64,000 bases of DNA, from NCBI GenBank assembly GCA_050250645.1, contig JBFWOG010000006.1, forward strand, positions 34,387 to 98,386, read 5' to 3'. Numbering within the stretch: the first letter of the stretch is position 1; each line of letters opens with the position of its first letter. The notes below the pieces were generated by a model. The model saw only the letters and a list, made by a program, of their open reading frames with translations. It was not told the DNA's origin and made no database searches. The position numbers and the translations under genes were made by a program. This DNA is from Vicinamibacterales bacterium. GTDB lineage: Bacteria; Acidobacteriota; Vicinamibacteria; Vicinamibacterales; UBA2999. Shown here one piece after another: positions 1 to 64,000 of this stretch.

Positions 1-1
1 G

Positions 2-88
2 GTGTTCGACCCGTCCCGCGATCCGGCGTGCCTGCTCGCGCCAGGCGACCGCGTGCGCTTCGTCCCCGTCCCGGGCGGTGCGCGATGA
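2..88 (+). CDS. pxpB: 5-oxoprolinase subunit B (PxpB/KipI family), C-terminal end only; the gene starts upstream of the window
   Basis: Frame 2 reads VFDPSRDPACLLAPGDRVRFVPVPGGAR-stop. This is a typical PxpB C-terminus. Its TGA overlaps the next ATG (ATGA), and the next gene is pxpC. Confidence 0.45.
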   Translation: MFDPSRDPACLLAPGDRVRFVPVPGGAR

Positions 89-1047
89 CGGGCGGCGCCA
101 TCCGCGTGCTGCGCCCGGGGCTCGCGACGACCGTGCAGGACATCGGCCGGTGGGGATACCAGGCCCTGGGTGTTCCCGTCGCCGGGCCCATGGACGCGTT
201 CTCGCACCGGCTGGCGAACCTGCTCGTCGGCAACGATCACCGGGCCGCCACCCTCGAGGTCACGCTCATCGGGCCCGAGCTCGAGTTCGACGCGGAGACG
301 ACCGTGGTCGTGACCGGCGCGGACTTCGACGTCACCGCGGACGGGCAGTGGATGGAGGTCGGCACGGCGTTCCCCGTGCGGCGGGGCACGCGCGTGCGCT
401 TTGCGCGGCGGCGCGCCGGCGCCCGCGCCTACATCGGCGTGGCTGGCGGGATCGACACGCCGCCGGTACTCGGGAGCCGCGCGACCCACGTGCTGACGGG
501 CATGGGAGGGCATGAGGGCCGCGCCCTCGCGGCGGGCGACGTGCTCCCGATCGGCGTCCGTCCCGCGGGTGTGGTGCCCGTGCGGCGTGCCATCGGCTTC
601 GTGCTGCCGACGATGGGCCGGGCCCGCTTGCGCGTCCTGGCCGGCCCCCAGGCCGACTGGTTCAGCGAGGAGGCCCGGGTCGCGTTCCGCTCCACCAGCT
701 TCCGGATTTCACCGCGGTCCAACCGCATGGGCTACCGGCTGGAAGGCCCCCCGTTGCCACGCGCCCGGTCTGGCGAGCCGATCTCCGAGCCCGTGGCGAT
801 CGGCGCGATCCAGGTGCCGAACGCGGGCGAGCCGATCCTGCTGATGGCCGACCGGCAGACGGCGGGCGGCTACCCGAAGATCGGGACGGTGATCGCCGCC
901 GACCTGCCGCTGGCGGCGCAACTGGCCCCCGGCGACGCCATCGACTTCGACTTCTGCGGGCGGCAGGAAGCCGCGGCAGCCCTCATCGCGCGCGAGCGCC
1001 AGCTCCTGCGCTACACCGACCTCAGGGGCGATGAGCGCGCTCGCTGA
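85..1047 (+). CDS. pxpC: 5-oxoprolinase subunit C (PxpC/KipA, allophanate hydrolase subunit 2 family)
   Basis: MTGGAIRVLRPGLATTVQDIGRWGYQALGVPVAGPMD...QTAGGYPKIGTVIAADL is characteristic of the family. The start was moved to the ATG at 85 (the track ORF opens at 28) because of the ATGA coupling. Confidence 0.8.
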   Translation: MTGGAIRVLRPGLATTVQDIGRWGYQALGVPVAGPMDAFSHRLANLLVGNDHRAATLEVTLIGPELEFDAETTVVVTGADFDVTADGQWMEVGTAFPVRRGTRVRFARRRAGARAYIGVAGGIDTPPVLGSRATHVLTGMGGHEGRALAAGDVLPIGVRPAGVVPVRRAIGFVLPTMGRARLRVLAGPQADWFSEEARVAFRSTSFRISPRSNRMGYRLEGPPLPRARSGEPISEPVAIGAIQVPNAGEPILLMADRQTAGGYPKIGTVIAADLPLAAQLAPGDAIDFDFCGRQEAAAALIARERQLLRYTDLRGDERAR

Positions 1048-1966
1048 CCGGCTGGCGGCGCGCTTCGGGCCACGGGCGAGGGCCGGCGTGCCGCTGGCGC
1101 CGTACACCACCTTCAAGGTCGGGGGGCCGGCCGACTGGCTCGTCGAGGCCGACTCGGCGGCCGACATCGCCGACGCGGCGGCGATGGCCCGCGAGGCGGG
1201 AGTGCCCCTGACGGTGCTGGGTGGCGGATCGAACGTGCTCGTGGGCGATCGCGGCGTTCGCGGCATCGTTGTCCGGCCGCGCGGAGGACAGGCCGAGGCG
1301 ATTGGCACCCACCTGGTCCGCGCCGACGCGGGGCTCACCCTGAACGGCCTCGTGCGCTGGACGATCACCCGGGGCTACGGCGGGCTCGAGGCCTGGGCGG
1401 GCACGCCCGGAACGGTGGGCGGCGCCATCTACGGCAACGCCCACTGGTCACGCGTGAACATCGGCGAACTCGTCGACAGCGTCGACCTGCTCGGCCCCGG
1501 CGGCGACCGTGCGCAGGTGGACGCGGCCGACATGGCATTCGGGTACGACGACAGCCGGCTGAAGCGGAGCGGGGAAGTCCTGCTGACGGCGACGTTCCGG
1601 GTGACCCCGGGCCAGGACCCGGCGGCGCTGCGCGAGGTCGCGCGGCAGTCGCTGGCCTTCCGCAAGCGAACCCAGCCGCTCGCCTCGCCGAGCGCTGGCT
1701 GCATCTTCATGAACCCCGACCCCGCGCGTGACCGGGTCCCGGACGGCATCCCGCCGTCGGCGGGGGCGCTCGTCGACCGCGCGGGGCTCAAGGGCGCGGT
1801 CGCCGGCGGCGCCCGCGTGTCGCCGACCCACGGCAACTTCATCGTCAACGACGGGACCGCCACCGCCGCCGACATCCGCGCGCTCGTCGGGCGGTGCCAG
1901 GCCGAAGTGCGCGAGCGCTTCGGCGTCGACCTGCGCGAGGAAATCGTCTATCTCGGGGAGTTCTAG
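1031..1966 (+). CDS. murB: UDP-N-acetylenolpyruvoylglucosamine reductase
   Basis: PLAPYTTFKVGGPADWLV...LGGGSNVLV...FKRTQP...SAGCIFMNP are MurB FAD-binding and C-terminal motifs. Confidence 0.9.
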   Translation: MSALADRLAARFGPRARAGVPLAPYTTFKVGGPADWLVEADSAADIADAAAMAREAGVPLTVLGGGSNVLVGDRGVRGIVVRPRGGQAEAIGTHLVRADAGLTLNGLVRWTITRGYGGLEAWAGTPGTVGGAIYGNAHWSRVNIGELVDSVDLLGPGGDRAQVDAADMAFGYDDSRLKRSGEVLLTATFRVTPGQDPAALREVARQSLAFRKRTQPLASPSAGCIFMNPDPARDRVPDGIPPSAGALVDRAGLKGAVAGGARVSPTHGNFIVNDGTATAADIRALVGRCQAEVRERFGVDLREEIVYLGEF

Positions 1967-1977
1967 GGAAATACTTG

Positions 1978-2012
1978 GATCTTGTGATCTTGTGATCTTG
2001 TGATCTTGTGAT
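1978..2012. repeat. Tandem 8-bp repeat (GATCTTGT)x4 plus a partial unit; GATC sites at 1978, 1986, 1994 and 2002
   Basis: Read directly from the sequence in the murB-murA spacer. It starts 12 nt after the murB stop codon. Confidence 0.9.
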
Positions 2013-2041
2013 TTGCCGCGGTGTCGACCCGGCTGCTCGCC

Positions 2042-2104
2042 GTCGAACCCGTGGAACCCAGCGAACCTGTCGAACCTGACGAACCCGACGAACCTGACGA
2101 ACCC
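2042..2104. repeat. Tandem 9-bp repeat, 7 units (GTCGAACCC GTGGAACCC AGCGAACCT GTCGAACCT GACGAACCC GACGAACCT GACGAACCC)
   Basis: Read directly. It ends 8 nt before the murA ATG. Confidence 0.9.
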
Positions 2105-2112
2105 GAGAAGAA

Positions 2113-3369
2113 ATGTCCACACTCGTAATCGAAGGCGGTCACCGGCTGAGCGGGCGGATTGACATCGAGGGGAACAAGAACGCCGCGTTGCCCCTCATGG
2201 CGGCCTGCCTGCTCACCGACGAGCCGTGCGTCCTGACCAACGTGCCGCGGATCGCGGACGTGGAGGTCATGGCGCGGCTGCTCGTCAACCTCGGGGCGAC
2301 GGTCGAGGGCATCGGCACGACCGAGCTCCGGATCCGCTGCGAGACGATGACGACCCACGAGCCGGATCGCGCGCTCGTCGGACGGCTGCGCGGGTCGGTG
2401 CTGCTCCTCGGGCCGCTGCTGGCGCGGCGCGGCCGCGCGCACGTCGCGCCCCCCGGCGGCGACTTCCCGGCCCGGCGCACCATCAAGACACACCTCGAGG
2501 CGCTGACGGCGATGGGGGCCCGGCTGCTGCCGGGCCCTGGGCACCAGCTCGAGGCCCCGGACGGCCTCACGGCCGCCTCGATCTACCTCGACGAGGCCTC
2601 GGTCACCGGCACCGAGACGGCGCTGCTGGCCGCGGCGGCGGCGAAGGGCGTGACCGAGATTCGCCATGCCGCGTGCGAGCCGCACGTGGTGGAGCTCTGC
2701 GAGTTCCTCGCGGCGATGGGCGCGCGGGTGAGCGGCGCGGGCAGCCACACCATCCGGGTCGAAGGCCCCGGGCGCCTCCACGGCGCGTCGAAGACGCTCG
2801 AGGGCGATTACATCGAGGCGGGGAGCTGGGCGGTGGTGGGCGCGATCACCGGGGGCGCGGTTGAGATCGGCGGGACGCGCGCGGAGGACATGGAGGTGGT
2901 CGCGTCGGTCCTGCGCCGCATGCGGGTCCACTGCGAACAGGACGGCGACCTGTTCCGGGTCGACCCGGGCCGGCTGATGGGGGCGGGGCGGATCACGACC
3001 GGCCTGTGGCCCGGCTTCCCGAGCGACCTCGTCAGCCTGGTGACCGTGCTGGCGACGCAGGCCGAGGGCGCGACGCTGGTCCACGACTGGCTGTACGAGC
3101 TGCGGCTCTTCGCGCTCGAGCAGATGAGCGGCATGGGCGCGGACCTGTTCCTCTGCGATCCGCACCGCATCATCGTCACCGGCCCGTGCAGCCTGCGGGG
3201 CAAGACGCTCGACAGCCGCGACATCCGCTCGGGGATGGCGCTCATCGCCGCCGCCCTGGCGGCGCAGGGCGAGAGCCGGGTGGAGCCGCTCGAGACCGTG
3301 GAGCGTGGGTACAGCCGGCTGGTGGAGCGGCTCGGCTCGCTCGGCGCGCGGGTGGAGAAGGTCGCGTAG
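2113..3369 (+). CDS. murA: UDP-N-acetylglucosamine 1-carboxyvinyltransferase
   Basis: MSTLVIEGGHRLSGRIDIEGNKNAALPLMAACLL... is a typical MurA N-terminus, and length and similarity hold over the full protein. Confidence 0.95.
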   Translation: MSTLVIEGGHRLSGRIDIEGNKNAALPLMAACLLTDEPCVLTNVPRIADVEVMARLLVNLGATVEGIGTTELRIRCETMTTHEPDRALVGRLRGSVLLLGPLLARRGRAHVAPPGGDFPARRTIKTHLEALTAMGARLLPGPGHQLEAPDGLTAASIYLDEASVTGTETALLAAAAAKGVTEIRHAACEPHVVELCEFLAAMGARVSGAGSHTIRVEGPGRLHGASKTLEGDYIEAGSWAVVGAITGGAVEIGGTRAEDMEVVASVLRRMRVHCEQDGDLFRVDPGRLMGAGRITTGLWPGFPSDLVSLVTVLATQAEGATLVHDWLYELRLFALEQMSGMGADLFLCDPHRIIVTGPCSLRGKTLDSRDIRSGMALIAAALAAQGESRVEPLETVERGYSRLVERLGSLGARVEKVA

Positions 3370-3381
3370 CGGGGCGGGCGG

Positions 3382-5304
3382 CTAGCGCCGCGGCGCCGTG
3401 GGCGCGGCCGGGCCGGGGGGCGTCGACTGGCCCGTGCGGACGGGGGGCAGGAGGGGCGAGACGGGCTGCCCGGGCGCCGGCGACCCCTGGAACGTCGGCG
3501 TCGGCGTCACGGGCGTGCCGAACGACGGCGGGGCGTCCTCGCTGTTGCCGCCGGCCGGCGGGCGGCTGATCGGCTGGGGCATCGGGATCTCGAGGACGGG
3601 CGCGTTGCTGTCGCGGCCGACGCGGAAGGGCGCAAGGTCCTCGGCGGTGAGGTCCAGCACGCGCACGATGTGCGGCGTCAGCGTCAGGATGATATCGGTC
3701 TCCTGCGTCTCCTTGCGGTTGTGCGCGAAGAGGCGGCCCACCACCGGGATGTCGCTCAGCCCGGGCACGCCGGACAGCACCTGCCGCTCGTCGTCGCGGA
3801 TCAGGCCGGCGAGCATGTTCGTCTCGCCGTCGCGCAGCCGGATGACCGTGTTGATGGCGCGGTTCCCGAACGTCGGCAGCCCGCCGAAGCCCGTGCCCGA
3901 GATGCTGCTCACCTCCACCTTCACGGCCAGCGACACGTCGTCGTCGTGGTGCGTGCGCGGCGTGATGTCGATGTTCACGCCGATGTTCTCGTAGTTGAAC
4001 GACGTGATCGGCTGGGTCTGCACGCCGCCCGCCGCGATGGGCGAGAACGTGGTGACCGGGACCGGCACGCGCTCGCCGAAGCTGGCCTGCGCCGACACGC
4101 CCTCGGAGGTCCGGAGCTGCGGGTTGGCGAGCACGCGCGTGGCGCTGTCGGTCTTGAGGAGGCGGTAGTAGAGGCCCGGCAGGTTCGTGAGGAAGATGTC
4201 CGACTGCGTCAGGTTGCGGAGGTCGCGCAGGGAGAGGCCATCGCCGTTGACGTCCACCTGGCCACTGATCCCGGTCGGCGCGGTGGCGTTCGGCGACGCG
4301 ATCTGGAGGCCGTACTCCTTCATGCGCGTCCGGTCGACCTCGAGCAGCTCGACGTTGATGACGACCTCGGGCCGCGCCTTGTCGATGGCGCTGATGATCT
4401 TGGCCGCCGCGGCGACCCGCTCGGGGGTGTCCTTGATCGTGATCGCGTTGGTGGCCGTGAGCGACGCGAGGCGGCGGGCGTCGACGACGATCCGGAGGAT
4501 GTCGACGGTCTCCTTGAGGTCGGCGTTGCTCAGGTAGAACGTGCGGACGATCTCGTCCTCGTATTCCCGGCGCTTGGCGGTCGTGTCGGGGACGATCGTG
4601 ACGGTGCGCGGCGCGGTCACCTTCCAGAAGTTCCGCGTCGTCGTCGAGAGGGAGGTCAGGGCGGGCCCCAGGGGGGCGTTCCGGAGGTCGATCGACACCG
4701 GCTGGTCGCGGAACGAGGGATCGAAGACCAGGCTGAGGTTCGCGAAGTGCGCGATGGCGGTGTAGACGTCGCGCGTGCTGGTGTCGCGGAAGACGAGCGA
4801 GTCGGGGAGGGTGACGTCCTCGGGGAGGTCCTGCCCGGGCAGCGGCTGCTCGAGGCTCTTGTCGATCAGGGACTCGAGACGGGTCCGGCCGCCCTCGTCC
4901 ACGGCGATGCGCGTGCGGAGTTGGGCCCGGACGTTGCGGATCTCGTCCTGGATGTCGCCACTCGCCGGGTTCAACTCCCCGGCGATCTGGTACTCGACCA
5001 GGGCCTCGTCCAGCTTGCCCGTCGCCCCGAGCCGGCGGCCCCGGGTGAAGTGCGCGGACGCGGCGCGGATCTTCGCGCGCTCGAGCCCGGACCGGGCCTC
5101 GGCGTTGTCGGGGTGGTCCCGGAGGACCTTCGTGTACTCGACGACCGCGAGGTCGTAGTCCTGCGCCGTCTCGGCGGTGCGGGCGTTCCTGAGGGCGGTG
5201 GTGGTGGCGCACGACGCCGCCAGCAGGCCCAGCACGAGGACCACTGCGAGCGGGCGCGCCGGGCGGAACAGGCTACTTGGCAGGCGAACCATTGGTGATG
5301 ACAT
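3382..5304 (-). CDS. Secretin-family outer-membrane channel (GspD/PilQ-like) with an N-terminal lipoprotein signal and TPR repeats
   Basis: The C-terminal secretin core reads LANPQLRTSEGVSAQ...NIGVNIDITPR...TVIRLRDGETNMLAGLI...VPGLSDIPVVGRLF...TDIILTLTPHIV. The N-terminus has LLAASC (lipobox-like) followed by TPR-like helices. The start was chosen at MSSPMVRL (the track ORF opens at 5442). Confidence 0.8.
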   Translation of the reverse strand: MSSPMVRLPSSLFRPARPLAVVLVLGLLAASCATTTALRNARTAETAQDYDLAVVEYTKVLRDHPDNAEARSGLERAKIRAASAHFTRGRRLGATGKLDEALVEYQIAGELNPASGDIQDEIRNVRAQLRTRIAVDEGGRTRLESLIDKSLEQPLPGQDLPEDVTLPDSLVFRDTSTRDVYTAIAHFANLSLVFDPSFRDQPVSIDLRNAPLGPALTSLSTTTRNFWKVTAPRTVTIVPDTTAKRREYEDEIVRTFYLSNADLKETVDILRIVVDARRLASLTATNAITIKDTPERVAAAAKIISAIDKARPEVVINVELLEVDRTRMKEYGLQIASPNATAPTGISGQVDVNGDGLSLRDLRNLTQSDIFLTNLPGLYYRLLKTDSATRVLANPQLRTSEGVSAQASFGERVPVPVTTFSPIAAGGVQTQPITSFNYENIGVNIDITPRTHHDDDVSLAVKVEVSSISGTGFGGLPTFGNRAINTVIRLRDGETNMLAGLIRDDERQVLSGVPGLSDIPVVGRLFAHNRKETQETDIILTLTPHIVRVLDLTAEDLAPFRVGRDSNAPVLEIPMPQPISRPPAGGNSEDAPPSFGTPVTPTPTFQGSPAPGQPVSPLLPPVRTGQSTPPGPAAPTAPRR

Positions 5305-5935
5305 CGACCCCGCGAGGGATGCGGAACTCGAAGGTCTTATCGGCCAGCCCCTTGTTCTCCTGCAGGTTGGTGAAGGTGAAGGTCGACCGCCCGCCCTGGC
5401 GATCCATGGCGACGAGCTGGCGGATCTGCAGGGTGCGGGCATCGACGCCGAGGACGAGCCAGTCGTACTCGGGGTCGGCCCGTCGCGGGACGAGCTTGAG
5501 GCCGATGAGGCCTGGCGCCGGACCGGGCAGTTCCGTGAAGCTCGGCGTGTAGTCGCGGGCGAGGTCGGCCTTGCCCGCCAGGAAGAGCGCCGGCGTCGTG
5601 GCGGCGTCGGGCGCGGGTGAGACGATGACCTGCTTGTCCGCCGGCACGTAGGCGTACATCCGCACGCCGTCGGACACGAACTCCTTCTGCTCGGGCCGCG
5701 TGTAGACCCAGCGCATCTTGCCGGGCCGCTTGATGGCGACGGTGCCGCGCTCGGTGGTGGTGGTCCGCAGCACGCCGCCCTCGTAGCTCTGGACGAAGTC
5801 GGCCTGGAAGTCCCGGATGTCGTCGTAGCGGGCCTGGATGCGCGCCGCCAGCTCGTCCGGCGTGGCCGGTGACGAAGGCTGCACGGCCAGGAGGCCGGCG
5901 AGTGCCAGGACGACGGGGACGGCGTTCATGTACAT
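5273..5935 (-). CDS. lolA: Outer-membrane lipoprotein carrier protein LolA
   Basis: It has a signal peptide, then DFQADFVQ...GTVAIKRPGKMRWVYTRPEQKEFVSDGVRMYAYVPADKQV, the LolA pattern. Confidence 0.8.
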   Translation of the reverse strand: MYMNAVPVVLALAGLLAVQPSSPATPDELAARIQARYDDIRDFQADFVQSYEGGVLRTTTTERGTVAIKRPGKMRWVYTRPEQKEFVSDGVRMYAYVPADKQVIVSPAPDAATTPALFLAGKADLARDYTPSFTELPGPAPGLIGLKLVPRRADPEYDWLVLGVDARTLQIRQLVAMDRQGGRSTFTFTNLQENKGLADKTFEFRIPRGVDVITNGSPAK

Positions 5936-6007
5936 TCAGACGTCCGGAGGGGGGCAAAGGTCAAAAGTAACACACCCCCTCCGGGCGGGCCTGCCGCGCC
6001 GGCGCCC

Positions 6008-6223
6008 CTAGGGCCGGTCGGTCGGGGCCGAAAGCCGCCCGTCCGCGGACCGGACGAGGACGTGGGTCGCCGTGAGGCGGGCCAGAACCGCCTCACAGGT
6101 GGGGCGGTCGAGTCCCCAGAGGCGCTCGGCCTGGTGGGGCGTCAGCCGCAGCCCGGGCATCTCCAGGAACTCCGCCCGGATGCGCGCGACGAGTGTGGAA
6201 TCGACGTCGGCAATGGTGGTCAT
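6008..6223 (-). CDS. Small hypothetical protein (71 aa), possibly winged-helix-like
   Basis: The ORF has coding-like composition and no recognised family. The call rests on its position and strand upstream of lolA. Confidence 0.4.
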   Translation of the reverse strand: MTTIADVDSTLVARIRAEFLEMPGLRLTPHQAERLWGLDRPTCEAVLARLTATHVLVRSADGRLSAPTDRP

Positions 6224-6230
6224 CGATGGG

Positions 6231-8570
6231 CTACCCCTGTGCCTTGTCTGCCATGATCCGGCTGGCGGGTGACGGGCCGGAGTCGTTCACGTCACGATCT
6301 TGCAAATTTGTTGCCGTCGTGAGCCCGCGGGCCCCGAGCGCGGTGATGGCCGACAGGCTGGCGATCTCGGCCGCCGTGATGCCCGGGTGGAGGACGTTGA
6401 CCGGCTTGCGAAGGCCCACGAGGAAGGGCCCCAGCACCTCCGCGCGGCTCAGCCGCCGCACCAGCTGGTAGCCGATGTTGCCGGCCGCCAGGCCGGGGAA
6501 CACGAGGACGTTGGCGTCGCCCTGCACGCGCGAATGCGGGTAGCTCTCGCGGGCGATGGCGGGCACGAGGGCCGTCTCGGCATGCATCTCCCCGTCGATG
6601 ATCAGGTCGGGGCGCCTGGCGCGGGCCAGGGCCACGGCCGCCGCGACCCGCTCGGGCAGCGGGCCCCGCACGCTGCCGAAGCTCGAGAAGGCCAGCAGGG
6701 CCACCCGCGGCTCGACGTCGAACAGGCGCGCGATGTCGGCGGTCAGGCACGCGATCTCGGCGAGCTCGGCGGCGGTGGGCTCGATGTTCACCATGGTGTC
6801 GGCGAAGAACAGGAGCCGCTTGGGCAGCACCAGCAGGTGCACGGCGGCCGCCCGGCTGACGCCGGCCTGGAGGCCGACGATCTGGAGGGCCGGCCGGATG
6901 GTGTCCGGGTACGCGCGGTCGAGGCCGCCGACGAAGCCGTCCACCTCGCCGAGGTGCAGCATCAGCAGCCCCCGCACGATCGGGTCGCGCGCCTGGACGG
7001 CCGCCATCGCGGGCGTCATGCCCTTGCGCGCCCGCAGCGCGTAGAGCGCCTCGGCGTAGGGGGCGACGGGCAGGACTGCGGGGTCCACGATGTCGTACGC
7101 GCGCTCGGGAATCTCGAGCCGGGCGGCGCGGGACCGGATGACGTCCGGCCGCCCGATCAGGACCGGCCGCGCCTGCTGCTGGTCGACGATCTCCCGCACC
7201 GCGCGGAGGACCGGTTCCTGCTCGCCGTCGGGGAAGGCCACCCGGTGCGGGGTCTCGGTCCGGGCCTTCCGCGTGACCAGCCGCACGACCTCGCGCGCGG
7301 GGCCCATGTGCCGCTCGAGCGCGGCCCGGTAGGCCGCCATGTCGGCGATGGGCCGCCGCGCCACGCCGTCGGCCATCGCGGCCTCGGCAACCGCCGGCGC
7401 CACCCAGAGCAGCACGCGGGGATCGAACGGCTTGGGAATCAGGTACTCCCGGCCGAACGAGAGGTCCGCGAGGCCGTAGGCCTCGAGCACCGATTCCGGC
7501 ACGACCTCGCGCGCCAGGGCGGCGAGCGCGCGGGCCGCCGCCATCTTCATGCCGCCGGTGATCGTGCTCGCACGGACGTCGAGGGCGCCCCGGAAGATGA
7601 ACGGGAAGCCGAGGACGTTGTTCACCTGGTTCGGGAAGTCGCTGCGCCCCGTGGCCATGAACACGTCGGGCCGCGTGGCGACCGCCAGGTCGTAGGCGAT
7701 CTCGGGGTCGGGATTCGCCATCGCGAACACGATCGGGTTGGCCGCCATGCCGCGCAGCATCGCCGGCGTCACGCAGTCCGCCGCCGACACGCCGACGAAG
7801 ACGTCGGCCCCCTCGAGCGCCTCCTCGAGCGTCCGTCGCGGGGTCTCCGCCGCGAAGCGGGCCTTGTACGGGTTCATCTTCTCCGTCCGGCCCGTGTAGA
7901 CCACGCCGGCGGTGTCGACGAGGAGCACATGGTCGCGGGCGACGCCCAGCTCGACGAACATCTCGGCGCACGCGATGCCGGCCGCGCCGGCCCCCGCGAA
8001 CACGACGCGCACGTCGCCGATGGCCTTGCCGGCCAGGTCCAGCGCGTTCAGCAGCGCCGCCGACGAGATGATCGCGGTGCCGTGCTGGTCGTCGTGGAAG
8101 ACGGGGATCGACAGCCGCTTCCGGAGCGTCTCCTCGATGTAGAAGCACTCGGGCGCCTTGATGTCCTCGAGGTTGATGCCGCCGAAGGTCGGCTCGAGCG
8201 CGGTGACGACGCGGATGACCTCGTCGGGGTCGGCGGCGTTCAGCTCCAGGTCGAACACGTCCACGTCGGCAAAGGTCTTGAAGAGGGTGGCCTTGCCCTC
8301 CATCACCGGCTTGCCCGCGAGCGGGCCGATGTCGCCGAGGCCCAGGACGGCCGTTCCGTTGGTCACGACGGCGACGAGGTTGCCCCGCCCGGTGAAGCGG
8401 TACGCGGCCTCGGGGTCGTCGTGAATGAGCCGGCAGGGCACGGCCACGCCGGGCGTGTAGGCCAGCGACAGGTCCCGCTGGGTCAGGCAGGGCTTGGAGG
8501 TGACGACCTCGAGCTTCCCCGGCCGGGGATGCTCGTGGTAGGCAAGGACGTCTTCATCGCGAAGGATCAC
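6231..8570 (-). CDS. maeB: NADP-dependent malic enzyme (malic enzyme domain + phosphotransacetylase-like domain)
   Basis: [30 protein letters not shown]...[22 protein letters not shown], with a C-terminal PTA-like domain; 779 aa. Confidence 0.9.
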
Positions 8571-8758
8571 GGCACACTACTCCCGGAAGAGGGCGACTGG
8601 TGTCCCTGGGAAGCAAGCCGGATACCACCGGCGCAAGTGCGCGTGAATGGGCAGTTTGGTGGGCGAGCGCCGAGACAGGCCGGGGGCGGCGCCGGATGCC
8701 CGGCGCGGTGCCCGTACGCGAAACCGGCCTGCCCCCGCGGGTCAGGCCGATCCGGAAG

Positions 8759-8805
8759 TGGTGGACGGCGCGGGGCTCGAACCCGCGACCTCCGCGTTGC
8801 GAACG
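8759..8805. repeat. att repeat (left): 47-bp copy of the 3' end of tRNA-Ala
   Basis: TGGTGGACGGCGCGGGGCTCGAACCCGCGACCTCCGCGTTGCGAACG is identical to 18148-18194. The sequence diverges immediately outside the repeat, so this is not a full tRNA. Confidence 0.9.
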
Positions 8806-8922
8806 GCTTTAAGGGGTAATACGCCATAACGCTCCGTCTCGCTCTATCTCCCTAACTGACTGGTATCATTGGCGTTGCTAGCACAGCATCGCCCGTGGTA
8901 TCTTTCGGTCGCAGAAGGAATC

Positions 8923-8941
8923 TGCACCCCTATTGCACCCC
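8923..8941. repeat. 19-bp repeat TGCACCCCTATTGCACCCC (copy 1), putative integrase arm-type site
   Basis: An identical copy lies at 18060-18078. Each copy is internally TGCACCCC-TAT-TGCACCCC. This one lies 118 bp inside the left att repeat. Confidence 0.6.
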
Positions 8942-9003
8942 CGCGCAGAGGGCCGAGGGTGCAAAAAGACGCGAGGGTCGTGAATTCGGAACGGAGACGG
9001 GGC

Positions 9004-10248
9004 GTGAAAACGAAGCTCACCACTGAAACGATCCGCGACCTGACGCGCACCCCACCCGCCAAGACGCTCGACGTCTACGACACCCAGCAGGCCGGGCTCG
9101 TCATGCGCATCCGTCCGTCCGGCGCCTACAGCTACCGGACCCTGCTCGGGCGTGGACGCTGGCATACGCTCGGCGGGTCCGAGTTGAAACTGGCCGAGGC
9201 GCGCGAACTGGCCCGCGGCGTTCAGGGGGAGGTCTCGAAGGCGCGCGCCCTCGGCCAAGACGATCCCGTGCAGGCCCGGAAGGCCGACCAGGCCGCGCTC
9301 ACGCTCACGGGCTACTTTGAGGAGCACTTCGAGCCGTGGGCCACCGAGAACCGGCGTTCGGGCGCCTCGATGGCCGGGAGCATTCGGGCCGTGCTGCTGC
9401 CGGCGTTCGGGCACCTGAAGCTGGCGGCCATCACGCCGTTTGCGGTGGAGCGGTGGCGGACGGCACGGCTCAAGGCCGGCGTGAGCCCCAGCACCATCAA
9501 TCGCAACCTCGACGACCTCAAGGCGATGCTCTCCCGGGCCGTGACCTGGAAGCTGATCCCAGCGCATCCGATTGCCAGCGTGCGCCGGTTGCGTATCGAC
9601 CGGGCCGCGACGGTCCGGTATCTGACTCCCGCCGAAGAGGCCCGGCTCCTGGCGGCGCTCAAGGCCCGCGACGACGCCCGGCGAGCCGAGCGCGAGGCGT
9701 CCAACGCCTGGCGCCGGGCGCGTGGGTACGCCGAGTGGCCGGAGTTCGGCACCTACACCGACGCGTTGACGCCGGTCGTGACCCTGGCCCTCCACACCGG
9801 CCTGCGGCGCGGAGAACTATTCTCGCTGTGCTGGCGCGACGTGAACCTCGACGCCGCCATGCTGACGGTGCAGGGCGCCACGGCGAAGAGCGCGCAGACC
9901 CGGCACGTCCCGCTGAACGACACCGCCACGACGGTGCTCACGGCGTGGAAGCCATCCGGCGCCGCGCCCGGCGATCTGGTCTTCCCGTCCCCCGCCACGG
10001 GCGACCGGTTCGTGACCTTGAAAACCTCCTGGAGCGGGTTGCTCAAGGCCGCGACGATCACGGCGTTCCGGTTTCACGATTGCCGGCACACGTTCGCGTC
10101 CAAGCTCGTCATGGGCGGGGTGGACCTGAACACCGTCCGGGAGCTGCTCGGGCACAGCGATCTCAAGATGACGCTCCGGTACGCGCACCTGGCGCCGGAG
10201 CACAAGGCCGCGGCCGTCGCGGTGTTGGTGGTGTCCAGTGGCACATAG
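9004..10248 (+). CDS. Tyrosine recombinase / phage integrase, P4-type with an N-terminal arm-DNA-binding domain
   Basis: The N-terminus reads KLTTETIRDL...LDVYDTQQAGLVMRIRPSGAYSYR...LKLAEARELA. The C-terminus reads HDCRHTFASKLV...LLGHSDLKMTLRYAHL (R/HxxR/Y catalytic pattern). A GTG at 9004 is preceded by GGAGACGG; the ORF is open from 8869. Confidence 0.9.
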   Translation: MKTKLTTETIRDLTRTPPAKTLDVYDTQQAGLVMRIRPSGAYSYRTLLGRGRWHTLGGSELKLAEARELARGVQGEVSKARALGQDDPVQARKADQAALTLTGYFEEHFEPWATENRRSGASMAGSIRAVLLPAFGHLKLAAITPFAVERWRTARLKAGVSPSTINRNLDDLKAMLSRAVTWKLIPAHPIASVRRLRIDRAATVRYLTPAEEARLLAALKARDDARRAEREASNAWRRARGYAEWPEFGTYTDALTPVVTLALHTGLRRGELFSLCWRDVNLDAAMLTVQGATAKSAQTRHVPLNDTATTVLTAWKPSGAAPGDLVFPSPATGDRFVTLKTSWSGLLKAATITAFRFHDCRHTFASKLVMGGVDLNTVRELLGHSDLKMTLRYAHLAPEHKAAAVAVLVVSSGT

Positions 10249-10855
10249 CCGCCCAGCCCGCGGAATCGGCACAGCTGCGGACGCCGAACGGCTAGCGATT
10301 GCCGCGACGACGTTCACGAACCTGCTGATGAGCGACGCGAGGGTCGTGGCGCACTACCGGTCATGGTTACGCGCGCGCGGACTCGACGCCAGGATTGCGC
10401 GCCTGCGCCAGCAGCCCACGACGGCGGAGGTCGAAGACTTTGGCGCTACGCTCGTGTCCGACCCGCGCGGCGACGTCGAGGCGCTGAACGCCCTGACACG
10501 CGATGAGTTGCGGTTGTCGTTCGACTGGCTGCCGGTGCTGCTGCTCGTGGCCTATCGTACGCAGGCATACAAGGAAGCGCGCGGTGACGCCGAACACACG
10601 GCTGTCGCCTTAGGCATCCGCACGGCGCTGCCACAGGGACGCCGCGCGCGCCATCAGGGCGAGGACATCGCGCGGAACGTGGCGTGGTACTACCGCACGA
10701 AGGTGCAATGTCCCACAGAGAGTGTGCGCGCCATCGCCCTGGAGTACGCCACCGCGTCGGGGCGAGCGAACGACGCCCGATCTGTGATCCAGAACGGCAT
10801 TGGTCAGGCCGCGGCGCTGCTCGATCTCGTCGTCGCGGACATCCACGACGAGTAG
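10238..10855 (+). CDS. Hypothetical protein, possible C-terminal HTH regulator
   Basis: The ORF overlaps the integrase stop. The C-terminal segment SVRAIALEYATASGRANDARSVIQNGIGQAAALL looks HTH-like. The start is uncertain (GTG 10238 or ATG 10328). Confidence 0.45.
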   Translation: MAHSRPARGIGTAADAERLAIAATTFTNLLMSDARVVAHYRSWLRARGLDARIARLRQQPTTAEVEDFGATLVSDPRGDVEALNALTRDELRLSFDWLPVLLLVAYRTQAYKEARGDAEHTAVALGIRTALPQGRRARHQGEDIARNVAWYYRTKVQCPTESVRAIALEYATASGRANDARSVIQNGIGQAAALLDLVVADIHDE

Positions 10856-10894
10856 GCCCAGCTAAGTAGGCACCCCCGCCGCCTAAGTAGGCAC
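10851..10894. promoter_or_regulatory. Three direct copies of AGTAGGC(A/C)C, two of them within CTAAGTAGGCAC; putative operator upstream of the xis-like gene
   Basis: Copies lie at 10851, 10865 and 10886. The 12-mer CTAAGTAGGCAC occurs at 10862-10873 and 10883-10894. The site sits in the 56-bp spacer before the ATG at 10912. Confidence 0.35.
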
Positions 10895-10911
10895 TACTCG
10901 GCCCGTCGGCT

Positions 10912-11154
10912 ATGTCGCACCATCGCGATATGGCTGAGCACACCACACTGTCCACGACGACCACCCTCGCCGAGCCCGACGCCGCCCACTACATCGGTTA
11001 TCGGCCGGCGGCCCTCCGGGCCTGGCGGCGCGAGGGGCGCGGCCCGGCGTACGTCCGTCACGGCCGCAGCGTCCGGTATCTCGTGGCGGACCTCGATGCG
11101 TGGCTGGGCGCTCACCGCGTCGAGCCCGCTGCCGAGCGGGGTGCCCGTGGCTGA
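10912..11154 (+). CDS. Excisionase/AlpA-family helix-turn-helix DNA-binding protein
   Basis: LAEPDAAHYIGYRPAALRAWRREGRGPAYVRHGRSVRYLVADLDAWL matches the excisionase-family HTH pattern. Confidence 0.7.
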   Translation: MSHHRDMAEHTTLSTTTTLAEPDAAHYIGYRPAALRAWRREGRGPAYVRHGRSVRYLVADLDAWLGAHRVEPAAERGARG

Positions 11155-12835
11155 CGATCCCGCCGAGCGCGTCAGCCCGCACGACCTCGCGGCCGAGCGC
11201 GCGGTGCTCGGCGCCGTGCTGATCGACGGCGACGTGTACGCGACGGCCTCGGCGATCGTCGAGCCCGAGACGTACTACCGCCGCGCGCACGGCGAGATCT
11301 GGCGGGCGATCGTGGCGCTCCGGACGCGCGGCGAGCCGGCCGATCTGGTGACCGTCTGCGGCGAGCTGGGGCGGGCCGGACTGCTCGAGGACGTCGGCGG
11401 TCCCGCCTACGTCGCGGCGCTGATCGATGGCGTCCCGCGCGCCACGAACGTCGAGTACTACGCCCGTACCGTCCGCGACATGGCGGCGCTCCGTGCCATC
11501 GACGCCGAGGCCGCCGCGATCGTCGCGCAGGTCCACGCGGGCGACGACCCTGCCGAGATCGTCGAGACGGCTGCCGCCCGGCTCGACGGCATCCGGACGC
11601 GTCTGGCGGGAGGCGGACTCACTTCGCGGCGTGCCGTCGCGCTGACTCCTGCCAGCACGATGTCGATCGCAGCCGTGCGTTATCTCTGGAGCCCCATGAT
11701 GTCGCTCGGGGCCTTCGGGCTCTTGGGCGGCCGCGAAGGGATCGGGAAGACGATCCTCGCGTACACGCTCGCGGCGCTCGTGACGCGAGGCCAACTAGTC
11801 GGAGACCTTCAAGGGTATCCGCGCGCCGTCATCATCTCGGCAACCGAGGACTCATGGGAACACACCATCGTGCCGCGTCTAATGGCGGCCGGGGCCGACC
11901 TCGCACTCGTCTACCGGGTCGACGTCCGGCTGGCGTCGGGTGCAGACGGGACACTGAGCCTGCCGCTCGACGTGGCCGAACTGCGGCGGGTGATCGACGA
12001 GGTTGGGGCCGCACTCGTCATCCTCGACCCGCTCCTGTCGCGCCTCGACGCTGCCCTCGACAGCCACAAGGACGCGTCGGCCCGGCTCGCGCTGGAGCCC
12101 CTCGCCCGGCTCGCGTCAGACACCGGCGCCTGTGTGCTCGGCCTCATCCACGTCAATAAGAGCACCTCAAACGACCCGCTCACGATGTTGATGGCGTCGC
12201 GTGCCTTCGCCGCGGTCGCCAGGTTCGTCCTGTTCGCGATGGCCGACCCGAACGACGAGGGCCGCCGGTTGCTCGGGCTCGCCAAGAACAACCTCGGGCG
12301 GTCGGATGTGCCGACCCTGTCCTACCGCATCGTGGGGCACCTGGTCGGCCACAGCGAGACAGGCGACGTCTGGACCGGCAAGCTGGAGTGGCTCGGCGAG
12401 TCAGACCAGAGCATCCGAGACGCGGTTTCGAGCGCCACGGATACCGGCGACCGGACAGCGACAGCCGAAGCCGCGGACTGGCTCGTGGACTTCTTGGGCG
12501 ACAACGGCGGAGCTGCGGACTCTGCCGAGGTCAAGCGCGCAGGGGCCAAGGCCGGGCACTCGGCGGACGCCCTGAAGCGAGCCAGGCAGCGCTTGCGCAT
12601 CACCGCGTTGTCCGTAGGCTTTCCTCGGCGCACCGTCTGGAAGCTGTCGGAGCAGCAGTCAGAGCAGCCCGCTCACCAGTCTCCGCCCACTGCACCCACT
12701 GCGCCAACTGGAGACATCTCTAAAGAACTAACTAACTATTCAGTGGGAGCAGTCGGTGCAGTCGGTGCAGTCGGCGGAGACGTGAAGGCTGCTGCGCCCA
12801 CTGGCCGGGAGGACTGTGATGCACACCGAGTCTGA
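11141..12835 (+). CDS. Replication protein: DnaB-helicase N-terminal domain fused to a RecA-like P-loop ATPase (AAA_25/RepA-like)
   Basis: The N-terminus reads PHDLAAERAVLGAVLIDGDVY...YRRAHGEIWRAIVALRTRGEPADLVTV...YVAALIDGVP...NVEYYARTV. The Walker A-like motif is LLGGREGIGKT. The GTG start overlaps the xis stop. Confidence 0.7.
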   Translation: MPVADDPAERVSPHDLAAERAVLGAVLIDGDVYATASAIVEPETYYRRAHGEIWRAIVALRTRGEPADLVTVCGELGRAGLLEDVGGPAYVAALIDGVPRATNVEYYARTVRDMAALRAIDAEAAAIVAQVHAGDDPAEIVETAAARLDGIRTRLAGGGLTSRRAVALTPASTMSIAAVRYLWSPMMSLGAFGLLGGREGIGKTILAYTLAALVTRGQLVGDLQGYPRAVIISATEDSWEHTIVPRLMAAGADLALVYRVDVRLASGADGTLSLPLDVAELRRVIDEVGAALVILDPLLSRLDAALDSHKDASARLALEPLARLASDTGACVLGLIHVNKSTSNDPLTMLMASRAFAAVARFVLFAMADPNDEGRRLLGLAKNNLGRSDVPTLSYRIVGHLVGHSETGDVWTGKLEWLGESDQSIRDAVSSATDTGDRTATAEAADWLVDFLGDNGGAADSAEVKRAGAKAGHSADALKRARQRLRITALSVGFPRRTVWKLSEQQSEQPAHQSPPTAPTAPTGDISKELTNYSVGAVGAVGAVGGDVKAAAPTGREDCDAHRV

Positions 12836-13121
12836 GCCCACCCGATTCGTGTGGTTGACCGGCGGCCGGCCGGTCCCGGTCGCGGCCGTCGAGATCGCCC
12901 TCGACCTGGAGCGGCGTGGTATCCGCATGTGGCAGGAAGGCGAGCACCTGCTGTTGCAGGGGCGCGACCTGACCGATGCGGACCTGGACCGGGTCCGGCC
13001 GTGGAAGCCCCACATCCTCGCCATACTGGCCTACACGCCGTCTGACGCGCACCTCTGGGACGGCGGCAGCCGGCGGCCCAGTACGCCAACCGCACCAGCC
13101 ACCACACGGAGAACTCAATGA
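12816..13121 (+). CDS. Hypothetical small protein (TubC-N-like docking motif)
   Basis: AVEIALDLERRGIRMWQEGEHLLLQGRDLTDADLDRVRPWKPHILAIL resembles the short domain common on phage and plasmid replication modules. The ORF overlaps both neighbours. Confidence 0.5.
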   Translation: MMHTESEPTRFVWLTGGRPVPVAAVEIALDLERRGIRMWQEGEHLLLQGRDLTDADLDRVRPWKPHILAILAYTPSDAHLWDGGSRRPSTPTAPATTRRTQ

Positions 13122-13387
13122 CCGCGACCGACGTTGAACTGCCGCCGATTCCCGTGCACGTCGAGGACACCCCGGCCGGTCTGGTGCTCGTGACCGACGA
13201 CGGGATGCGGTTGCCGGCGCTGGACGGACGTGGTACGGCGACGCTCATCATGGCCCTCTTCGCGGGCCTGAACGCGCACGATCCCGTGGCGTTCCGCGAA
13301 ATGATGGACGCCATCGCCGGGGCCATGACACGCCTCGGGGCGGAGGTGGCCGCGCTGGCGAACACGCCGCCTGGGCCCGCGCACTGA
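13118..13387 (+). CDS. Hypothetical protein (89 aa)
   Basis: ATGA overlap with the upstream ORF and coding-like third-position GC; no family recognised. Confidence 0.45.
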   Translation: MTATDVELPPIPVHVEDTPAGLVLVTDDGMRLPALDGRGTATLIMALFAGLNAHDPVAFREMMDAIAGAMTRLGAEVAALANTPPGPAH

Positions 13388-13388
13388 G

Positions 13389-13799
13389 ATGGACGATCGC
13401 GAACGCCTCCGTCGTCTGCGGACCGCCCGGCGTCTCGGGCGCATCCCGCCGGACCTCATGGCCTGGCTCATCACCGTCGCCGAGCGGGTCGTCGAGGGGC
13501 CAACAGACGAACGCTCGACGCCGGCCGAGGACCTCGCGGACCAGCTCGGCGACGAGATCGCGGCCGCGATGGCCCGATGCGGCGCCAGCCAACGGAAGCT
13601 CGGGGCCAACCGGCGGACGCTGGCGCGCGCGCTCGCTGGGGATGATGTCCGCCTCTCGAGCGTGGCCGTGCTGGCTGATCTGCTCGGGTGCGTCGCTGAG
13701 ATCCGGCTCGTGCCTCGGGAGGGCGGCGCGAATACGGCCAGATGTGTCACCACCCCCTGTGACGGCCCGACACTGGACGCAGGGGAGGTACCCACATGA
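13389..13799 (+). CDS. Hypothetical protein with a possible XRE-like HTH
   Basis: Contains GASQRKLGANRRTLARALAGDDVRLSSVAVLADLLG. It begins 1 nt after the previous stop and overlaps the capsid ATG by 4 nt. Confidence 0.5.
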   Translation: MDDRERLRRLRTARRLGRIPPDLMAWLITVAERVVEGPTDERSTPAEDLADQLGDEIAAAMARCGASQRKLGANRRTLARALAGDDVRLSSVAVLADLLGCVAEIRLVPREGGANTARCVTTPCDGPTLDAGEVPT

Positions 13800-15124
13800 A
13801 TTCGCTCAAGCAGCAACTTCGCGCCGACCTTCTGGCGGAGGTCGACGGGCTTCAGGAGCCCGGCACACGGAAATTCAGGGACCCGGAGCGCGTCGACCAC
13901 CTGCTCACGCTCGTGGAGGCCCTGGACGGCCGCCAGGGGGCCAGCGAGCAGGCTCGCGCCGAGGTTCTCGACATGCTGGCCACCCGCAGCGACGCCGTCG
14001 GTATCGACTCGAAGCATGCGGGCGGCCCGGCCGGCCGTGGCGGGTCGCACGAGACCATTCCGCTGATGGCCGAAGCCATCGCGCACCGGTACACCGGCGG
14101 AACGCTCAGCGACGCCGCGCGGCCGTACCGCAACCTCCGGCTGGCGGACATGGCGCGGCATCTCCTCGAAGCGCGGGGCATCCATGCCCGGCACGAGAGC
14201 GACCTGTGGGTCGTGCAGCGCACCTTCGCGGGGCACACGACGAGCGACTTCCCGTCGCTGCTCACCGAGACCGGAAACCGCGTGCTCCGGCAGGCGTACG
14301 ATGCGGCGCAGTCCGGCGTGCGGGCCATCGCGCGGCAGACGACGGCGCGGGACTTCCGGCCGCTCAACAAGCTGAGCCTCTCCGCGGCGCCCGGCCTCCT
14401 GAAGGTGAACGAACACGCTGAGATCACCCGGGGCACGATGGCCGCGACCAAGGAGTCGTACTCGCTCGAGACGTACGCCCGCATCTTCGCGCTGTCCCGC
14501 AACGCGATCATCAACGACGACCTCGGCGCGTTCGTGGACTTCACGCGGCGCCAGGGACAGGTGGCCGCCGAACTCGTTGCGTCGAAGCTCGTGGCACTGC
14601 TCACGAGCAACCCGACGATGAGCGACAGCACGGCCCTGTTCCATGCGGACCACGCCAACCTGGGCACCGCGGCAGTCATCAACGTGACCTCGTTGGGCGA
14701 GGCTCTGTCGCTCATGCGCCTGCAGACCGTGGCGATGGATGACGGGACCGGCGGGACGAACGGCACGATGCCGATCAACGCCGTCCCGAAGTTCCTGCTC
14801 GTGCCCGCCGCGCTCGAGGTCGTGGCCAAGCAGTACGTGGCGCAGGTCAACGCGACGAAGGCCAGCGACATCAACCCGTTCTCGAGCGAGCTGGAGGTCG
14901 TCGTCGACCCGCGTCTCGACGCGTCCAGCGCGACCGCGTGGTATCTCGCGGCCGACCCGGCCGTGATCGACACACTGGAGTACGCCTACCTGGACGATGC
15001 CCCCGGCCCGCAGTACGCGGCGCGGGAGGGCTTCGACATCATGGGTGTCGAGATGCGCGTGTCGCTCGACTTCGGCTGCGGCGTCCTCGACTGGCGCGGC
15101 CTCGTGAAGAACGCCGGCGCGTAG
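13796..15124 (+). CDS. Phage major capsid protein-like (HK97-fold family, inferred) with an N-terminal extension of about 150 aa
   Basis: The core motifs HTTSDFPSLL...ARDFRPLNKLSL...YSLETYARIFALSRNAIINDDLGAF...ATAWYLAADPAVIDTLEYAYL resemble tailed-phage major head proteins, recognised from memory only. The N-terminal part is helical and charged. Confidence 0.65.
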   Translation: MNSLKQQLRADLLAEVDGLQEPGTRKFRDPERVDHLLTLVEALDGRQGASEQARAEVLDMLATRSDAVGIDSKHAGGPAGRGGSHETIPLMAEAIAHRYTGGTLSDAARPYRNLRLADMARHLLEARGIHARHESDLWVVQRTFAGHTTSDFPSLLTETGNRVLRQAYDAAQSGVRAIARQTTARDFRPLNKLSLSAAPGLLKVNEHAEITRGTMAATKESYSLETYARIFALSRNAIINDDLGAFVDFTRRQGQVAAELVASKLVALLTSNPTMSDSTALFHADHANLGTAAVINVTSLGEALSLMRLQTVAMDDGTGGTNGTMPINAVPKFLLVPAALEVVAKQYVAQVNATKASDINPFSSELEVVVDPRLDASSATAWYLAADPAVIDTLEYAYLDDAPGPQYAAREGFDIMGVEMRVSLDFGCGVLDWRGLVKNAGA

Positions 15125-15139
15125 ACGCCGACGCGAAGC

Positions 15140-15161
15140 CTGGGCGTTGCCACACGCCCAG
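15140..15161 (+). terminator. Hairpin after the capsid gene (CTGGGCGT-TGCCAC-ACGCCCAG)
   Basis: A perfect 8-bp stem lies 16 nt after the stop codon. It has no clear U-tract. Confidence 0.35.
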
Positions 15162-15327
15162 CGTTGGATGGACGTCGGGCGTTTCTCCGGCGTCCGGCGT
15201 CCACCAACACCGTAGCAGCTGGAACCTGGGCCCCGCCCCCCGGGGGCCTTAGGTTCTTCCGGACGCCATCCCGAAGCGGGGGGACGGGCGCAGAAACGCG
15301 CCAGATTCCAAACGGCCCAGAGGGCTA

Positions 15328-15861
15328 TTGGCTACGGAGATCATGACAGAACGACAACTCCTGACACGTCTCGAGCTCGCCGAGGCCCTGAAGGGCGAAC
15401 TGCCGACGGGCCCCCACCCGGTCAGCATCTCGAAGTGGGTCCAACAGGGGATGCCCGTCGCCGAGCGCGGCAGAGGCGGCCGGCCGTCCCGCTACGTGCT
15501 GGCAGATGTTCGCGCATGGTTGCAGCGGCGGGCGCAGGCGGCAGCTGGCGGCGCGGCGACCGACGTCGCCCAGGAGCGAGCGCGGTACTTCCGCCTGCAA
15601 GCGGACAAGACAGACCTCGATGTCCGGAAGCGACAAGGCGAACTTGTGGATGTCCGCGAGGTCGAAGAGCGGTGGGCCGCGATCGTCGCGGCCGTCCGGG
15701 AGCGCATCTTGTCGTTGCCGAGTGCCGCGCTGCAGCAGGGGATCATCCCGCCGGAGCGCGAGGACGCACTGGTCGTGCTGTGCGATGAGGCGCTGACGGA
15801 CCTGGCGGCGCGCGGGCGACACGGCGTTGCGGCGAGCGCCCCGGTGACGTCGCTCCGGTAA
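15328..15861 (+). CDS. Terminase small subunit, Nu1-like (N-terminal HTH)
   Basis: LTRLELAEAL...VSISKWVQQGMPVAERGRGGRPSRYVLADVRAWL...ERARYFRLQADKTDLDVRKRQGELVDV is the Nu1/Terminase_5 pattern. The start is TTG 15328 or ATG 15343. Confidence 0.7.
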   Translation: MATEIMTERQLLTRLELAEALKGELPTGPHPVSISKWVQQGMPVAERGRGGRPSRYVLADVRAWLQRRAQAAAGGAATDVAQERARYFRLQADKTDLDVRKRQGELVDVREVEERWAAIVAAVRERILSLPSAALQQGIIPPEREDALVVLCDEALTDLAARGRHGVAASAPVTSLR

Positions 15862-15949
15862 GGGGGGCGAGGGCTTCGCCGAGCGCCGCGCCCCCCAACG
15901 GGACGAGGGACCCTGGCGAGCCTCGCCACACCAATGCGGGGGGCGCGGC

Positions 15950-16438
15950 TCAGAGACCGCCGCGGCCCGCTTTCCGGGCCTCATCGTCCTGGTACTCGAT
16001 CGGCTTGCCGGAGCGCGTCTCGACGACCGTCAGCGAGGTGCGGATGATGGACTTGCCAATCTCGAAGACGGCGGCCTGTTCCTTGCCCGCGGCATCGGTG
16101 AACGAGATCGTCAAGAAGTGCTTGCGCTTCTTGGAGAAGAGCGCCCAGGGGGTCACGAGCAACGCCACGGCGACGCGGCGACCAGCCTTCTGGCCGTACT
16201 CCAGCCCCGTGATCGACGCGTACGGGATGCTGACCGGCTCGCCTTTCTTCTTGTCGGGCGTGAAGACGAGCGCGTTCTCGTCGCGGGTGTCGAATACGCC
16301 CTCCACGCGTTCGCCTAGGCCACTGAGGGTTCCGCCGACGTACTCGGCCTTCTTGCTGCCGACGGCAAGTCCGGTGAGCGGGCTGAGTAGAGCGAGAACG
16401 AGAACCGATGCGGTCAGACGGCGGGCAGGGGAAGACAT
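15950..16438 (-). CDS. Secreted or membrane-associated hypothetical protein (163 aa), counter-oriented cargo gene
   Basis: It has the signal peptide MSSPARRLTASVLVLALLSPLTGLAVG. The ATG at 16438 was chosen over the longer track ORF. It is the only minus-strand gene in the element. Confidence 0.6.
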   Translation of the reverse strand: MSSPARRLTASVLVLALLSPLTGLAVGSKKAEYVGGTLSGLGERVEGVFDTRDENALVFTPDKKKGEPVSIPYASITGLEYGQKAGRRVAVALLVTPWALFSKKRKHFLTISFTDAAGKEQAAVFEIGKSIIRTSLTVVETRSGKPIEYQDDEARKAGRGGL

Positions 16439-16571
16439 CGTCGCAGCTCCTTCAGGTAGGGGCGCGCCGCCGGGGGGAAGGCGGTCACGGCGCGACGTGC
16501 GGCTGGAGTCTACGGCAGGCGGGGCGCGACGGCAAGTTGTCGCCGCTTCGATACGCGCCGCGCGTTCGCGC

Positions 16572-16600
16572 TTGACTCCCGCGAGAGGCGGGCGTAGAAA
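16572..16600 (+). promoter_or_regulatory. Candidate sigma70-like promoter: TTGACT, a 17-nt spacer, then TAGAAA
   Basis: Read directly in the divergent spacer 16439-16726. The spacer contains CCCGC..GCGGG. This is a weak call. Confidence 0.3.
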
Positions 16601-16726
16601 GACAGGGACCGGCAGGAGCGCTAACTCCTGGCCGGCCCCCTGACCATCGAACCATGCAGCGGTTCGACGGCTGCCCCGCATTTTACGGCATCCGCCGCGC
16701 CGTTGCCTTCCGCCTGAGGAGGCAAC

Positions 16727-17290
16727 ATGTCACGCAAGCAGACCCACGCGAAGTCCCGGACCTCGTCATCGTTCACGCCGGAGGCCTTGGCATTCCTTGA
16801 AGGTCTCGACGTGCCTGCCCAAGCCCTGTTGCTCGAGCTGGCGGGCGGGTTTCAGCGAACCCCGGAGCCGGCGCCCGTGGACCACCTGATGACCGCGGCG
16901 CAGTTGGCCGTTCACAAGCGCCGCTACGACCGCGTGGTGCAGATCGAGCAGCAGGACGAGCGCGAGGCCCTCCAGCGCGAGATCGACGCGCTGCGCTTTC
17001 CGACGCTGGAGGAGCGGGTCGGGTCCGCCCGCCGGGCGCTGCTGCTGATCCACGCGGCGTTGTCGTGCGATCAGAATGCGCGCGAGGAGGAGGCGATCGA
17101 CGCGGCCGCGCGCCTGGCGCGCGATGCGGCCGACGAGCTGTTCTGGATTGAGCGGCAGCCGGCGGAGCTGTTGTCCCAGCCGGTGCCCGACAGCGATGGC
17201 GCCCGGGAGCTGGAGCAGCTACGCGAGCAGTTGGCCACCCTCGAAGCGCAGACGGATGCCGCCGGGGCGGACGCGCGGGGGGCCCGATGA
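16727..17290 (+). CDS. Hypothetical acidic, helical protein (187 aa)
   Basis: The ORF is preceded by GAGGAGG and has good third-position GC; no family recognised. Confidence 0.5.
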   Translation: MSRKQTHAKSRTSSSFTPEALAFLEGLDVPAQALLLELAGGFQRTPEPAPVDHLMTAAQLAVHKRRYDRVVQIEQQDEREALQREIDALRFPTLEERVGSARRALLLIHAALSCDQNAREEEAIDAAARLARDAADELFWIERQPAELLSQPVPDSDGARELEQLREQLATLEAQTDAAGADARGAR

Positions 17291-17434
17291 GCGCGCCCGT
17301 CCTGACGTTCCAGCGGCGCGAGGCGCCCGCACCGGCGCCCGCCAAGCCGTTGCCGGACTCGGCCGTCCGGACACTCGCCAGCCTGCTCCATCTCTACTCC
17401 ACGCGACCGGCAGCGGCCGACAAGGTCGAATCGG
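17287..17434 (+). CDS. Hypothetical ORF fragment (frame 1); coding signal stops near 17434 without an in-frame stop
   Basis: ATGA coupling to the previous gene. Third-position GC is high up to about 17433 and then collapses, and the frame stays open to 17793. Confidence 0.3.
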
Positions 17435-17449
17435 TTGATTCAACTGGTC

Positions 17450-17599
17450 ATGGACGAATTGCCCGAGCCGGTACCGGAACGGCTCTACGACTTGGCCGAC
17501 CTGGTGATCGACCTCGAGGAGCTGGGCCGGGTCAAGCCCGCCCTCGTGGCAGCCGTGGGCCGGTTGGTCCGCAATGCGCTCGAGGAGGCGGGACGGTGA
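17450..17599 (+). CDS. Small hypothetical protein (49 aa, frame 2)
   Basis: MDELPEPVPERLYDLADLVIDLEELGRVKPALVAAVGRLVRNALEEAGR has strong third-position GC. An alternative TTG start lies at 17435. Confidence 0.4.
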   Translation: MDELPEPVPERLYDLADLVIDLEELGRVKPALVAAVGRLVRNALEEAGR

Positions 17600-17701
17600 G
17601 CCGGCTGCAGGCGGGCGCCATCTGGGTACGCGCTCGGGGCCAACCGGAAGAACGGGCACCGGCTCAACGCTCAGGACAAGCGGCACGCGATCCTACTGGC
17701 G

Positions 17702-18007
17702 TTGCAGACGTGGCCGGACAAGAGCCAGAACGACATCGCCGCGCAGATCGGTTGCTCGCAACGGCACGTATCGACTGTGCGAGCCGAGGTTAGAACTACT
17801 TCTAACCTGCCCGATCGCGTGACCGGCAAGGACGGCAAGAGCTACCCGGCCAGCCGATCGACACCCGCGCCGGACTCGCCGCAGGTGACCGCGCCAGCGC
17901 CCACGCCGGACGGGCGCCTCGACAAGTCCCGCGGGCCGCGCGCGCGTCTTCGAGCGCCAGCGCCCCCGATGACCGCGACGGCATCGTCAACGACGTCGGC
18001 CGCATAG
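17702..18007 (+). CDS. ParB/KorB-like HTH protein (possibly truncated or frameshifted at its 5' end)
   Basis: The same frame reads GANRKNGHRLNAQDKRHAILLALQTWPDKSQNDIAAQIGCSQRHVSTVR from about 17624. The first canonical start in that frame is the TTG at 17702. Confidence 0.5.
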   Translation: MQTWPDKSQNDIAAQIGCSQRHVSTVRAEVRTTSNLPDRVTGKDGKSYPASRSTPAPDSPQVTAPAPTPDGRLDKSRGPRARLRAPAPPMTATASSTTSAA

Positions 18008-18059
18008 GACCACCACGGGCGGGCGCTGGGCAGGGCCGGCGCTCGCCTTTGTTCGTCGT

Positions 18060-18078
18060 TGCACCCCTATTGCACCCC
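18060..18078. repeat. 19-bp repeat TGCACCCCTATTGCACCCC (copy 2), putative integrase arm-type site
   Basis: Identical to 8923-8941 and in the same orientation. It ends 70 bp inside the right att repeat. Confidence 0.6.
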
Positions 18079-18087
18079 AGACGCGAG

Positions 18088-18115
18088 CAGGGCGCCGATT
18101 GGTGTCGGCGCCCTG
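18088..18115 (+). terminator. Intrinsic-terminator-like hairpin (11-bp perfect stem CAGGGCGCCGA / TCGGCGCCCTG, 6-nt loop) followed by a T-rich tract
   Basis: Read directly. It is followed by GCTTGTAAGTGCTTTGTTTTGAGTGCTTT, an AT-rich patch that is unusual in this window. Confidence 0.45.
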
Positions 18116-18147
18116 GCTTGTAAGTGCTTTGTTTTGAGTGCTTTAGA

Positions 18148-18194
18148 TGGTGGACGGCGCGGGGCTCGAACCCGCGACCTCCGCGTTGCGAACG
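18148..18194. repeat. att repeat (right): the 3' 47 nt of the intact tRNA-Ala
   Basis: Identical to 8759-8805. Confidence 0.9.
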
Positions 18195-18223
18195 CGGCGC
18201 TCTCCCAACTGAGCTAGCCGCCC
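18148..18223 (-). tRNA. tRNA-Ala (anticodon CGC), CCA encoded
   Basis: Hand-folded from the reverse complement GGGCGGCTAGCTCAGTTGGGAGAGCGCCGCGTTCGCAACGCGGAGGTCGCGGGTTCGAGCCCCGCGCCGTCCACCA. It has a 7-bp acceptor stem with a G3:U70 wobble, anticodon loop TTCGCAA, and T-loop TTCGAGC. Confidence 0.9.
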
Positions 18224-18273
18224 CTTGTGGGGCTCCCCGGACGACGTCCGTCAGGGGCACACAAACAACGATT

Positions 18274-19260
18274 TTACCACAAGTCGTGCGCCGGGCCGAG
18301 CCAGGCGTGCAGGGTGTACTCGGCGCGCACGTAGTGCGCCCCCACGGCCTCGTAGATCCGCACCGTCGGGAAGTTGTAGTTCTGCGTCTGGCACTCCGCG
18401 ACGCCGCCGCGCTCGTGGGCCCAGACCGTGCCGGCCCGGATCAGACCGACGTAGGCGCCCGGGGTGTCGCGGCGGCATGCGCCGAGGCCGCCGCCGAACA
18501 CGACGTGCCCGCCCACCGTCGACACGGGCTCGCGGCGCCGGAAGGCGAGGAAGCCGAGCACGCGGCCCTGCGGGCCCTCGGATACGAGGACCATGTCGGC
18601 CATGCGCGCGCCGATGCACTGCCGCGCCCACTCGACGTAGAGCTCGTCGGACCGCGTGTCGGGGATGTTGGGATCCAGGTGGAACCGTCCCCGGAATCCC
18701 TGGTAGGCCTCGCGCGCGATGTCGACGATCGCCGGTCCGTCCTCGGGACGGAACGGCCGGATCGTGCCGACCTCCCGGACGTCGAGCGGCTGGTCCTTGC
18801 CCGGCCGGGTGACGTAGGTCACGAGCGAGTCCATGAGGCGGAACCCGTGCGTCTCGAGCAGGCCGACCGTGAAGAGGTCCGCCACGTCGGCGCGCGCCGT
18901 GAGGTGCCACACGCCAGCCTCCCGGCACGCCTCGACGAGCTCGGTGAGGGCGGCGTCCACCAGGGCGCGCGGCGGCGGCTCGGTGCTGAGGAGGTACTCG
19001 ACGCGGCCCATCGGGACGCCGAAGAACTGGCTGTCCCAGTCGAGGCGCCGGTACACCAGGGCCACCTGCGCCGGGCCGTCCTCCGCGAGGAAGACGAGCC
19101 CATCGTCGTGGGCCAGCGTCTGGCTGATCTCCTCCCGGAGCACGGCATCCTGCGCCTTGCGCGGGAGCATCCGGTAGTTCCGGTACGGCTTGAACGGGTA
19201 GGCGGCGATGAGCGGATCGAGCAGCTGCTGATCGCCCGGGTCGAGGCGGCGGACCGTCAC
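18274..19260 (-). CDS. GNAT-family N-acetyltransferase, two-domain (WecD-like)
   Basis: RPFRPEDGPAIVDIAREAY...VLGFLAF...GAYVGLIRAGTVWAHERGGVAECQTQNYNFPTVRIYEAVG is a GNAT-like pattern. The GTG start at 19260 overlaps the upstream stop (GTGA). The longer track ORF (to 19908) is a shadow extension. Confidence 0.7.
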   Translation of the reverse strand: MTVRRLDPGDQQLLDPLIAAYPFKPYRNYRMLPRKAQDAVLREEISQTLAHDDGLVFLAEDGPAQVALVYRRLDWDSQFFGVPMGRVEYLLSTEPPPRALVDAALTELVEACREAGVWHLTARADVADLFTVGLLETHGFRLMDSLVTYVTRPGKDQPLDVREVGTIRPFRPEDGPAIVDIAREAYQGFRGRFHLDPNIPDTRSDELYVEWARQCIGARMADMVLVSEGPQGRVLGFLAFRRREPVSTVGGHVVFGGGLGACRRDTPGAYVGLIRAGTVWAHERGGVAECQTQNYNFPTVRIYEAVGAHYVRAEYTLHAWLGPAHDLW

Positions 19261-20207
19261 GGGGCGTCTCCCGGTCCGGGTTCGTGGACCCGGCGCACGA
19301 GGTAGAAGGGGCGCCCGGAACTCTGGCGGTAGATCCGCTGGACGTAGTCCCCGGCGAGGCCGAAGAGCGAGACGAGCAGCGCCTGGATTGCCAGGCTGGC
19401 GAGCACGAACACGACCGGCAGGGGCACGCGGCCGGCGGCGGAGAACGCGGCGGCGGCGAGGGCGGCCACGCCGAGCAGCGCGGCGAGGGCGCCGGCGCCC
19501 AGGAAGACCCAGGCGAACACGTCGCCGAGCGCGTTGACGAAGAAGTCCATGAACAGGCGGACGAGCCGCCCGCTCGAGTAGGACGACCCCGGGCGCTTCT
19601 GGGGACGCGGCCGGTGCTCGATCTCCACCTCGGTGACCCGCCGCGCGACGCGGACGGCGAGCGGCTTGAGGAAGCGCCGCAGCTCGCCGAAGGCCGAGAG
19701 ACTCCGGGCCACGTCGTCGGTGAAGGCATTCAGCGGGCAGCCGATGTCGGTCAACTCCACGCCGGCGAGCCGCGTGACGATTGCCGTCGTCGCGCGCGAG
19801 AAGACCTGCCGGGCGGCCGGGTCCTGGCGGTTGCGCCGGATGCCGCTCACGAGGTCGTAGCCCTGGGTGAGCGGCTCGATGAGGCGCGGGATGTCCGCCG
19901 GGTCGCACTGCAGGTCGACGTCCAGGGTGACGAGGTAGCGCCCGCGGGCCGCCTCGAAGCCCGCGGTGAACGCGGCGTGCTGGCCGAAGTTGGCCGCGAG
20001 CTCCACGATGCGGACGCGGGGGTCGTCGGCCTGCGCGCGGAGCAGCGCCTCCACCGTGCGGTCGGTGGACCCGTCGTCCACGTAGATCACCTCCGCCCCG
20101 CCCGCCAGTCGGTCGAGCACGGGCGACAGGGCCGCCTGGCAGGCGGGCACCAGGTCCGCGCCGTTCAGCACGGGGACGACGACGGAAACGAGGGGGCGGT
20201 CAGTCAA
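19257..20207 (-). CDS. GT2 polyprenyl-phosphate glycosyltransferase (ArnC/GtrB/DPM1-like) with C-terminal TM helices
   Basis: VSVVVPVLNGADLV...VIYVDDGSTDRT...NFGQHAAFTAGFEAARGRYLVTLDVDLQ..., with two C-terminal hydrophobic helices. Confidence 0.8.
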   Translation of the reverse strand: MTDRPLVSVVVPVLNGADLVPACQAALSPVLDRLAGGAEVIYVDDGSTDRTVEALLRAQADDPRVRIVELAANFGQHAAFTAGFEAARGRYLVTLDVDLQCDPADIPRLIEPLTQGYDLVSGIRRNRQDPAARQVFSRATTAIVTRLAGVELTDIGCPLNAFTDDVARSLSAFGELRRFLKPLAVRVARRVTEVEIEHRPRPQKRPGSSYSSGRLVRLFMDFFVNALGDVFAWVFLGAGALAALLGVAALAAAAFSAAGRVPLPVVFVLASLAIQALLVSLFGLAGDYVQRIYRQSSGRPFYLVRRVHEPGPGDAP

Positions 20208-22212
20208 GCGGTTCGATGCTCAGGCGATAGATGGCGACGGGCCAGGGGCGCGAGCCGAGGCGCTGGCCGATGGGGCCGGGCGGGCGCGAGTCCGCGGGGT
20301 CGAGCCGGCTGACGCCCTCGCTGACGATGGCCACCCGATTGTAGCCCCGCCGCCAGACGCGGCCAAAGGCGTCCGCGGGGACGACCAGGCGGGCCGTCGT
20401 CGGCTCCGTGGCGCCCGCCACGAACTCGCCGACGCGGTGGCCGTTCACCTCGAGCCCCAGCCGCGCGACGACGGCGGGTTCCTCGAAGCGCGTCCGTGCC
20501 CGGACCTCGATGGCCACGGGCCGCCCGGCAGGCAGGTCGAGCGGGACCGCGAGCGTCGCCGGGGTGCCCCCGAGCCACCACGACGCGCCCCAGGTGTCGC
20601 CGCCGGGCGCCTCCCAGCCGTCCAGGAGGAAGCGGTCCGCCCGGCGATCCAGTGCGAGGTCGAGCGCCGGGCGGAGCGGCTCGGTCGACAGGAGGTCGTA
20701 GCGGTCGATGGGCAGCCCTTCGCGCCAGGCGAACCACGCGTTGGCAGGGAACGCCCAGGGATAGAAGTAGGGCGACCGGGTGTGGAGCTCGGCCTGCTGG
20801 CGCACCAGCTGCCCGAAGGCGACCGGTCCGTCCTTGGGCAGCATGTCCGCCGTGTACTGGACCATCAGCAGGTGGTTCCAGACGAGCGCCGCCGCGACGA
20901 GCGGGGCCAGCGCCGCGAGCGGCCGGCGACGCACCCAGTCGATCGCCATGGCGAGACCCGGGGCGAGGAGCACCAGCGTGCTGGTGAAGCGGCGTCCGCC
21001 GAACGACCAGCCGCCCGCCCAGTCCTCGGCGGCGCCGTTGACCCAGGCCATGCCCGCCAAGACGACGAGCGCGGTGGCGGCCCAGCGCCAGTCGCGCCGG
21101 ATGTACGCGACGGTCCCGACCACCGCGATGTACGCGACCGGGGTCCACGAGAGGAAGCCGTGCCACGAGGAGAACAGGACGTCGAGGATGCGGCTGTTGC
21201 CGAAGGCGAGGTACCCGCCGTCGCCCGCGACGCGGAACGGGTAGAGCGAGAGGAGGATCCACGTGTGGACACCCTGCATCAGCAGGAAGGGGAGGGCGCC
21301 GAGGAGCGCCCATCCCGCGAGGCGCAGCGCGCCGCCAATCCGCTCGCCTCGCGACCCCGGGGCGCTGAGGGCCAGGAGACCCGGGTAGAGGGCGAAGAGC
21401 GCCTCCTGCGGACGCGCGAGGAAGGCGAGCCCGATGAGCGCGCCGAGCGCGACGGCCTGGCGCGGGGTGGGGCCGGGGACCCACCGGTCCGCCTGCACCA
21501 CGAAGAGGGCCACGAGGCCGAACGACGCCGCGTGCGTCATCGACGGCTCGTAGACCATGTACCAGAACAACGGTGTGGCGCCGAAGAGGAGCAGGCTGGC
21601 GAGGGCCGCCACGCCCGGCTCGAAGTCGCGGCGGAGGCGTGCGTGGATGGCCGCGAGGCCCGCGGCGCCGGCCGCGAACGACGTGAGGAGCACGGCCCTG
21701 ACATAGGGCAGGCCCAGGCCGGCCGCGGTGGGATCCCCGGGCGCCGCCCACGCGCCGACCGCGCGCCCCGCCGCGTCGATGACGGCGACGATCCCGTAGA
21801 GCGGCAGCCAGAGCAGGGTCGGGCCGATCGGCACGACGTAATGCGGGCGCGGCGGCTGGCCGAGGACGGCGAATTCCCGGGCCACGTCGAGGTCGCCGTC
21901 GAAGAGCACGCTGCGCAGCTGCGAGAAGTAGATCGCGCCGTCGCTCGTGATGCCGTGCGTGTCGGCGAGCAGGACGCCCACGCCGTACAGCAGCGCGAGC
22001 GCCAGCGCGTGCGCGTCGGCGGTGGCGACGACGAACGGCCACCAGCTGTCGCCCGCGCGCCGCGCCGCGGTGAGCGAGCCGGCGGCGACGAGGGGAAGGC
22101 CGCTGGCGACGATGAGCCAGGTGGAAGGGTGGGCGGGCTGCAGGATGAGCCATGCCAGCCAGGCGGCGGCGATCGCGCCCGTCATGCGCCCCGGCAGAGT
22201 TGCTGCGGGCAT
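20200..22212 (-). CDS. Large polytopic membrane protein, GT-C-fold glycosyltransferase-like (ArnT/PMT-type), putative
   Basis: About 10 or more predicted TM segments are followed by a soluble C-terminal domain. Its stop overlaps the GT2 start by 8 nt. The family assignment is by architecture and context only. Confidence 0.5.
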   Translation of the reverse strand: MPAATLPGRMTGAIAAAWLAWLILQPAHPSTWLIVASGLPLVAAGSLTAARRAGDSWWPFVVATADAHALALALLYGVGVLLADTHGITSDGAIYFSQLRSVLFDGDLDVAREFAVLGQPPRPHYVVPIGPTLLWLPLYGIVAVIDAAGRAVGAWAAPGDPTAAGLGLPYVRAVLLTSFAAGAAGLAAIHARLRRDFEPGVAALASLLLFGATPLFWYMVYEPSMTHAASFGLVALFVVQADRWVPGPTPRQAVALGALIGLAFLARPQEALFALYPGLLALSAPGSRGERIGGALRLAGWALLGALPFLLMQGVHTWILLSLYPFRVAGDGGYLAFGNSRILDVLFSSWHGFLSWTPVAYIAVVGTVAYIRRDWRWAATALVVLAGMAWVNGAAEDWAGGWSFGGRRFTSTLVLLAPGLAMAIDWVRRRPLAALAPLVAAALVWNHLLMVQYTADMLPKDGPVAFGQLVRQQAELHTRSPYFYPWAFPANAWFAWREGLPIDRYDLLSTEPLRPALDLALDRRADRFLLDGWEAPGGDTWGASWWLGGTPATLAVPLDLPAGRPVAIEVRARTRFEEPAVVARLGLEVNGHRVGEFVAGATEPTTARLVVPADAFGRVWRRGYNRVAIVSEGVSRLDPADSRPPGPIGQRLGSRPWPVAIYRLSIEPLD

Positions 22213-22259
22213 CGAAACCGCTACAGCTTAGCGTACTGCCGCCGGCCCGCGGCCCGCCG

Positions 22260-24482
22260 TCAGGGCACCACGACGACGACGTCGTTCGAGGGCACGCTCG
22301 CGCCGCAGGCATTCACCGCGCGGACGCGCACGAAGTACGTCCCGGACGGGGCCGTGGCCGAGAACTGCGGCGCGGTCGTCCCCGTCGGGATGGTCGCCAG
22401 GTCAGCCAGCCCGCCGGCCGAGCCGACCTCCACGAGGTAGCCGGTCACGGGCTGGATGAGGCTCGTCACCGTCCAGTGCAGCGAGACGAACGCGCCGGAT
22501 ACGGTCGCCGCGAGCGCCGCGGGCGGCACCGGCGTGGCCGTGCACGTCGGCGCGTCCGCGATGGTGAAGGCGACCTCCGGGGAGGCCGCGCTGGTCCCGC
22601 CGGCGTTCGCCGCCCGCACCCGCGCGTAGTACGTGCCGAGGCCGACGCCGGTCGCCGTGATGGCGCGGGCCGTGGAGCCGGTGTCGTACTGGACGAGGTC
22701 GCTGGCGCCGGGAGCCGAGCCGACCTCCACGATGTACTTCGTGGGCGCCGGGCTCGCGGTCGAGATGTTCCACGCGAGCGTGACGGACCGCCCCGAGACG
22801 GTCGCGCGCACGTCCACCGGCGGGGTCGGCGGGAGGCCGGCGGGCTGGCCGACGGTGAAGCTCACCTCCGCCGACGAGGGGCCGGCGCCGCTGCCGGTGA
22901 GCGCCCGGACGCGGGCGATGTACCCACCGTCGGGCAGCGTGGTGGCATAGCTCGTGGTGAGGCCAAGGTCCACGGTCGCGACCACCGTGTTCGTGCTGGC
23001 CTGCGCGAACTCGACCCGGTAGCCCACGGGAGTGCCGCCAGATGCCGGGGCGGCCCACGACACCTGCACGGCGTTGCCGGTCACCACGACGGCGACATTG
23101 CCCGGCGCGGCACTGCCCGAGGCCAGGGCGGCGGCGGCCTGGTCGACCCGGATGCGCGGAAAGGACAGGCCGCTGCCCGCGTCCTGCACCGCGAGCCCGG
23201 TGTTCCTGAGGGCCGCCAGGACGTCGTTGACCGAGGCGCCGGGCGAGCGGCTCTTGAGCAGTGCCCACGCCCCCGCGACGTGGGGGGCGGCCATCGAGGT
23301 GCCACTGAACGCCGCGTAGGTGCCGACGCCGGGGACCGCGGACGTGATGGCGGACCCGGGCGCGAGCAGCGCGAGCAGCGACGAGCGGTTGGTGAACGAC
23401 GAGACCACGTCGGCCTTGGTCGTCGATCCGACGGCGACGGCCGTCGACACGCAGGCGGGCGACGAGATCGCGTTGGTGTAGCCCTCGTTGCCCGAGGCCA
23501 CCGTCGTCGCGATGCCGACCGACCGCAGGTTGTCGACGGCGAGCTTGAACGTCGAGTTGTCCGTGTCGCAGGCGGCGGTGTACTGGCCGCTGCCGAGGCT
23601 CAGGTTCACCGCGGCCACGCGGTTGGCGTTGCCGGCGCCGGCGAGGACGAGGACGCGCTCGAGCGCGCGAATCTGGTCGCTCTGGTAGCTCAGCACGCAC
23701 GTGGCATTCGGCGCGCAGAGCGTGGGATTGGCGAAGATGCTGAAGACCTGCATCGCGATCAGGCTGGCGCCGCGCGCGACACCGGAGCGGGCCGCCGAGC
23801 GCCCGACGGCGATGCCGGCGACGTGCGTCCCGTGCTCGCACCCGGCGATCGCGGTCGAGCAGTTCGCCCCCGACCCGGCGGCGGTCGAACTCGAGGCACC
23901 GCCGGGGCACGCCGACGTTGCCCCCTGGGCCGACACGGTCGACGAGAAGCAGCCCTCCGCCACGACCTTGCCGCTGAAGAACTCGTGCGCCGTGTCCACG
24001 CCCGTGTCGAGGACGGCGACCGACCAGCCCGCGCCCTCTGTCCCCTGGGCCCAGAGCGTGGTCGCGCCGATGAGGGCCGTGCTCTCGGTCAACAGCGGGC
24101 GGGCCAGCCGGTCTTCCTCGACGGCGACGACGGCGGGCTCGGCGGCGAGCCGGGCGAGGCCGCTGGCGCCGACGGTGGCGGCGAAGGCCGGGAGCGTCTG
24201 GAACCGCGCGATGTCGGAAAGGACCGGCCCGAGCGCGTCGATGACGACGCGCTGCGCGGCCGCGACGCTGGCGCGCTGGCCGGCGACCGCGTCGGCCGCC
24301 AGTGAGCCCTCGGGAGCGACCGGCACCGCGAGCCGCACGATGACGCGCACCGGGCCCGCAGCGGCCTGCGCGACGAGCGTGGGCGAGACGCGGCCGGGCG
24401 CCTGCGCGTGGCCATGCGGGGCGGCCCAGCCGAGCGCGGCCAGCAGGACGAGGACGATCGGGAGCGCGCGGTGACGGGACAT
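22260..24482 (-). CDS. Secreted S8 subtilisin-like serine protease with 3 C-terminal Fn3-like modules
   Basis: Signal peptide and an I9-like propeptide. The triad motifs are VAVLDTGVD, CEHGTHVAGIA and SGTSMAAPHVAGAWALL. Three repeats follow of the type VSG..V.L.W...Y.VE.GS..G..DLA...GTYY.RVRA.N..G. Confidence 0.85.
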   Translation of the reverse strand: MSRHRALPIVLVLLAALGWAAPHGHAQAPGRVSPTLVAQAAAGPVRVIVRLAVPVAPEGSLAADAVAGQRASVAAAQRVVIDALGPVLSDIARFQTLPAFAATVGASGLARLAAEPAVVAVEEDRLARPLLTESTALIGATTLWAQGTEGAGWSVAVLDTGVDTAHEFFSGKVVAEGCFSSTVSAQGATSACPGGASSSTAAGSGANCSTAIAGCEHGTHVAGIAVGRSAARSGVARGASLIAMQVFSIFANPTLCAPNATCVLSYQSDQIRALERVLVLAGAGNANRVAAVNLSLGSGQYTAACDTDNSTFKLAVDNLRSVGIATTVASGNEGYTNAISSPACVSTAVAVGSTTKADVVSSFTNRSSLLALLAPGSAITSAVPGVGTYAAFSGTSMAAPHVAGAWALLKSRSPGASVNDVLAALRNTGLAVQDAGSGLSFPRIRVDQAAAALASGSAAPGNVAVVVTGNAVQVSWAAPASGGTPVGYRVEFAQASTNTVVATVDLGLTTSYATTLPDGGYIARVRALTGSGAGPSSAEVSFTVGQPAGLPPTPPVDVRATVSGRSVTLAWNISTASPAPTKYIVEVGSAPGASDLVQYDTGSTARAITATGVGLGTYYARVRAANAGGTSAASPEVAFTIADAPTCTATPVPPAALAATVSGAFVSLHWTVTSLIQPVTGYLVEVGSAGGLADLATIPTGTTAPQFSATAPSGTYFVRVRAVNACGASVPSNDVVVVVP

Positions 24483-24551
24483 CGCGGAACCTCGAGCCGG
24501 GGAGCTCGGGGCCGATGATAACCCGCCAGGGGCCGGAAGGGACGTGCGCCG

Positions 24552-26546
24552 TCAGGGGACGACGACGACCAGCTCGGTGGACGGGGTCCCGGTGCCAGCC
24601 CCGTTCCTGGCGCGAACGCGCACGTAATAACGGCCCGCGGGCACACCCGTCACGACGACGGACGGCGTCGTGTCCGCGACGAAGGTGGCGAGGTCGGCCA
24701 GGCCGGAGGCGCTGCCGGCCTCGATCACGTAGGCGGTGGGTGCCGTTCCGCCAGCCGGGGCCGACCAGGAGAGGGTGACCGTGGAGCCGGAGACCTGGGC
24801 CGTGAGTCCCGTCGGGGGCGCCGGGAGGGACGGTCCCGGCCCGCCGCCCTCGATGGCGAACGAGACCTCCTCCGAGGGCGCGCCTGCTCCCGAGGCGTTC
24901 AGGGCGACCACGCGCAGGTAGTAGGTGCCGGGCGCGGCCGACGCGGTGACGGCGAGGCTCGTGCCCACGTTGAAGCGTCCGACGTCGTCGGCGCCCGGGC
25001 TGTGGCCGGCGACGATCTCGTAGGCGCTGACAGAGCCTCCGCCGGCCGGGGGACGCCAGGAAATGGTCACCATGTTCCCGCTGGGCACGGCCTGGAGCGA
25101 CGCCGGTGCGCCCGGCCGGCCCGTGGGCCCGCCGAGGGCCGCGGCCGCGTCCCACACGCGGATGCGGCGGTAGACCAGGCCCGAGTCCACGTCGGCGATC
25201 TCGAGGCCCGTGGCGACCAGTGCCGAGAGGATCGAGTGCACGCTCGCCTGGGAATAGCGTTCGCGCAGGAGGGCCCAGGCGCCCGTCACGTGCGGCGCGG
25301 CCATCGACGTCCCGCTGTAGGTGACGTAGGCGCCGCCAACCACGGACGAGACGATGCTGGAGCCTGGGGCGAGGACCGAGAGCTGCGGGGAGCGGTTCGA
25401 GAAGTAGGAGAGCTCGTCGAGCTTGGTGGACGAGCCCACGCTGACGACCGACGAGACGCACGCCGGGGCGCTCAGACCGGTTGCCGATCCGTCGTTGCCC
25501 GATGCCACCACGGTCGCGATGCCGAGGGCCCGGAGCTGGTCGACGGCCGCCTTGAACGACGAGTAGTCGGTGTCGCACGTCCCCGCGTAGTGGCCGGCGC
25601 CGATGCTCAGGTTGATGGCGGCGATCCGGCTGCCCTCGAGCGTCCCCGCGAGCTCGAACACCCGCTCGAGGCCGCGCACCTGGTCGGACGTGTAGCTCAG
25701 GATGCAGCTCGACTCGGGCGCGCAGAGGGTCGGGTTCTCGAAGTGGCTGAAGACCTGGATGGACAGCAGCGTGGCCTTGCGCGCGACACCGTAGACCGAG
25801 CCCGCCTGATCGTTCCCGATCGCGATGCCCGCCACGTGGGTCCCGTGGTTGCAGCCGTCGTAGATGTCATCGAGCTCCGCGGTGCAGTTCCAGCCGGAGC
25901 CGGTGGCGACCGAGCTCGACGCGCCGCCCGGGCAGAGGGACGTCGCCCCCTGCGAGGTGACCGTGGACGAGTAGCAGGCCTCCGACACGACGCGCGGCCG
26001 CAGGAACGGGTGCGTGGGGTCCACGCCACTGTCGAGCACCGCGACCGTCCAGCCGTCTCCCTCGATCCCGGCCTCCCACAGCAGGGGCGCCTGGATCAGC
26101 GGGACGCTGTGGACGACGACCGGCGCCGATGGGTCGGCGGGCGCCACACCGATCGGCCGCATCGGCGTGTCGGGCTCGATCGCGGCCACGCCAGGCAGCG
26201 CGGCCAACGCCAGGAGCGCCGCCTGGTCGACCTCGGCGGCGAACCCCGGCACGTAGGTGAACCGCTTCACGCCGCGCACGGCCTGGCCGCCGAGCCGCGC
26301 GAGGACAGCCGCCTGGGCGCCGGCCACGGCCGCCCGCTGCGCGGAACGGGCGTCGGCTCGCCGGAGGTCGCCCGCCGCCTCGGGCGTGGCCAGGCGCACG
26401 ATGACCCGCACCGGGCCCCGGGTCGCCGCGGCGGCCACGGCGGAGGGGACGCGGACGGGGACCTGGGCCTCGAGCGGAAGCGGCGTCAGCGTCAGCGCCA
26501 GCGTCGTCAGCGCGGCGGCAAGTGCGAGGAGTCCTGGGGGCATCAT
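24552..26546 (-). CDS. Secreted S8 subtilisin-like serine protease with 2 C-terminal Fn3-like modules
   Basis: Signal peptide, then VAVLDSGVD, CNHGTHVAGIA and SGTSMAAPHVTGAWALL, then two modules of the same type as in 22260-24482. Confidence 0.85.
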   Translation of the reverse strand: MMPPGLLALAAALTTLALTLTPLPLEAQVPVRVPSAVAAAATRGPVRVIVRLATPEAAGDLRRADARSAQRAAVAGAQAAVLARLGGQAVRGVKRFTYVPGFAAEVDQAALLALAALPGVAAIEPDTPMRPIGVAPADPSAPVVVHSVPLIQAPLLWEAGIEGDGWTVAVLDSGVDPTHPFLRPRVVSEACYSSTVTSQGATSLCPGGASSSVATGSGWNCTAELDDIYDGCNHGTHVAGIAIGNDQAGSVYGVARKATLLSIQVFSHFENPTLCAPESSCILSYTSDQVRGLERVFELAGTLEGSRIAAINLSIGAGHYAGTCDTDYSSFKAAVDQLRALGIATVVASGNDGSATGLSAPACVSSVVSVGSSTKLDELSYFSNRSPQLSVLAPGSSIVSSVVGGAYVTYSGTSMAAPHVTGAWALLRERYSQASVHSILSALVATGLEIADVDSGLVYRRIRVWDAAAALGGPTGRPGAPASLQAVPSGNMVTISWRPPAGGGSVSAYEIVAGHSPGADDVGRFNVGTSLAVTASAAPGTYYLRVVALNASGAGAPSEEVSFAIEGGGPGPSLPAPPTGLTAQVSGSTVTLSWSAPAGGTAPTAYVIEAGSASGLADLATFVADTTPSVVVTGVPAGRYYVRVRARNGAGTGTPSTELVVVVP

Positions 26547-26650
26547 GCCCCCGGAAATCGCAAAGCCTGTGCCCGCACGCCGCTGCAGTCACAAGTCTTT
26601 AGAAAAGAGTCATTTACGGTCTATTTTGAGGGCTGGGACCACCCGGCTGG

Positions 26651-26667
26651 TGTGTAAGGATTACACA
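26651..26667. promoter_or_regulatory. Palindrome TGTGTAA-GGA-TTACACA in the AT-rich spacer upstream of the second subtilase
   Basis: Read directly. It lies about 105 nt upstream of the ATG at 26546 (minus strand), in the only AT-rich patch of the protease block. Confidence 0.3.
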
Positions 26668-26708
26668 GGGAGTGGGGAACGGCCGGGTTAGGCAGGGCAG
26701 CGCGGGTG

Positions 26709-28562
26709 TCAGGGGACGGTGATGATGGCCTCGTTGGACGGCCCGCTCGTGCCGCAGGCGTTGGCGGCACGCACCCGCACGAAGTAGGTTCCCGGAGGCG
26801 CCTGCACCTGGAGCCCCAGGGTCGCCCCGACCGCCTGGTTGTAGAGGTTGGCGAGCCCGGACGCGGAGCCAGCCTCGACCACGTAGGTGGTCGGCACACC
26901 CGCGGCGGGGGCGAGCCACTGGAGGGTCACCACGTTGCCGGCGCGGGCATATGAGAAGTTCTGGGGCGGACTCGGCGCCGCGGAGCAGCCGCCGCCGCTG
27001 ACGACGGCGAACTGCGCCTCCGTCGATGCGGGCCCTTGTCCCGCGGCGTTCACCCCGTAGACCCGCCAGTAGTAGAGGCCCAGGCCGACCTGGCCCGACA
27101 CGCTCGTCGCGCCGCCGACGTTCTGGTTCGCCAGGTCGAGGGCGCCGGGCGCCGAGCCGACCTCGATCCTGTAGGCCGTCGCGGGCGCTGCCGGGTCGCT
27201 CACCGCATTCCACGAGAGGGTGACCGCACTGCCGTTGACCACCGACTGGAGGCCTGTCGGGGCGGCGGGCGTCGCTCCCGGCGTGGGCGTGGGCGTGGGC
27301 GATGGACTCGTGGTCACCGCCTGCCGGAAGTTGGCGACCGTGCTCGCGGCCTGGCTGATCGACAGCGCGTTGTTCTGCGACGCGGTGCCGGTCACCTCGC
27401 CCAGGTAGGCGACGCTGGGGTTCGAGAAGCGGAGCACTCGCGGGCAGCCCGCCCCGACCCCGCACGAGTAGGCCATCACCGACCGGAACGTGCCGCCCGG
27501 CGACTTGTAGCCGTACGAGTAGCTGAAGAGGGCGCCGGAGGCGCCGTCCTCCGGCGCGTGGTGCGACCCCTCGTTGTGACCCATCTCGTGGGTCGGCGTG
27601 TACTGCGACGCGCAGCGCCAGTCCGCGACCGAGTACGCATTCGGCGCGAACTGCGATCCGAAGAGCCCCGGCGTCATCAGCCAGCCGACGCCGCAGGCGG
27701 AGGTGGACGGGCTGTGCACGAGCAGCTGCACGAGGTCGGCGCCCACCTGGTTGCGATAGGCGGCGGCCGTCGCGGAATTGGTCACGGCCAGCAGGTCGCT
27801 GCTCATGCTCGACGTGCTCTCCGTGATGGGCACCTCGAAGCTCCCGACCAGCCGGACCAGGGTGCCGATGCCGCTCTGCTGGTACGCCGTGTTCGTGTCG
27901 GAGATGACCTGCGACGCGAGGGCGGCCACCTGCGCGGTGCCGCCGGCGGCGGCGCGCATGGCTGGCGTGTAGAGCAGGAGGATGTCGATGGTGGCGCCGC
28001 TGTCGGCAGCCGCCTCGGGCCGGGCCGCCGTGCGCGCGGGCGCGGCGCCGGGGGCCGCGGGCGGCTCGAGCGGGGGCAACTCCGCGCCGAGCGCCGTGCG
28101 GTCGACGAGTTCGAGCGCGTACAGCCCGTCGCTGACGGTCCGCACCTGGTAGGTGGCGGCAGCCGTGTCGATGACACCGGACACTACGCCGGCACGCTCG
28201 GTCAGGACGACGTGGCTGTCGGGTTCGCCCGCGACCACGCCCACCCAGGAGCGGTGACCCGACGCATCCATGTCCACGCGCACGCGGTCCGCCGGCAGGA
28301 CCTGGCCGAAGAGGTTGAGGGCCAGGCGCGAGGCGCCGGCCGCGCCGGCGAACACGCGGTCGAGCCGCATCCCCGCGTACTGGCGGGCGGCGACGGGGAG
28401 GTCCTGGCGGGCGGCGAGTGCGCGCGCGGCCGCCTCCGCCGGGGCCGATCGCGCGGCGGCGGGCAGCGGGGTGAAGACCGCCGGCGCGTCCTGGGCTGCC
28501 CCGGCGCCCGGCGCCGCGAGGAGGCATGCGAGCACGATGGCGCGCAGGCGGGTGCGGGACAT
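26709..28562 (-). CDS. Secreted reprolysin-like zinc metalloprotease (metzincin) with 2 C-terminal Fn3-like modules
   Basis: Signal peptide [24 protein letters not shown], the zinc motif HEMGHNEGSHH (HExxHxxGxxH), a PT-rich linker, and two modules. Its ATG overlaps the upstream stop (TGATG). Confidence 0.8.
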   Translation of the reverse strand: MSRTRLRAIVLACLLAAPGAGAAQDAPAVFTPLPAAARSAPAEAAARALAARQDLPVAARQYAGMRLDRVFAGAAGASRLALNLFGQVLPADRVRVDMDASGHRSWVGVVAGEPDSHVVLTERAGVVSGVIDTAAATYQVRTVSDGLYALELVDRTALGAELPPLEPPAAPGAAPARTAARPEAAADSGATIDILLLYTPAMRAAAGGTAQVAALASQVISDTNTAYQQSGIGTLVRLVGSFEVPITESTSSMSSDLLAVTNSATAAAYRNQVGADLVQLLVHSPSTSACGVGWLMTPGLFGSQFAPNAYSVADWRCASQYTPTHEMGHNEGSHHAPEDGASGALFSYSYGYKSPGGTFRSVMAYSCGVGAGCPRVLRFSNPSVAYLGEVTGTASQNNALSISQAASTVANFRQAVTTSPSPTPTPTPGATPAAPTGLQSVVNGSAVTLSWNAVSDPAAPATAYRIEVGSAPGALDLANQNVGGATSVSGQVGLGLYYWRVYGVNAAGQGPASTEAQFAVVSGGGCSAAPSPPQNFSYARAGNVVTLQWLAPAAGVPTTYVVEAGSASGLANLYNQAVGATLGLQVQAPPGTYFVRVRAANACGTSGPSNEAIITVP

Positions 28563-30295
28563 CAGGGAATCGTGACGACGACTTCGTTGGATCCGGCGCT
28601 CAGGCCGCAGGCGTTCCTGGACCGCACGCGGACGTAGTAGGTGCCCGCCGGGCCGGAGGCGGTGATGCCGGTGACCGGACCGAGCTCCGATGCGAGCAGG
28701 TTCTCGAGGCCGGGACCGCTGCCGACCGTCAGCGCATAGCCGGTAGGTGCGCCGCCAGTGGCCGGGGCCGTCCACGTGAAGGTGACCTGCAGCCCGGCCT
28801 TGGTGAACGCGAGGGCGGTGGGCGGCTGGGGCGCCTCGCAGCCGAGCGAGAGCACGATCTCGTTGGAGGCCGCGCCCGTGCCGATGGCGTTGCGGGCGCG
28901 CACGCGCACGTAGTAGGTGCCCGGCGGCACGCCCGCGAACGAGACGGCGGTCGCCGTGCCCGTCTCCGTGTTCGCGAGGTTCGCCAGGCCGGTCGCCGAG
29001 CCCGCCTCCACGACGTAGGTGGTCACCGTGCCTCCGGTCGTCGGCGGGGTCCAGCTGAGCGTGACGCTGGAGCCGCTGACGGTGCCGGTGAGGGCGGACG
29101 GCGCGCCGGGCGTCGTGGGGCCACTGGTGCCACCGAGCGGATAGATGGCCACGGCGCCGTTGGTGTCATCGGCGCCCAGGGGAGACGGCGCGCTCGTGCA
29201 CCCGGGCAGCGGGTTCGCGTTCATCACGGCGTCGCTGCCGGTCGCGTGCCCGAGGCCGATGGCGTGGCCGAGGTTGTGCGTGAGCGCGTCCTGGAAGCAG
29301 CCGCGCTGCGAGAGATACGTCAGGGCGCCGGCGCTGTTGTTGAGCATCACGTTGCCCTGGAGGAACTTCTTGAACGTGGTGCCGCCGACCGACCGGACGT
29401 CCCCGCCGGTGAAGTAGCCGCCGCCGAGCCCCAGGACCGATCCGCTGTCGGAGATCTCGCCGCAGGGGTCGTTGAACGCGACCGAGATGCGGCCGTCGCC
29501 CTCGTAGGTCGCGAGGCACCGCGCGCTGCGCGCCGTGTTGCGCTCGAGGCGCAGCCGCATGCCCGACCCGTTCCAGAGCGCCAGCGCCGCGTCGAGCTCG
29601 GCCAGCCCGCCACCGAGACCGGACGGCGGGGCCTCGTAGTCGACGGCCACCGGCGTGTCGGCATCGGCCTCGTGCCAGCGCGCCGGGCCGCCCTCGGACG
29701 CGGGCAGGAACGTGTAATCCGCGGCGGCACCGAGCTCCACCGGCCAGGTGTTGATCGGCTGCGCGGCGGCCGGCCGGTCCGGGGCCGCCGCGGTCGCGGC
29801 CGCGGACCTGAGCGCCTGGGCCGCCAGCCGGTCGGTGCGGCCGGTGCCCGGGTCGACGCGCTCCGCCGCGATGCCGAGCGCGGGATCCGTCGCCAGCGTC
29901 CACGCGCCCTGCCAGAGGCCCGTCACGTAGAGCGAGCCGTCGCGCGGGCGCTGCTCGAGGAACAGGACCACCGTGGCGCCGGGCGTGAGGCGGGCCTGCC
30001 CGGGAACCTCGAACTCGAGGTTGCCGGCGTGCCCGCCGAGTGTCTTGACGGCAATCCGGCCCGGCGCCAGCGGTCCCTTCCAGACCTCCGCGACGTCGAC
30101 GACCGCGTAGGAATAGAGCCCGTTCACCGCGGGATCCCAGGTGCTCGTCGTGGCGACCACGCGCCCGGCGATCACGACGCGCGAGAAGGCGGCGAGCTCG
30201 GCGAGCGACCAGACCGGGGTCGTGTCGGCGAAGGCGGGGACGGCGAGCGCCACGAGGGCGAGGACGATCAGCGACAGGCGACCTGGCGAACGCAT
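28562..30295 (-). CDS. Secreted matrixin-like (M10-like) protein with a variant HNxxHxxGxxH motif and 2 C-terminal Fn3-like modules
   Basis: Signal peptide, then [21 protein letters not shown]...[12 protein letters not shown]. The Asn (AAC) at the catalytic Glu position was verified in the DNA. Confidence 0.75.
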
Positions 30296-30396
30296 GGTCT
30301 TCTATTGTGCCCCAGGGGGAGGCGGAAGTGGGATGGAGGCGGGGCACGCGGGGGATGCGCGCCGGGACCCGAGCGGGGCCCCGGCGCGTCCCGAGT

Positions 30397-31500
30397 TCAG
30401 CGCTGGTCGGGCGGGTAGCCGGCGCTCAGGAACGGCAGCAGGGTCCAGCGCCCGACGGTGCCCGCGTCGCGGGTGGCCTGGGTCTGGTCCTGCCAGTTCC
30501 ACGACGGGCGGTCGCCGCAGTGGCCGCCGATCGTGTCGATGATGTAGACGTTGGTCGTGCCCTCGTCGGTGTCCGACCCGAAGTTGTAGGTGACGATGTC
30601 CTGCGACATGTCGCCGACGTTGCCGCGCTTCCAGTTGAGGCCCCAGCGGGAGTCCTGCTGGCGGAGCGCCTGGACCACCCGGAACAGCCAGGTGTTGTTG
30701 CCGCCGTGCTCACGGCACGAGTTGCGGAGGTCGCTCGGGTAAGCCGCGGCCATCTGGGCCACGACCGCCGCGCCGTACGACGGCAGCGGGAGGACGGTGC
30801 CCGGCGCCGGGTTGGGCGTGCGCGGGCCGCTGCCCGCGATGTCGGTGATCGTGAAGGTGATCTCGGACGAGACCGCCTGGCCGCACTGGTCGCCGACCAC
30901 GATGCGCGCGTAGAAGGTGCCCGCGAGGCTCACGACCTCCTGGTGCGAGGTCGTCGTCGGGCCGAGCGTCCGGGCGAGTTCGGTGGCGCCGGAGACGCGG
31001 CTGATCTCGACGCGGTAGCCGATCGCGCCGGGGACGGCGGCCCAGGTGAACTGCACGAGGGGCCCTGCCACCTGCGCCGCAAGGGCCGGGGCGACGATCT
31101 GGCCGCAGGGGCTGGGCGTCGGCGTGGGGGTGGGCGTTGGCGTTGGCGTGGGCGTGGGCGTCGTGCCGCCGACGGTGATGCCGACCTCGTTCGAGGCGGG
31201 GCCGATGGTCGAGCCCGCGGTCCCCCGGACGCGCAGGAAGTACGTGCCGGCCGGGGCGTTGACCACCGCCTGGGTGGTCGTGCCGGGGACGTTCACGACG
31301 GCGATGTTGCTCGAGCCGGATGCGCTGCCGGCCTCCAGGCGATACCCGGTCGCGCCGGGCACGGCCGTCCAGGAAATCGTGACCTGGACGCCGGAGACGG
31401 TGACGGTCAGCGTGGGCGCCTGCGCGGCCGCGTCGGTGCGGGTCAGCGCGAGCATCGCCAGGGCGAGCACCGCGAGACCGGTGGCCTTCTTAAGGGTCAT
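30397..31500 (-). CDS. Secreted protein: 2 N-terminal Fn3-like modules, a (TP)n linker, and a C-terminal domain of about 160 aa of unknown function
   Basis: Signal peptide; modules VSGVQVTISWTAVPGATGYRLEAGSA...GTYFLRVRG and VAGPLVQFTWAAVPGAIGYRVEIS...; linker TPTPTPTPTPTPTPTPTPSP. The C-terminal domain was not recognised. Confidence 0.7.
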   Translation of the reverse strand: MTLKKATGLAVLALAMLALTRTDAAAQAPTLTVTVSGVQVTISWTAVPGATGYRLEAGSASGSSNIAVVNVPGTTTQAVVNAPAGTYFLRVRGTAGSTIGPASNEVGITVGGTTPTPTPTPTPTPTPTPSPCGQIVAPALAAQVAGPLVQFTWAAVPGAIGYRVEISRVSGATELARTLGPTTTSHQEVVSLAGTFYARIVVGDQCGQAVSSEITFTITDIAGSGPRTPNPAPGTVLPLPSYGAAVVAQMAAAYPSDLRNSCREHGGNNTWLFRVVQALRQQDSRWGLNWKRGNVGDMSQDIVTYNFGSDTDEGTTNVYIIDTIGGHCGDRPSWNWQDQTQATRDAGTVGRWTLLPFLSAGYPPDQR

Positions 31501-31658
31501 CGGTACAGTCCTTTGCCCGGAGCAGACCGCCTTCGGCCTGTACGGGACGAAACACGAGTTGACAAGACCGGGGGCTGGGAGTGCCTCGGGGGTGAGACCT
31601 GCACACTATAGCATGGGTTCACAGGGATGTGCAGGCGCAATGGTATAGTCGAAATTCG

Positions 31659-32741
31659 ATGTCTCCAGTGAAGAAGATCGGGATCCTGACCGGGGGCGGT
31701 GACGCGCCCGGGTTGAACGCCGTCATCCGCGCTGTCGTCAAGGCGGCCTGCAACGCCGGGATCGAGGTCATCGGTCTCGAGGACAGCTTCGACGGCCTGC
31801 TCGACCCGTCCCGCACGCGGCTGTTGACCCCCAAGGACGTCACCGGGATCCTCCGCCTCGGCGGGACCATCCTCGGCACGACGAACCGGGGCAACCCCTT
31901 CGAGTACCCGGTCGACACCCCGGACGGGAAGGTGGATTACTCGGACCGGTGCGTCGACACGTTCCAGAAGATGGGCATGGACGCGCTGGTCGTCATCGGC
32001 GGCGACGGCACCCTGACGATTGCCCACCAGTTCTACCTGAAGGGCATCCCCGTCGTCGGCGTCCCGAAGACGATCGACAACGACATCTGGGGGACGACCA
32101 GCTGCTTCGGCTTCGACACGGCCGTCTCGTTCGCCGCCGACGCGATCGACCGCCTCCACACCACCGCCGAGGCGCACAAGCGGATCATGGTCGTCGAGGT
32201 GATGGGGCGCTATGCCGGGTGGATCGCGCTGCACGGCGGCATCGCGGGCGGCGCGGACGTGATCCTGATGCCCGAGATTCCCTACGACGTCGAGCGCGTC
32301 GCCCAGCGGATCCGCGAGCGCGACGCCTTCGGCGCCAAGTTCAGCATCGTCGTCGTCGCCGAGGGGGCCCGGCCCGTCGGCGGGTCGCTGACGCTCGTCG
32401 AGGAGGCGACCCGGGGCCACGTGGAGCGGCTGGGCGGCGTCGGGTCGATCGTCGCGCGCCAGCTCGAGGAGATGACGGGCAAGGAGGCGCGCTACGTGGT
32501 GCTCGGCCACCTGCAGCGGGGCGGGGCGCCGACCGCCTTCGACCGCGTGCTGGCCACGCGCTTCGGCGCGAAGGCCGTCGAGCTGCTGCAGCGCGGGGTG
32601 TTCGGCAAGATGGTCGCGAACAACCCGCCCGACATCGTGCCGATCCCGCTCGCCGACGTGATGGGGAAGACCAAGACCGTGCCGCTCGACTACGACCTGC
32701 TCAAGTCGGCGCGGGCCCTGGGCGTCTCGCTCGGGGACTAA
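31659..32741 (+). CDS. pfkA: ATP-dependent 6-phosphofructokinase
   Basis: KKIGILTGGGDAPGLNAVIRAVV...IGGDGTLT...VGVPKTIDNDI...MGRYAGWIAL. The start was set at MSPVKKIG. Confidence 0.9.
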   Translation: MSPVKKIGILTGGGDAPGLNAVIRAVVKAACNAGIEVIGLEDSFDGLLDPSRTRLLTPKDVTGILRLGGTILGTTNRGNPFEYPVDTPDGKVDYSDRCVDTFQKMGMDALVVIGGDGTLTIAHQFYLKGIPVVGVPKTIDNDIWGTTSCFGFDTAVSFAADAIDRLHTTAEAHKRIMVVEVMGRYAGWIALHGGIAGGADVILMPEIPYDVERVAQRIRERDAFGAKFSIVVVAEGARPVGGSLTLVEEATRGHVERLGGVGSIVARQLEEMTGKEARYVVLGHLQRGGAPTAFDRVLATRFGAKAVELLQRGVFGKMVANNPPDIVPIPLADVMGKTKTVPLDYDLLKSARALGVSLGD

Positions 32742-32765
32742 GCAGGCCTCGCCTTCGGCTCGTTG

Positions 32766-32863
32766 GGACTCGGCCTGCGGCCTCGCTAGGACTCGGGCCT
32801 GCGGCCCTCGCCAGGACTCGGCCAGCGGGCCTCGCTAGTAGGACTCGTCCTGCGGCCTCGCCA
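32766..32863. repeat. Four tandem 23-27-bp units GGACTCG..CCTCGC(T/C)A
   Basis: Read directly; units at 32766, 32789, 32814 and 32841. It lies between the convergent pfkA and thrC genes. Confidence 0.8.
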
Positions 32864-32883
32864 GGACCGGCCCCGATGGATCC

Positions 32884-32940
32884 CAGCGAGCGCAGCGAGT
32901 CCTAGCGAGCGTAGCGAGTCCCAGCGACCGAAGGGAGTCC
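32884..32940. repeat. Three tandem 19-bp units (C/T)AGCGA.CG.AG.GAGTCC, the inverted complement of the 32766-32863 unit
   Basis: Read directly; units at 32884, 32903 and 32922. It ends at the thrC stop codon. Confidence 0.8.
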
Positions 32941-34121
32941 TACCTGATGACGTCCAGGTACTTCAGCGCGCCGCCGGTGTTGAAGAGCACCACGGTCTCG
33001 TCGCGGCCGATCGTGCCGGCGGCGGCGAGCCTGGCGATGGCGCGCAGGGCGGCGCCGCCCTCGGGCGCGGCCGACACGCCCTCGCGGCTGCCGATTCTGA
33101 CCATGTCCTCGATCATCTCGTCGTCGGTGACGGCGATCGCGGTGCCGCCGCTCTCGCGGATGGCCTGCAGGATCAGGAAGTCGCCGATGGCGCGCGGCAC
33201 GCGGAGGCCGTCGGCGGCCGTCGACGCGTTCTCCCAGGGCGCGGCCTTTTCCGTGCCCTGCTCGTAGGCGCGGACGATGGGCGCGCAGCCGGCCGCCTGG
33301 ACCGACACCATCTTCGGCCGCCGGCCGGCGGGAATCCAGCCGATGGCCTCCATCTCGGCGAAGGCCTTCCACATGCCGACGAGCCCGGTGCCGCCGCCGG
33401 TGGGGTAGACGATCCAGTCGGGCAGCCGCCAGCCGAACTGCTCGGCGAGTTCGTACCCCATCGTCTTCTTGCCCTCGACGCGGTAGGGCTCCTTGAGGGT
33501 GGAGACGTCGTACCAGCCGAGGGGCTTGCCGCGCTCGGCGGCCATGCGGCCCGCGTCGGTGATGAGGCCGTCGACCAGCGTCACGTTGGCGCCGTAGAGG
33601 CGGCACTCGTCGACGAACGGCTGCTTGGCGTCCTTCGGGATGAAGACCTCGCAGGCGAGGCCGGCCGCGGCGGAGTAGGCGGCGGCGGCGTTGCCGGCGT
33701 TGCCCGCGGTGGGCAGGGCGATCGTCGTGGCGCCGAGGGCGCGCGCCCGCGTGATCGCGGCCGACTGGCCGCGGGCCTTGAAGGAGTTGGTCGGGTTGAG
33801 CGACTCGTCCTTGATGTAGAGCCGCGACAGCCCGATGGATGGGCCGAGCCGCGTGGCGTGGATGAGGGGCGTGAAGCCCTCACCGAGCGTCACCGGCTCG
33901 TCGCCGGGCAGGAGCGGCATCAGCTCCCGGTAGCGCCACATGTCCGGCGCCCGGCCGGCCAGTGACGCGCGGTCCCAGGCGCGGGCCGCGGCCAGGTCGT
34001 ACCGCGCCAGCAGCGGCAGCCCGCAGGCAGGGCAGAGGAAGTGCCGCTCGCGCGGATCGAACGGCCCCGCGCCACAGCCGGACGCACACTCGAGATGCGT
34101 GAAATAGCTCACGGTCACCAA
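32940..34121 (-). CDS. thrC: Threonine synthase
   Basis: N-terminal Cys-rich ribbon (CASGCG...CPACG), PLP motif NPTNSFKARG, full-length similarity, TTG/GTG start. Confidence 0.9.
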   Translation of the reverse strand: MVTVSYFTHLECASGCGAGPFDPRERHFLCPACGLPLLARYDLAAARAWDRASLAGRAPDMWRYRELMPLLPGDEPVTLGEGFTPLIHATRLGPSIGLSRLYIKDESLNPTNSFKARGQSAAITRARALGATTIALPTAGNAGNAAAAYSAAAGLACEVFIPKDAKQPFVDECRLYGANVTLVDGLITDAGRMAAERGKPLGWYDVSTLKEPYRVEGKKTMGYELAEQFGWRLPDWIVYPTGGGTGLVGMWKAFAEMEAIGWIPAGRRPKMVSVQAAGCAPIVRAYEQGTEKAAPWENASTAADGLRVPRAIGDFLILQAIRESGGTAIAVTDDEMIEDMVRIGSREGVSAAPEGGAALRAIARLAAAGTIGRDETVVLFNTGGALKYLDVIR

Positions 34122-34238
34122 CCGATCACCAGATAGGTCACGAGATAGATCACCAAATAGATCACCAGATCATCGATCCCGAGATCCCATCACGAGATCA
34201 CCAGATCACGAGATCACCAGATCACGAGATCACTAGAT
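34122..34238. repeat. GATC-rich repeat tract: 12 GATC sites, 6 of them with exact 8-bp period (34196-34239)
   Basis: Read directly. It fills the whole frr-thrC spacer. Read in the direction of transcription the unit is GATCTNGT, the same as at 1978-2012. Confidence 0.9.
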
Positions 34239-34808
34239 CTATTTGCCCAGTAGCTCCTCATCCTTCCGGTGCTGGAGCTCGTCGATCCCCTTCACGTGCT
34301 GGTCGGTGAGCTTCTGCACCTCGTCGAGGGCGCGCTTCTCATCGTCCTCGGAGATCGCGTGGTCCTTGAGCATCTTCTTGAGCTTGTCGTTCGCGTCGCG
34401 GCGGTCGTTGCGGACGTGGTTGCGGCCGTCCTCGGCGAGCTTGTGGACGTGGCGCGAGAGCTCCTTGCGGCGCTCGTCGGTGAGCATCGGGATGGGGATC
34501 CGGATGACCTTGCCGTCGTTCGAGGGGTTGAGGCCGAGGTCCGACGCGCGGATGGCCTTCTCGATGGCGGGCAGGGTGGTCGGGTCGAAGGGCGACGCGA
34601 CGATCAGCGAGGGCTCCGGGATCGAGAGGCTCGCCAGCTGGTTCAACGGCATCTTGGTGCCGTAGGCCTCGGCCACGATGCCGTCGAGCAGGGCGGTCGA
34701 CGCGCGCCCCGTGCGCACGCCAGCCATCTCCTTGCGGACGAACTCCACGTGGGCGTCCATGCGCTGGGCCACCTCGGCGAAGAGGGCCTTCAGATCGGAT
34801 ACGTCCAT
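34239..34808 (-). CDS. frr: Ribosome recycling factor
   Basis: MDVSDLKALFAEVAQRMDAHVEFVRKEMAGVRTGRAS...LNPSNDGKVIRIPIPMLTDERRKEL. Confidence 0.95.
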   Translation of the reverse strand: MDVSDLKALFAEVAQRMDAHVEFVRKEMAGVRTGRASTALLDGIVAEAYGTKMPLNQLASLSIPEPSLIVASPFDPTTLPAIEKAIRASDLGLNPSNDGKVIRIPIPMLTDERRKELSRHVHKLAEDGRNHVRNDRRDANDKLKKMLKDHAISEDDEKRALDEVQKLTDQHVKGIDELQHRKDEELLGK

Positions 34809-34831
34809 CTCACTGTCTCCCTGTGGCGATT

Positions 34832-35569
34832 CTAGGCGGTGACCGTCGTGCCGACGGCCTCGCCCATGACGACGTGCCGGATGTTGCCGGGCACCTTCAG
34901 GTTGAAGACGACGATGGGCAGCTTGTTGTCCATGCAGAGCGAGATCGCGGTCGCGTCCATCACCTGCAGGCGCTCCTGGAGGACCTGCAGGTACGAGACG
35001 TGCTCGTACCGGGTCGCGTCGGGGTGCGTCATGGGGTCGGCGGTGTAGATGCCGTCGACCTTGGTGCCCTTGAGGATGACCTCGGCCTTGATCTCCATCG
35101 CGCGGAGGGCCGCAGCCGTGTCGGTGGTGAAGTACGGGTTGCCCGTGCCGGCCGCGAAGACCACGACCCGCCCCTTCTCGAGGTGGCGGATGGCGCGGCG
35201 CCGGATGAACGGCTCGGCGACGGCGCGCATCTCGATCGCGGTGAGCACGCGCGTCGCGACGTTCTGCTGCTCGAGCGCGTCCTGCAGGGCGAGCGCGTTG
35301 ATCACCGTCGCCAGCATCCCCATGTAGTCGCCGGTCGCCCGGTCCATGCCGCGGGCGCTGGCCGCCAGGCCGCGGAAGATGTTGCCGCCGCCGATGACGA
35401 TGGCGGTCTGCACGCCGAGCGACTGGATCTCGGAGACGTCCTGGGCGATGCGCGCGGCGACGCCGGGGTCGATCCCGTAGCCCTGCTCGCCCATGAGCGC
35501 CTCGCCGGACAGCTTGAGGAGGATGCGTTTGTAGGTCGGGGTGGTCGAGGCGGGTGGGTCGGAGGGCAT
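34832..35569 (-). CDS. pyrH: UMP kinase
   Basis: [22 protein letters not shown]...[11 protein letters not shown]...[15 protein letters not shown]. Confidence 0.95.
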
Positions 35570-35653
35570 GTGCAGGAATTATAACCGGGGCGGGGCGCCC
35601 CGGGCGCGGCGGGGGCGCCGGGGCGCTGCCAGCAGCGCCCCGGCCCCGGGCGG

Positions 35654-36256
35654 TTACTCGGCCAGCTCGCCGAGCTTGAAGCGGACGAACCGGGAGACGG
35701 TGATGTTCTCGCCGGTCTTCGCGGTCGCGCTGGCGACCATCGTGCCGATGGTCACGGCCTGGTCGCGGACCGACGGCTGGTCCATGAGGCAGACCTGCGC
35801 GTAGTAGCTCTCGAGCTTGCCCTCGACGATCTTGTCGATGACGTTGGCGGGCTTGTTCGATCCGGCGAACTGCGCGCGCGTGATGTCCTTCTCCTTCTCG
35901 AGCTCCTCGGCCGGCACGTCCTCGCGGCGGACGTACTTCGGGTCCGCGGCCGCGATGTGCATCGCGAGCTCGCGGGCGAGCGCCTGGAAGTCGTCGGTGC
36001 GCGCGACGAAGTCGGTTTCGCAGTTCACTTCCACGAGCACGCCGACCTTGCCGCCCATGTGGATGTAGTGACCGATGATGCCGTCCTTGGTGGCCCGGCC
36101 GGCGCGCTTGGCCGCCGAGGCGAGGCCCTTCTTGCGCAGCAGCTCGACCGCCTTGTCCATGTCGCCGCCGGACTCGGTCAGCGCCGCCTTGCAGTCCATC
36201 ATCCCTGCGCCCGTCTTGTCGCGCAGCTGCTTCACCTGTTCCGCCGTAATCGCCAT
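35654..36256 (-). CDS. tsf: Elongation factor Ts
   Basis: [44 protein letters not shown]. The start was set at this Met (the track ORF opens at 36280). Confidence 0.9.
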
Positions 36257-36348
36257 GTCGAAACTCCTGTCGCTGTACATGAGTAGCGCCGGCCAATGGT
36301 GCCCAGGCCGGCGCCTGAAAAAACCGCGGGGGCCGCGCCCCCGGCCCC

Positions 36349-37179
36349 TCAGGCCGGGGTAGCGGGGGCCTCGCTCGGGCGCTGCGGCTTGCGGACGTTC
36401 GCCGGCCGCACGGTGCGGTTGGCGTCCTCCGCCGCGGCGGCCTCGGCCTCGGACCGCTCCTGCTCGGCCATCGCCGACTCGCGCTCGTTGCGGCCGTCGA
36501 GGACGGCGTCGGCGACACGCGAGACGAAGAGGCGGATCGAGCGGAGGGCGTCGTCGTTGCCCGGGATCACGTAGTCGACCTCGTCGGGGTCACAGTTGGT
36601 GTCGACGATGCCGATGACGGGGATCTTGAGCTTGCGCGCCTCGTCGACCGCGATCTTCTCCTTGCGGGTGTCGATGACGAACAGCGCGTCGGGCAGCCGG
36701 CCCATGTTCCGGATGCCGTCGAGGTTCTTCTGGAGCTTGCGCTTCTCCTTCTCGGCGCGCGCAATCTCCTTCTTCGGCATGAACTCGTAGCGGCCGTCGG
36801 TGGCCATCGCCTCGAGGTCGCGGAGCCGCGCGATGCTGCGCTGGATGGTCGTGAAGTTGGTGAGCAACCCCCCGAGCCACCGCTCGTTGACGTAGAACAT
36901 GCCGCAGCGCGTGGCCTCCTCGGCAATCACGTCCTGCGCCTGCCGCTTCGTGCCGACGAAGAGCAGCGTGCGGCCGGACGCGGCCAGGTGGCGGACGTAG
37001 TCCTCGGCCGTCTTGAAGAGCTTCACCGTCTTCCCGAGGTTGACGATGTAGATCCCGCTGCGTTCCCCGAAGATGTAGGGCTTCATCTTGGGGTTCCAGC
37101 GCTTGGTCTGGTGGCCGAAGTGCACGCCTGCTTCGAGCAGGTCCTTCATCGCGAGCGGGGTCAAGCTACCTCCATCCAT
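36349..37179 (-). CDS. rpsB: 30S ribosomal protein S2
   Basis: [38 protein letters not shown]. The start is uncertain (37179 or 37149). It has a C-terminal acidic/Ala-rich tail. Confidence 0.9.
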
Positions 37180-37183
37180 GGGC

Positions 37184-37576
37184 TTATCGCTTGCTGAACT
37201 GGAACCGTTTCCGGGCGCCGGCCAGGCCGTACTTCTTGCGTTCCTTCGCGCGCGCGTCGCGCGTCAGGAGGCCGTCCTTCTTGAGCCGGGGGCGCAGCTC
37301 GGCGTTGAAGTCGCAGAGCGCGCGCGAGATGCCCAGCCGGATCGCGCCGGCCTGGCCCGTGACCCCGCCGCCCGACACCGTGCACAGCACGTCGAACTTG
37401 TCCGCGGTCTCGGTCAGCTGCAGCGGCGTCGTGATCGTCAGCCGCAGCGACTCGGTGGGGAAGAAGTTGGCCACGTCCCGGCGGTTGACCGTGATCGTGC
37501 CCGTCCCGGGGCGGAGGAACACGCGAGCCGTGGCCTCCTTGCGCCGCCCAGTGGCGTAGTACTGAATCTGAGCCAA
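37184..37576 (-). CDS. rpsI: 30S ribosomal protein S9
   Basis: [25 protein letters not shown]...[19 protein letters not shown]...[22 protein letters not shown] start was inferred at 37576 (130 aa). Confidence 0.9.
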
Positions 37577-37578
37577 GA

Positions 37579-38010
37579 TTACGCGACCTCGAACGAAGTG
37601 GGTTGCTGCGCCGCATGCGGATGATCCGGCCCCGCATACACCTTCAACTTGCGGTACATCGCGTCGCCGATCTTGTTCTTCGGCAGCATGCCCCGCACGG
37701 CTTCCTCGAGCAGGCGCACCGGCCGGCGCTGGCGAACCACCTTGGCGCGCTCCTCGCGCAAACCGCCGAGGTAGCCGCTGTGGCGGCGATACATCTTCTG
37801 CTCTTCCTTGCGGCCGGTCAGCTTGACCTTGTCCGCGTTGACGATGACGACGTGGTCGCCCGTGTCGATGAACGGGGTATAGGTCGCCTTGTGCTTGCCC
37901 ATGAGCAGCGCGGCCGCCCGGGTAGCAATACGGCCGAGGACCAGGTCCTGGGCGTCGATCACGTGCCACTGACGGACGATGCTCTGCGGGGTCGCGACGT
38001 AAGTGCGCAT
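37579..38010 (-). CDS. rplM: 50S ribosomal protein L13
   Basis: [62 protein letters not shown]. Confidence 0.95.
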
Positions 38011-38501
38011 CGAATGAGATCCCTTTCGCGCTCTCTCTAGAGACGGCAAACCCAAATGATACGAGCATTTCGGGCGTACGTCAATGGGGTGGGCCGGGCG
38101 CGGCGGGGGACGGGCGACCGGACGGGACCCTCATCATACCGGATCGCCACCGGAGAGCGGGACACCCGATCCCCGCAGCCCGGCGACTCCGCATATCCCG
38201 CGCGGCCGCCGTCCACCTCAGCCGCGCAGGTCCGCGCCGCGGGCGCCCGCCGGGTCCCGTCGTCCCACCCCTGTATCCATCCCGTCACCGACCGATAACC
38301 CATGCGGACCCCTTCGGTGGCCGGGCGCGGGCGAGTGCAGTTTTCGTCAACCGCTTGCAGATTCGTAATCGCCGCGGGCGCCGCGGCCGGCCGGGGATTC
38401 CAATCACGGCACTCTTTGGCCGATCTTGTCGCGCCAGAGTGCGCAGGTCCCCGCTGGTATCGCGTTTGCGGAGGGCCGGGACCTCGGGGAGGAGACCCAG
38501 C

Positions 38502-39563
38502 GTGCTGTTCCGCCGTCCCAAAAGCCTCGTCGGGCTCGACATCGGGTCGAGCGCGGTCAAGGCCATCGAGCTCAAGCCCGCGGGCAAGGGCTACCGCGTC
38601 GCGGCCATCGGCGTCGAGCCCGTGCCCGCCGACAGCATCGTGGACGGGGCCATCATCGACGCCGGCGCCGTGGCGGACGCGATCCGCCGCCTCTTCGAGC
38701 CGAAGGCCTTCCGCGGCAAGGACGTGGTGGCGTCCCTGTCGGGCAATTCCGTGATCGTCAAGAAGATCAGCCTGCCGGTCATGACCGAGCAGGAGCTCTC
38801 GGAGTCGATCTACTGGGAAGCCGAGCAGTACATCCCCTTCGACATCCAGGACGTCAACCTCGACTACGAGGTGCTCGACCCGGGCACGGGGCCGGAGGGG
38901 CAGGGCAGCATGGAGGTGCTGCTCGTGGCGGCCAAGAAGGACAAGATTGCCGACTACACCAGCGTCATCGCGCAGGCCGGCCGCAAGCCCGTGATCGTGG
39001 ACGTGGACGCCTTCGCCCTGCAGAACGCCTACGAGGCCAACTACGGCTTCGAGCCGGGCGCCGTCGTCGTGCTGCTCAACGCGGGGGCCAGCGCCATCAA
39101 CATCAACATCCTCGCCGGCGCCCAGTCGGTCTTCACCCGGGACGTGTCGATGGGCGGCAACGCCTTCACCGAGGCCGTCCAGCGCGAGCTCGGGCTGCCG
39201 TTCGACGCGGCCGAGCGCCTCAAGCAGGGCCAGGTCGTCGAGGGCGTCAGCTACGAGGACGCCCGGCCGGTCATCAAGGCGATGACCGACAACGTGCTGC
39301 TCGAGGTGGAGAAGACCTTCGACTTCTTCAAGGCCACCGCGGCCAGCGACCACATCGACCGGATCGTGCTGAGCGGAGGCGCCTCGCGCGTCGAGGGCTT
39401 CGCCGAGGCGCTGCGCGAGCGCTTCGACACCGCGGTCGAGCGCTTCGACCCGTTCCGGCAGGTGACATTCGACGACCGCAAGCTGGGGGCCTCGGCCGAG
39501 GAGCTGGCGCCGTTCGCGGCGGTGGCGGTCGGGCTGGCCCTGCGCCGGATGGGGGACCGATGA
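38502..39563 (+). CDS. pilM: Type IV pilus assembly protein PilM (actin-like ATPase fold)
   Basis: SLVGLDIGSSAVKAIELK...SVIVKKISLPVMTEQEL...VVLLNAGASAININIL. The GTG at 38502 is preceded by GGGGAGGAG. Confidence 0.85.
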   Translation: MLFRRPKSLVGLDIGSSAVKAIELKPAGKGYRVAAIGVEPVPADSIVDGAIIDAGAVADAIRRLFEPKAFRGKDVVASLSGNSVIVKKISLPVMTEQELSESIYWEAEQYIPFDIQDVNLDYEVLDPGTGPEGQGSMEVLLVAAKKDKIADYTSVIAQAGRKPVIVDVDAFALQNAYEANYGFEPGAVVVLLNAGASAININILAGAQSVFTRDVSMGGNAFTEAVQRELGLPFDAAERLKQGQVVEGVSYEDARPVIKAMTDNVLLEVEKTFDFFKATAASDHIDRIVLSGGASRVEGFAEALRERFDTAVERFDPFRQVTFDDRKLGASAEELAPFAAVAVGLALRRMGDR

Positions 39564-40195
39564 TCCGCATCAACCTGGTGGCGGCCGAGCGCCGCGCCGC
39601 CAAGGCGGCGGGCCGCTCCTTCCAGGTCGGCCAGAAGGCCACCGTGGTCGGCACGCTGATCCTGCTCGTGACCTTCGCCGGCGTCGGCTGGCGCTACTGG
39701 GCGGTGACCGGGGTCGAGGCCGGGCTGGACCGCGACATCGCCGCGGCCCGGCGCGAGGAGGGCCGCCTGGCCGAGATCCTCAAGCAGGTCCAGGCCTTCG
39801 AGGCGCAGCGGCAGCAGCTCGAGCAGCGCGTCGCGCTCATCGACGAGCTCCGGAAGGGCCAGAACGCGCCGGTGCACATCATCGACCAGGTCAGCCGCGC
39901 GCTGCCCGACATGATGTGGCTGACGACGGTGCGGCAGGACGGGTTCGACGTGACCATCGAGGGCCGGTGCCTGTCGCTGACCGAGCTGTCGGACTTCGTG
40001 GGCAACCTCGAGGCGTCCCGGTACTTCCAGCGGCCGGTCGAGATCCTCAACAGCGAAGTGATCGCCGGTTCGGACGGCGGCCCCGAGCTCATCCGCTTCT
40101 CGGTCAAGGGGACGTTCCAGATGGCCGGCGTCGAGGCGCCGCCGCCGCCGCAGACCGGCCGGCGGCCCGCCGCGCGGGGAGGGAAGCGTGGCTGA
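39560..40195 (+). CDS. pilN: Type IV pilus assembly protein PilN
   Basis: MIRINLVAAERR, then a single TM segment, a coiled coil, and LPDMMWLTTV...G.....LSDFVGNLEAS. ATGA overlap with pilM. Confidence 0.85.
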   Translation: MIRINLVAAERRAAKAAGRSFQVGQKATVVGTLILLVTFAGVGWRYWAVTGVEAGLDRDIAAARREEGRLAEILKQVQAFEAQRQQLEQRVALIDELRKGQNAPVHIIDQVSRALPDMMWLTTVRQDGFDVTIEGRCLSLTELSDFVGNLEASRYFQRPVEILNSEVIAGSDGGPELIRFSVKGTFQMAGVEAPPPPQTGRRPAARGGKRG

Positions 40196-40820
40196 CCTCT
40201 CGCTGAACCGCCTGCCCTGGTACGGCCAGCTGGCCGTCTTCGTGCTGCTGTCGATCGCGGGCGCGGGGGCGTTCTACTACTTCTGGGAGATGCCGCGCCA
40301 GGCGGCCATCGAGAGCAAGACGCGCGCGCTGGCGGACGTCCGGGCGCGGATCGACAAGGGGCTCGAGACCGCGCGCCAGCTCCCGGAGTTCCGCCAGCAG
40401 GTCGCCGGCCTCGAGGCGCGGCTCGAGGCGCTCCGGCCCATCCTGCCCGAGGAGAAGGACGTCGCGGACCTGCTCCGGCGCATCCAGACCCTGGCCACCC
40501 AGTCGAACCTGACGATCCGCGGCTTCCGGCCGCAGGCCATCAACACGAAGGAACTGCACGCCGAGTGGCCCATCGGGCTCGAGCTCGAGGGGACGTACCA
40601 CAACCTCGGGCTGTTCCTCGACCGCGTGAGCAAGTTCCCCCGGATCATCAACGTCAGCAACCTGGTGATCACCGCCAAGCCGGACCCCACGCCGGGGGCG
40701 ACGATCGACGTGACCTGCACGGCGACCACGTTCGTGCTGATCGAGCCGCCAGCCCCCGGGGCCGCGGCGCCGGCCGGGAAGGCGCCGGCGCGCCGGGCGC
40801 CGGCGAAGAGGAGCGAATGA
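40188..40820 (+). CDS. pilO: Type IV pilus assembly protein PilO
   Basis: A TM segment, then LPEEKDVADLLRRIQTLATQSNLTIRGF...GTYHNLGLFLDRVSKFPRIINVSNL. Confidence 0.85.
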   Translation: MADLSLNRLPWYGQLAVFVLLSIAGAGAFYYFWEMPRQAAIESKTRALADVRARIDKGLETARQLPEFRQQVAGLEARLEALRPILPEEKDVADLLRRIQTLATQSNLTIRGFRPQAINTKELHAEWPIGLELEGTYHNLGLFLDRVSKFPRIINVSNLVITAKPDPTPGATIDVTCTATTFVLIEPPAPGAAAPAGKAPARRAPAKRSE

Positions 40821-41317
40821 CGACACGCTGGATCCCCCTCGGCGTGATCGCGGTGGCGGCGCTCTCGGCCGCGCCCGCGGCCAGCGCGCAGACGCCGCAG
40901 GCGCCCGCGGCGGAGCAGCCGGCGACCCCGCCACCCGCGGGCCCGCCCAGTCCGCCGCCGAACTACACCTACACGCCGGACGGCCGGCGCGATCCCTTCG
41001 TGAGCCTGATGGATCGGGGCGTCTCGGACCGCCGCAGCACCGCCGGGGCGCGGCCCGCCGGTGTCGCCGGACTGCTCGTCGACGAGATCGTCGTGCGCGG
41101 CATCCTCCGCAGCCAGGACGGCTACGTCGCGATGATCGCCGGGCCGAACGGCAAGAGCTACACCGTGCGCCCGGGAGACCGGCTGATGGATGGTCGCATC
41201 CGGACCATCACGCCGGAGGCGCTCATCATCCTGCAGGAAGTCAACGACCCGCTGTCGCTCGAGAAGCAGCGCGAGGTGCGCAAGGCGCTCCGCGGCGGCG
41301 GGGAAGAGGTCAAGTGA
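40817..41317 (+). CDS. pilP: Type IV pilus assembly protein PilP
   Basis: Signal peptide, Pro-rich linker, then RRDPFVSL...LLVDEIVVRGIL...YVAMIAGPNGKSYTVRPGDRL. ATGA overlap with pilO. Confidence 0.8.
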   Translation: MTTRWIPLGVIAVAALSAAPAASAQTPQAPAAEQPATPPPAGPPSPPPNYTYTPDGRRDPFVSLMDRGVSDRRSTAGARPAGVAGLLVDEIVVRGILRSQDGYVAMIAGPNGKSYTVRPGDRLMDGRIRTITPEALIILQEVNDPLSLEKQREVRKALRGGGEEVK

Positions 41318-43830
41318 TGCCCGGTCGCGTACCACGTCTCGTGTTGGCCGCCGCGCTGGCCGCCATGCTCGCCGTCACCGTGACGGCCGCGGGCGGCGGC
41401 GGGCCCGCTTCGTCCGCGGTGCCCGCGCTCACGGCGGTCTCCTCGCGCGCCGACGGGGGCACCAGCACGGTGCTCATCGAGGCCACCGAGCCGGTCGCCT
41501 ACGTGACGAGCCAGCCCGACCCGCTGACGGTCCTCGTCGACCTCCGCAACGTGCGCGCGGCGGGCGTCGGCGGGGCGACGAGCGGCCTCGTCCCGCCGTT
41601 TGCCGCCGTGGCGCTCGAGGAGACGACCGCCGCCGACGGGGTCCCGGTGACCCGGGTGCGGGTGAGCCTCGCGCGGGCGGCCGAGCACCGGGTGCACAGC
41701 TCGCGCAACCTGATCTACGTGGACGTGGAGCGCGCGGAGGCCGCGCCGGCAGCGGCGCCTCGCGCGGCCGCCGCGTCGTCCGTGGCGCGCGCGGCGAGCG
41801 CACTCGAGTCGGTCGCCGTGAGCGAGGTCCCCGGGGGCAGCGCCCTCACGATTCGCGGCAACGGGCGGCTCGTCGCGCGGAGCGTCGAGGAGGCCCGCGA
41901 CCTGCCGCCCCGCGTGCTCCTCGACTTCGAGGACGTGGCGCGTGGTGAGGTGCCGGCCGTCACCCCGGTGGGCACCGCCGACATCAGGCAGGTGCGCGTC
42001 GGCACCAACCGCCTCTCCCCGCTGGTCACGCGCGTCGTCGTCGACCTCGCGCGCAGCCTGGCCTACAGGGTGGAGGAGGCGGGCGACGGCGTGCGCGTGC
42101 TCTTCACCCGGGCCACGGATGCCACGGATGCCGCGGCAGCCACAGAAGCCACAGATGGCACAGATGGCACAGATGGAACCGGAGGAACTCCAGGAACTCC
42201 AGGAACTCCAGGAACCCCAGGCCCCCCCGCGGCCGGGACCGACGGCATCATCCTGCGTGACGGCGTGGTGGCGGACCGGACGGCGGGGACGCCGGCCGGG
42301 GACGCCGCCGCCGTGGCGGCCGCGCCCACGCCCGAAGCCGCGGCGCTCCTGACCGGTCAGCTCTCGTCGGCGGGAGATATCCCTGGCGCCGCGCAGGCGT
42401 CCGGTGACAACCCGGGTTCCGCGCCGGCCATCCTGTCGCCCGCCGAGGTGGGCGCGCCGGCCGCGGCGGTCGCGCAGGCGGCGGGAAGCCCCGCGCCGGC
42501 CCAGGCGCCAGCCGCCCCCGCGTCGCCCGCATCGTCCGCCCCCCAGGAACCGGCGGCGGCGGAGGCCGCGCAGGCGGGGACGAGGTTCAGCGGCAGCCCG
42601 GTGACCCTCGACTTCCAGGGCGCCGACCTGCGCGCGGTGCTGCGCACCTTCGCCGAGATCAGCGGGCTGAACATCGTGATCGACCCGACGATCAACGGCT
42701 CGGTGGACGTCTCGCTGCGCGAGGTCCCGTGGGACCAGGCGCTCGACATCATCCTCAAGGCCAACAAGCTCGGGTACACGGTCGACGGCACGATCGTCCG
42801 GATTGCGCCCCTGCAGGTGCTGGCGCAGGAGGAAGAGGAGCGCCGGAAGCTCTCGGAGGCGCAGGCGCTCGCGGGGCAGCTCGAGGTGCTCGCGCGGCCG
42901 CTCAGTTACGCGCGCGCCCAGGAGCTGGTGCAGATCGTCACGCGGAGCGCGCTCTCGGAGCGGGGCGAGGTCCAGGTCGACACGCGGACGAACACGCTCA
43001 TCATCCGCGACCTGCCGGATCGCCTGTCGTCGGCCGAGCAGCTGATCGCCGCGCTCGACAAGCCGCAGCCGCAGGTGGAGATCGAGGCGCGCATCGTGCG
43101 CGTGCGCCACGAGAGCGCGCGGGAGCTCGGCATCCTCTGGGGCGTGCAGGGCCGCGTGTCGCCGGAACTCGGCAACACGACCGGCCTGGCGTTCCCCAAT
43201 ACCGGCAGCATCGAGGGCCGGGCCGGCGGCACGCAGGGCCCGGACAACGCCGGGACCGCGGTGAACCTCAAGACCCAGAACCCGCCCACCGGCGCGATCG
43301 GGCTGTCGCTCGGGTCGGTGAACGGGGCGTTCAACCTGGACGTGGCCCTGCAGGCGCTCGAGGACCAGGGCAAGCTCCGGTTGCTCTCGGCGCCGCGCGT
43401 GTCCACGCAGAACAACCTCGAGGCGGAGATCTACCAGGGCACGCAGATCCCGATCCAGACGGTCGCGAACAACACGGTCACGGTCACGTTCAAGGACGCG
43501 GCGCTCACGCTCCGCGTGACCCCGCAGATCACCGCGTCGCAGACGGTGATCATGCGCATCGTGCTGGAGAAGGCCCAGGCCGACTTCAGCCGCTCGGTCA
43601 ACGGCATCCCGCCGATCGACACGCAGCGCGCCAACACCAACGTGCTGCTCGCCGACGGGGAGACGACGGTCATCGGCGGCATCTTCGAGAGCCAGGAGAT
43701 CTCGGGCCAGAGCTCGGTCCCGTTCCTCTCGAAGATCCCGCTGCTCGGCTGGCTGTTCAAGAACAGCACCCAGAGCGACTTCCAGGACGAGCTGATGATC
43801 TTCATCACGCCGCGGATCATCAAGGGGTAA
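41314..43830 (+). CDS. pilQ: Type IV pilus secretin PilQ (AMIN domains + secretin core)
   Basis: Two AMIN-like N-terminal domains, a low-complexity linker, then VTLDFQGADLRAVLRTFAEISGLNIVIDP...LSAPRVSTQNNLEAEI...VPFLSKIPLLGWLFK...LMIFITPRII. Confidence 0.9.
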   Translation: MMPGRVPRLVLAAALAAMLAVTVTAAGGGGPASSAVPALTAVSSRADGGTSTVLIEATEPVAYVTSQPDPLTVLVDLRNVRAAGVGGATSGLVPPFAAVALEETTAADGVPVTRVRVSLARAAEHRVHSSRNLIYVDVERAEAAPAAAPRAAAASSVARAASALESVAVSEVPGGSALTIRGNGRLVARSVEEARDLPPRVLLDFEDVARGEVPAVTPVGTADIRQVRVGTNRLSPLVTRVVVDLARSLAYRVEEAGDGVRVLFTRATDATDAAAATEATDGTDGTDGTGGTPGTPGTPGTPGPPAAGTDGIILRDGVVADRTAGTPAGDAAAVAAAPTPEAAALLTGQLSSAGDIPGAAQASGDNPGSAPAILSPAEVGAPAAAVAQAAGSPAPAQAPAAPASPASSAPQEPAAAEAAQAGTRFSGSPVTLDFQGADLRAVLRTFAEISGLNIVIDPTINGSVDVSLREVPWDQALDIILKANKLGYTVDGTIVRIAPLQVLAQEEEERRKLSEAQALAGQLEVLARPLSYARAQELVQIVTRSALSERGEVQVDTRTNTLIIRDLPDRLSSAEQLIAALDKPQPQVEIEARIVRVRHESARELGILWGVQGRVSPELGNTTGLAFPNTGSIEGRAGGTQGPDNAGTAVNLKTQNPPTGAIGLSLGSVNGAFNLDVALQALEDQGKLRLLSAPRVSTQNNLEAEIYQGTQIPIQTVANNTVTVTFKDAALTLRVTPQITASQTVIMRIVLEKAQADFSRSVNGIPPIDTQRANTNVLLADGETTVIGGIFESQEISGQSSVPFLSKIPLLGWLFKNSTQSDFQDELMIFITPRIIKG
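42112..42219 (+). repeat. In-frame tandem 9-bp repeats (12 units) inside pilQ, encoding ATD ATD AAA ATE ATD GTD GTD GTG GTP GTP GTP GTP
   Basis: Read directly: GCCACGGAT x2 ... GGCACAGAT x2 ... GGAACTCCA x3. Confidence 0.9.
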
Positions 43831-43891
43831 TGGGATGGCCTGCCCGGTCGTGAAGGAGTCGTCGGTACGCTCCACCAGAGGAGAAGCAGTC

Positions 43892-44539
43892 GTGACGCGC
43901 GAAATCATCCGTCGAACGATTGGCGCCTGCGCGCTGGCCGCCGGGCTGCTCGGCGCCGTGTCGTGCGGCGACGTGGCCCGGCAGGGCCGGTCGCCGGGCT
44001 TCCTGATCATCGATTCGCTCACCGCGGCGTCGGGGGCCTCGCCGAACGAGTTCGGCAACGTCCTCTACTCCGACGTCCAGACGCTCGTCGACCAGCAGGT
44101 GAACGGGGAGACGGTCCGGGTGCCGACGGTCTACTCCGACCTCGGGCGGGTCAGCCTGCGCCTCGGGCTGAAGAACCCGGGGACGACGGTGAACCCGACG
44201 CAGCCGACGACCATCAACGAGATCACGATCACGCGGTACCACGTGGCGTTCGAGCGGGCCGACGGGCGGAACACGCCCGGCATCGACCTGCCCTATGGCT
44301 TCGATGGCGGCGCCACCGTGACGGTGGGCGCGGCCTCGTCGGTCAGCATGGGGTTCGACCTCGTCCGGCACCAGATGAAAGAGGAGCCTCCCCTCCGGAA
44401 TCTCATCAACAGCGGCGGCGCCAACCTGATCAGCACGATCGCGACGATCACGTTCTACGGGCGGGATCAGGCCGGCAACGACGTCGAAGCGTCCGGCAAG
44501 ATGACGGTCAACTTCGGCGACTTCGGGGATCCGCAGTAG
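43892..44539 (+). CDS. Hypothetical lipoprotein downstream of pilQ
   Basis: The GTG at 43892 follows GGAGAAG. It has the lipobox-like signal ALAAGLLGAVSCG. No family recognised. Confidence 0.55.
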   Translation: MTREIIRRTIGACALAAGLLGAVSCGDVARQGRSPGFLIIDSLTAASGASPNEFGNVLYSDVQTLVDQQVNGETVRVPTVYSDLGRVSLRLGLKNPGTTVNPTQPTTINEITITRYHVAFERADGRNTPGIDLPYGFDGGATVTVGAASSVSMGFDLVRHQMKEEPPLRNLINSGGANLISTIATITFYGRDQAGNDVEASGKMTVNFGDFGDPQ

Positions 44540-44552
44540 GCGCGGGACCGCC

Positions 44553-45875
44553 GTGAACAGGTTCATCGGGAGCTCGCGTATGCGACAGACACTTGCAGCC
44601 GCCCTCGTCGGCCTCGCGGTGACCGCCCTCGGCGGTTGCACCGTGCAGAAGTCCGACGCCCCCCCGCTGGCGGGACCGTCCGAGTTCGCCCTGGCGCTCG
44701 GCATCCAGGCCACGCCCGACCAGCTGACCCAGGATGGCCTGTCGCAGGCCGCCATCGTGATCGACGCGCGGGGCCCGGACGGGCGGCCGGTCCGCGCGCT
44801 GGCCGTGCGGGTCGAGATCATCGCGCCCGATCCGGCCACGGGAAACCCGGTCGTCTTCGACTTCGGCCGCCTTGGCAGCAAGACGCTCGTGACCGGCGAC
44901 GACGGCCAGGCCCGCACGACGTACACGGCGCCGCCACGGCCGGCAGCGACCGCCGATGGCACGGGGACCACCGTCACGATCCGCGCGGTCCCGATCGGGA
45001 ACGACTATCGCGGCGAGGTCGCGCGGACCGTCGACCTCCGTCTGGTGCCGCCCGGCGTGATCACCGCGCCCAACAGCCCGCCGGAGCCCCAGTTCCAGGT
45101 GTCGCCCATCCCGGTCAACGTGTTCCAGCCCGTGACCTTCGATGCCAGCTACACGCTCGACGAGGGCGTCCCGTGCGGCGCGAACTGCACGTACGAGTGG
45201 AGCTTCGGCGACGGCACGTTCGGCACCGGCATGCGCGTCCTCCACGAGTATCGGGTCGCCGGCACCTACCGCGTGCTGCTGACCGCGACCGACGCGTCCG
45301 GGCAGTCGGCCACGCTCGAGAAGACCGCGACCATCAACCAGACGCTCGCCCCGACCGCGTCGTTCGTCTTCTCGCCGGCGTCGCCGGCCGTGAGCCAGGA
45401 CATCTTCTTCTCCGCCGAGGCCTCGCGGCCGTCGGAGGGGCGGCGGATCATCTTCTACGACTGGAACTTCGGCAGCGGCAGGACCGGGGCCGGCGTGACG
45501 GTGTCCAAGCGGTACGACACGCCGGGCACCTACATCGTGACCCTGACCGTCACCGACGACGCGAACCAGGTGGGCACCATCTCGCAGGCCGTCGTCGTCG
45601 GCGGGCAGGGGACCGGCATCACGCCGGCGCTCACGTTCTCGCCGACGAACCCGACGGTCGGCCGCACCATCGTGTTCGACGCCAGCGCCTCGCGCGGGCC
45701 GTCGTCCATCGTGGAGTACCGCTTCAGCTACGGCGACACGACGGCTGACACGGTCGGCAGCTCGCCGATCGCGCAGCACGCCTTCGGCGCGGCCGGCACC
45801 TACGTCGTGCGCGTCACGATGCGCGACGCGGCGGGGCGCACCGCCACCACGACCGTCACCGTGACGGTGTCGTAG
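44553..45875 (+). CDS. Lipoprotein with three PKD-like domains
   Basis: Signal LVGLAVTALGGCT. Three repeats of the type F.FSP..P.V...I.FDAS.S......Y.W.FGDG....G....H.Y...GTY.V.LTVTD..G. Confidence 0.7.
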   Translation: MNRFIGSSRMRQTLAAALVGLAVTALGGCTVQKSDAPPLAGPSEFALALGIQATPDQLTQDGLSQAAIVIDARGPDGRPVRALAVRVEIIAPDPATGNPVVFDFGRLGSKTLVTGDDGQARTTYTAPPRPAATADGTGTTVTIRAVPIGNDYRGEVARTVDLRLVPPGVITAPNSPPEPQFQVSPIPVNVFQPVTFDASYTLDEGVPCGANCTYEWSFGDGTFGTGMRVLHEYRVAGTYRVLLTATDASGQSATLEKTATINQTLAPTASFVFSPASPAVSQDIFFSAEASRPSEGRRIIFYDWNFGSGRTGAGVTVSKRYDTPGTYIVTLTVTDDANQVGTISQAVVVGGQGTGITPALTFSPTNPTVGRTIVFDASASRGPSSIVEYRFSYGDTTADTVGSSPIAQHAFGAAGTYVVRVTMRDAAGRTATTTVTVTVS

Positions 45876-45884
45876 ACTGGGCCC

Positions 45885-46739
45885 GTGCCCTTCGACAGCC
45901 CGCGCATCGCGGAGCTCAGGCGCCGGGTCCTCGCGGACCCGGCGTCGATCGCCTTCGCCCAGCTCGCCGAGGAATACCGGCGCGCCGGCGAGTTCCACGA
46001 GGCCGTCCGGGTCTGCCGCGTGGGGCTGGCTCGCCACCCGTCCTACCTCTCGGCCCGCGTGACGCTCGGGCGCGCCCTGATCGCCCTGGGGCAGCTCGAC
46101 GAGGCGGAGGCCGAGCTCGACATCGTGCTGCGGGCCGCGCCCGACAACCTGGCGGCCATCCGCGGCCGCGCCGAGATTCACCAGGGCCGCGGCCAGCTGG
46201 AGCCGGCGCTCGACTTCTACAAGCGCGCCCTCGACCTCGCCCAGACCGACCCCGCGCTCGAACGGACCGTCAAGGCGATCGGCCTGGAACTCGAGCAGGC
46301 GACCGCGCCGGCTCCGGAGCCGGAGCCACCACCCGCCGTGCCCGCCGGGTCGCAGCCGGCCGAGCCCGCGCCCCCGCCGCCGTTCGACTTCGACGACCTG
46401 TTCGCCGCCCTCGGTGGGGACGCCACGGCCGGTGAGCCGGAGGCCGATCCGCGGCCCGTGGGACGGACATCCCCGGCCGCGGGACGGATCGACCCCGATC
46501 TCGACCGGCTGGCGGAGGAGGCCGACGCGGGCGATGCGCTCGCCGGCCTCGAACTCCAGCTCCGGGCCACCGAGACCCGCCCGGCGGCGTGGGCCGCCGA
46601 CGGTGACCCCATGGAGGCCGATCGGTCGCCGTCCGGGCACCACGAGACGCCGGCCGTGCCGGACCCGGACGACGAGGTGCTCCGGCAGCTCGAAGGCTGG
46701 CTCGCCGCGATCCGGGCCGGGCGCCGCCAGGCCCCCTGA
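45885..46739 (+). CDS. TPR-repeat protein with an acidic, disordered C-terminal half
   Basis: TPR-like helices (AEEYRRAGEFHEAVRVCRVGLARHPSYLSARVTLGRALIALGQLDEAEAEL...) and no signal peptide. Its stop overlaps the next ATG (TGATG). Confidence 0.7.
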   Translation: MPFDSPRIAELRRRVLADPASIAFAQLAEEYRRAGEFHEAVRVCRVGLARHPSYLSARVTLGRALIALGQLDEAEAELDIVLRAAPDNLAAIRGRAEIHQGRGQLEPALDFYKRALDLAQTDPALERTVKAIGLELEQATAPAPEPEPPPAVPAGSQPAEPAPPPPFDFDDLFAALGGDATAGEPEADPRPVGRTSPAAGRIDPDLDRLAEEADAGDALAGLELQLRATETRPAAWAADGDPMEADRSPSGHHETPAVPDPDDEVLRQLEGWLAAIRAGRRQAP

Positions 46740-47854
46740 TGGACGTTCCTCCTTCGCACCTGCTGGCTGCCCGCCTCGCCGCCCTGCGGGCCGCCCTCGC
46801 CGAGCGGCGCCTCGACGGCCTGCTCGTCGAGAGCCTGCCGTCGATCGCCTACCTCACGGGGTTCCGGGGCTCGGCGGGCCTGCTGCTGGTGACCGACCGC
46901 GTCCGCCTGGTCGTGGATGGCCGCTACGTGACGGTCGCGACCGCGCTGGCGGAGGGGACCGGCCTGTTCGAACTCGTGGCCCTCGAGTCGGGCGAGAGCT
47001 ATGACGAGGTGCTGGCCGGGCTGCTCGCGGGGGCCGGGGCCGTCCGGCTGGGCATCGAGGACGAGGTGATGTCCGTCCGGCGGCACCGGGGACTTCTGGA
47101 GCGGGCCTCGCGGGAGGCGGCGTTCCCGGAGCTGGTCGCCACGGACGGGCTTGTCGATCGGTTGCGGGTCGTGAAGGACTCCTGGGAGCTGTCGCGGCTC
47201 CGGGAGGGGGGGCGCAGACTTTCGGAGGTCGCTAAGTGTATACTGCCGAGAGTCTTAGCGGGCCGACTGGAGCGTGAGGTCGCGGCGGACATCGAGGACG
47301 AGCTCAGACGGGCCGGCTTCGAGCGGCCCGCCTTTGATACCATCGTCGCCGGCGGACCGAACGCCGCCCTGCCGCACCACAGGGCGGGGGAGCGCCGGAT
47401 TGCCCCGGGCGACCTGGTCATCCTGGACTTCGGCGGGGTGTTCCAGGGCTACTGCACGGACCTGAGCCGGACGGTCATCGTGCCGCCGGCCAGCCCCGAG
47501 GCCTCGGCCCTGGTCAGCCATGTGGCGGAGGCCCAGCGGGCGGCGATTCGAGCCGCGGGGCCTGGCGTCGCACCCGAGGCCGTGGATCAGGCGGCCCGGG
47601 ACGTCCTGGAGCGGGCGGGCGTCGGCGACCGCTTCACGCACGGCACGGGCCACGGGCTCGGGCTGGAAGTACACGAGCGGCCGCGGATTTCGCGGGCGCG
47701 CCCCGGCCATGCCGAGCCCCGGCTGGAAGCGGGAATGGTCTTCACCGTCGAGCCCGGCGCCTACGTGCCGGGCTGGGGTGGAGTGAGAATCGAGGACGAT
47801 GTGCTGGTGACCGCCGAGGGCCGCGAGGTCCTGACGGGCGACGGCACAGAATGA
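46739..47854 (+). CDS. M24-family Xaa-Pro aminopeptidase/dipeptidase
   Basis: GDLVILDFGGVFQGYCTDLSRT...HGTGHGLGLEVHERP...GMVFTVEPGAY...GGVRIEDDVLVT. Confidence 0.85.
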   Translation: MDVPPSHLLAARLAALRAALAERRLDGLLVESLPSIAYLTGFRGSAGLLLVTDRVRLVVDGRYVTVATALAEGTGLFELVALESGESYDEVLAGLLAGAGAVRLGIEDEVMSVRRHRGLLERASREAAFPELVATDGLVDRLRVVKDSWELSRLREGGRRLSEVAKCILPRVLAGRLEREVAADIEDELRRAGFERPAFDTIVAGGPNAALPHHRAGERRIAPGDLVILDFGGVFQGYCTDLSRTVIVPPASPEASALVSHVAEAQRAAIRAAGPGVAPEAVDQAARDVLERAGVGDRFTHGTGHGLGLEVHERPRISRARPGHAEPRLEAGMVFTVEPGAYVPGWGGVRIEDDVLVTAEGREVLTGDGTE

Positions 47855-47861
47855 GCCACGC

Positions 47862-48341
<480 letters not shown>

Positions 48342-48404
48342 CGCCGCCGGCCGGCGCGCCGCCGGCCTCACCATTCGAGTCGGGGAGCCTCCGAACAGAC
48401 GCCT

Positions 48405-49775
<1,371 letters not shown>

Positions 49776-49824
49776 GACGACCGGGGGGCTCCACGGGAGT
49801 GCTCCCTGACGGTGCTCCACGATC

Positions 49825-50475
49825 GTGCCTGTCCTGCCTCCGCTCTATCCGATCGTCGACGTCGGGCTCTGTGATGCGTCGGGCCGCGACCCGGTGGCGT
49901 ACGCCCGGGCGCTCATGGATGGCGGCGCGCGGCTGTTACAGGTGCGCGCCAAGGCGCTCGGCGGCCGCGCGTTCCTCGACCTGCTGCAGGAGGTGGGCAC
50001 GCTGGCTGAGGCGACGGGCGCGCGGATCGTCGTGAACGATCGCGCGGACCTCGCGGCGCTGGTCTCGGCGGCCGGTGTGCACGTCGGCCAGGACGACCTG
50101 GCGCCGGCGGCCGTCAGGCGGGTGGCTGGCGAGGGGGTGGTCGTCGGGCTGTCGACCCACACCGAGGCGCAGGCTGCGGCGGCGCTGGCGGCGCCGATCG
50201 ACTACCTGGCCATCGGCCCCGTCTACGGCACGCGGACCAAGGACACCGGCTACGACGCCGTCGGCCTGGACATGGTCGCCCGCGTGTCAGCCCTGGCCGG
50301 CCCGCGTGGGCTGCCCGTGGTGGCCATCGGGGGGATCACCCTCGACAGGGCGGCCGCTGTCTGGGCGGCCGGCGCCGACTCGGTCGCGGTCATCGGCGAC
50401 CTCATGACGGCGGACCCCGCGGCCCGGGTGGCCGAATGGCTCGCGGCCGCCGCCCGGCGGCCGAGCCGGGCCTGA
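49825..50475 (+). CDS. thiE: Thiamine-phosphate synthase
   Basis: LYPIVD...LLQVRAK...IVVNDRADLA...GVHVGQDDL...YLAIGPVYGTRTK...VVAIGGI. Confidence 0.85.
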   Translation: MPVLPPLYPIVDVGLCDASGRDPVAYARALMDGGARLLQVRAKALGGRAFLDLLQEVGTLAEATGARIVVNDRADLAALVSAAGVHVGQDDLAPAAVRRVAGEGVVVGLSTHTEAQAAAALAAPIDYLAIGPVYGTRTKDTGYDAVGLDMVARVSALAGPRGLPVVAIGGITLDRAAAVWAAGADSVAVIGDLMTADPAARVAEWLAAAARRPSRA

Positions 50476-50628
50476 CCCCACGGCTGAGCTCGTTGGACGG
50501 GCGGGGGCCGTGGTGTTAACATCCGCGCGATTCCCCTTCGTATTGGCTGGCGGTTGCGCTGCGGGGCGCGGCGTCACGCCGCCGCGCGATCGCGCGGCTC
50601 GTACAACGATCGGTTGAGGGAGGCGCCC

Positions 50629-53028
50629 TTGACGAAGGCAGTGACCCTGGCGTTCGCGCTGCTGCTGATCCCCGGCGTGGGATGGGCGGGGCAGGCGGCC
50701 GGCCAGGCGGGCGCGGCGGGCCGGGTGCTGGTCGACCAGTACTGCGCCGGCTGCCACAACGACCGCACGAAGGCCGGCGGATTCAGCTGGACCTCGATCG
50801 ATCTCGATGACCCCGCGGCGAATGCCGGGCAGGCGGAGGAGGTCATCCGGCGGCTGCGGGCCGGGCTGATGCCGCCCGCCGGCGCGAGGCGCCCGGAGCC
50901 GGCGGCCTCGCACGCGTTCGTCGAGTCCCTCCAGGCCGCCATCGACGCGGCGGCCGCCCGCGCGCCCCATGCGGGCGCCCCCGAGCTCCACCGCCTCAAC
51001 CGCACCGAGTACCGCAACTCGATCCGCGACCTCTTCGACCTCGACGTCGACGTGACGACGATGCTGCCGCCCGACGAGATGGGCCGCGGCTTCGACAACA
51101 TGGCCGACGCGCTGGCGGTGACGCCGGCGCTCGTGCAGGGCTACGTGCGGGCGGCGGGCAAGATCAGCCGGCTGGCCGTCGGCGACCCCGCGGTGACGCC
51201 GGCCATGACGATGTACAAGGTGCCGAAGGTCGTCAACCAGATGCGCCACGTCGAGGGCGCGCCCTGGGGCACCCGCGGCGGCACGGCCGTCGTGCACAAC
51301 TTCCTGGCCGACGGCGACTACACGTTCCGCCTCGCGCTCTACTACGACTACCTCGAGTCCCTCTACGGCCAGAACCTGCCGCCCAACCTGCAGGGACAGC
51401 AGCTCGAGGTGTCGGTCGACGGCGTGCGCGCGGCGCTCTTCACCATCGACCCGAGCGTGCCCGAGACGAAGAACCTGCTCGTCACGCCGAAGGTCCGCAT
51501 CACCGCGGGGCCGCACCGCATCGCGGCCGCCTTCCTCGCGAAGTTCGACGGCCCGACCGAGGACACCTTCCGCCAGGTGGAGCAGTCGATGGTGGACATC
51601 AGCGCGGGCGTGCCTGGCGTGATCGCGCTGCCGCACCTGCTGTCGATGACCGTCGCCGGCCCCTTCGAGGTGACCGGCGTGTCCGACACGCCGAGCCGCG
51701 CGCGGATCTTCTCGTGCATGCCGTCCTCGCCGGACGAGGAGCCCGCGTGCGCGATGCAGATCATCCGGGCGGTGGCGCGCCGGGCGTTCCGGCGGCCCGT
51801 GACCGACGTCGACACGGAGTTCCTCTACGGGTACTTCGACCAGGGCCGGCGCGAGGGCGGGTTCGAGCGGGGCATCCAGATGGCGGTCCAGGCGATCATC
51901 GCGAGCCCGAAGTTCGTGTTCCGCTTCGAGCGGACGCCCGACGGCGTGCGCCCGGGCCAGACGTACCGGCTGGCCGACCTGGAGCTGGCGGCGCGCCTCT
52001 CGTTCTTCCTGTGGAGCAGCGCCCCGGACGAGGAACTGCTCGTGGCGGCATCGGCGGGCCGCCTGAAGGATCCGGCGGTGCTCGAGGCGCAGGTGCGGCG
52101 CATGCTGGCCGACCCCCGGGCGAACGCGCTGGCGGACAGCTTCGCCTACCAGTGGCTGCGCCTGCAGACCGTGAAGGAGGCGGACCCCGACAGCGGCCTG
52201 TTCCCGAACTTCACGCGCAACCTCGGCGAGTCGATGACCCGGGAGACGAAGCTCCTCTTCGAGGCGATAATGCGGGAGGACCGGCCGATCCTCGAGCTGC
52301 TGACCGCCGACTACACCTACGTGGACGAAGTGCTGGCAAAGCACTACGGGATCCCGAACGTCCAGGGCGCGACGTTCCGCCGGGTGCCGGTGACCGACCC
52401 GAACCGGTTCGGGCTGCTCGGCCACAGCAGCGTGCTGACCCTGACCTCGCTCGCCAACCGGACGTCGCCGGTCGTGCGCGGGAAGTACGTGCTCGAGGTG
52501 CTGCTCGGCGTCTCGCCGCCGCCGCCCCCGCCGAACGTGCCGCCGCTCAAGGAGAACGTGGAGAACGAGAAGGCGCAGCCGGTGCGCGAGCGGCTCGCCG
52601 CGCACCGCGCGAACCCCGCGTGCGCCGCGTGTCACAACATGATGGACCCCATCGGCCTGGCGCTCGAGAACTTCGACGCGACGGGCCTGTGGCGGTCGCA
52701 CGACAGCGGGCAGCCCGTCGACGCGTCGGGCCGGCTCTACGACGGCACGCCGCTCGACGGCCCCGTCAGCCTGCGCAACGCCGTGCTGGCCCACGAGGAC
52801 GCGTTCATCGCCAGCTTCGCCGAGAACCTGATGGCCTACGGCCTCGGGCGGATCGTGGACTACCGCGACATGCCGGCGGTGCGCGGCGTGGTGCGGGCGG
52901 CGGCGGCGGCGGACTACCGGTTCTCGGCCTTCGTGCTGGGCATCGTGCGCAGCGTGCCGTTCCAGATGCGGGAGGCCGACCGGACGGCGACCTCCGCCGA
53001 GGCCGGGCCGGGCGGGGCCCGGCAGTAA
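50629..53028 (+). CDS. DUF1587/DUF1592/DUF1595/DUF1588/DUF1585-type secreted multidomain protein with CxxCH motifs
   Basis: CAGCHND near the N-terminus; LLGHSSVLTLTSLANRTSPVVRGKYVLEVLLG..PPPPPPNVPPL; CAACHNMMDPIGLALENFDATGLWR. A TTG at 50629 follows GAGGGAGG (the track ORF opens at 50554). Confidence 0.75.
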   Translation: MTKAVTLAFALLLIPGVGWAGQAAGQAGAAGRVLVDQYCAGCHNDRTKAGGFSWTSIDLDDPAANAGQAEEVIRRLRAGLMPPAGARRPEPAASHAFVESLQAAIDAAAARAPHAGAPELHRLNRTEYRNSIRDLFDLDVDVTTMLPPDEMGRGFDNMADALAVTPALVQGYVRAAGKISRLAVGDPAVTPAMTMYKVPKVVNQMRHVEGAPWGTRGGTAVVHNFLADGDYTFRLALYYDYLESLYGQNLPPNLQGQQLEVSVDGVRAALFTIDPSVPETKNLLVTPKVRITAGPHRIAAAFLAKFDGPTEDTFRQVEQSMVDISAGVPGVIALPHLLSMTVAGPFEVTGVSDTPSRARIFSCMPSSPDEEPACAMQIIRAVARRAFRRPVTDVDTEFLYGYFDQGRREGGFERGIQMAVQAIIASPKFVFRFERTPDGVRPGQTYRLADLELAARLSFFLWSSAPDEELLVAASAGRLKDPAVLEAQVRRMLADPRANALADSFAYQWLRLQTVKEADPDSGLFPNFTRNLGESMTRETKLLFEAIMREDRPILELLTADYTYVDEVLAKHYGIPNVQGATFRRVPVTDPNRFGLLGHSSVLTLTSLANRTSPVVRGKYVLEVLLGVSPPPPPPNVPPLKENVENEKAQPVRERLAAHRANPACAACHNMMDPIGLALENFDATGLWRSHDSGQPVDASGRLYDGTPLDGPVSLRNAVLAHEDAFIASFAENLMAYGLGRIVDYRDMPAVRGVVRAAAAADYRFSAFVLGIVRSVPFQMREADRTATSAEAGPGGARQ

Positions 53029-53047
53029 GCGACCAGGAGCAGCGGAC

Positions 53048-54418
53048 ATGTTCATCACCAGGAAGTCACTCTCGCGGCGGGAAGTCCTCCGCGGCATGGG
53101 GGCGACGGTCGCCCTGCCCCTGCTCGATGCGATGGTGCCGGCGCGCACCCTGCTCGCGAAGACGGCGGCCGCGCCGCGCTCGCGCCTCGTGTGCATCGAG
53201 ATGGTGCACGGCAGCGCGGGCAGCACCCAGTACGGCATGGACGAGCACCTGTGGATGCCCCGCACGGAGGGCGCCGACTTCGAGTTCACGCCGCTGCTCA
53301 AGCCCCTGGAGCCGTTCCGCGACTACGTCACCGTCGTGACGAAGACCGACCTGCGCGCGGCCGAGGCGTGGGCCCCGGCCGAGGAGGGCGCCGATCACTT
53401 CCGGTCGAGCGCGGTCTTCCTCACCGGCGCCCACCCCAAGCAGACGGAAGGGTCGGATGTCGAGAGCGGGACGTCGATCGACCAGCTGTACGCGCAGCAG
53501 TTCGGCCAGGACACGCCGCTGCCGTCGATGCAGCTCGGCATCGAGAACGTGGACTCGACCGGCGCCTGCGGCTACAACTACGCGTGCGTGTACTCGGGCC
53601 CGATCAGCTGGTCGTCGCCGACCTCGCCGATGCCGATGACGATCGACCCGCGCATGGCCTTCGAGAACCTGTTCGGCGACGGCGGGACGCCGGAGGAGCG
53701 CGCGGCGCGCCAGCGGGCGAACCGCAGCATCCTCGACGGGATCCTCGACGAGGTCGCCTCGCTCCGGAAGGACCTCGGCCAGCGCGACATGGGCCGGCTG
53801 AACGACTACCTCGAGAGCGTCCGCGAGATCGAGCGCCGCATCGAGAAGATCGAGCAGTACAACGCGAGCGGCGAGCAGCGCGAGCTGCCGTCGGCGCCCA
53901 TCGGCGTGCCCGACTCCTGGGAGGAGCACGTCAAGCTGATGTTCGACCTCCAGGCCCTCGCCATGGCCTCCGAGGTGACGCGCGTCTCCTCGCTCAAGTT
54001 GAGCCGGGACACGAGCAACCGGGTGTTTCCGGAGAGCGGCGTGAAGGCGCCGTTCCACACCCTCTCGCACCATGGGTCGGTGCCGTCGAAGATCCTGGAG
54101 TACGCGAAGCTGAACGAGTACCACATGTCGCTGCTGCCGTACTTCCTGGAGCGGCTGCGCGGCACGCCCGACGGCGACGGCAACCTGCTCGACCACTCGC
54201 TGGTGTTCTGGGGCAGCCCCATGGGCGACTCGAACGTGCACGCGCACAAGCGGCTGCCCGTGCTCCTGGCCGGGAAGGCGAGCGGCCAGGTGCGCGGCAA
54301 CAACCACGTGCAGTGCGAGGACGAGACCCCGTACGCGAACGTCCTGCTCACCGTGCTGCACCGGCTCGGGGTCGACCAGCGGCAAATCGGGGACAGCACG
54401 GGCGAGGTGGCGATATGA
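53048..54418 (+). CDS. DUF1552-family protein with a twin-arginine signal
   Basis: MFITRKSLSRREVLRGMGATVALPLLDAMVP is the typical DUF1552 N-terminus, and the protein is the usual partner of DUF1592-type proteins. Confidence 0.75.
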   Translation: MFITRKSLSRREVLRGMGATVALPLLDAMVPARTLLAKTAAAPRSRLVCIEMVHGSAGSTQYGMDEHLWMPRTEGADFEFTPLLKPLEPFRDYVTVVTKTDLRAAEAWAPAEEGADHFRSSAVFLTGAHPKQTEGSDVESGTSIDQLYAQQFGQDTPLPSMQLGIENVDSTGACGYNYACVYSGPISWSSPTSPMPMTIDPRMAFENLFGDGGTPEERAARQRANRSILDGILDEVASLRKDLGQRDMGRLNDYLESVREIERRIEKIEQYNASGEQRELPSAPIGVPDSWEEHVKLMFDLQALAMASEVTRVSSLKLSRDTSNRVFPESGVKAPFHTLSHHGSVPSKILEYAKLNEYHMSLLPYFLERLRGTPDGDGNLLDHSLVFWGSPMGDSNVHAHKRLPVLLAGKASGQVRGNNHVQCEDETPYANVLLTVLHRLGVDQRQIGDSTGEVAI

Positions 54419-56100
54419 GACGGCTGGCGGCCGGCGTCCTGGCCGGCATCCTGGTGGCGGTGGCGTCGGCGGCGGCCGCCGACTCGAAGCTGGCCGACGC
54501 GGCGATGGCCCGCGACTACGACACGGTCGCGGCGCTGCTGGCGTCCGGCGCGGACGTCAACGCGGCGCAGGGCGACGGCACGACCGCCCTGCACTGGGCG
54601 GCCTACCACGGGGACGCCGCGATCGTCCGGACGCTCCTCGCCGCGGGCGCGCGCGTGACCGCCCGGACCCGGATCGGCGACATGAGCCCGCTCTACATGG
54701 CGGCGCGGCGCGGCAGTGCCCCTGCCATCTCCGCGCTGCTGGACGCCGGGGCCGACGCGCGCGAGGCCAACACCAACGGGACGACCGTGCTGATGGTCGC
54801 CGCGGGCGCGGGCGACCCCGAGGCGGTGCGCGTCCTCGTCGACCACGGGGCGGAAGTGAACGCCGTGGAGTTCACCAACGGCCAGACGGCGCTGATGTTC
54901 GCGGCCGCGCGTGGGAGCGTCGACGCGATCCAGATGCTCCTCGAGCACGGGGCGGACCCCGACGTGCGGACCCGCGTGTTCCGGCTCGGGCGGGTCGAGG
55001 CCGACGAGAACGGCAACCCGCTCCCGGAGGCCGGGGACCCGCCGCCGGCCGCGGCCGGCGCGCCCACGGCGGCGCAGCAGCAGGCGCTGGCCGCCCGCCG
55101 CGAGGAGCGCGTCCTCGGCGCGAAGACCGTCGGCGGCATGTCGGCGCTCCATTTCGCGGCCCGCGAGGGTCACCTCGACGCCGTCCAGGCGCTGGCCGCC
55201 GGCGGCGCCGACCTCGACCTGCCGAACGCGGGCGACCGCACCCCGCCGATGACCGAGGCCATCATCAATGGCCACCTCGACATCGCCCGCTTCCTGCTCG
55301 AGCGGGGCGCCGACCCGACGCTGGCCAACGCCGACGGCCTGACGCCGCTCTACGCGACCGTGGACGTGAAGTGGCGCGCCAATGCCTGGTACCCGCAGCC
55401 CACGATCGCCGAGGAGCGCACCGGCTACCTCGAGTTCATGGGGCAGCTGATCGACCATGGCGCGGACGTCGACGCGCGTCTCGGCCGCAAGCTGTGGTAC
55501 CGGAAGTACCGGTACGGCGACGACTGGGCCGACCCGAACGGCGCGACGGCCTTCTGGCGGGCCGCCCAGGCCAACGACGTGGCGGCGATGAGGCTGCTGA
55601 TCGCGCGCGGGGCCGACCCCACGATCGCGACCGTCCACGGCGTCACGCCCCTGCTCGTCGCCGGCGGCCTCGGCTTCGAGTACCAGTTGACGAACATCGC
55701 GCCAGACGCGCGCCTGGCGGCGGTGTCGTACCTGGTCGAGGAGCTCGGCGCCGACGTGCGGGCGAAGGACGAGCTCGACTACACCGTGCTGCACGGCGCG
55801 GCCTACGTCGGCGACAACGAGGTGATCAACTACCTCGCCATGCACGGCGCCGACCCGACCGCCCGGGCGAAGGGGCGGCTCGGCGGCACCCAGGGAGCCG
55901 TGCCCGTGGCGGCCGGCGAGGGCGACACGGTGGCCGACATGGCCAACGGACCGCGGGAGAAGTCCCTCCTCCATCCCGAGTCCGTCCGCCTGCTCGAGGC
56001 CATGGGGTCGGCCAACTCCAACGACTGCCGGTCCACCGCGTGCGTGAACAACACCAAGCCCGAGAAGGCCGAGACGCCGAAGCCGCCGAAGCCGCGGTAG
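54415..56100 (+). CDS. Secreted ankyrin-repeat protein (561 aa)
   Basis: Signal peptide, then repeated G.TALHWAAYHGDAAIVRTLLAAGA.V-type ankyrin units through most of the protein. ATGA overlap with the DUF1552 gene. Confidence 0.8.
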   Translation: MRRLAAGVLAGILVAVASAAAADSKLADAAMARDYDTVAALLASGADVNAAQGDGTTALHWAAYHGDAAIVRTLLAAGARVTARTRIGDMSPLYMAARRGSAPAISALLDAGADAREANTNGTTVLMVAAGAGDPEAVRVLVDHGAEVNAVEFTNGQTALMFAAARGSVDAIQMLLEHGADPDVRTRVFRLGRVEADENGNPLPEAGDPPPAAAGAPTAAQQQALAARREERVLGAKTVGGMSALHFAAREGHLDAVQALAAGGADLDLPNAGDRTPPMTEAIINGHLDIARFLLERGADPTLANADGLTPLYATVDVKWRANAWYPQPTIAEERTGYLEFMGQLIDHGADVDARLGRKLWYRKYRYGDDWADPNGATAFWRAAQANDVAAMRLLIARGADPTIATVHGVTPLLVAGGLGFEYQLTNIAPDARLAAVSYLVEELGADVRAKDELDYTVLHGAAYVGDNEVINYLAMHGADPTARAKGRLGGTQGAVPVAAGEGDTVADMANGPREKSLLHPESVRLLEAMGSANSNDCRSTACVNNTKPEKAETPKPPKPR

Positions 56101-56119
56101 GGCGAGGGCGGGGCAAGGG

Positions 56120-57400
56120 GTGATGCGGTTGGCAGGTCTCCGGGGCCCGGGAGCGGTTGCCCTGGCGCTGGCGCTCGGCGTCCCGGCCGCGTCGGGCCAG
56201 GACTACCGGCCGACGCTGCCGTCGGACCATCCCGCCATCGCGTACCTGGCGACGCGCCCGGACGACCCCGTGGGCCGCCTCGCGCGCCGGCTCGCGTCCG
56301 GCGAGGAGGCCCTGGCGCCGGCGGCCGACGCCCGGGGCTACCTGCCGCAGATCCTCGCCCGGCTGGGGATCGCCGCGGACACGCAGATGCTGGTCTTCTC
56401 GAAGACGAGCTTCCAGGCGCGCCACATCTCCCCGGACGTCCCGCGCGCGGTCTTCTTCGGGGATGAGGCCGCCGTGGCGTGGGTGCCGGGTGCCGGGAGC
56501 CTGGAGCTGACGGCGGTGGACCCGGTCCTGGGCTCGGTGTTCTACGAGATGACCGTCGACCGCGAGGGTCGGCCGGCGTTCGATCGCCGGCCGGAGTGCC
56601 TCACGTGCCACGTCGGCCCGAACACGGCTGGCGTGCCGGGCATCTACGTGGGGTCGGTGATCCCGGGGCCATCCGGCGCGCCCCTGCGGGACCAGAGCGC
56701 GATCATCACCGACCACCGCACGCCGTTCATCGACCGCTGGGGCGGCTGGTACGTGACCGCGACGCGCGGGGAGCAGCGGGACCGGGCCAACGCCGTCGCG
56801 CTGAACCCGGCGGCGCCGGAGGAACTCGTGCGCGAGTCGCGCCAGAACCTCCCGTCGCTCATGGGGCTGGTGGACCTGGCGCCGTATCCCTCGCACACGA
56901 GCGACATCGTGGCGCTCATGACCTTCGAGCACCAGACCCAGGTGACCAACCTGTTGACCCGCGTGGGCTGGGAGGCACGGCTGGCCGGCGCGGGGGAGCC
57001 CGCGGGCGGGGAGGGCGAGCTGGCGCGCGACATCGACGAGCTCGTCGCCTACATGCTGTTCTCGGGCGAGGCCCCGATCGACGCGCCGATCGAGGGCCCG
57101 TCGACCTTCGCCCGCACGTTCGCGGCGCGGGGCCCGCGTGACCCCGGCGGCCGGTCGCTGCGCGACTTCGACCTGCGGACGCGGCTCTTCCGGTACCCGC
57201 TCAGCTACATGATCTACGGCGCGGCGTTCGACGCGCTGCCCACCGCCGCCAGGAACCAGGTCTACCGGCGCCTGTTCGAGGTCCTCTCGGGCGCGGATGA
57301 CGGCCCGGCCTTCGCCCACCTGACGGCGGCCGACCGCCGGGCCATCCTCGAGATTCTCCGCGCCACGAAGCCGGGCCTGCCCGACTACTGGTCCCGCTGA
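56120..57400 (+). CDS. Secreted hypothetical protein with a single CxxCH motif
   Basis: Signal peptide and the motif ECLTCHVGPN. It starts 19 nt after the ankyrin gene. No family recognised. Confidence 0.6.
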   Translation: MMRLAGLRGPGAVALALALGVPAASGQDYRPTLPSDHPAIAYLATRPDDPVGRLARRLASGEEALAPAADARGYLPQILARLGIAADTQMLVFSKTSFQARHISPDVPRAVFFGDEAAVAWVPGAGSLELTAVDPVLGSVFYEMTVDREGRPAFDRRPECLTCHVGPNTAGVPGIYVGSVIPGPSGAPLRDQSAIITDHRTPFIDRWGGWYVTATRGEQRDRANAVALNPAAPEELVRESRQNLPSLMGLVDLAPYPSHTSDIVALMTFEHQTQVTNLLTRVGWEARLAGAGEPAGGEGELARDIDELVAYMLFSGEAPIDAPIEGPSTFARTFAARGPRDPGGRSLRDFDLRTRLFRYPLSYMIYGAAFDALPTAARNQVYRRLFEVLSGADDGPAFAHLTAADRRAILEILRATKPGLPDYWSR

Positions 57401-57446
57401 TGCCGCACCGCGGCGGCGCACCGAGGTGGCGCACCACCGTGGCGCG

Positions 57447-58883
57447 CTAGCGTCCCTGGTACATCGCGCCCGTCACCGGGTTCTCGACCGAGTATTCCTT
57501 GCCGCCGTTCCTGAAGTAGTCGACGGTGATCTTCCGTACCGTGCCGAGCAGGAAGGCGAGGCCAATCAGGTTCGGGAACGCCATGAACCCGTTCAGGAGG
57601 GTCCCGACGGCCCAGACGAGCGGGACCGACACCACGGCGCCGACCATGATGAGGGCGGTGAAGACGATCTTGTAAGCCTTGATGACCCCCGATCCGAACA
57701 TGAACTCGACGCACTTCTCGCCGTAGTAGTACCAGCCGATCAGCGTCGAGAACCCGAACAGGAACGAGCAGATCGCCACGATGATGCGGGCGCCCGGAAT
57801 CGTCGTGCCGAGGGCGGCGGCGGTCAGGTCGCCGCTGGCGTTGGCGAAGGCGGGGTCGGTCCAGAGGCCCGACTCGAGGATGATGAACGCGGTCACGGTG
57901 CAGACGAGGATCGTGTCGACGAACACCTCGAAGATGCCGACGACGCCCTGCTCGGCGGGGTGCTTCACGCTCGCGATGCCGTGGGCGATGGGGGCGCTGC
58001 CGAGCCCGGCCTCGTTCGAGAGGACGCCGCGGCTCACGCCGGAGGCGATGGCCTGCGCGACCGAGGCGCCGGCGAAGCCGCCGATGGCCGCCGTCGGCTT
58101 GAAGGCCTCCTCGACGATGCGGAGCAGCACCTCGGGCAGCAGCGTGATGTTCAGCGCGACGTAGGACAGGCCCGCCGCGAGGTAGAGGACGATCATCGAG
58201 GGCACCAGCTTGTCGGCCACGTTGGCGATGCGGTGGATGCCGCCGAGCAGCACCAGGCCCACGGCGGCGGTGATCAGGAGGCCGGGCACCCAGGTCGGCA
58301 CGGCGTAGCCGGTGAGGCTCGCGGCCTCGACGAACGTCCGGGCCACGGTGTTCGACTGCGCCATGTTGCCCGTGCCGAGCAGCGCCGCCATGGCGCCGAA
58401 GAAGGCGAACATCATCGCCAGCGACTTGCCGAGCTGCTTGTTCGGGATGCCGCGCGTGATGTAGTACATCGGGCCGCTCGCCAGCTCGCCCGTCTCGCGG
58501 GTGACGCGGAAGTGCACGCCGAGGACCGCCTCGGCGTACTTCGTCGCCATGCCGACCGTCGCGCAGATCCACATCCAGAAGACCGCCCCGGGGCCGCCGA
58601 TCAGGATGGCGGTCGCGACGCCGCCGATGTTGCCGTTGCCGACCGTCGACGCGAGGGCGGTGGACAGCGCCTGGAACGGCGTGATCGTGTTGGCGTCGGC
58701 CGAGGCCTTCTGGCGGATGCCGGCGAACACCATCTTCACGGCGAACGGGAACCGCGTGATCTGGACCACGCCCGTGCTGATGGTGATGAGCCCGCCGACG
58801 ACCAGGAGCACGATCGGCATCGCGAAGGGCTGCCACACCATGCCGTCGAGGGCGGTAATGCTGTTGGTCAACTGCTCGAGCAT
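57447..58883 (-). CDS. Alanine/glycine:cation symporter (AGCS family)
   Basis: MLEQLTNSITALDGMVWQP...ITPFQALSTALASTVGNGNIGGVATAI..GGPGAVFWMW. The start was set at this Met (the track ORF is much longer). Confidence 0.85.
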   Translation of the reverse strand: MLEQLTNSITALDGMVWQPFAMPIVLLVVGGLITISTGVVQITRFPFAVKMVFAGIRQKASADANTITPFQALSTALASTVGNGNIGGVATAILIGGPGAVFWMWICATVGMATKYAEAVLGVHFRVTRETGELASGPMYYITRGIPNKQLGKSLAMMFAFFGAMAALLGTGNMAQSNTVARTFVEAASLTGYAVPTWVPGLLITAAVGLVLLGGIHRIANVADKLVPSMIVLYLAAGLSYVALNITLLPEVLLRIVEEAFKPTAAIGGFAGASVAQAIASGVSRGVLSNEAGLGSAPIAHGIASVKHPAEQGVVGIFEVFVDTILVCTVTAFIILESGLWTDPAFANASGDLTAAALGTTIPGARIIVAICSFLFGFSTLIGWYYYGEKCVEFMFGSGVIKAYKIVFTALIMVGAVVSVPLVWAVGTLLNGFMAFPNLIGLAFLLGTVRKITVDYFRNGGKEYSVENPVTGAMYQGR

Positions 58884-58918
58884 CGGTTCTCCTGACGAGA
58901 GGGGAAGGGAGGCTGGCG

Positions 58919-60283
58919 CTAGCCGAGGAGGCCCCGGATGGTGAAGACGATGATGATCCCGATGGCGACCGGGCACACGTAGCGGACGAGGAACAGCCAG
59001 AGCCGCACGCCGGGGAAGCCGCCGCCCGACTCGAGCTGGGCGAGGGCGTCGTCCCGGCGCCAGGCCCAGGCCACGAAGATCGCGATGAAGAACCCGCCCA
59101 CGGGCAGCGCGAAGTTGTTCCAGACGGTCGACATCAGCGACAGGAAGTCCATGCCGACGACGGGCAGGCTCGACAGGAAGGGCGAGGCCCCGTTGGCGAG
59201 CGCCGACGGGATGGAGAGCAGGAAGATCGTGCCGGTCAGCACGAGGACCGCCTTGTGCCGCGTCCATCCCCAGGAGTCGATCAGGTAGGCCGTCGGCACC
59301 TCGAGGAGGGAAATCGTGGACGTGATGGCCGCCATCGTGAGCATGACGAAGAAGGCGCCGCCGAACAGGTGGCCGCCGGGCATGGTCGCGAAGAGCCGGG
59401 GCAGCACCGCGAAGATGAGGCCGGGGCCGGAGGTCGACGGGTCGAACCCGGGGATGGTGAAGCCGGCGGGGAAGATGATGAAGCCCGCCATGAGCGCGAC
59501 GACGGTGTCGAGGGCGACGACCCACGCCGCGGCCTGGGCGATGTTCTCCTTCTCGCCGAGGTAGCTGCCGTAGGTGATCATCGCGCCCATCCCGAGGCTC
59601 AGCGAGAAGAACGCCTGCCCGAGCGCCGCGTTGATGATCCGGATGTCGAAGAACTTGGCGAGGTCGGGCTTGAGGTAATAGGCCAGCCCCGTCTCGGCGC
59701 CCGGCAGGGTCAGCGCCCGGACCATCAGGGCGAAGAGCAGCAGCAGGAGGGCGGGCATCAGGAGCTTGGTGATGCGCTCGATGCCGTCGCGGACCCCCCC
59801 GATGATGATGCCGGCGGTGGTGGCCAGCACGACGGCCGTCAGGCCGATGGTGGCCGGGGCGTTGGCCACGAACCCGCTGAAGAACCGGCCGATGTCCTCC
59901 GGGCTGCCGGCCACGGCGCCAGTGCCGGTGAAGTAGATGTAGGCAATGGTCCAGCCGGCGATCACGGCGTAGAACGACAGGATGCCGGCCCCGGTGAGGA
60001 TGCCCAGCAGGCCGACGAGCTTCCAGGGCGTCCCGGGCTTGATCGCCTCGAAGGACCCGGCCGGGTCCTTCCGGCCCCGCCGCCCGATCGCCAGCTCGGC
60101 GATCATGATGGGGGCGCAGACGAAGACGACGCACAGCAGGTAGATCACGACGAAGACGGCGCCGCCGCCCTGGCCGACCTGCGTGGGGAAGCCCCAGATG
60201 TTGCCGAGGCCGACGGCCGATCCGGCGGCCGCCAGCACGAACCCGAGGCGGGACCCCCACGTCCCGCGACCTGACATCGCCAT
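58919..60283 (-). CDS. Sodium-dependent transporter, NSS/SNF family
   Basis: WGSRLGFVLAAAGSAVGLGNIWGFPTQVGQGGGAVFVVIYLL. The start was set at MAMSGRG. Confidence 0.85.
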   Translation of the reverse strand: MAMSGRGTWGSRLGFVLAAAGSAVGLGNIWGFPTQVGQGGGAVFVVIYLLCVVFVCAPIMIAELAIGRRGRKDPAGSFEAIKPGTPWKLVGLLGILTGAGILSFYAVIAGWTIAYIYFTGTGAVAGSPEDIGRFFSGFVANAPATIGLTAVVLATTAGIIIGGVRDGIERITKLLMPALLLLLFALMVRALTLPGAETGLAYYLKPDLAKFFDIRIINAALGQAFFSLSLGMGAMITYGSYLGEKENIAQAAAWVVALDTVVALMAGFIIFPAGFTIPGFDPSTSGPGLIFAVLPRLFATMPGGHLFGGAFFVMLTMAAITSTISLLEVPTAYLIDSWGWTRHKAVLVLTGTIFLLSIPSALANGASPFLSSLPVVGMDFLSLMSTVWNNFALPVGGFFIAIFVAWAWRRDDALAQLESGGGFPGVRLWLFLVRYVCPVAIGIIIVFTIRGLLG

Positions 60284-60539
60284 CCGCTGCCCTCCGTGTT
60301 GGTGGAGTCCGGGTGCCCCGCGCGAGCGGCCCGGGGGGGCGCGGCCCGCCGGGAGGCCGCGCACCGGGGCGAGTCGGCCGGGGCCGGCGCAGGGCCGGCC
60401 GGGCGACCGATTCCCGGGCGGAGCGATGATAATCGCCATCGCACTCCGGCTCAAGCGCAACCGGCGCGCGATGGTATGATCCGCCGACCGCTCAGCGACG
60501 GGCTCCCCCCGCGAGCGACCGCCTGGACGGCGGCATCTC

Positions 60540-62204
60540 ATGGACTCCAACCTCTTCCAGAACAAGTCCCTCGAGCAACTCGTCAGCGACGTCGAGCACG
60601 GCGGCCGCTCCCTCAAGCGAAGCCTGACGGCTCTCGATCTCACGCTCCTCGGCATCGGCGCGATCATCGGGACCGGCATCTTCGTGCTCACCGGCACCGC
60701 CGCGGCGAACCAGGCCGGGCCGGCCATCATGGTGTCCTACCTCGCGGCCGGGCTGGCGTGCGGGTTCGCGGCGCTCTGCTACGCGGAGTTCGCCTCGATG
60801 ATCCCCATCGCGGGCAGCGCCTACACCTACGCGTACGCGACGCTGGGCGAGCTGGCGGCGTGGATGATCGGGTGGGACCTGATCCTGGAGTACGCGGTCG
60901 GCTCGATGACGGTCGCCATCGGCTGGAGCGGGTACATGCAGAAGCTGCTGTCGGGCTTCGGCATCCACCTCCCGGTGGCGCTCAGCGCCGCCCCGCCGGT
61001 CGGCATCATCAACCTGCCCGCCTCCCTCGTGGTCCTCGGCATCATGACGCTCCTCATCGTGGGCATCCGCGAGTCGGCGCGGGCGAACGCGGTGATGGTG
61101 GGCATCAAGCTGGTGGCGATTGTCTTCTTCGTCGGCGCCGGCATCCGCTACGTCGAGCCCACCAACTGGGAGCCCTTCGCGCCGTACGGCTGGTCGGGCA
61201 CGATGGCCGCGGCGGCCGTCGTCTTCTTCGCCTACATCGGCTTCGACGCGGTGTCGACGACGGCGGAGGAGGCGAACAACCCGCAGCGGGACCTGCCGAT
61301 CGGCATCATTGCGTCCCTGGTCATCTGCACGGCGCTCTACCTCGCGGTCTCCGGCGTCCTCACGGGCATCATGCCGGTGGTCGACTACAAGGAGAACGTC
61401 GAGTTCCTGAACGCCCCGGTCGCCTTCGCGTTGAGCGCGATCGGCCAGGACTGGGCGGCCTACATGGTCTCGGCGGGCGCGGTGGCGGGCATCACGTCGG
61501 TGCTGCTCGTGATGCTGATGAGCCAGCCCCGGATCTTCTTCGCGATGAGCCGCGACGGCCTGCTGCCGAAGGGCGTCGCGAAGGTCCACCCGAAGTTCGG
61601 CACGCCCCACATCACGACGGCGATCACGTGCGGGCTGGTGGCGATCTTCGCCGGCCTGACGCAGATCCAGGTGGTCGGCGAGATGACGAGCATCGGGACG
61701 CTCTTCGCGTTCGTGGTGGTGTGCTCGGCGGTGCTGATGCTGCGGGTCCAGCGGCCCGACGCGCACCGGCCGTTCCGAGTCCCGTTCGGCCCGGTGTTCC
61801 CGGTGCTCGGCATCCTGTCGTGCGGCTACCTGATGCTCAGCCTGCCGATCGTCACCTGGGTGCGGTTCCTGGTGTGGCTGGACATCGGCCTGATCATCTA
61901 CTGGTTCTACGGCCGGACGCACAGCCCGCTGTCGAACCCCGACGAGGTGTCGCGGCGCACGAGCGCCCAGAGCTTCGCCAACTTCACGACGGTGTTCGGC
62001 GCGCTCGGGATGTTCAACGGCCTGGCGCTCTCGATCCTCGGGTTCATGACCGAGTTCGGCATCACGACCGAGGTCACGGCGAAGTGGCACGAGATCGGGG
62101 TGACGGCCAGCGAGGCGGACACGTTCGGGCTGCGGGTGCTCGGGGCGGCCGTCGTGATCTTCCTGCTGGGCCGGGTGCTCACGAAGACGACCAGGGAAGG
62201 GTAG
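60540..62204 (+). CDS. Amino-acid permease, APC superfamily (CAT-like)
   Basis: LKRSLTALDLTLLGIGAIIGTGIFVLTG...YAEFASMIPIAGSAYTYAY...; about 14 TM segments. Confidence 0.85.
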   Translation: MDSNLFQNKSLEQLVSDVEHGGRSLKRSLTALDLTLLGIGAIIGTGIFVLTGTAAANQAGPAIMVSYLAAGLACGFAALCYAEFASMIPIAGSAYTYAYATLGELAAWMIGWDLILEYAVGSMTVAIGWSGYMQKLLSGFGIHLPVALSAAPPVGIINLPASLVVLGIMTLLIVGIRESARANAVMVGIKLVAIVFFVGAGIRYVEPTNWEPFAPYGWSGTMAAAAVVFFAYIGFDAVSTTAEEANNPQRDLPIGIIASLVICTALYLAVSGVLTGIMPVVDYKENVEFLNAPVAFALSAIGQDWAAYMVSAGAVAGITSVLLVMLMSQPRIFFAMSRDGLLPKGVAKVHPKFGTPHITTAITCGLVAIFAGLTQIQVVGEMTSIGTLFAFVVVCSAVLMLRVQRPDAHRPFRVPFGPVFPVLGILSCGYLMLSLPIVTWVRFLVWLDIGLIIYWFYGRTHSPLSNPDEVSRRTSAQSFANFTTVFGALGMFNGLALSILGFMTEFGITTEVTAKWHEIGVTASEADTFGLRVLGAAVVIFLLGRVLTKTTREG

Positions 62205-62214
62205 CGCCGGCGGG

Positions 62215-63285
62215 ATGGCAGGGGCGGGCGGGCCGGATTCGCTCGGGGGCGACGCGCGGGGGAGCCGCGGCCGCCTGCTGGCGGTGCTGCTGCTCGTTGC
62301 GGTGACGGCGGTCGGCACCGTCGGCTACATGGTGATCGAGGGCTGGAGCGCGTGGGACGCGTTCTACATGACCGCGATCACCGTGTCCACCGCCGGCTAC
62401 CGCGAGGTGCACCCGCTGTCGTTCGGCGGACAGGCCTGGACGACGTTCGTGCTCATCGTCGGCGTCGGCACGCTGTTCTACACCGCGTCGCTGGTGCTGG
62501 CCTTCGTGGTGGAGGGCGGGCTGCACGGCCGCTTCGCCCACCGCCGTTTCAGACGCATGCTGGACACCGTCCGCGATCACTTCATCATCTGTGGCTACGG
62601 CCGTATCGGGAGCATCATCGCCGGGGAGTTCCGCCGGCAGGGCGTCCCGTACGTGGTCGTGGACCGGGACCCGGCCCGGGTGCACGAGGTCATCGCGCAG
62701 GGGGGCCTTGCGGTCGAGGCCGACGCCAGCCGCGAGGAGGTGCTCGAGCGGGTGGGCATCCACCGGGCGCGCGGGCTCATCGCGGCGGTGTCGACCGACG
62801 CCGAGAACGTCTACACGGTGCTGACCGCGCGGGTGCTGCGCCCGGACCTGTTCATCATCGCGCGGGTGTCCTCGGAGGACGCGGAGCGCAAGCTTCGCCG
62901 GGCGGGCGCGGACCGCGTGATCTCCCCCTACGAGCTCGGCGGGGTCCAGATGGCCGCGACCGCGCTCCGGCCGGCCGTCGTCGACTTCATGCGGCTCGCG
63001 ACGAGTTCCGAGCGCCTGGACCTGGCCGCCGAGCAGATCCTGCTGGGGCCGGACGCCGCCTTCCTGGGCCAGACCATCCGCGAGGCCGGCCTGCGGCAGC
63101 GCTTCGGCGTGATCGTCGTCGCCATCAAGCGCGCCGAGGGCCACATGGAATTCAACCCGTCGCCCGATGCCCGGCTCGTGGCGGGCGACCAGCTGGTCCT
63201 GCTGGGCCACCCCGAGCAGCTGCGCGCGCTCGAGGCGGTCGCGGGCGGCGTGCCCGCGCCGCGCCCGGCGGGCCACGAGGCATAG
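62215..63285 (+). CDS. Two-TM ion channel with RCK (TrkA-N/TrkA-C) domains; non-canonical pore signature
   Basis: The pore region is DAFYMTAITVSTAGYREV (canonical TVGYGD). The RCK part reads HFIICGYGRIGSIIAGEF...VVVDRD... Confidence 0.75.
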   Translation: MAGAGGPDSLGGDARGSRGRLLAVLLLVAVTAVGTVGYMVIEGWSAWDAFYMTAITVSTAGYREVHPLSFGGQAWTTFVLIVGVGTLFYTASLVLAFVVEGGLHGRFAHRRFRRMLDTVRDHFIICGYGRIGSIIAGEFRRQGVPYVVVDRDPARVHEVIAQGGLAVEADASREEVLERVGIHRARGLIAAVSTDAENVYTVLTARVLRPDLFIIARVSSEDAERKLRRAGADRVISPYELGGVQMAATALRPAVVDFMRLATSSERLDLAAEQILLGPDAAFLGQTIREAGLRQRFGVIVVAIKRAEGHMEFNPSPDARLVAGDQLVLLGHPEQLRALEAVAGGVPAPRPAGHEA

Positions 63286-63291
63286 GACACC

Positions 63292-64000
63292 ATGGCAGCA
63301 CGACGACTTGACGGCGCGGCGGTGGCCGCCGCGATTCGCGAGGACCTCAAGCCCCGCGTGGCGGCATTCACGGCGGCGCACGGGCGCCCACCGGGCCTGC
63401 GCGTGGTGCTCGCCGGGAACAACCCGGCGTCGGAGGTCTACGTCCGGAACAAGATCCGCACGGTGGCCGAGGCCGGCTGCGACGGCCAGCTGCACCGCCT
63501 CCCCGAGACGGCCTCGCTGGGGGAGGTGCTGGACCTGGTCGCGCGCCTCAACGCCGACGAGGCGGTGGACGCGATCCTGGTGCAGTCGCCGCTCCCGGCC
63601 GCGATGGGGAAGGAGGCGGAGCCCCGGGTGTTCGAGGCGATCGACCCGGCGAAGGACGTGGACGGGTTCCACGCCATCAACGTCGGCCGGCTGGTGCAGA
63701 AGAAGCCGTCGCTCGTCGCCTGCACCCCGCTCGGGTGCATCGAGCTGCTCGAGCGGGAGGGCATCCCCATCGCGGGCCGCCACGCCGTCGTGATCGGGCG
63801 CAGCGACATCGTCGGCAAGCCCATGGCCCTGCTGTTGCTGCACCGGGACGCGACGGTGACGATCTGCCATTCGAAGACCCGCGACCTGCCGGCCGTCGCG
63901 GCGACGGCCGACATCCTCGTGGCCGCCATCGGTCGCCCGGGCTTCGTCACGCGGGAGTTCGTCAAGCCCGGCGCGACCGTCATCGACGTGGGGACCACGC
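63292..64000 (+). CDS. folD: Bifunctional methylenetetrahydrofolate dehydrogenase/cyclohydrolase, N-terminal about 236 aa (continues beyond the window)
   Basis: My own translation of frame 1 gives MAARRLDGAAVAAAIREDLKPRVAAF...LAGNNPASEVYVRNKIR...ILVQSPLP...DPAKDVDGFH..NVGRL...CTPLGCIELL...VVIGRSDIVGKPMALLL. This ORF is not in the track because it has no stop inside the window. Confidence 0.9.
   Translation, partial: MAARRLDGAAVAAAIREDLKPRVAAFTAAHGRPPGLRVVLAGNNPASEVYVRNKIRTVAEAGCDGQLHRLPETASLGEVLDLVARLNADEAVDAILVQSPLPAAMGKEAEPRVFEAIDPAKDVDGFHAINVGRLVQKKPSLVACTPLGCIELLEREGIPIAGRHAVVIGRSDIVGKPMALLLLHRDATVTICHSKTRDLPAVAATADILVAAIGRPGFVTREFVKPGATVIDVGTT

Follow-up and report, generated by a model that had tools for sequence, protein, structure and literature searches.

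The insertion at tRNA-Ala and its genes

In the window analysed here, a 64-kb stretch of a soil genome of Vicinamibacterales (Acidobacteriota), 9,389 bp form a discrete insertion at a tRNA gene. Its boundaries are perfect 47-bp direct repeats (8759-8805 and 18148-18194; spacing 9,389 bp), and the right copy had been described in the earlier note as the 3' end of tRNA-Ala(CGC). Repeat comparison, ARAGORN and Rfam (tRNA, 65 bits) all agreed with this description. The sole tRNA found by ARAGORN in the whole window is a minus-strand tRNA-Ala(cgc) at 18148-18223, and the right repeat is thus the tRNA 3' end. An empty site was found in a related Vicinamibacterales MAG (L177), in which the same flanking genes surround a single, simple tRNA-Ala site with no element. 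The GC3 of the element (0.79-0.92) is below that of the host (about 0.96). The features of the locus are as follows.

8759-8805: attL, a 47-bp repeat 100% identical to 18148-18194; stand-alone copy of the tRNA-Ala 3' end
8933-8964: candidate integrase arm-type sites near attL, TTGCACCCC and an inverted copy
9004-10248, plus strand: tyrosine integrase of the P4/arm-binding type (PF00589, 4e-28; phrog_1, 2.5e-65)
10328-10855, plus strand: protein following the integrase, 175-205 aa, with a positional analogue in most relatives
10930-11154 (ORF from 10912), plus strand: AlpA/Xis-like HTH_17 regulator (PF12728, 4e-9; phrog_66, 1e-8)
11147-12835 (ORF from 11096), plus strand: replication protein with a DnaB N-terminal domain and an AAA_25 P-loop domain
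12642-12774: short tandem repeats with 12-, 9- and 9-nt units in the 3'-terminal part of rep; candidate iterons of an origin
12819-13387, plus strand: two small ORFs (100 and 89 aa) coupled through overlapping stop and start codons
13389-13799, plus strand: o136, Xre/Cro-type HTH protein, family-specific partner of the protease-less capsid protein
13796-15124, plus strand: HK97-fold major capsid protein (MCP) without a protease domain (PF25209, 7e-54; phrog_4523, 5e-127)
15125-15342: spacer between MCP and TerS, containing hairpins and, at 15249-15260, the conserved motif TTAGGTTCTTCC; candidate site for packaging or regulation
15343-15861 (ORF from 15328), plus strand: small terminase (TerS), Nu1/DUF1441-like wHTH (phrog_57, 6e-20; phrog_141, 9e-10)
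15950-16438, minus strand: counter-oriented 162-aa ORF with a signal-peptide-like N-terminus (MSSPARRLTASVLVLALLSPLTGLAVG...)
16727-18147, plus strand: right arm, with a 187-aa ORF at 16727-17290, small ORFs of weak signal at 17435-17599 and 17702-18007, and two copies of TTGCACCCC at 18059-18078
18148-18223, minus strand: intact tRNA-Ala(CGC); bases 18148-18194 are attR

The integrase ORF is open from 8869 and is called by NCBI as a 414-aa protein; its Int_N and Arm-DNA-bind_3 matches are weak and under the Pfam cut-offs. The putative arm-type sequence TTGCACCCC occurs three times in the 64 kb (8933, 18059 and 18070) against 0.5 expected, and near attL it forms an inverted pair (8933-8943 and 8954-8964). 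The product of 10328-10855 may be a regulator and had no family match in Pfam, PHROGs or PADLOC. ORFs of 170-220 aa also follow the recombinase in seven relatives (L087, L088, L089, L170, L171, L173 and L176), with no mutual sequence similarity detected among them. The phrog_66 family of the AlpA-like protein is annotated as 'excisionase and transcriptional regulator', and the replication protein matched PF00772 (1e-28), PF13481 (2e-25) and phrog_10729, 'DNA polymerase/primase' (1e-41). Judging from where PICI and plasmid origins sit, the repeats reported by Tandem Repeats Finder in the rep gene (12642-12668, 12686-12710 and 12741-12774) are a candidate origin. Homologues of the 100-aa ORF follow the rep gene in L004, L087, L089 and L173 (1e-7 to 1e-11), and the 89-aa ORF has a homologue in L087.

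On the right side, the counter-oriented ORF is probably accessory cargo; it had no Pfam, PHROG or PADLOC match, and the reverse ORFs at the same position in relatives are not homologous to it. The right-arm ORFs had no family matches in the same three collections, and the coding signal is poor from 17291 to 18147. A ParB/KorB-like HTH protein had been proposed here, but the proposal was not supported: there was no family match, and just an HTH-like stretch is visible in 17702-18007.

Otherwise the gene content was as first described, with the integrase, AlpA-type HTH, DnaB_N replication protein, MCP and TerS recognized by Pfam and PHROGs. The reported lack of other virion genes was also confirmed. 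No ORF of the element matched a Pfam or PHROGs family of portal, large terminase (TerL), protease, tail or lysis proteins, and tblastn with the TerL, portal and tape-measure proteins of relatives found nothing in the element or in the rest of the 64 kb. There was no helper prophage in the window and no PADLOC defence match in the element.

Capsid gene, small terminase and related elements

The MCP covers only positions 259-644 of the phrog_4523 profile, which is the capsid half of a protease-capsid fusion, and carries an N-terminal helical extension of about 80 aa that is delta/scaffold-like. The product had been expected to adopt an HK97 fold, and this is how it modelled: the AlphaFold2 model (pLDDT 87, pTM 0.75) was matched best by Foldseek to the procapsid MCP of phage JBD30, and then to many HK97-fold capsids and encapsulins at a probability of 1.00. 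Every invariant column of 120 homologues is retained. The MCP core has identities of 36% to Rc phages and 42-56% to prophage or MAG fusions. The gene directly upstream, o136, occupies this position in all 10 short-MCP loci versus none of about 165 other loci, and represents just 22 clusters in 1.84 billion representative proteins. HTH_26 was matched in 18 of 21 family members, and there is a weak PDB match to Xre-family antitoxins. In IMG/VR, the o136/short-MCP family gave one match only, truncated at a contig end.

The assignment of 15328-15861 as a Nu1-like small terminase is supported by phrog_57, with DUF1441 under its cut-off (20.8 bits). L004 has a homologue (2e-36) that overlaps with the 5' end of a GpA-type TerL gene, and no TerS was detected in several family members (L087 and L170). 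In the preceding spacer the folding z-score is -3.1 and covariation gives no support to the structure. The 12-mer TTAGGTTCTTCC occurs once in the window. Its core AGGTTCTTCC (10-12 nt), 82 nt upstream of the terS ATG, is shared by eight elements including that of the window; in the seven others, all small, it is on the plus strand and 5' of a small wHTH or TerS-like ORF, against an expectation of 0.1 exact matches to the 12-mer. Because it was not found in about 100 related prophage and phage loci, a cos site common to helpers is unsupported.

Eight diverged relatives are elements of 8.7-11.6 kb with flanking direct repeats, and their MCPs are 50-62% identical to that of the window. Those listed below are flanked by direct repeats, with their genes in the same order.

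L004: 10,810 bp, tRNA-Gly
L087: 8,700 bp, tRNA-Leu
L088: 9,850 bp, tRNA-Lys
L089: 9,439 bp, tRNA-Glu, serine recombinase (also in L170)
L171/L172: 9,755 bp, tRNA-Thr
L175: 9,786 bp, tRNA-Arg
L176: 11,580 bp

In six of the seven relatives with a tRNA in the retrieved DNA, this tRNA differs from that of the window. The element is part of a conserved group of 8.7-11.6-kb tRNA-integrated elements, a group that is little described. Since the relatives are themselves small and repeat-flanked and not pieces of prophages, we do not regard the window element as a prophage fragment. L004 retains the GpA TerL, and tape-measure-like genes are present in L088, L171 and L176. The same MCP lineage also occurs in cfPICI-like loci of Alphaproteobacteria (TerS, TerL, portal and protease-MCP), as well as in full prophages that have a TerS-TerL-portal-protease/MCP module and would make plausible helpers.

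A probable helper-dependent satellite and the rival readings

The element has genes for its own shell and for packaging specificity and nothing else for building a virus, and therefore most probably parasitizes a helper phage. We suggest, with a probability of roughly 75%, that it is a helper-dependent phage satellite of PICI-like order (int, AlpA, rep, morphogenesis, terS) that is inserted in a Vicinamibacterales chromosome at tRNA-Ala(CGC). In the best reading, both the capsid protein and the packaging specificity come from the satellite itself. In favour are the repeats at the tRNA, the empty site of L177, the HK97 fold, the missing virion genes, the diverged relatives, the invariant pairing of o136 with the MCP, the motif 5' of TerS-like genes, the occurrence of this capsid lineage in full prophages, the GC3 below that of the host and the retained invariant columns of the MCP. 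Against the satellite reading we counted that the window has no helper prophage, that the o136/short-MCP family is nearly missing from IMG/VR, that the motif was not found in the related prophage and phage loci, that several family members have no detected TerS, and that all copies of the exact window element occupy one and the same site, which gives no sign of recent mobility for this copy. A Logan contig (L002, 9,419 bp) is collinear with the integrated form and therefore does not show a circle.

The single site of the window copy would also suit a larger element in decay, originally a cfPICI-like satellite or a prophage, which can no longer be transmitted after losing its portal, TerL, protease and connectors. 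The poorly coding right arm and the gradient of content among relatives, from the TerL of L004 to the cfPICI-like loci of the same capsid lineage, point in that direction. However, at least eight independently integrated and diverged relatives share the reduced architecture within a narrow size range, the ORFs are intact and translationally coupled, and tblastn recovered no degraded copy of a TerL, tape-measure or portal gene. The short MCP with its own conserved N-terminus and obligate partner o136 indicates selection on the reduced form, and we consider decay improbable.

It is likewise improbable that the element is an integrative island built from phage parts mainly for defence, in which the capsid homologue and TerS act on an infecting phage, spoiling its capsid or altering the capsid size and drawing off its terminase, without efficient self-transfer. 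Known satellites do block helpers by capsid redirection and TerS competition (PMC10085698), the MCP alone may yield dead-end shells as the element has no protease, and virome searches gave no evidence of the element. Nevertheless, the integrase, AlpA and replication module are kept in all members, the tight size range is expected if the element itself is packaged, and PADLOC recognized no defence system; in known satellites, moreover, interference and self-transfer are not mutually exclusive. Membership of the cfPICI family proper, which hijacks tails only, would fit the HK97-fold MCP, the TerS and the order int-alpA-rep-head genes. It is extremely unlikely, and gene content rules it out for the window element: TerL, portal, head-tail adaptor and connector and protease, the components that define cfPICIs (PMC10085698), are all absent, and at most 5 of 11 core components are present here against 9-11 in accepted types.

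For the satellite reading we propose the following life cycle. A helper siphophage or myophage would infect or be induced, with a lambda-like head module like that of the related prophages (Nu1/GpA terminase, portal and protease-MCP fusion). The element would then be excised by its integrase and AlpA-type regulator and replicated by the DnaB_N/AAA_25 protein, possibly from the iteron-like repeats. Expression of the coupled operon o101-o89-o136-MCP would provide the protease-less MCP, which would bring its own N-terminal scaffold-like helices and assemble on the helper portal into a small shell with room for about 9-11 kb. The helper protease would be used and, being fused to the MCP in related phages, would co-assemble. 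The satellite TerS may bind satellite DNA, possibly at or near AGGTTCTTCC, and recruit the GpA-type TerL of the helper. Helper connectors and tails would finish the particle, and in a new cell the integrase would put the element back into tRNA-Ala.

Relation to known satellites

By gene content, the element is close to PICIs as modelled in SatelliteFinder, especially those of the Gram-negative AlpA-type (de Sousa et al. 2023, PMC10085698), with the same core set and order of integrase, AlpA, replication, capsid-related gene and terS. The size is alike (PICI median 9.5 kb; PMC10085698), tail, holin, portal and connector genes are absent, and both are chromosomal with direct-repeat flanks. However, the capsid gene here encodes a complete HK97-fold MCP close to phage MCPs instead of a capsid-remodelling factor, the replication protein belongs to the DnaB_N/AAA_25 type and the host phylum is Acidobacteriota.

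SatelliteFinder places mycobacterial phiRv1/phiRv2-like elements in the PICI class (PMC10085698), and the 'candidate PICIs' of Mycobacterium are defined by an integrase and a capsid gene in a small integrated region, which lies at a tRNA gene when the integrase is a tyrosine one (PMC10654092). Compared by description, these are also integrated elements of about 9-11 kb in high-GC hosts without a full virion gene set, have a serine recombinase alternative like L089 and L170, and are not known to be mobilised; o136 and AGGTTCTTCC are specific to the group described here. phiRv1/2 additionally carry a prohead protease, and their capsid is in a different Pfam family (HK97 gp5 type).

The EPIP satellites of Mycolicibacterium (about 11 kb; PMC12822802, preprint) encode an MCP, TerS, an HTH protein and a recombinase and, like the window element, no portal or TerL. 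They have a tape-measure gene, reported as unusual, and tape-measure-like genes also occur in the relatives L088, L171 and L176. The window element differs in having no tape-measure, head-tail adaptor, stopper or separate scaffold gene, in its tyrosine instead of serine integrase and in encoding its own replication protein. EPIPs have been obtained as particles, whereas the window element is known only as an integrated sequence.

cfPICIs (Alqurainy et al., bioRxiv 10.1101/2022.09.08.507074) likewise encode their own HK97-fold capsid protein and TerS; without TerL, portal, protease and head-tail connectors, the window element would need far more than helper tails. Phages with a protease-MCP fusion and a lambda-like Nu1/GpA terminase (such as Rhodobacter phage RcMamaDuck and the prophages in L011-L086) share the homologous MCP core and the same Nu1/DUF1441 TerS type, but they are complete at 37-42 kb, with portal, TerL, tails and lysis genes, and their MCP has the N-terminal protease domain that the satellite MCP is without.

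The earlier note, written without knowledge of the host, had considered a capsid and TerS satellite in a high-GC host an undescribed type and a candidate new family. The first claim fails, as phiRv1/phiRv2, the 'candidate PICIs' and EPIPs are already known. A new family is too strong a term because mycobacterial PICI-class elements and EPIPs have been described, and the element should be called a variant or sub-family of PICI-like capsid-encoding satellites. Our literature search found no satellite reports for Acidobacteriota. If the satellite reading is true, the element would be a PICI-like capsid-encoding variant in this phylum.

Boundaries and the tRNA-Ala site

The element is bounded by a perfect 47-nt direct repeat at 8759-8805 and 18148-18194, with a start-to-start spacing of 9,389 bp. 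The right repeat is the 3' end of the only tRNA in the window, a tRNA-Ala(cgc) on the minus strand at 18148-18223 (Rfam, 65 bits), and the left repeat is a free-standing copy. The window has a G+C content of 71.7%, and GC3 was 0.79-0.92 for the genes inside the repeats, whereas host genes on either side have a GC3 of about 0.96. The coordinates and the description of the element in an earlier note, made from the sequence alone, proved to be correct. That note had proposed comparing relatives for an empty tRNA-Ala site, and synteny and alignment of the attB site both place one in L177, a Vicinamibacterales MAG that carries the best homolog (87% identical) of the flanking malic-enzyme gene, which makes an acidobacterium the host of the element. 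The gene order in L177 equals that of the window flanks (S8 peptidases, a 670-aa protein, GT2, a 328-aa protein, malic enzyme and LolA), the element is absent from a 331-bp gap with one tRNA-Ala(cgc), and the attB rebuilt from the window aligned with L177 from end to end.

The tRNA-Ala genes of L177 (9725-9800) and the window (18148-18223) differ in the T stem and the anticodon stem, by changes that compensate each other. One such pair crosses the att boundary, and thus the crossover region extends to the anticodon arm and the tRNA was left intact by the insertion. The sequence TTGCACCCC has only three copies in the window, none further than about 180 bp from the att ends, and is a candidate arm-type integrase site.

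The same element was found in three further assemblies at 99.98-100% identity, and L001, the one of these with host flanks, has it at the same site. A Logan contig of the element (L002) has a length of 9,419 bp, or 9,389 + 30, with a 30-nt overlap between its two ends. We rejected it as a circular form, because it is exactly collinear with 8759-18177 of the integrated element and an assembly break at the repeat with k=31 explains the overlap equally well; it is thus no evidence for excision. In the host flank, the minus strand at 22260-28775 has three tandem paralogous genes of 664-740 aa, one of which, fully inside a public record of the same sequence, is annotated as an S8 peptidase with fn3 domains. 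They adjoin the GT2 glycosyltransferase and the unknown 670-aa protein, and the block is kept in L177.

Gene content and capsid protein

Genes between the repeats, from Pfam and PHROG scans and the gene calls of the public record L001
9004-10248, +, integrase (PF00589, 4e-28; phrog_1, 2.5e-65; weak Arm-DNA-bind_3 and Int_N)
10328-10855, +, protein without a family match in the Pfam and PHROG scans
10930-11154, +, HTH_17/AlpA-like regulator (PF12728, 4e-9; phrog_66)
11147-12835, +, replication protein (DnaB N-domain, 1e-28; AAA_25, 2e-25; phrog_10729, 1e-41)
12819-13799, +, three small ORFs with overlapping or abutting stop and start codons
13796-15124, +, major capsid protein, MCP (PF25209, 7e-54; phrog_4523 'major head and protease protein', 5e-127, aligned only at positions 259-644 of the profile)
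15125-15342, non-coding spacer between MCP and TerS
15343-15861, +, small terminase, TerS (phrog_57, 6e-20)
15950-16438, -, 162-aa ORF with a signal-like N-terminus in its translation
16727-17290, +, 187-aa ORF without a family match
17291-18147, about 850 bp with a weak coding signal

The element is a discrete, tRNA-targeted integrative element with an integrase, an AlpA-type regulator, a replication protein, an intact MCP and a TerS, and the rest of the virion gene set is absent from it. Homologs of the AlpA-like protein in the relatives match Phage_AlpA. TerS is a candidate lambda Nu1-type small terminase, with a strong match to PHROG TerS families (6e-20) and 20.8 bits against Pfam DUF1441, under the cut-off of 35.1. 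Pairing with a GpA-type large terminase (TerL) was seen only in the related locus L004, where the TerS homolog adjoins one; the window element does not have a TerL. Among the element ORFs, Pfam and PHROG gave no match to portal, TerL, protease, tail, lysis or defence families; no ORF upstream of the MCP matched a prohead protease, and a PADLOC scan of the unassigned ORFs was negative. The ParB/KorB-like HTH proposed in the earlier note did not appear in the family scans. By tblastn, none of the GpA TerL, portal, tape-measure and other head or tail proteins of the relatives (including a prophage panel of 862 proteins from clusters of at least five members) matched the element or the rest of the 64 kb, in which helper-type genes were likewise not found, and the right arm had no remnants of TerL or tape-measure genes.

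The MCP matched PF25209 (Phage_capsid_4) with 184 bits, against a cut-off of 27. Modelling with a 24-sequence alignment was unusable (pLDDT 54) and was redone with 120 sequences, giving an AlphaFold2 model with a pLDDT of 87 and a pTM of 0.75. In a Foldseek search of the PDB, the procapsid MCP of phage JBD30 came first, followed by dozens of HK97-fold capsids and encapsulins, all with a probability of 1.00, which bears out the HK97-like capsid that had been read from the sequence. The family profile of the MCP also weakly matched the sequences of Mu GpT-domain MCPs in the same PDB entries. In the model, residues 2-67 form three confident helices preceding the HK97 core, which may represent a delta or scaffold-like domain.

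The homologs of the MCP fall into two length classes. The short class (about 430-463 aa), to which the window protein belongs, aligns from query residue ~5 and has its own N-terminal helix in common. The long class (about 580-650 aa) has an N-terminal prohead protease of S78 or ClpP type, and its alignment to the query begins only at residue ~31-51. Monophyly of the protease-less MCPs was not recovered in a rough NJ tree, in which they form two adjacent clades and eight sequences with the protease are scattered among them.

Relatives, partner gene and conserved motif

In a scan of one genome per species, the MCP lineage occurred in more than 585 genomes, mostly of Proteobacteria. The gene maps of the scanned loci showed that most are full prophages with the order TerS, TerL, portal, protease/MCP, decoration, tail and tape measure. 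A subset looks cfPICI-like: tails are absent, and the genes are rep, TerS, TerL, portal, protease-MCP, an integrase and two small head genes. Loci of the latter kind were seen in Alphaproteobacteria and Binatia (L015, L016, L018, L019, L021, L024, L025, L026, L034, L040 and L053), with a GpA TerL and often an integrase. Tail genes are missing within 10 kb, and the loci have the appearance of cfPICI-like satellites on the same capsid lineage. The cultured relatives, with 36% identity in the MCP, are 37-42-kb Rhodobacter phages in which the protein is annotated as 'major capsid and protease fusion protein'.

The closest homologs of the MCP, 50-62% identical, sit in small elements laid out like that of the window.

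Small relatives; size is set by flanking direct repeats, and the target is the tRNA at one repeat where the fetched DNA includes one
L004, 10,810 bp, tRNA-Gly, MCP, TerS and GpA TerL
L087, 8,700 bp, tRNA-Leu, MCP as the last gene
L088, 9,850 bp, tRNA-Lys, tape-measure-like 917-aa gene (11549-14302) after MCP
L089, 9,439 bp, tRNA-Glu, serine recombinase, TerS upstream of MCP
L171/L172, 9,755 bp, tRNA-Thr, decoration protein and weak tape-measure-like 771-aa gene (L171 9463-11778)
L175, 9,786 bp, tRNA-Arg, protease-MCP
L176, 11,580 bp, no tRNA found, protease-MCP and TMP_3 protein (7022-8803; TMP_3, 1e-34; phrog_973, 5e-62)

Within this one capsid lineage there is a gradient of modules, from MCP alone, through MCP with TerS, MCP with TerS and TerL, and MCP with a tape-measure-like protein, to cfPICI-like full head modules. 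Three elements of 9.8-11.6 kb (L088, L171 and L176) have the tape-measure-like gene beside the MCP and lack other tail genes, recalling EPIP satellites. Two back-to-back tyrosine integrase genes lie by a short-MCP element at tRNA-Thr (L171 1531-4242 and L178 5058-7281), as if two elements had integrated in tandem at a single att site. Two of the relatives have toxin-antitoxin pairs of HigB/HigA type, L087 (4648-5227) inside the repeats and directly after the integrase gene, and L175 (11095-11714) about 850 bp past the 17-bp repeat taken as the element end. These pairs probably serve for stabilisation or as accessory modules.

The gene directly before the MCP is o136, a 136-aa ORF at 13389-13799, and all short-MCP loci have a homolog of it at the corresponding place (1e-14 to 1e-36). 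Its HMM matched 10 of 10 short-MCP loci and none of about 165 others, among them prophages and small elements with a long MCP. When 1.84 billion representative proteins were searched exhaustively with HMMER, only 22 clusters came up, all of about 90-180 aa except for one weak match. IMG/VR contained a single locus, a word-indexed homolog search returned only the query itself, and two metagenome scans with o136 alignments gave no match. The C-terminal half is a Cro/C1/Xre-type HTH (HTH_26 in 18 of 21 members), with a weak match to Xre antitoxins in the PDB. The o136 protein could be a regulator of the morphogenesis operon or a DNA-recognition factor.

The spacer between MCP and TerS had a folding z of -3.1 against shuffles of the single sequence. 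An eight-sequence alignment of the spacer gave no covariation-supported structure (-2.1 kcal/mol) and Rfam matched only the tRNA, so we treated the conserved element in it as a sequence motif rather than an RNA structure. This motif, TTAGGTTCTTCC, has one copy in the window (15249-15260). It recurs exactly in L004 (11744-11755), L008 (2065-2076) and L088 (8694-8705), and, differing at one or two positions that lie outside the core, in L053 (7878), L173 (5191), L176 (5446) and L178 (9050), for a chance expectation of about 0.1 exact 12-mer matches, based on composition, in 2.4 Mb of loci. Across eight elements its form on the coding strand is (T/G/A)(T/C/A)AGGTTCTTCC, 10-12 nt long. Apart from the window, seven independent small elements have the core 10-mer AGGTTCTTCC on the plus strand, each time about 40-170 nt upstream of TerS or a small wHTH ORF, and it occurs once on the minus strand in the 2.4 Mb. 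The eight small capsid elements bearing it come from different phyla, and it was not found in the fetched related prophage and phage loci. A cos site common to helpers is thus unsupported, although those loci are not cognate helpers themselves. We consider AGGTTCTTCC a candidate packaging-recognition or operon-control site.

Satellite interpretation and proposed life cycle

We believe that the element is a phage satellite, with a probability of about 0.75. Its family is conserved, with a range of sizes that fits a small capsid, and the comparative evidence supports well the satellite interpretation made in the earlier note. Could it be prophage debris instead? Part of the right arm has only a weak coding signal. 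The narrow sizes and the conserved gene order of the small relatives, despite their divergence and different integration sites, argue against it.

Among the described satellites, the PICI is close in organisation, and, compared by function, the element has a match or a candidate for each of the five functions in the core set of the SatelliteFinder model (PMC10085698). The integrase at one end, a regulator of alpA type (the model also admits merR and stl homologs) and the small terminase are present. For the pri-rep slot, covered by five profiles in the model, the candidate is the DnaB_N and AAA_25 protein as identified by Pfam and PHROG, and for the slot of the 'capsid' and 'capsidPE' profiles it is a full MCP as identified by Pfam, PHROG and structure. 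None of the components forbidden in a PICI (tail, holin, portal, head-tail connector or adaptor) was found, and the element is as long as the median PICI (PMC10085698). Membership in the cfPICIs is ruled out by the absence of TerL, portal, adaptor, connector and protease: for terL there was no match, including by tblastn with the GpA TerL of L004, and for portal, head-tail adaptor and connector there was none in PHROG or Pfam, nor with the prophage panel by tblastn. With P4-like satellites, the element has only the integrase and the AlpA-like HTH in common, and no ORF fell in the PHROG families for the psu-delta-sid operon, epsilon or the P4 alpha primase. Marine VEIMEs have no capsid genes (PMC9618062), and MulchRoom and MiniFlayer have TerL and portal (PMC10690885).

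The closest described analogues are the mycobacterial candidate PICIs and the EPIP satellites. The former, including phiRv1/phiRv2, are defined by an integrase and a capsid gene (PMC10654092; PMC10085698), and the element resembles them by this operational definition, being small and integrated with an integrase, a major capsid and a partial virion set (PMC10654092). EPIP satellites are 11 kb long and encode a tape-measure protein besides MCP and TerS (PMC12822802). The earlier suggestion of an undescribed type was thus overstated.

Each single detail of the life cycle is held with much less confidence than the satellite interpretation as a whole. A helper phage would trigger excision and replication, possibly from iteron-like repeats at 12642-12774. 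The satellite MCP would assemble on the helper portal into a small shell; as scaled from T=7 phages of 40-48 kb, a genome of 9-11 kb would perhaps need T=3 or T=4. The helper protease would mature this shell; in this capsid lineage it is fused to the helper MCP and so would co-assemble with that of the satellite. The satellite TerS may redirect a GpA-type TerL of the helper, and helper connectors and tails would finish the particle. A more specific and rather doubtful idea is that the elements with a short MCP and o136 are a distinct cross-phylum satellite lineage practising 'capsid substitution'. They would supply only a protease-less MCP and its dedicated Xre-type partner, build a small shell on the helper portal that is matured by the helper's MCP-fused protease, and package through the satellite-specific AGGTTCTTCC, which a TerS-like wHTH protein of the satellite would recognise. 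The choice of helper parts to be replaced might be tuned by optional TerL, tape measure and decoration proteins.

Phage satellites shape gene transfer and phage resistance. To our knowledge, they are known almost wholly from Proteobacteria, Firmicutes and a few Actinobacteria. A full-text literature search found no report of satellites in Acidobacteriota, and the host phylum therefore appears to be new, as do the protease-less PF25209 MCP with an obligate Xre partner, the conserved motif and the graded module content among the relatives. The element and at least eight relatives on other MAG or metagenome contigs extend capsid-encoding mini-satellites to Acidobacteriota. As markers for surveys and experiments, one could use the 10-nt motif, the obligate Xre-HTH partner gene and the MCP that lacks the protease and has an N-terminus of its own, and the module gradient bears on how satellites derive from phage modules or shed them. 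If capsid substitution is true, no satellite system would have been described in Acidobacteriota before this one, and its mode of hijacking would lie between those of PICI and cfPICI.
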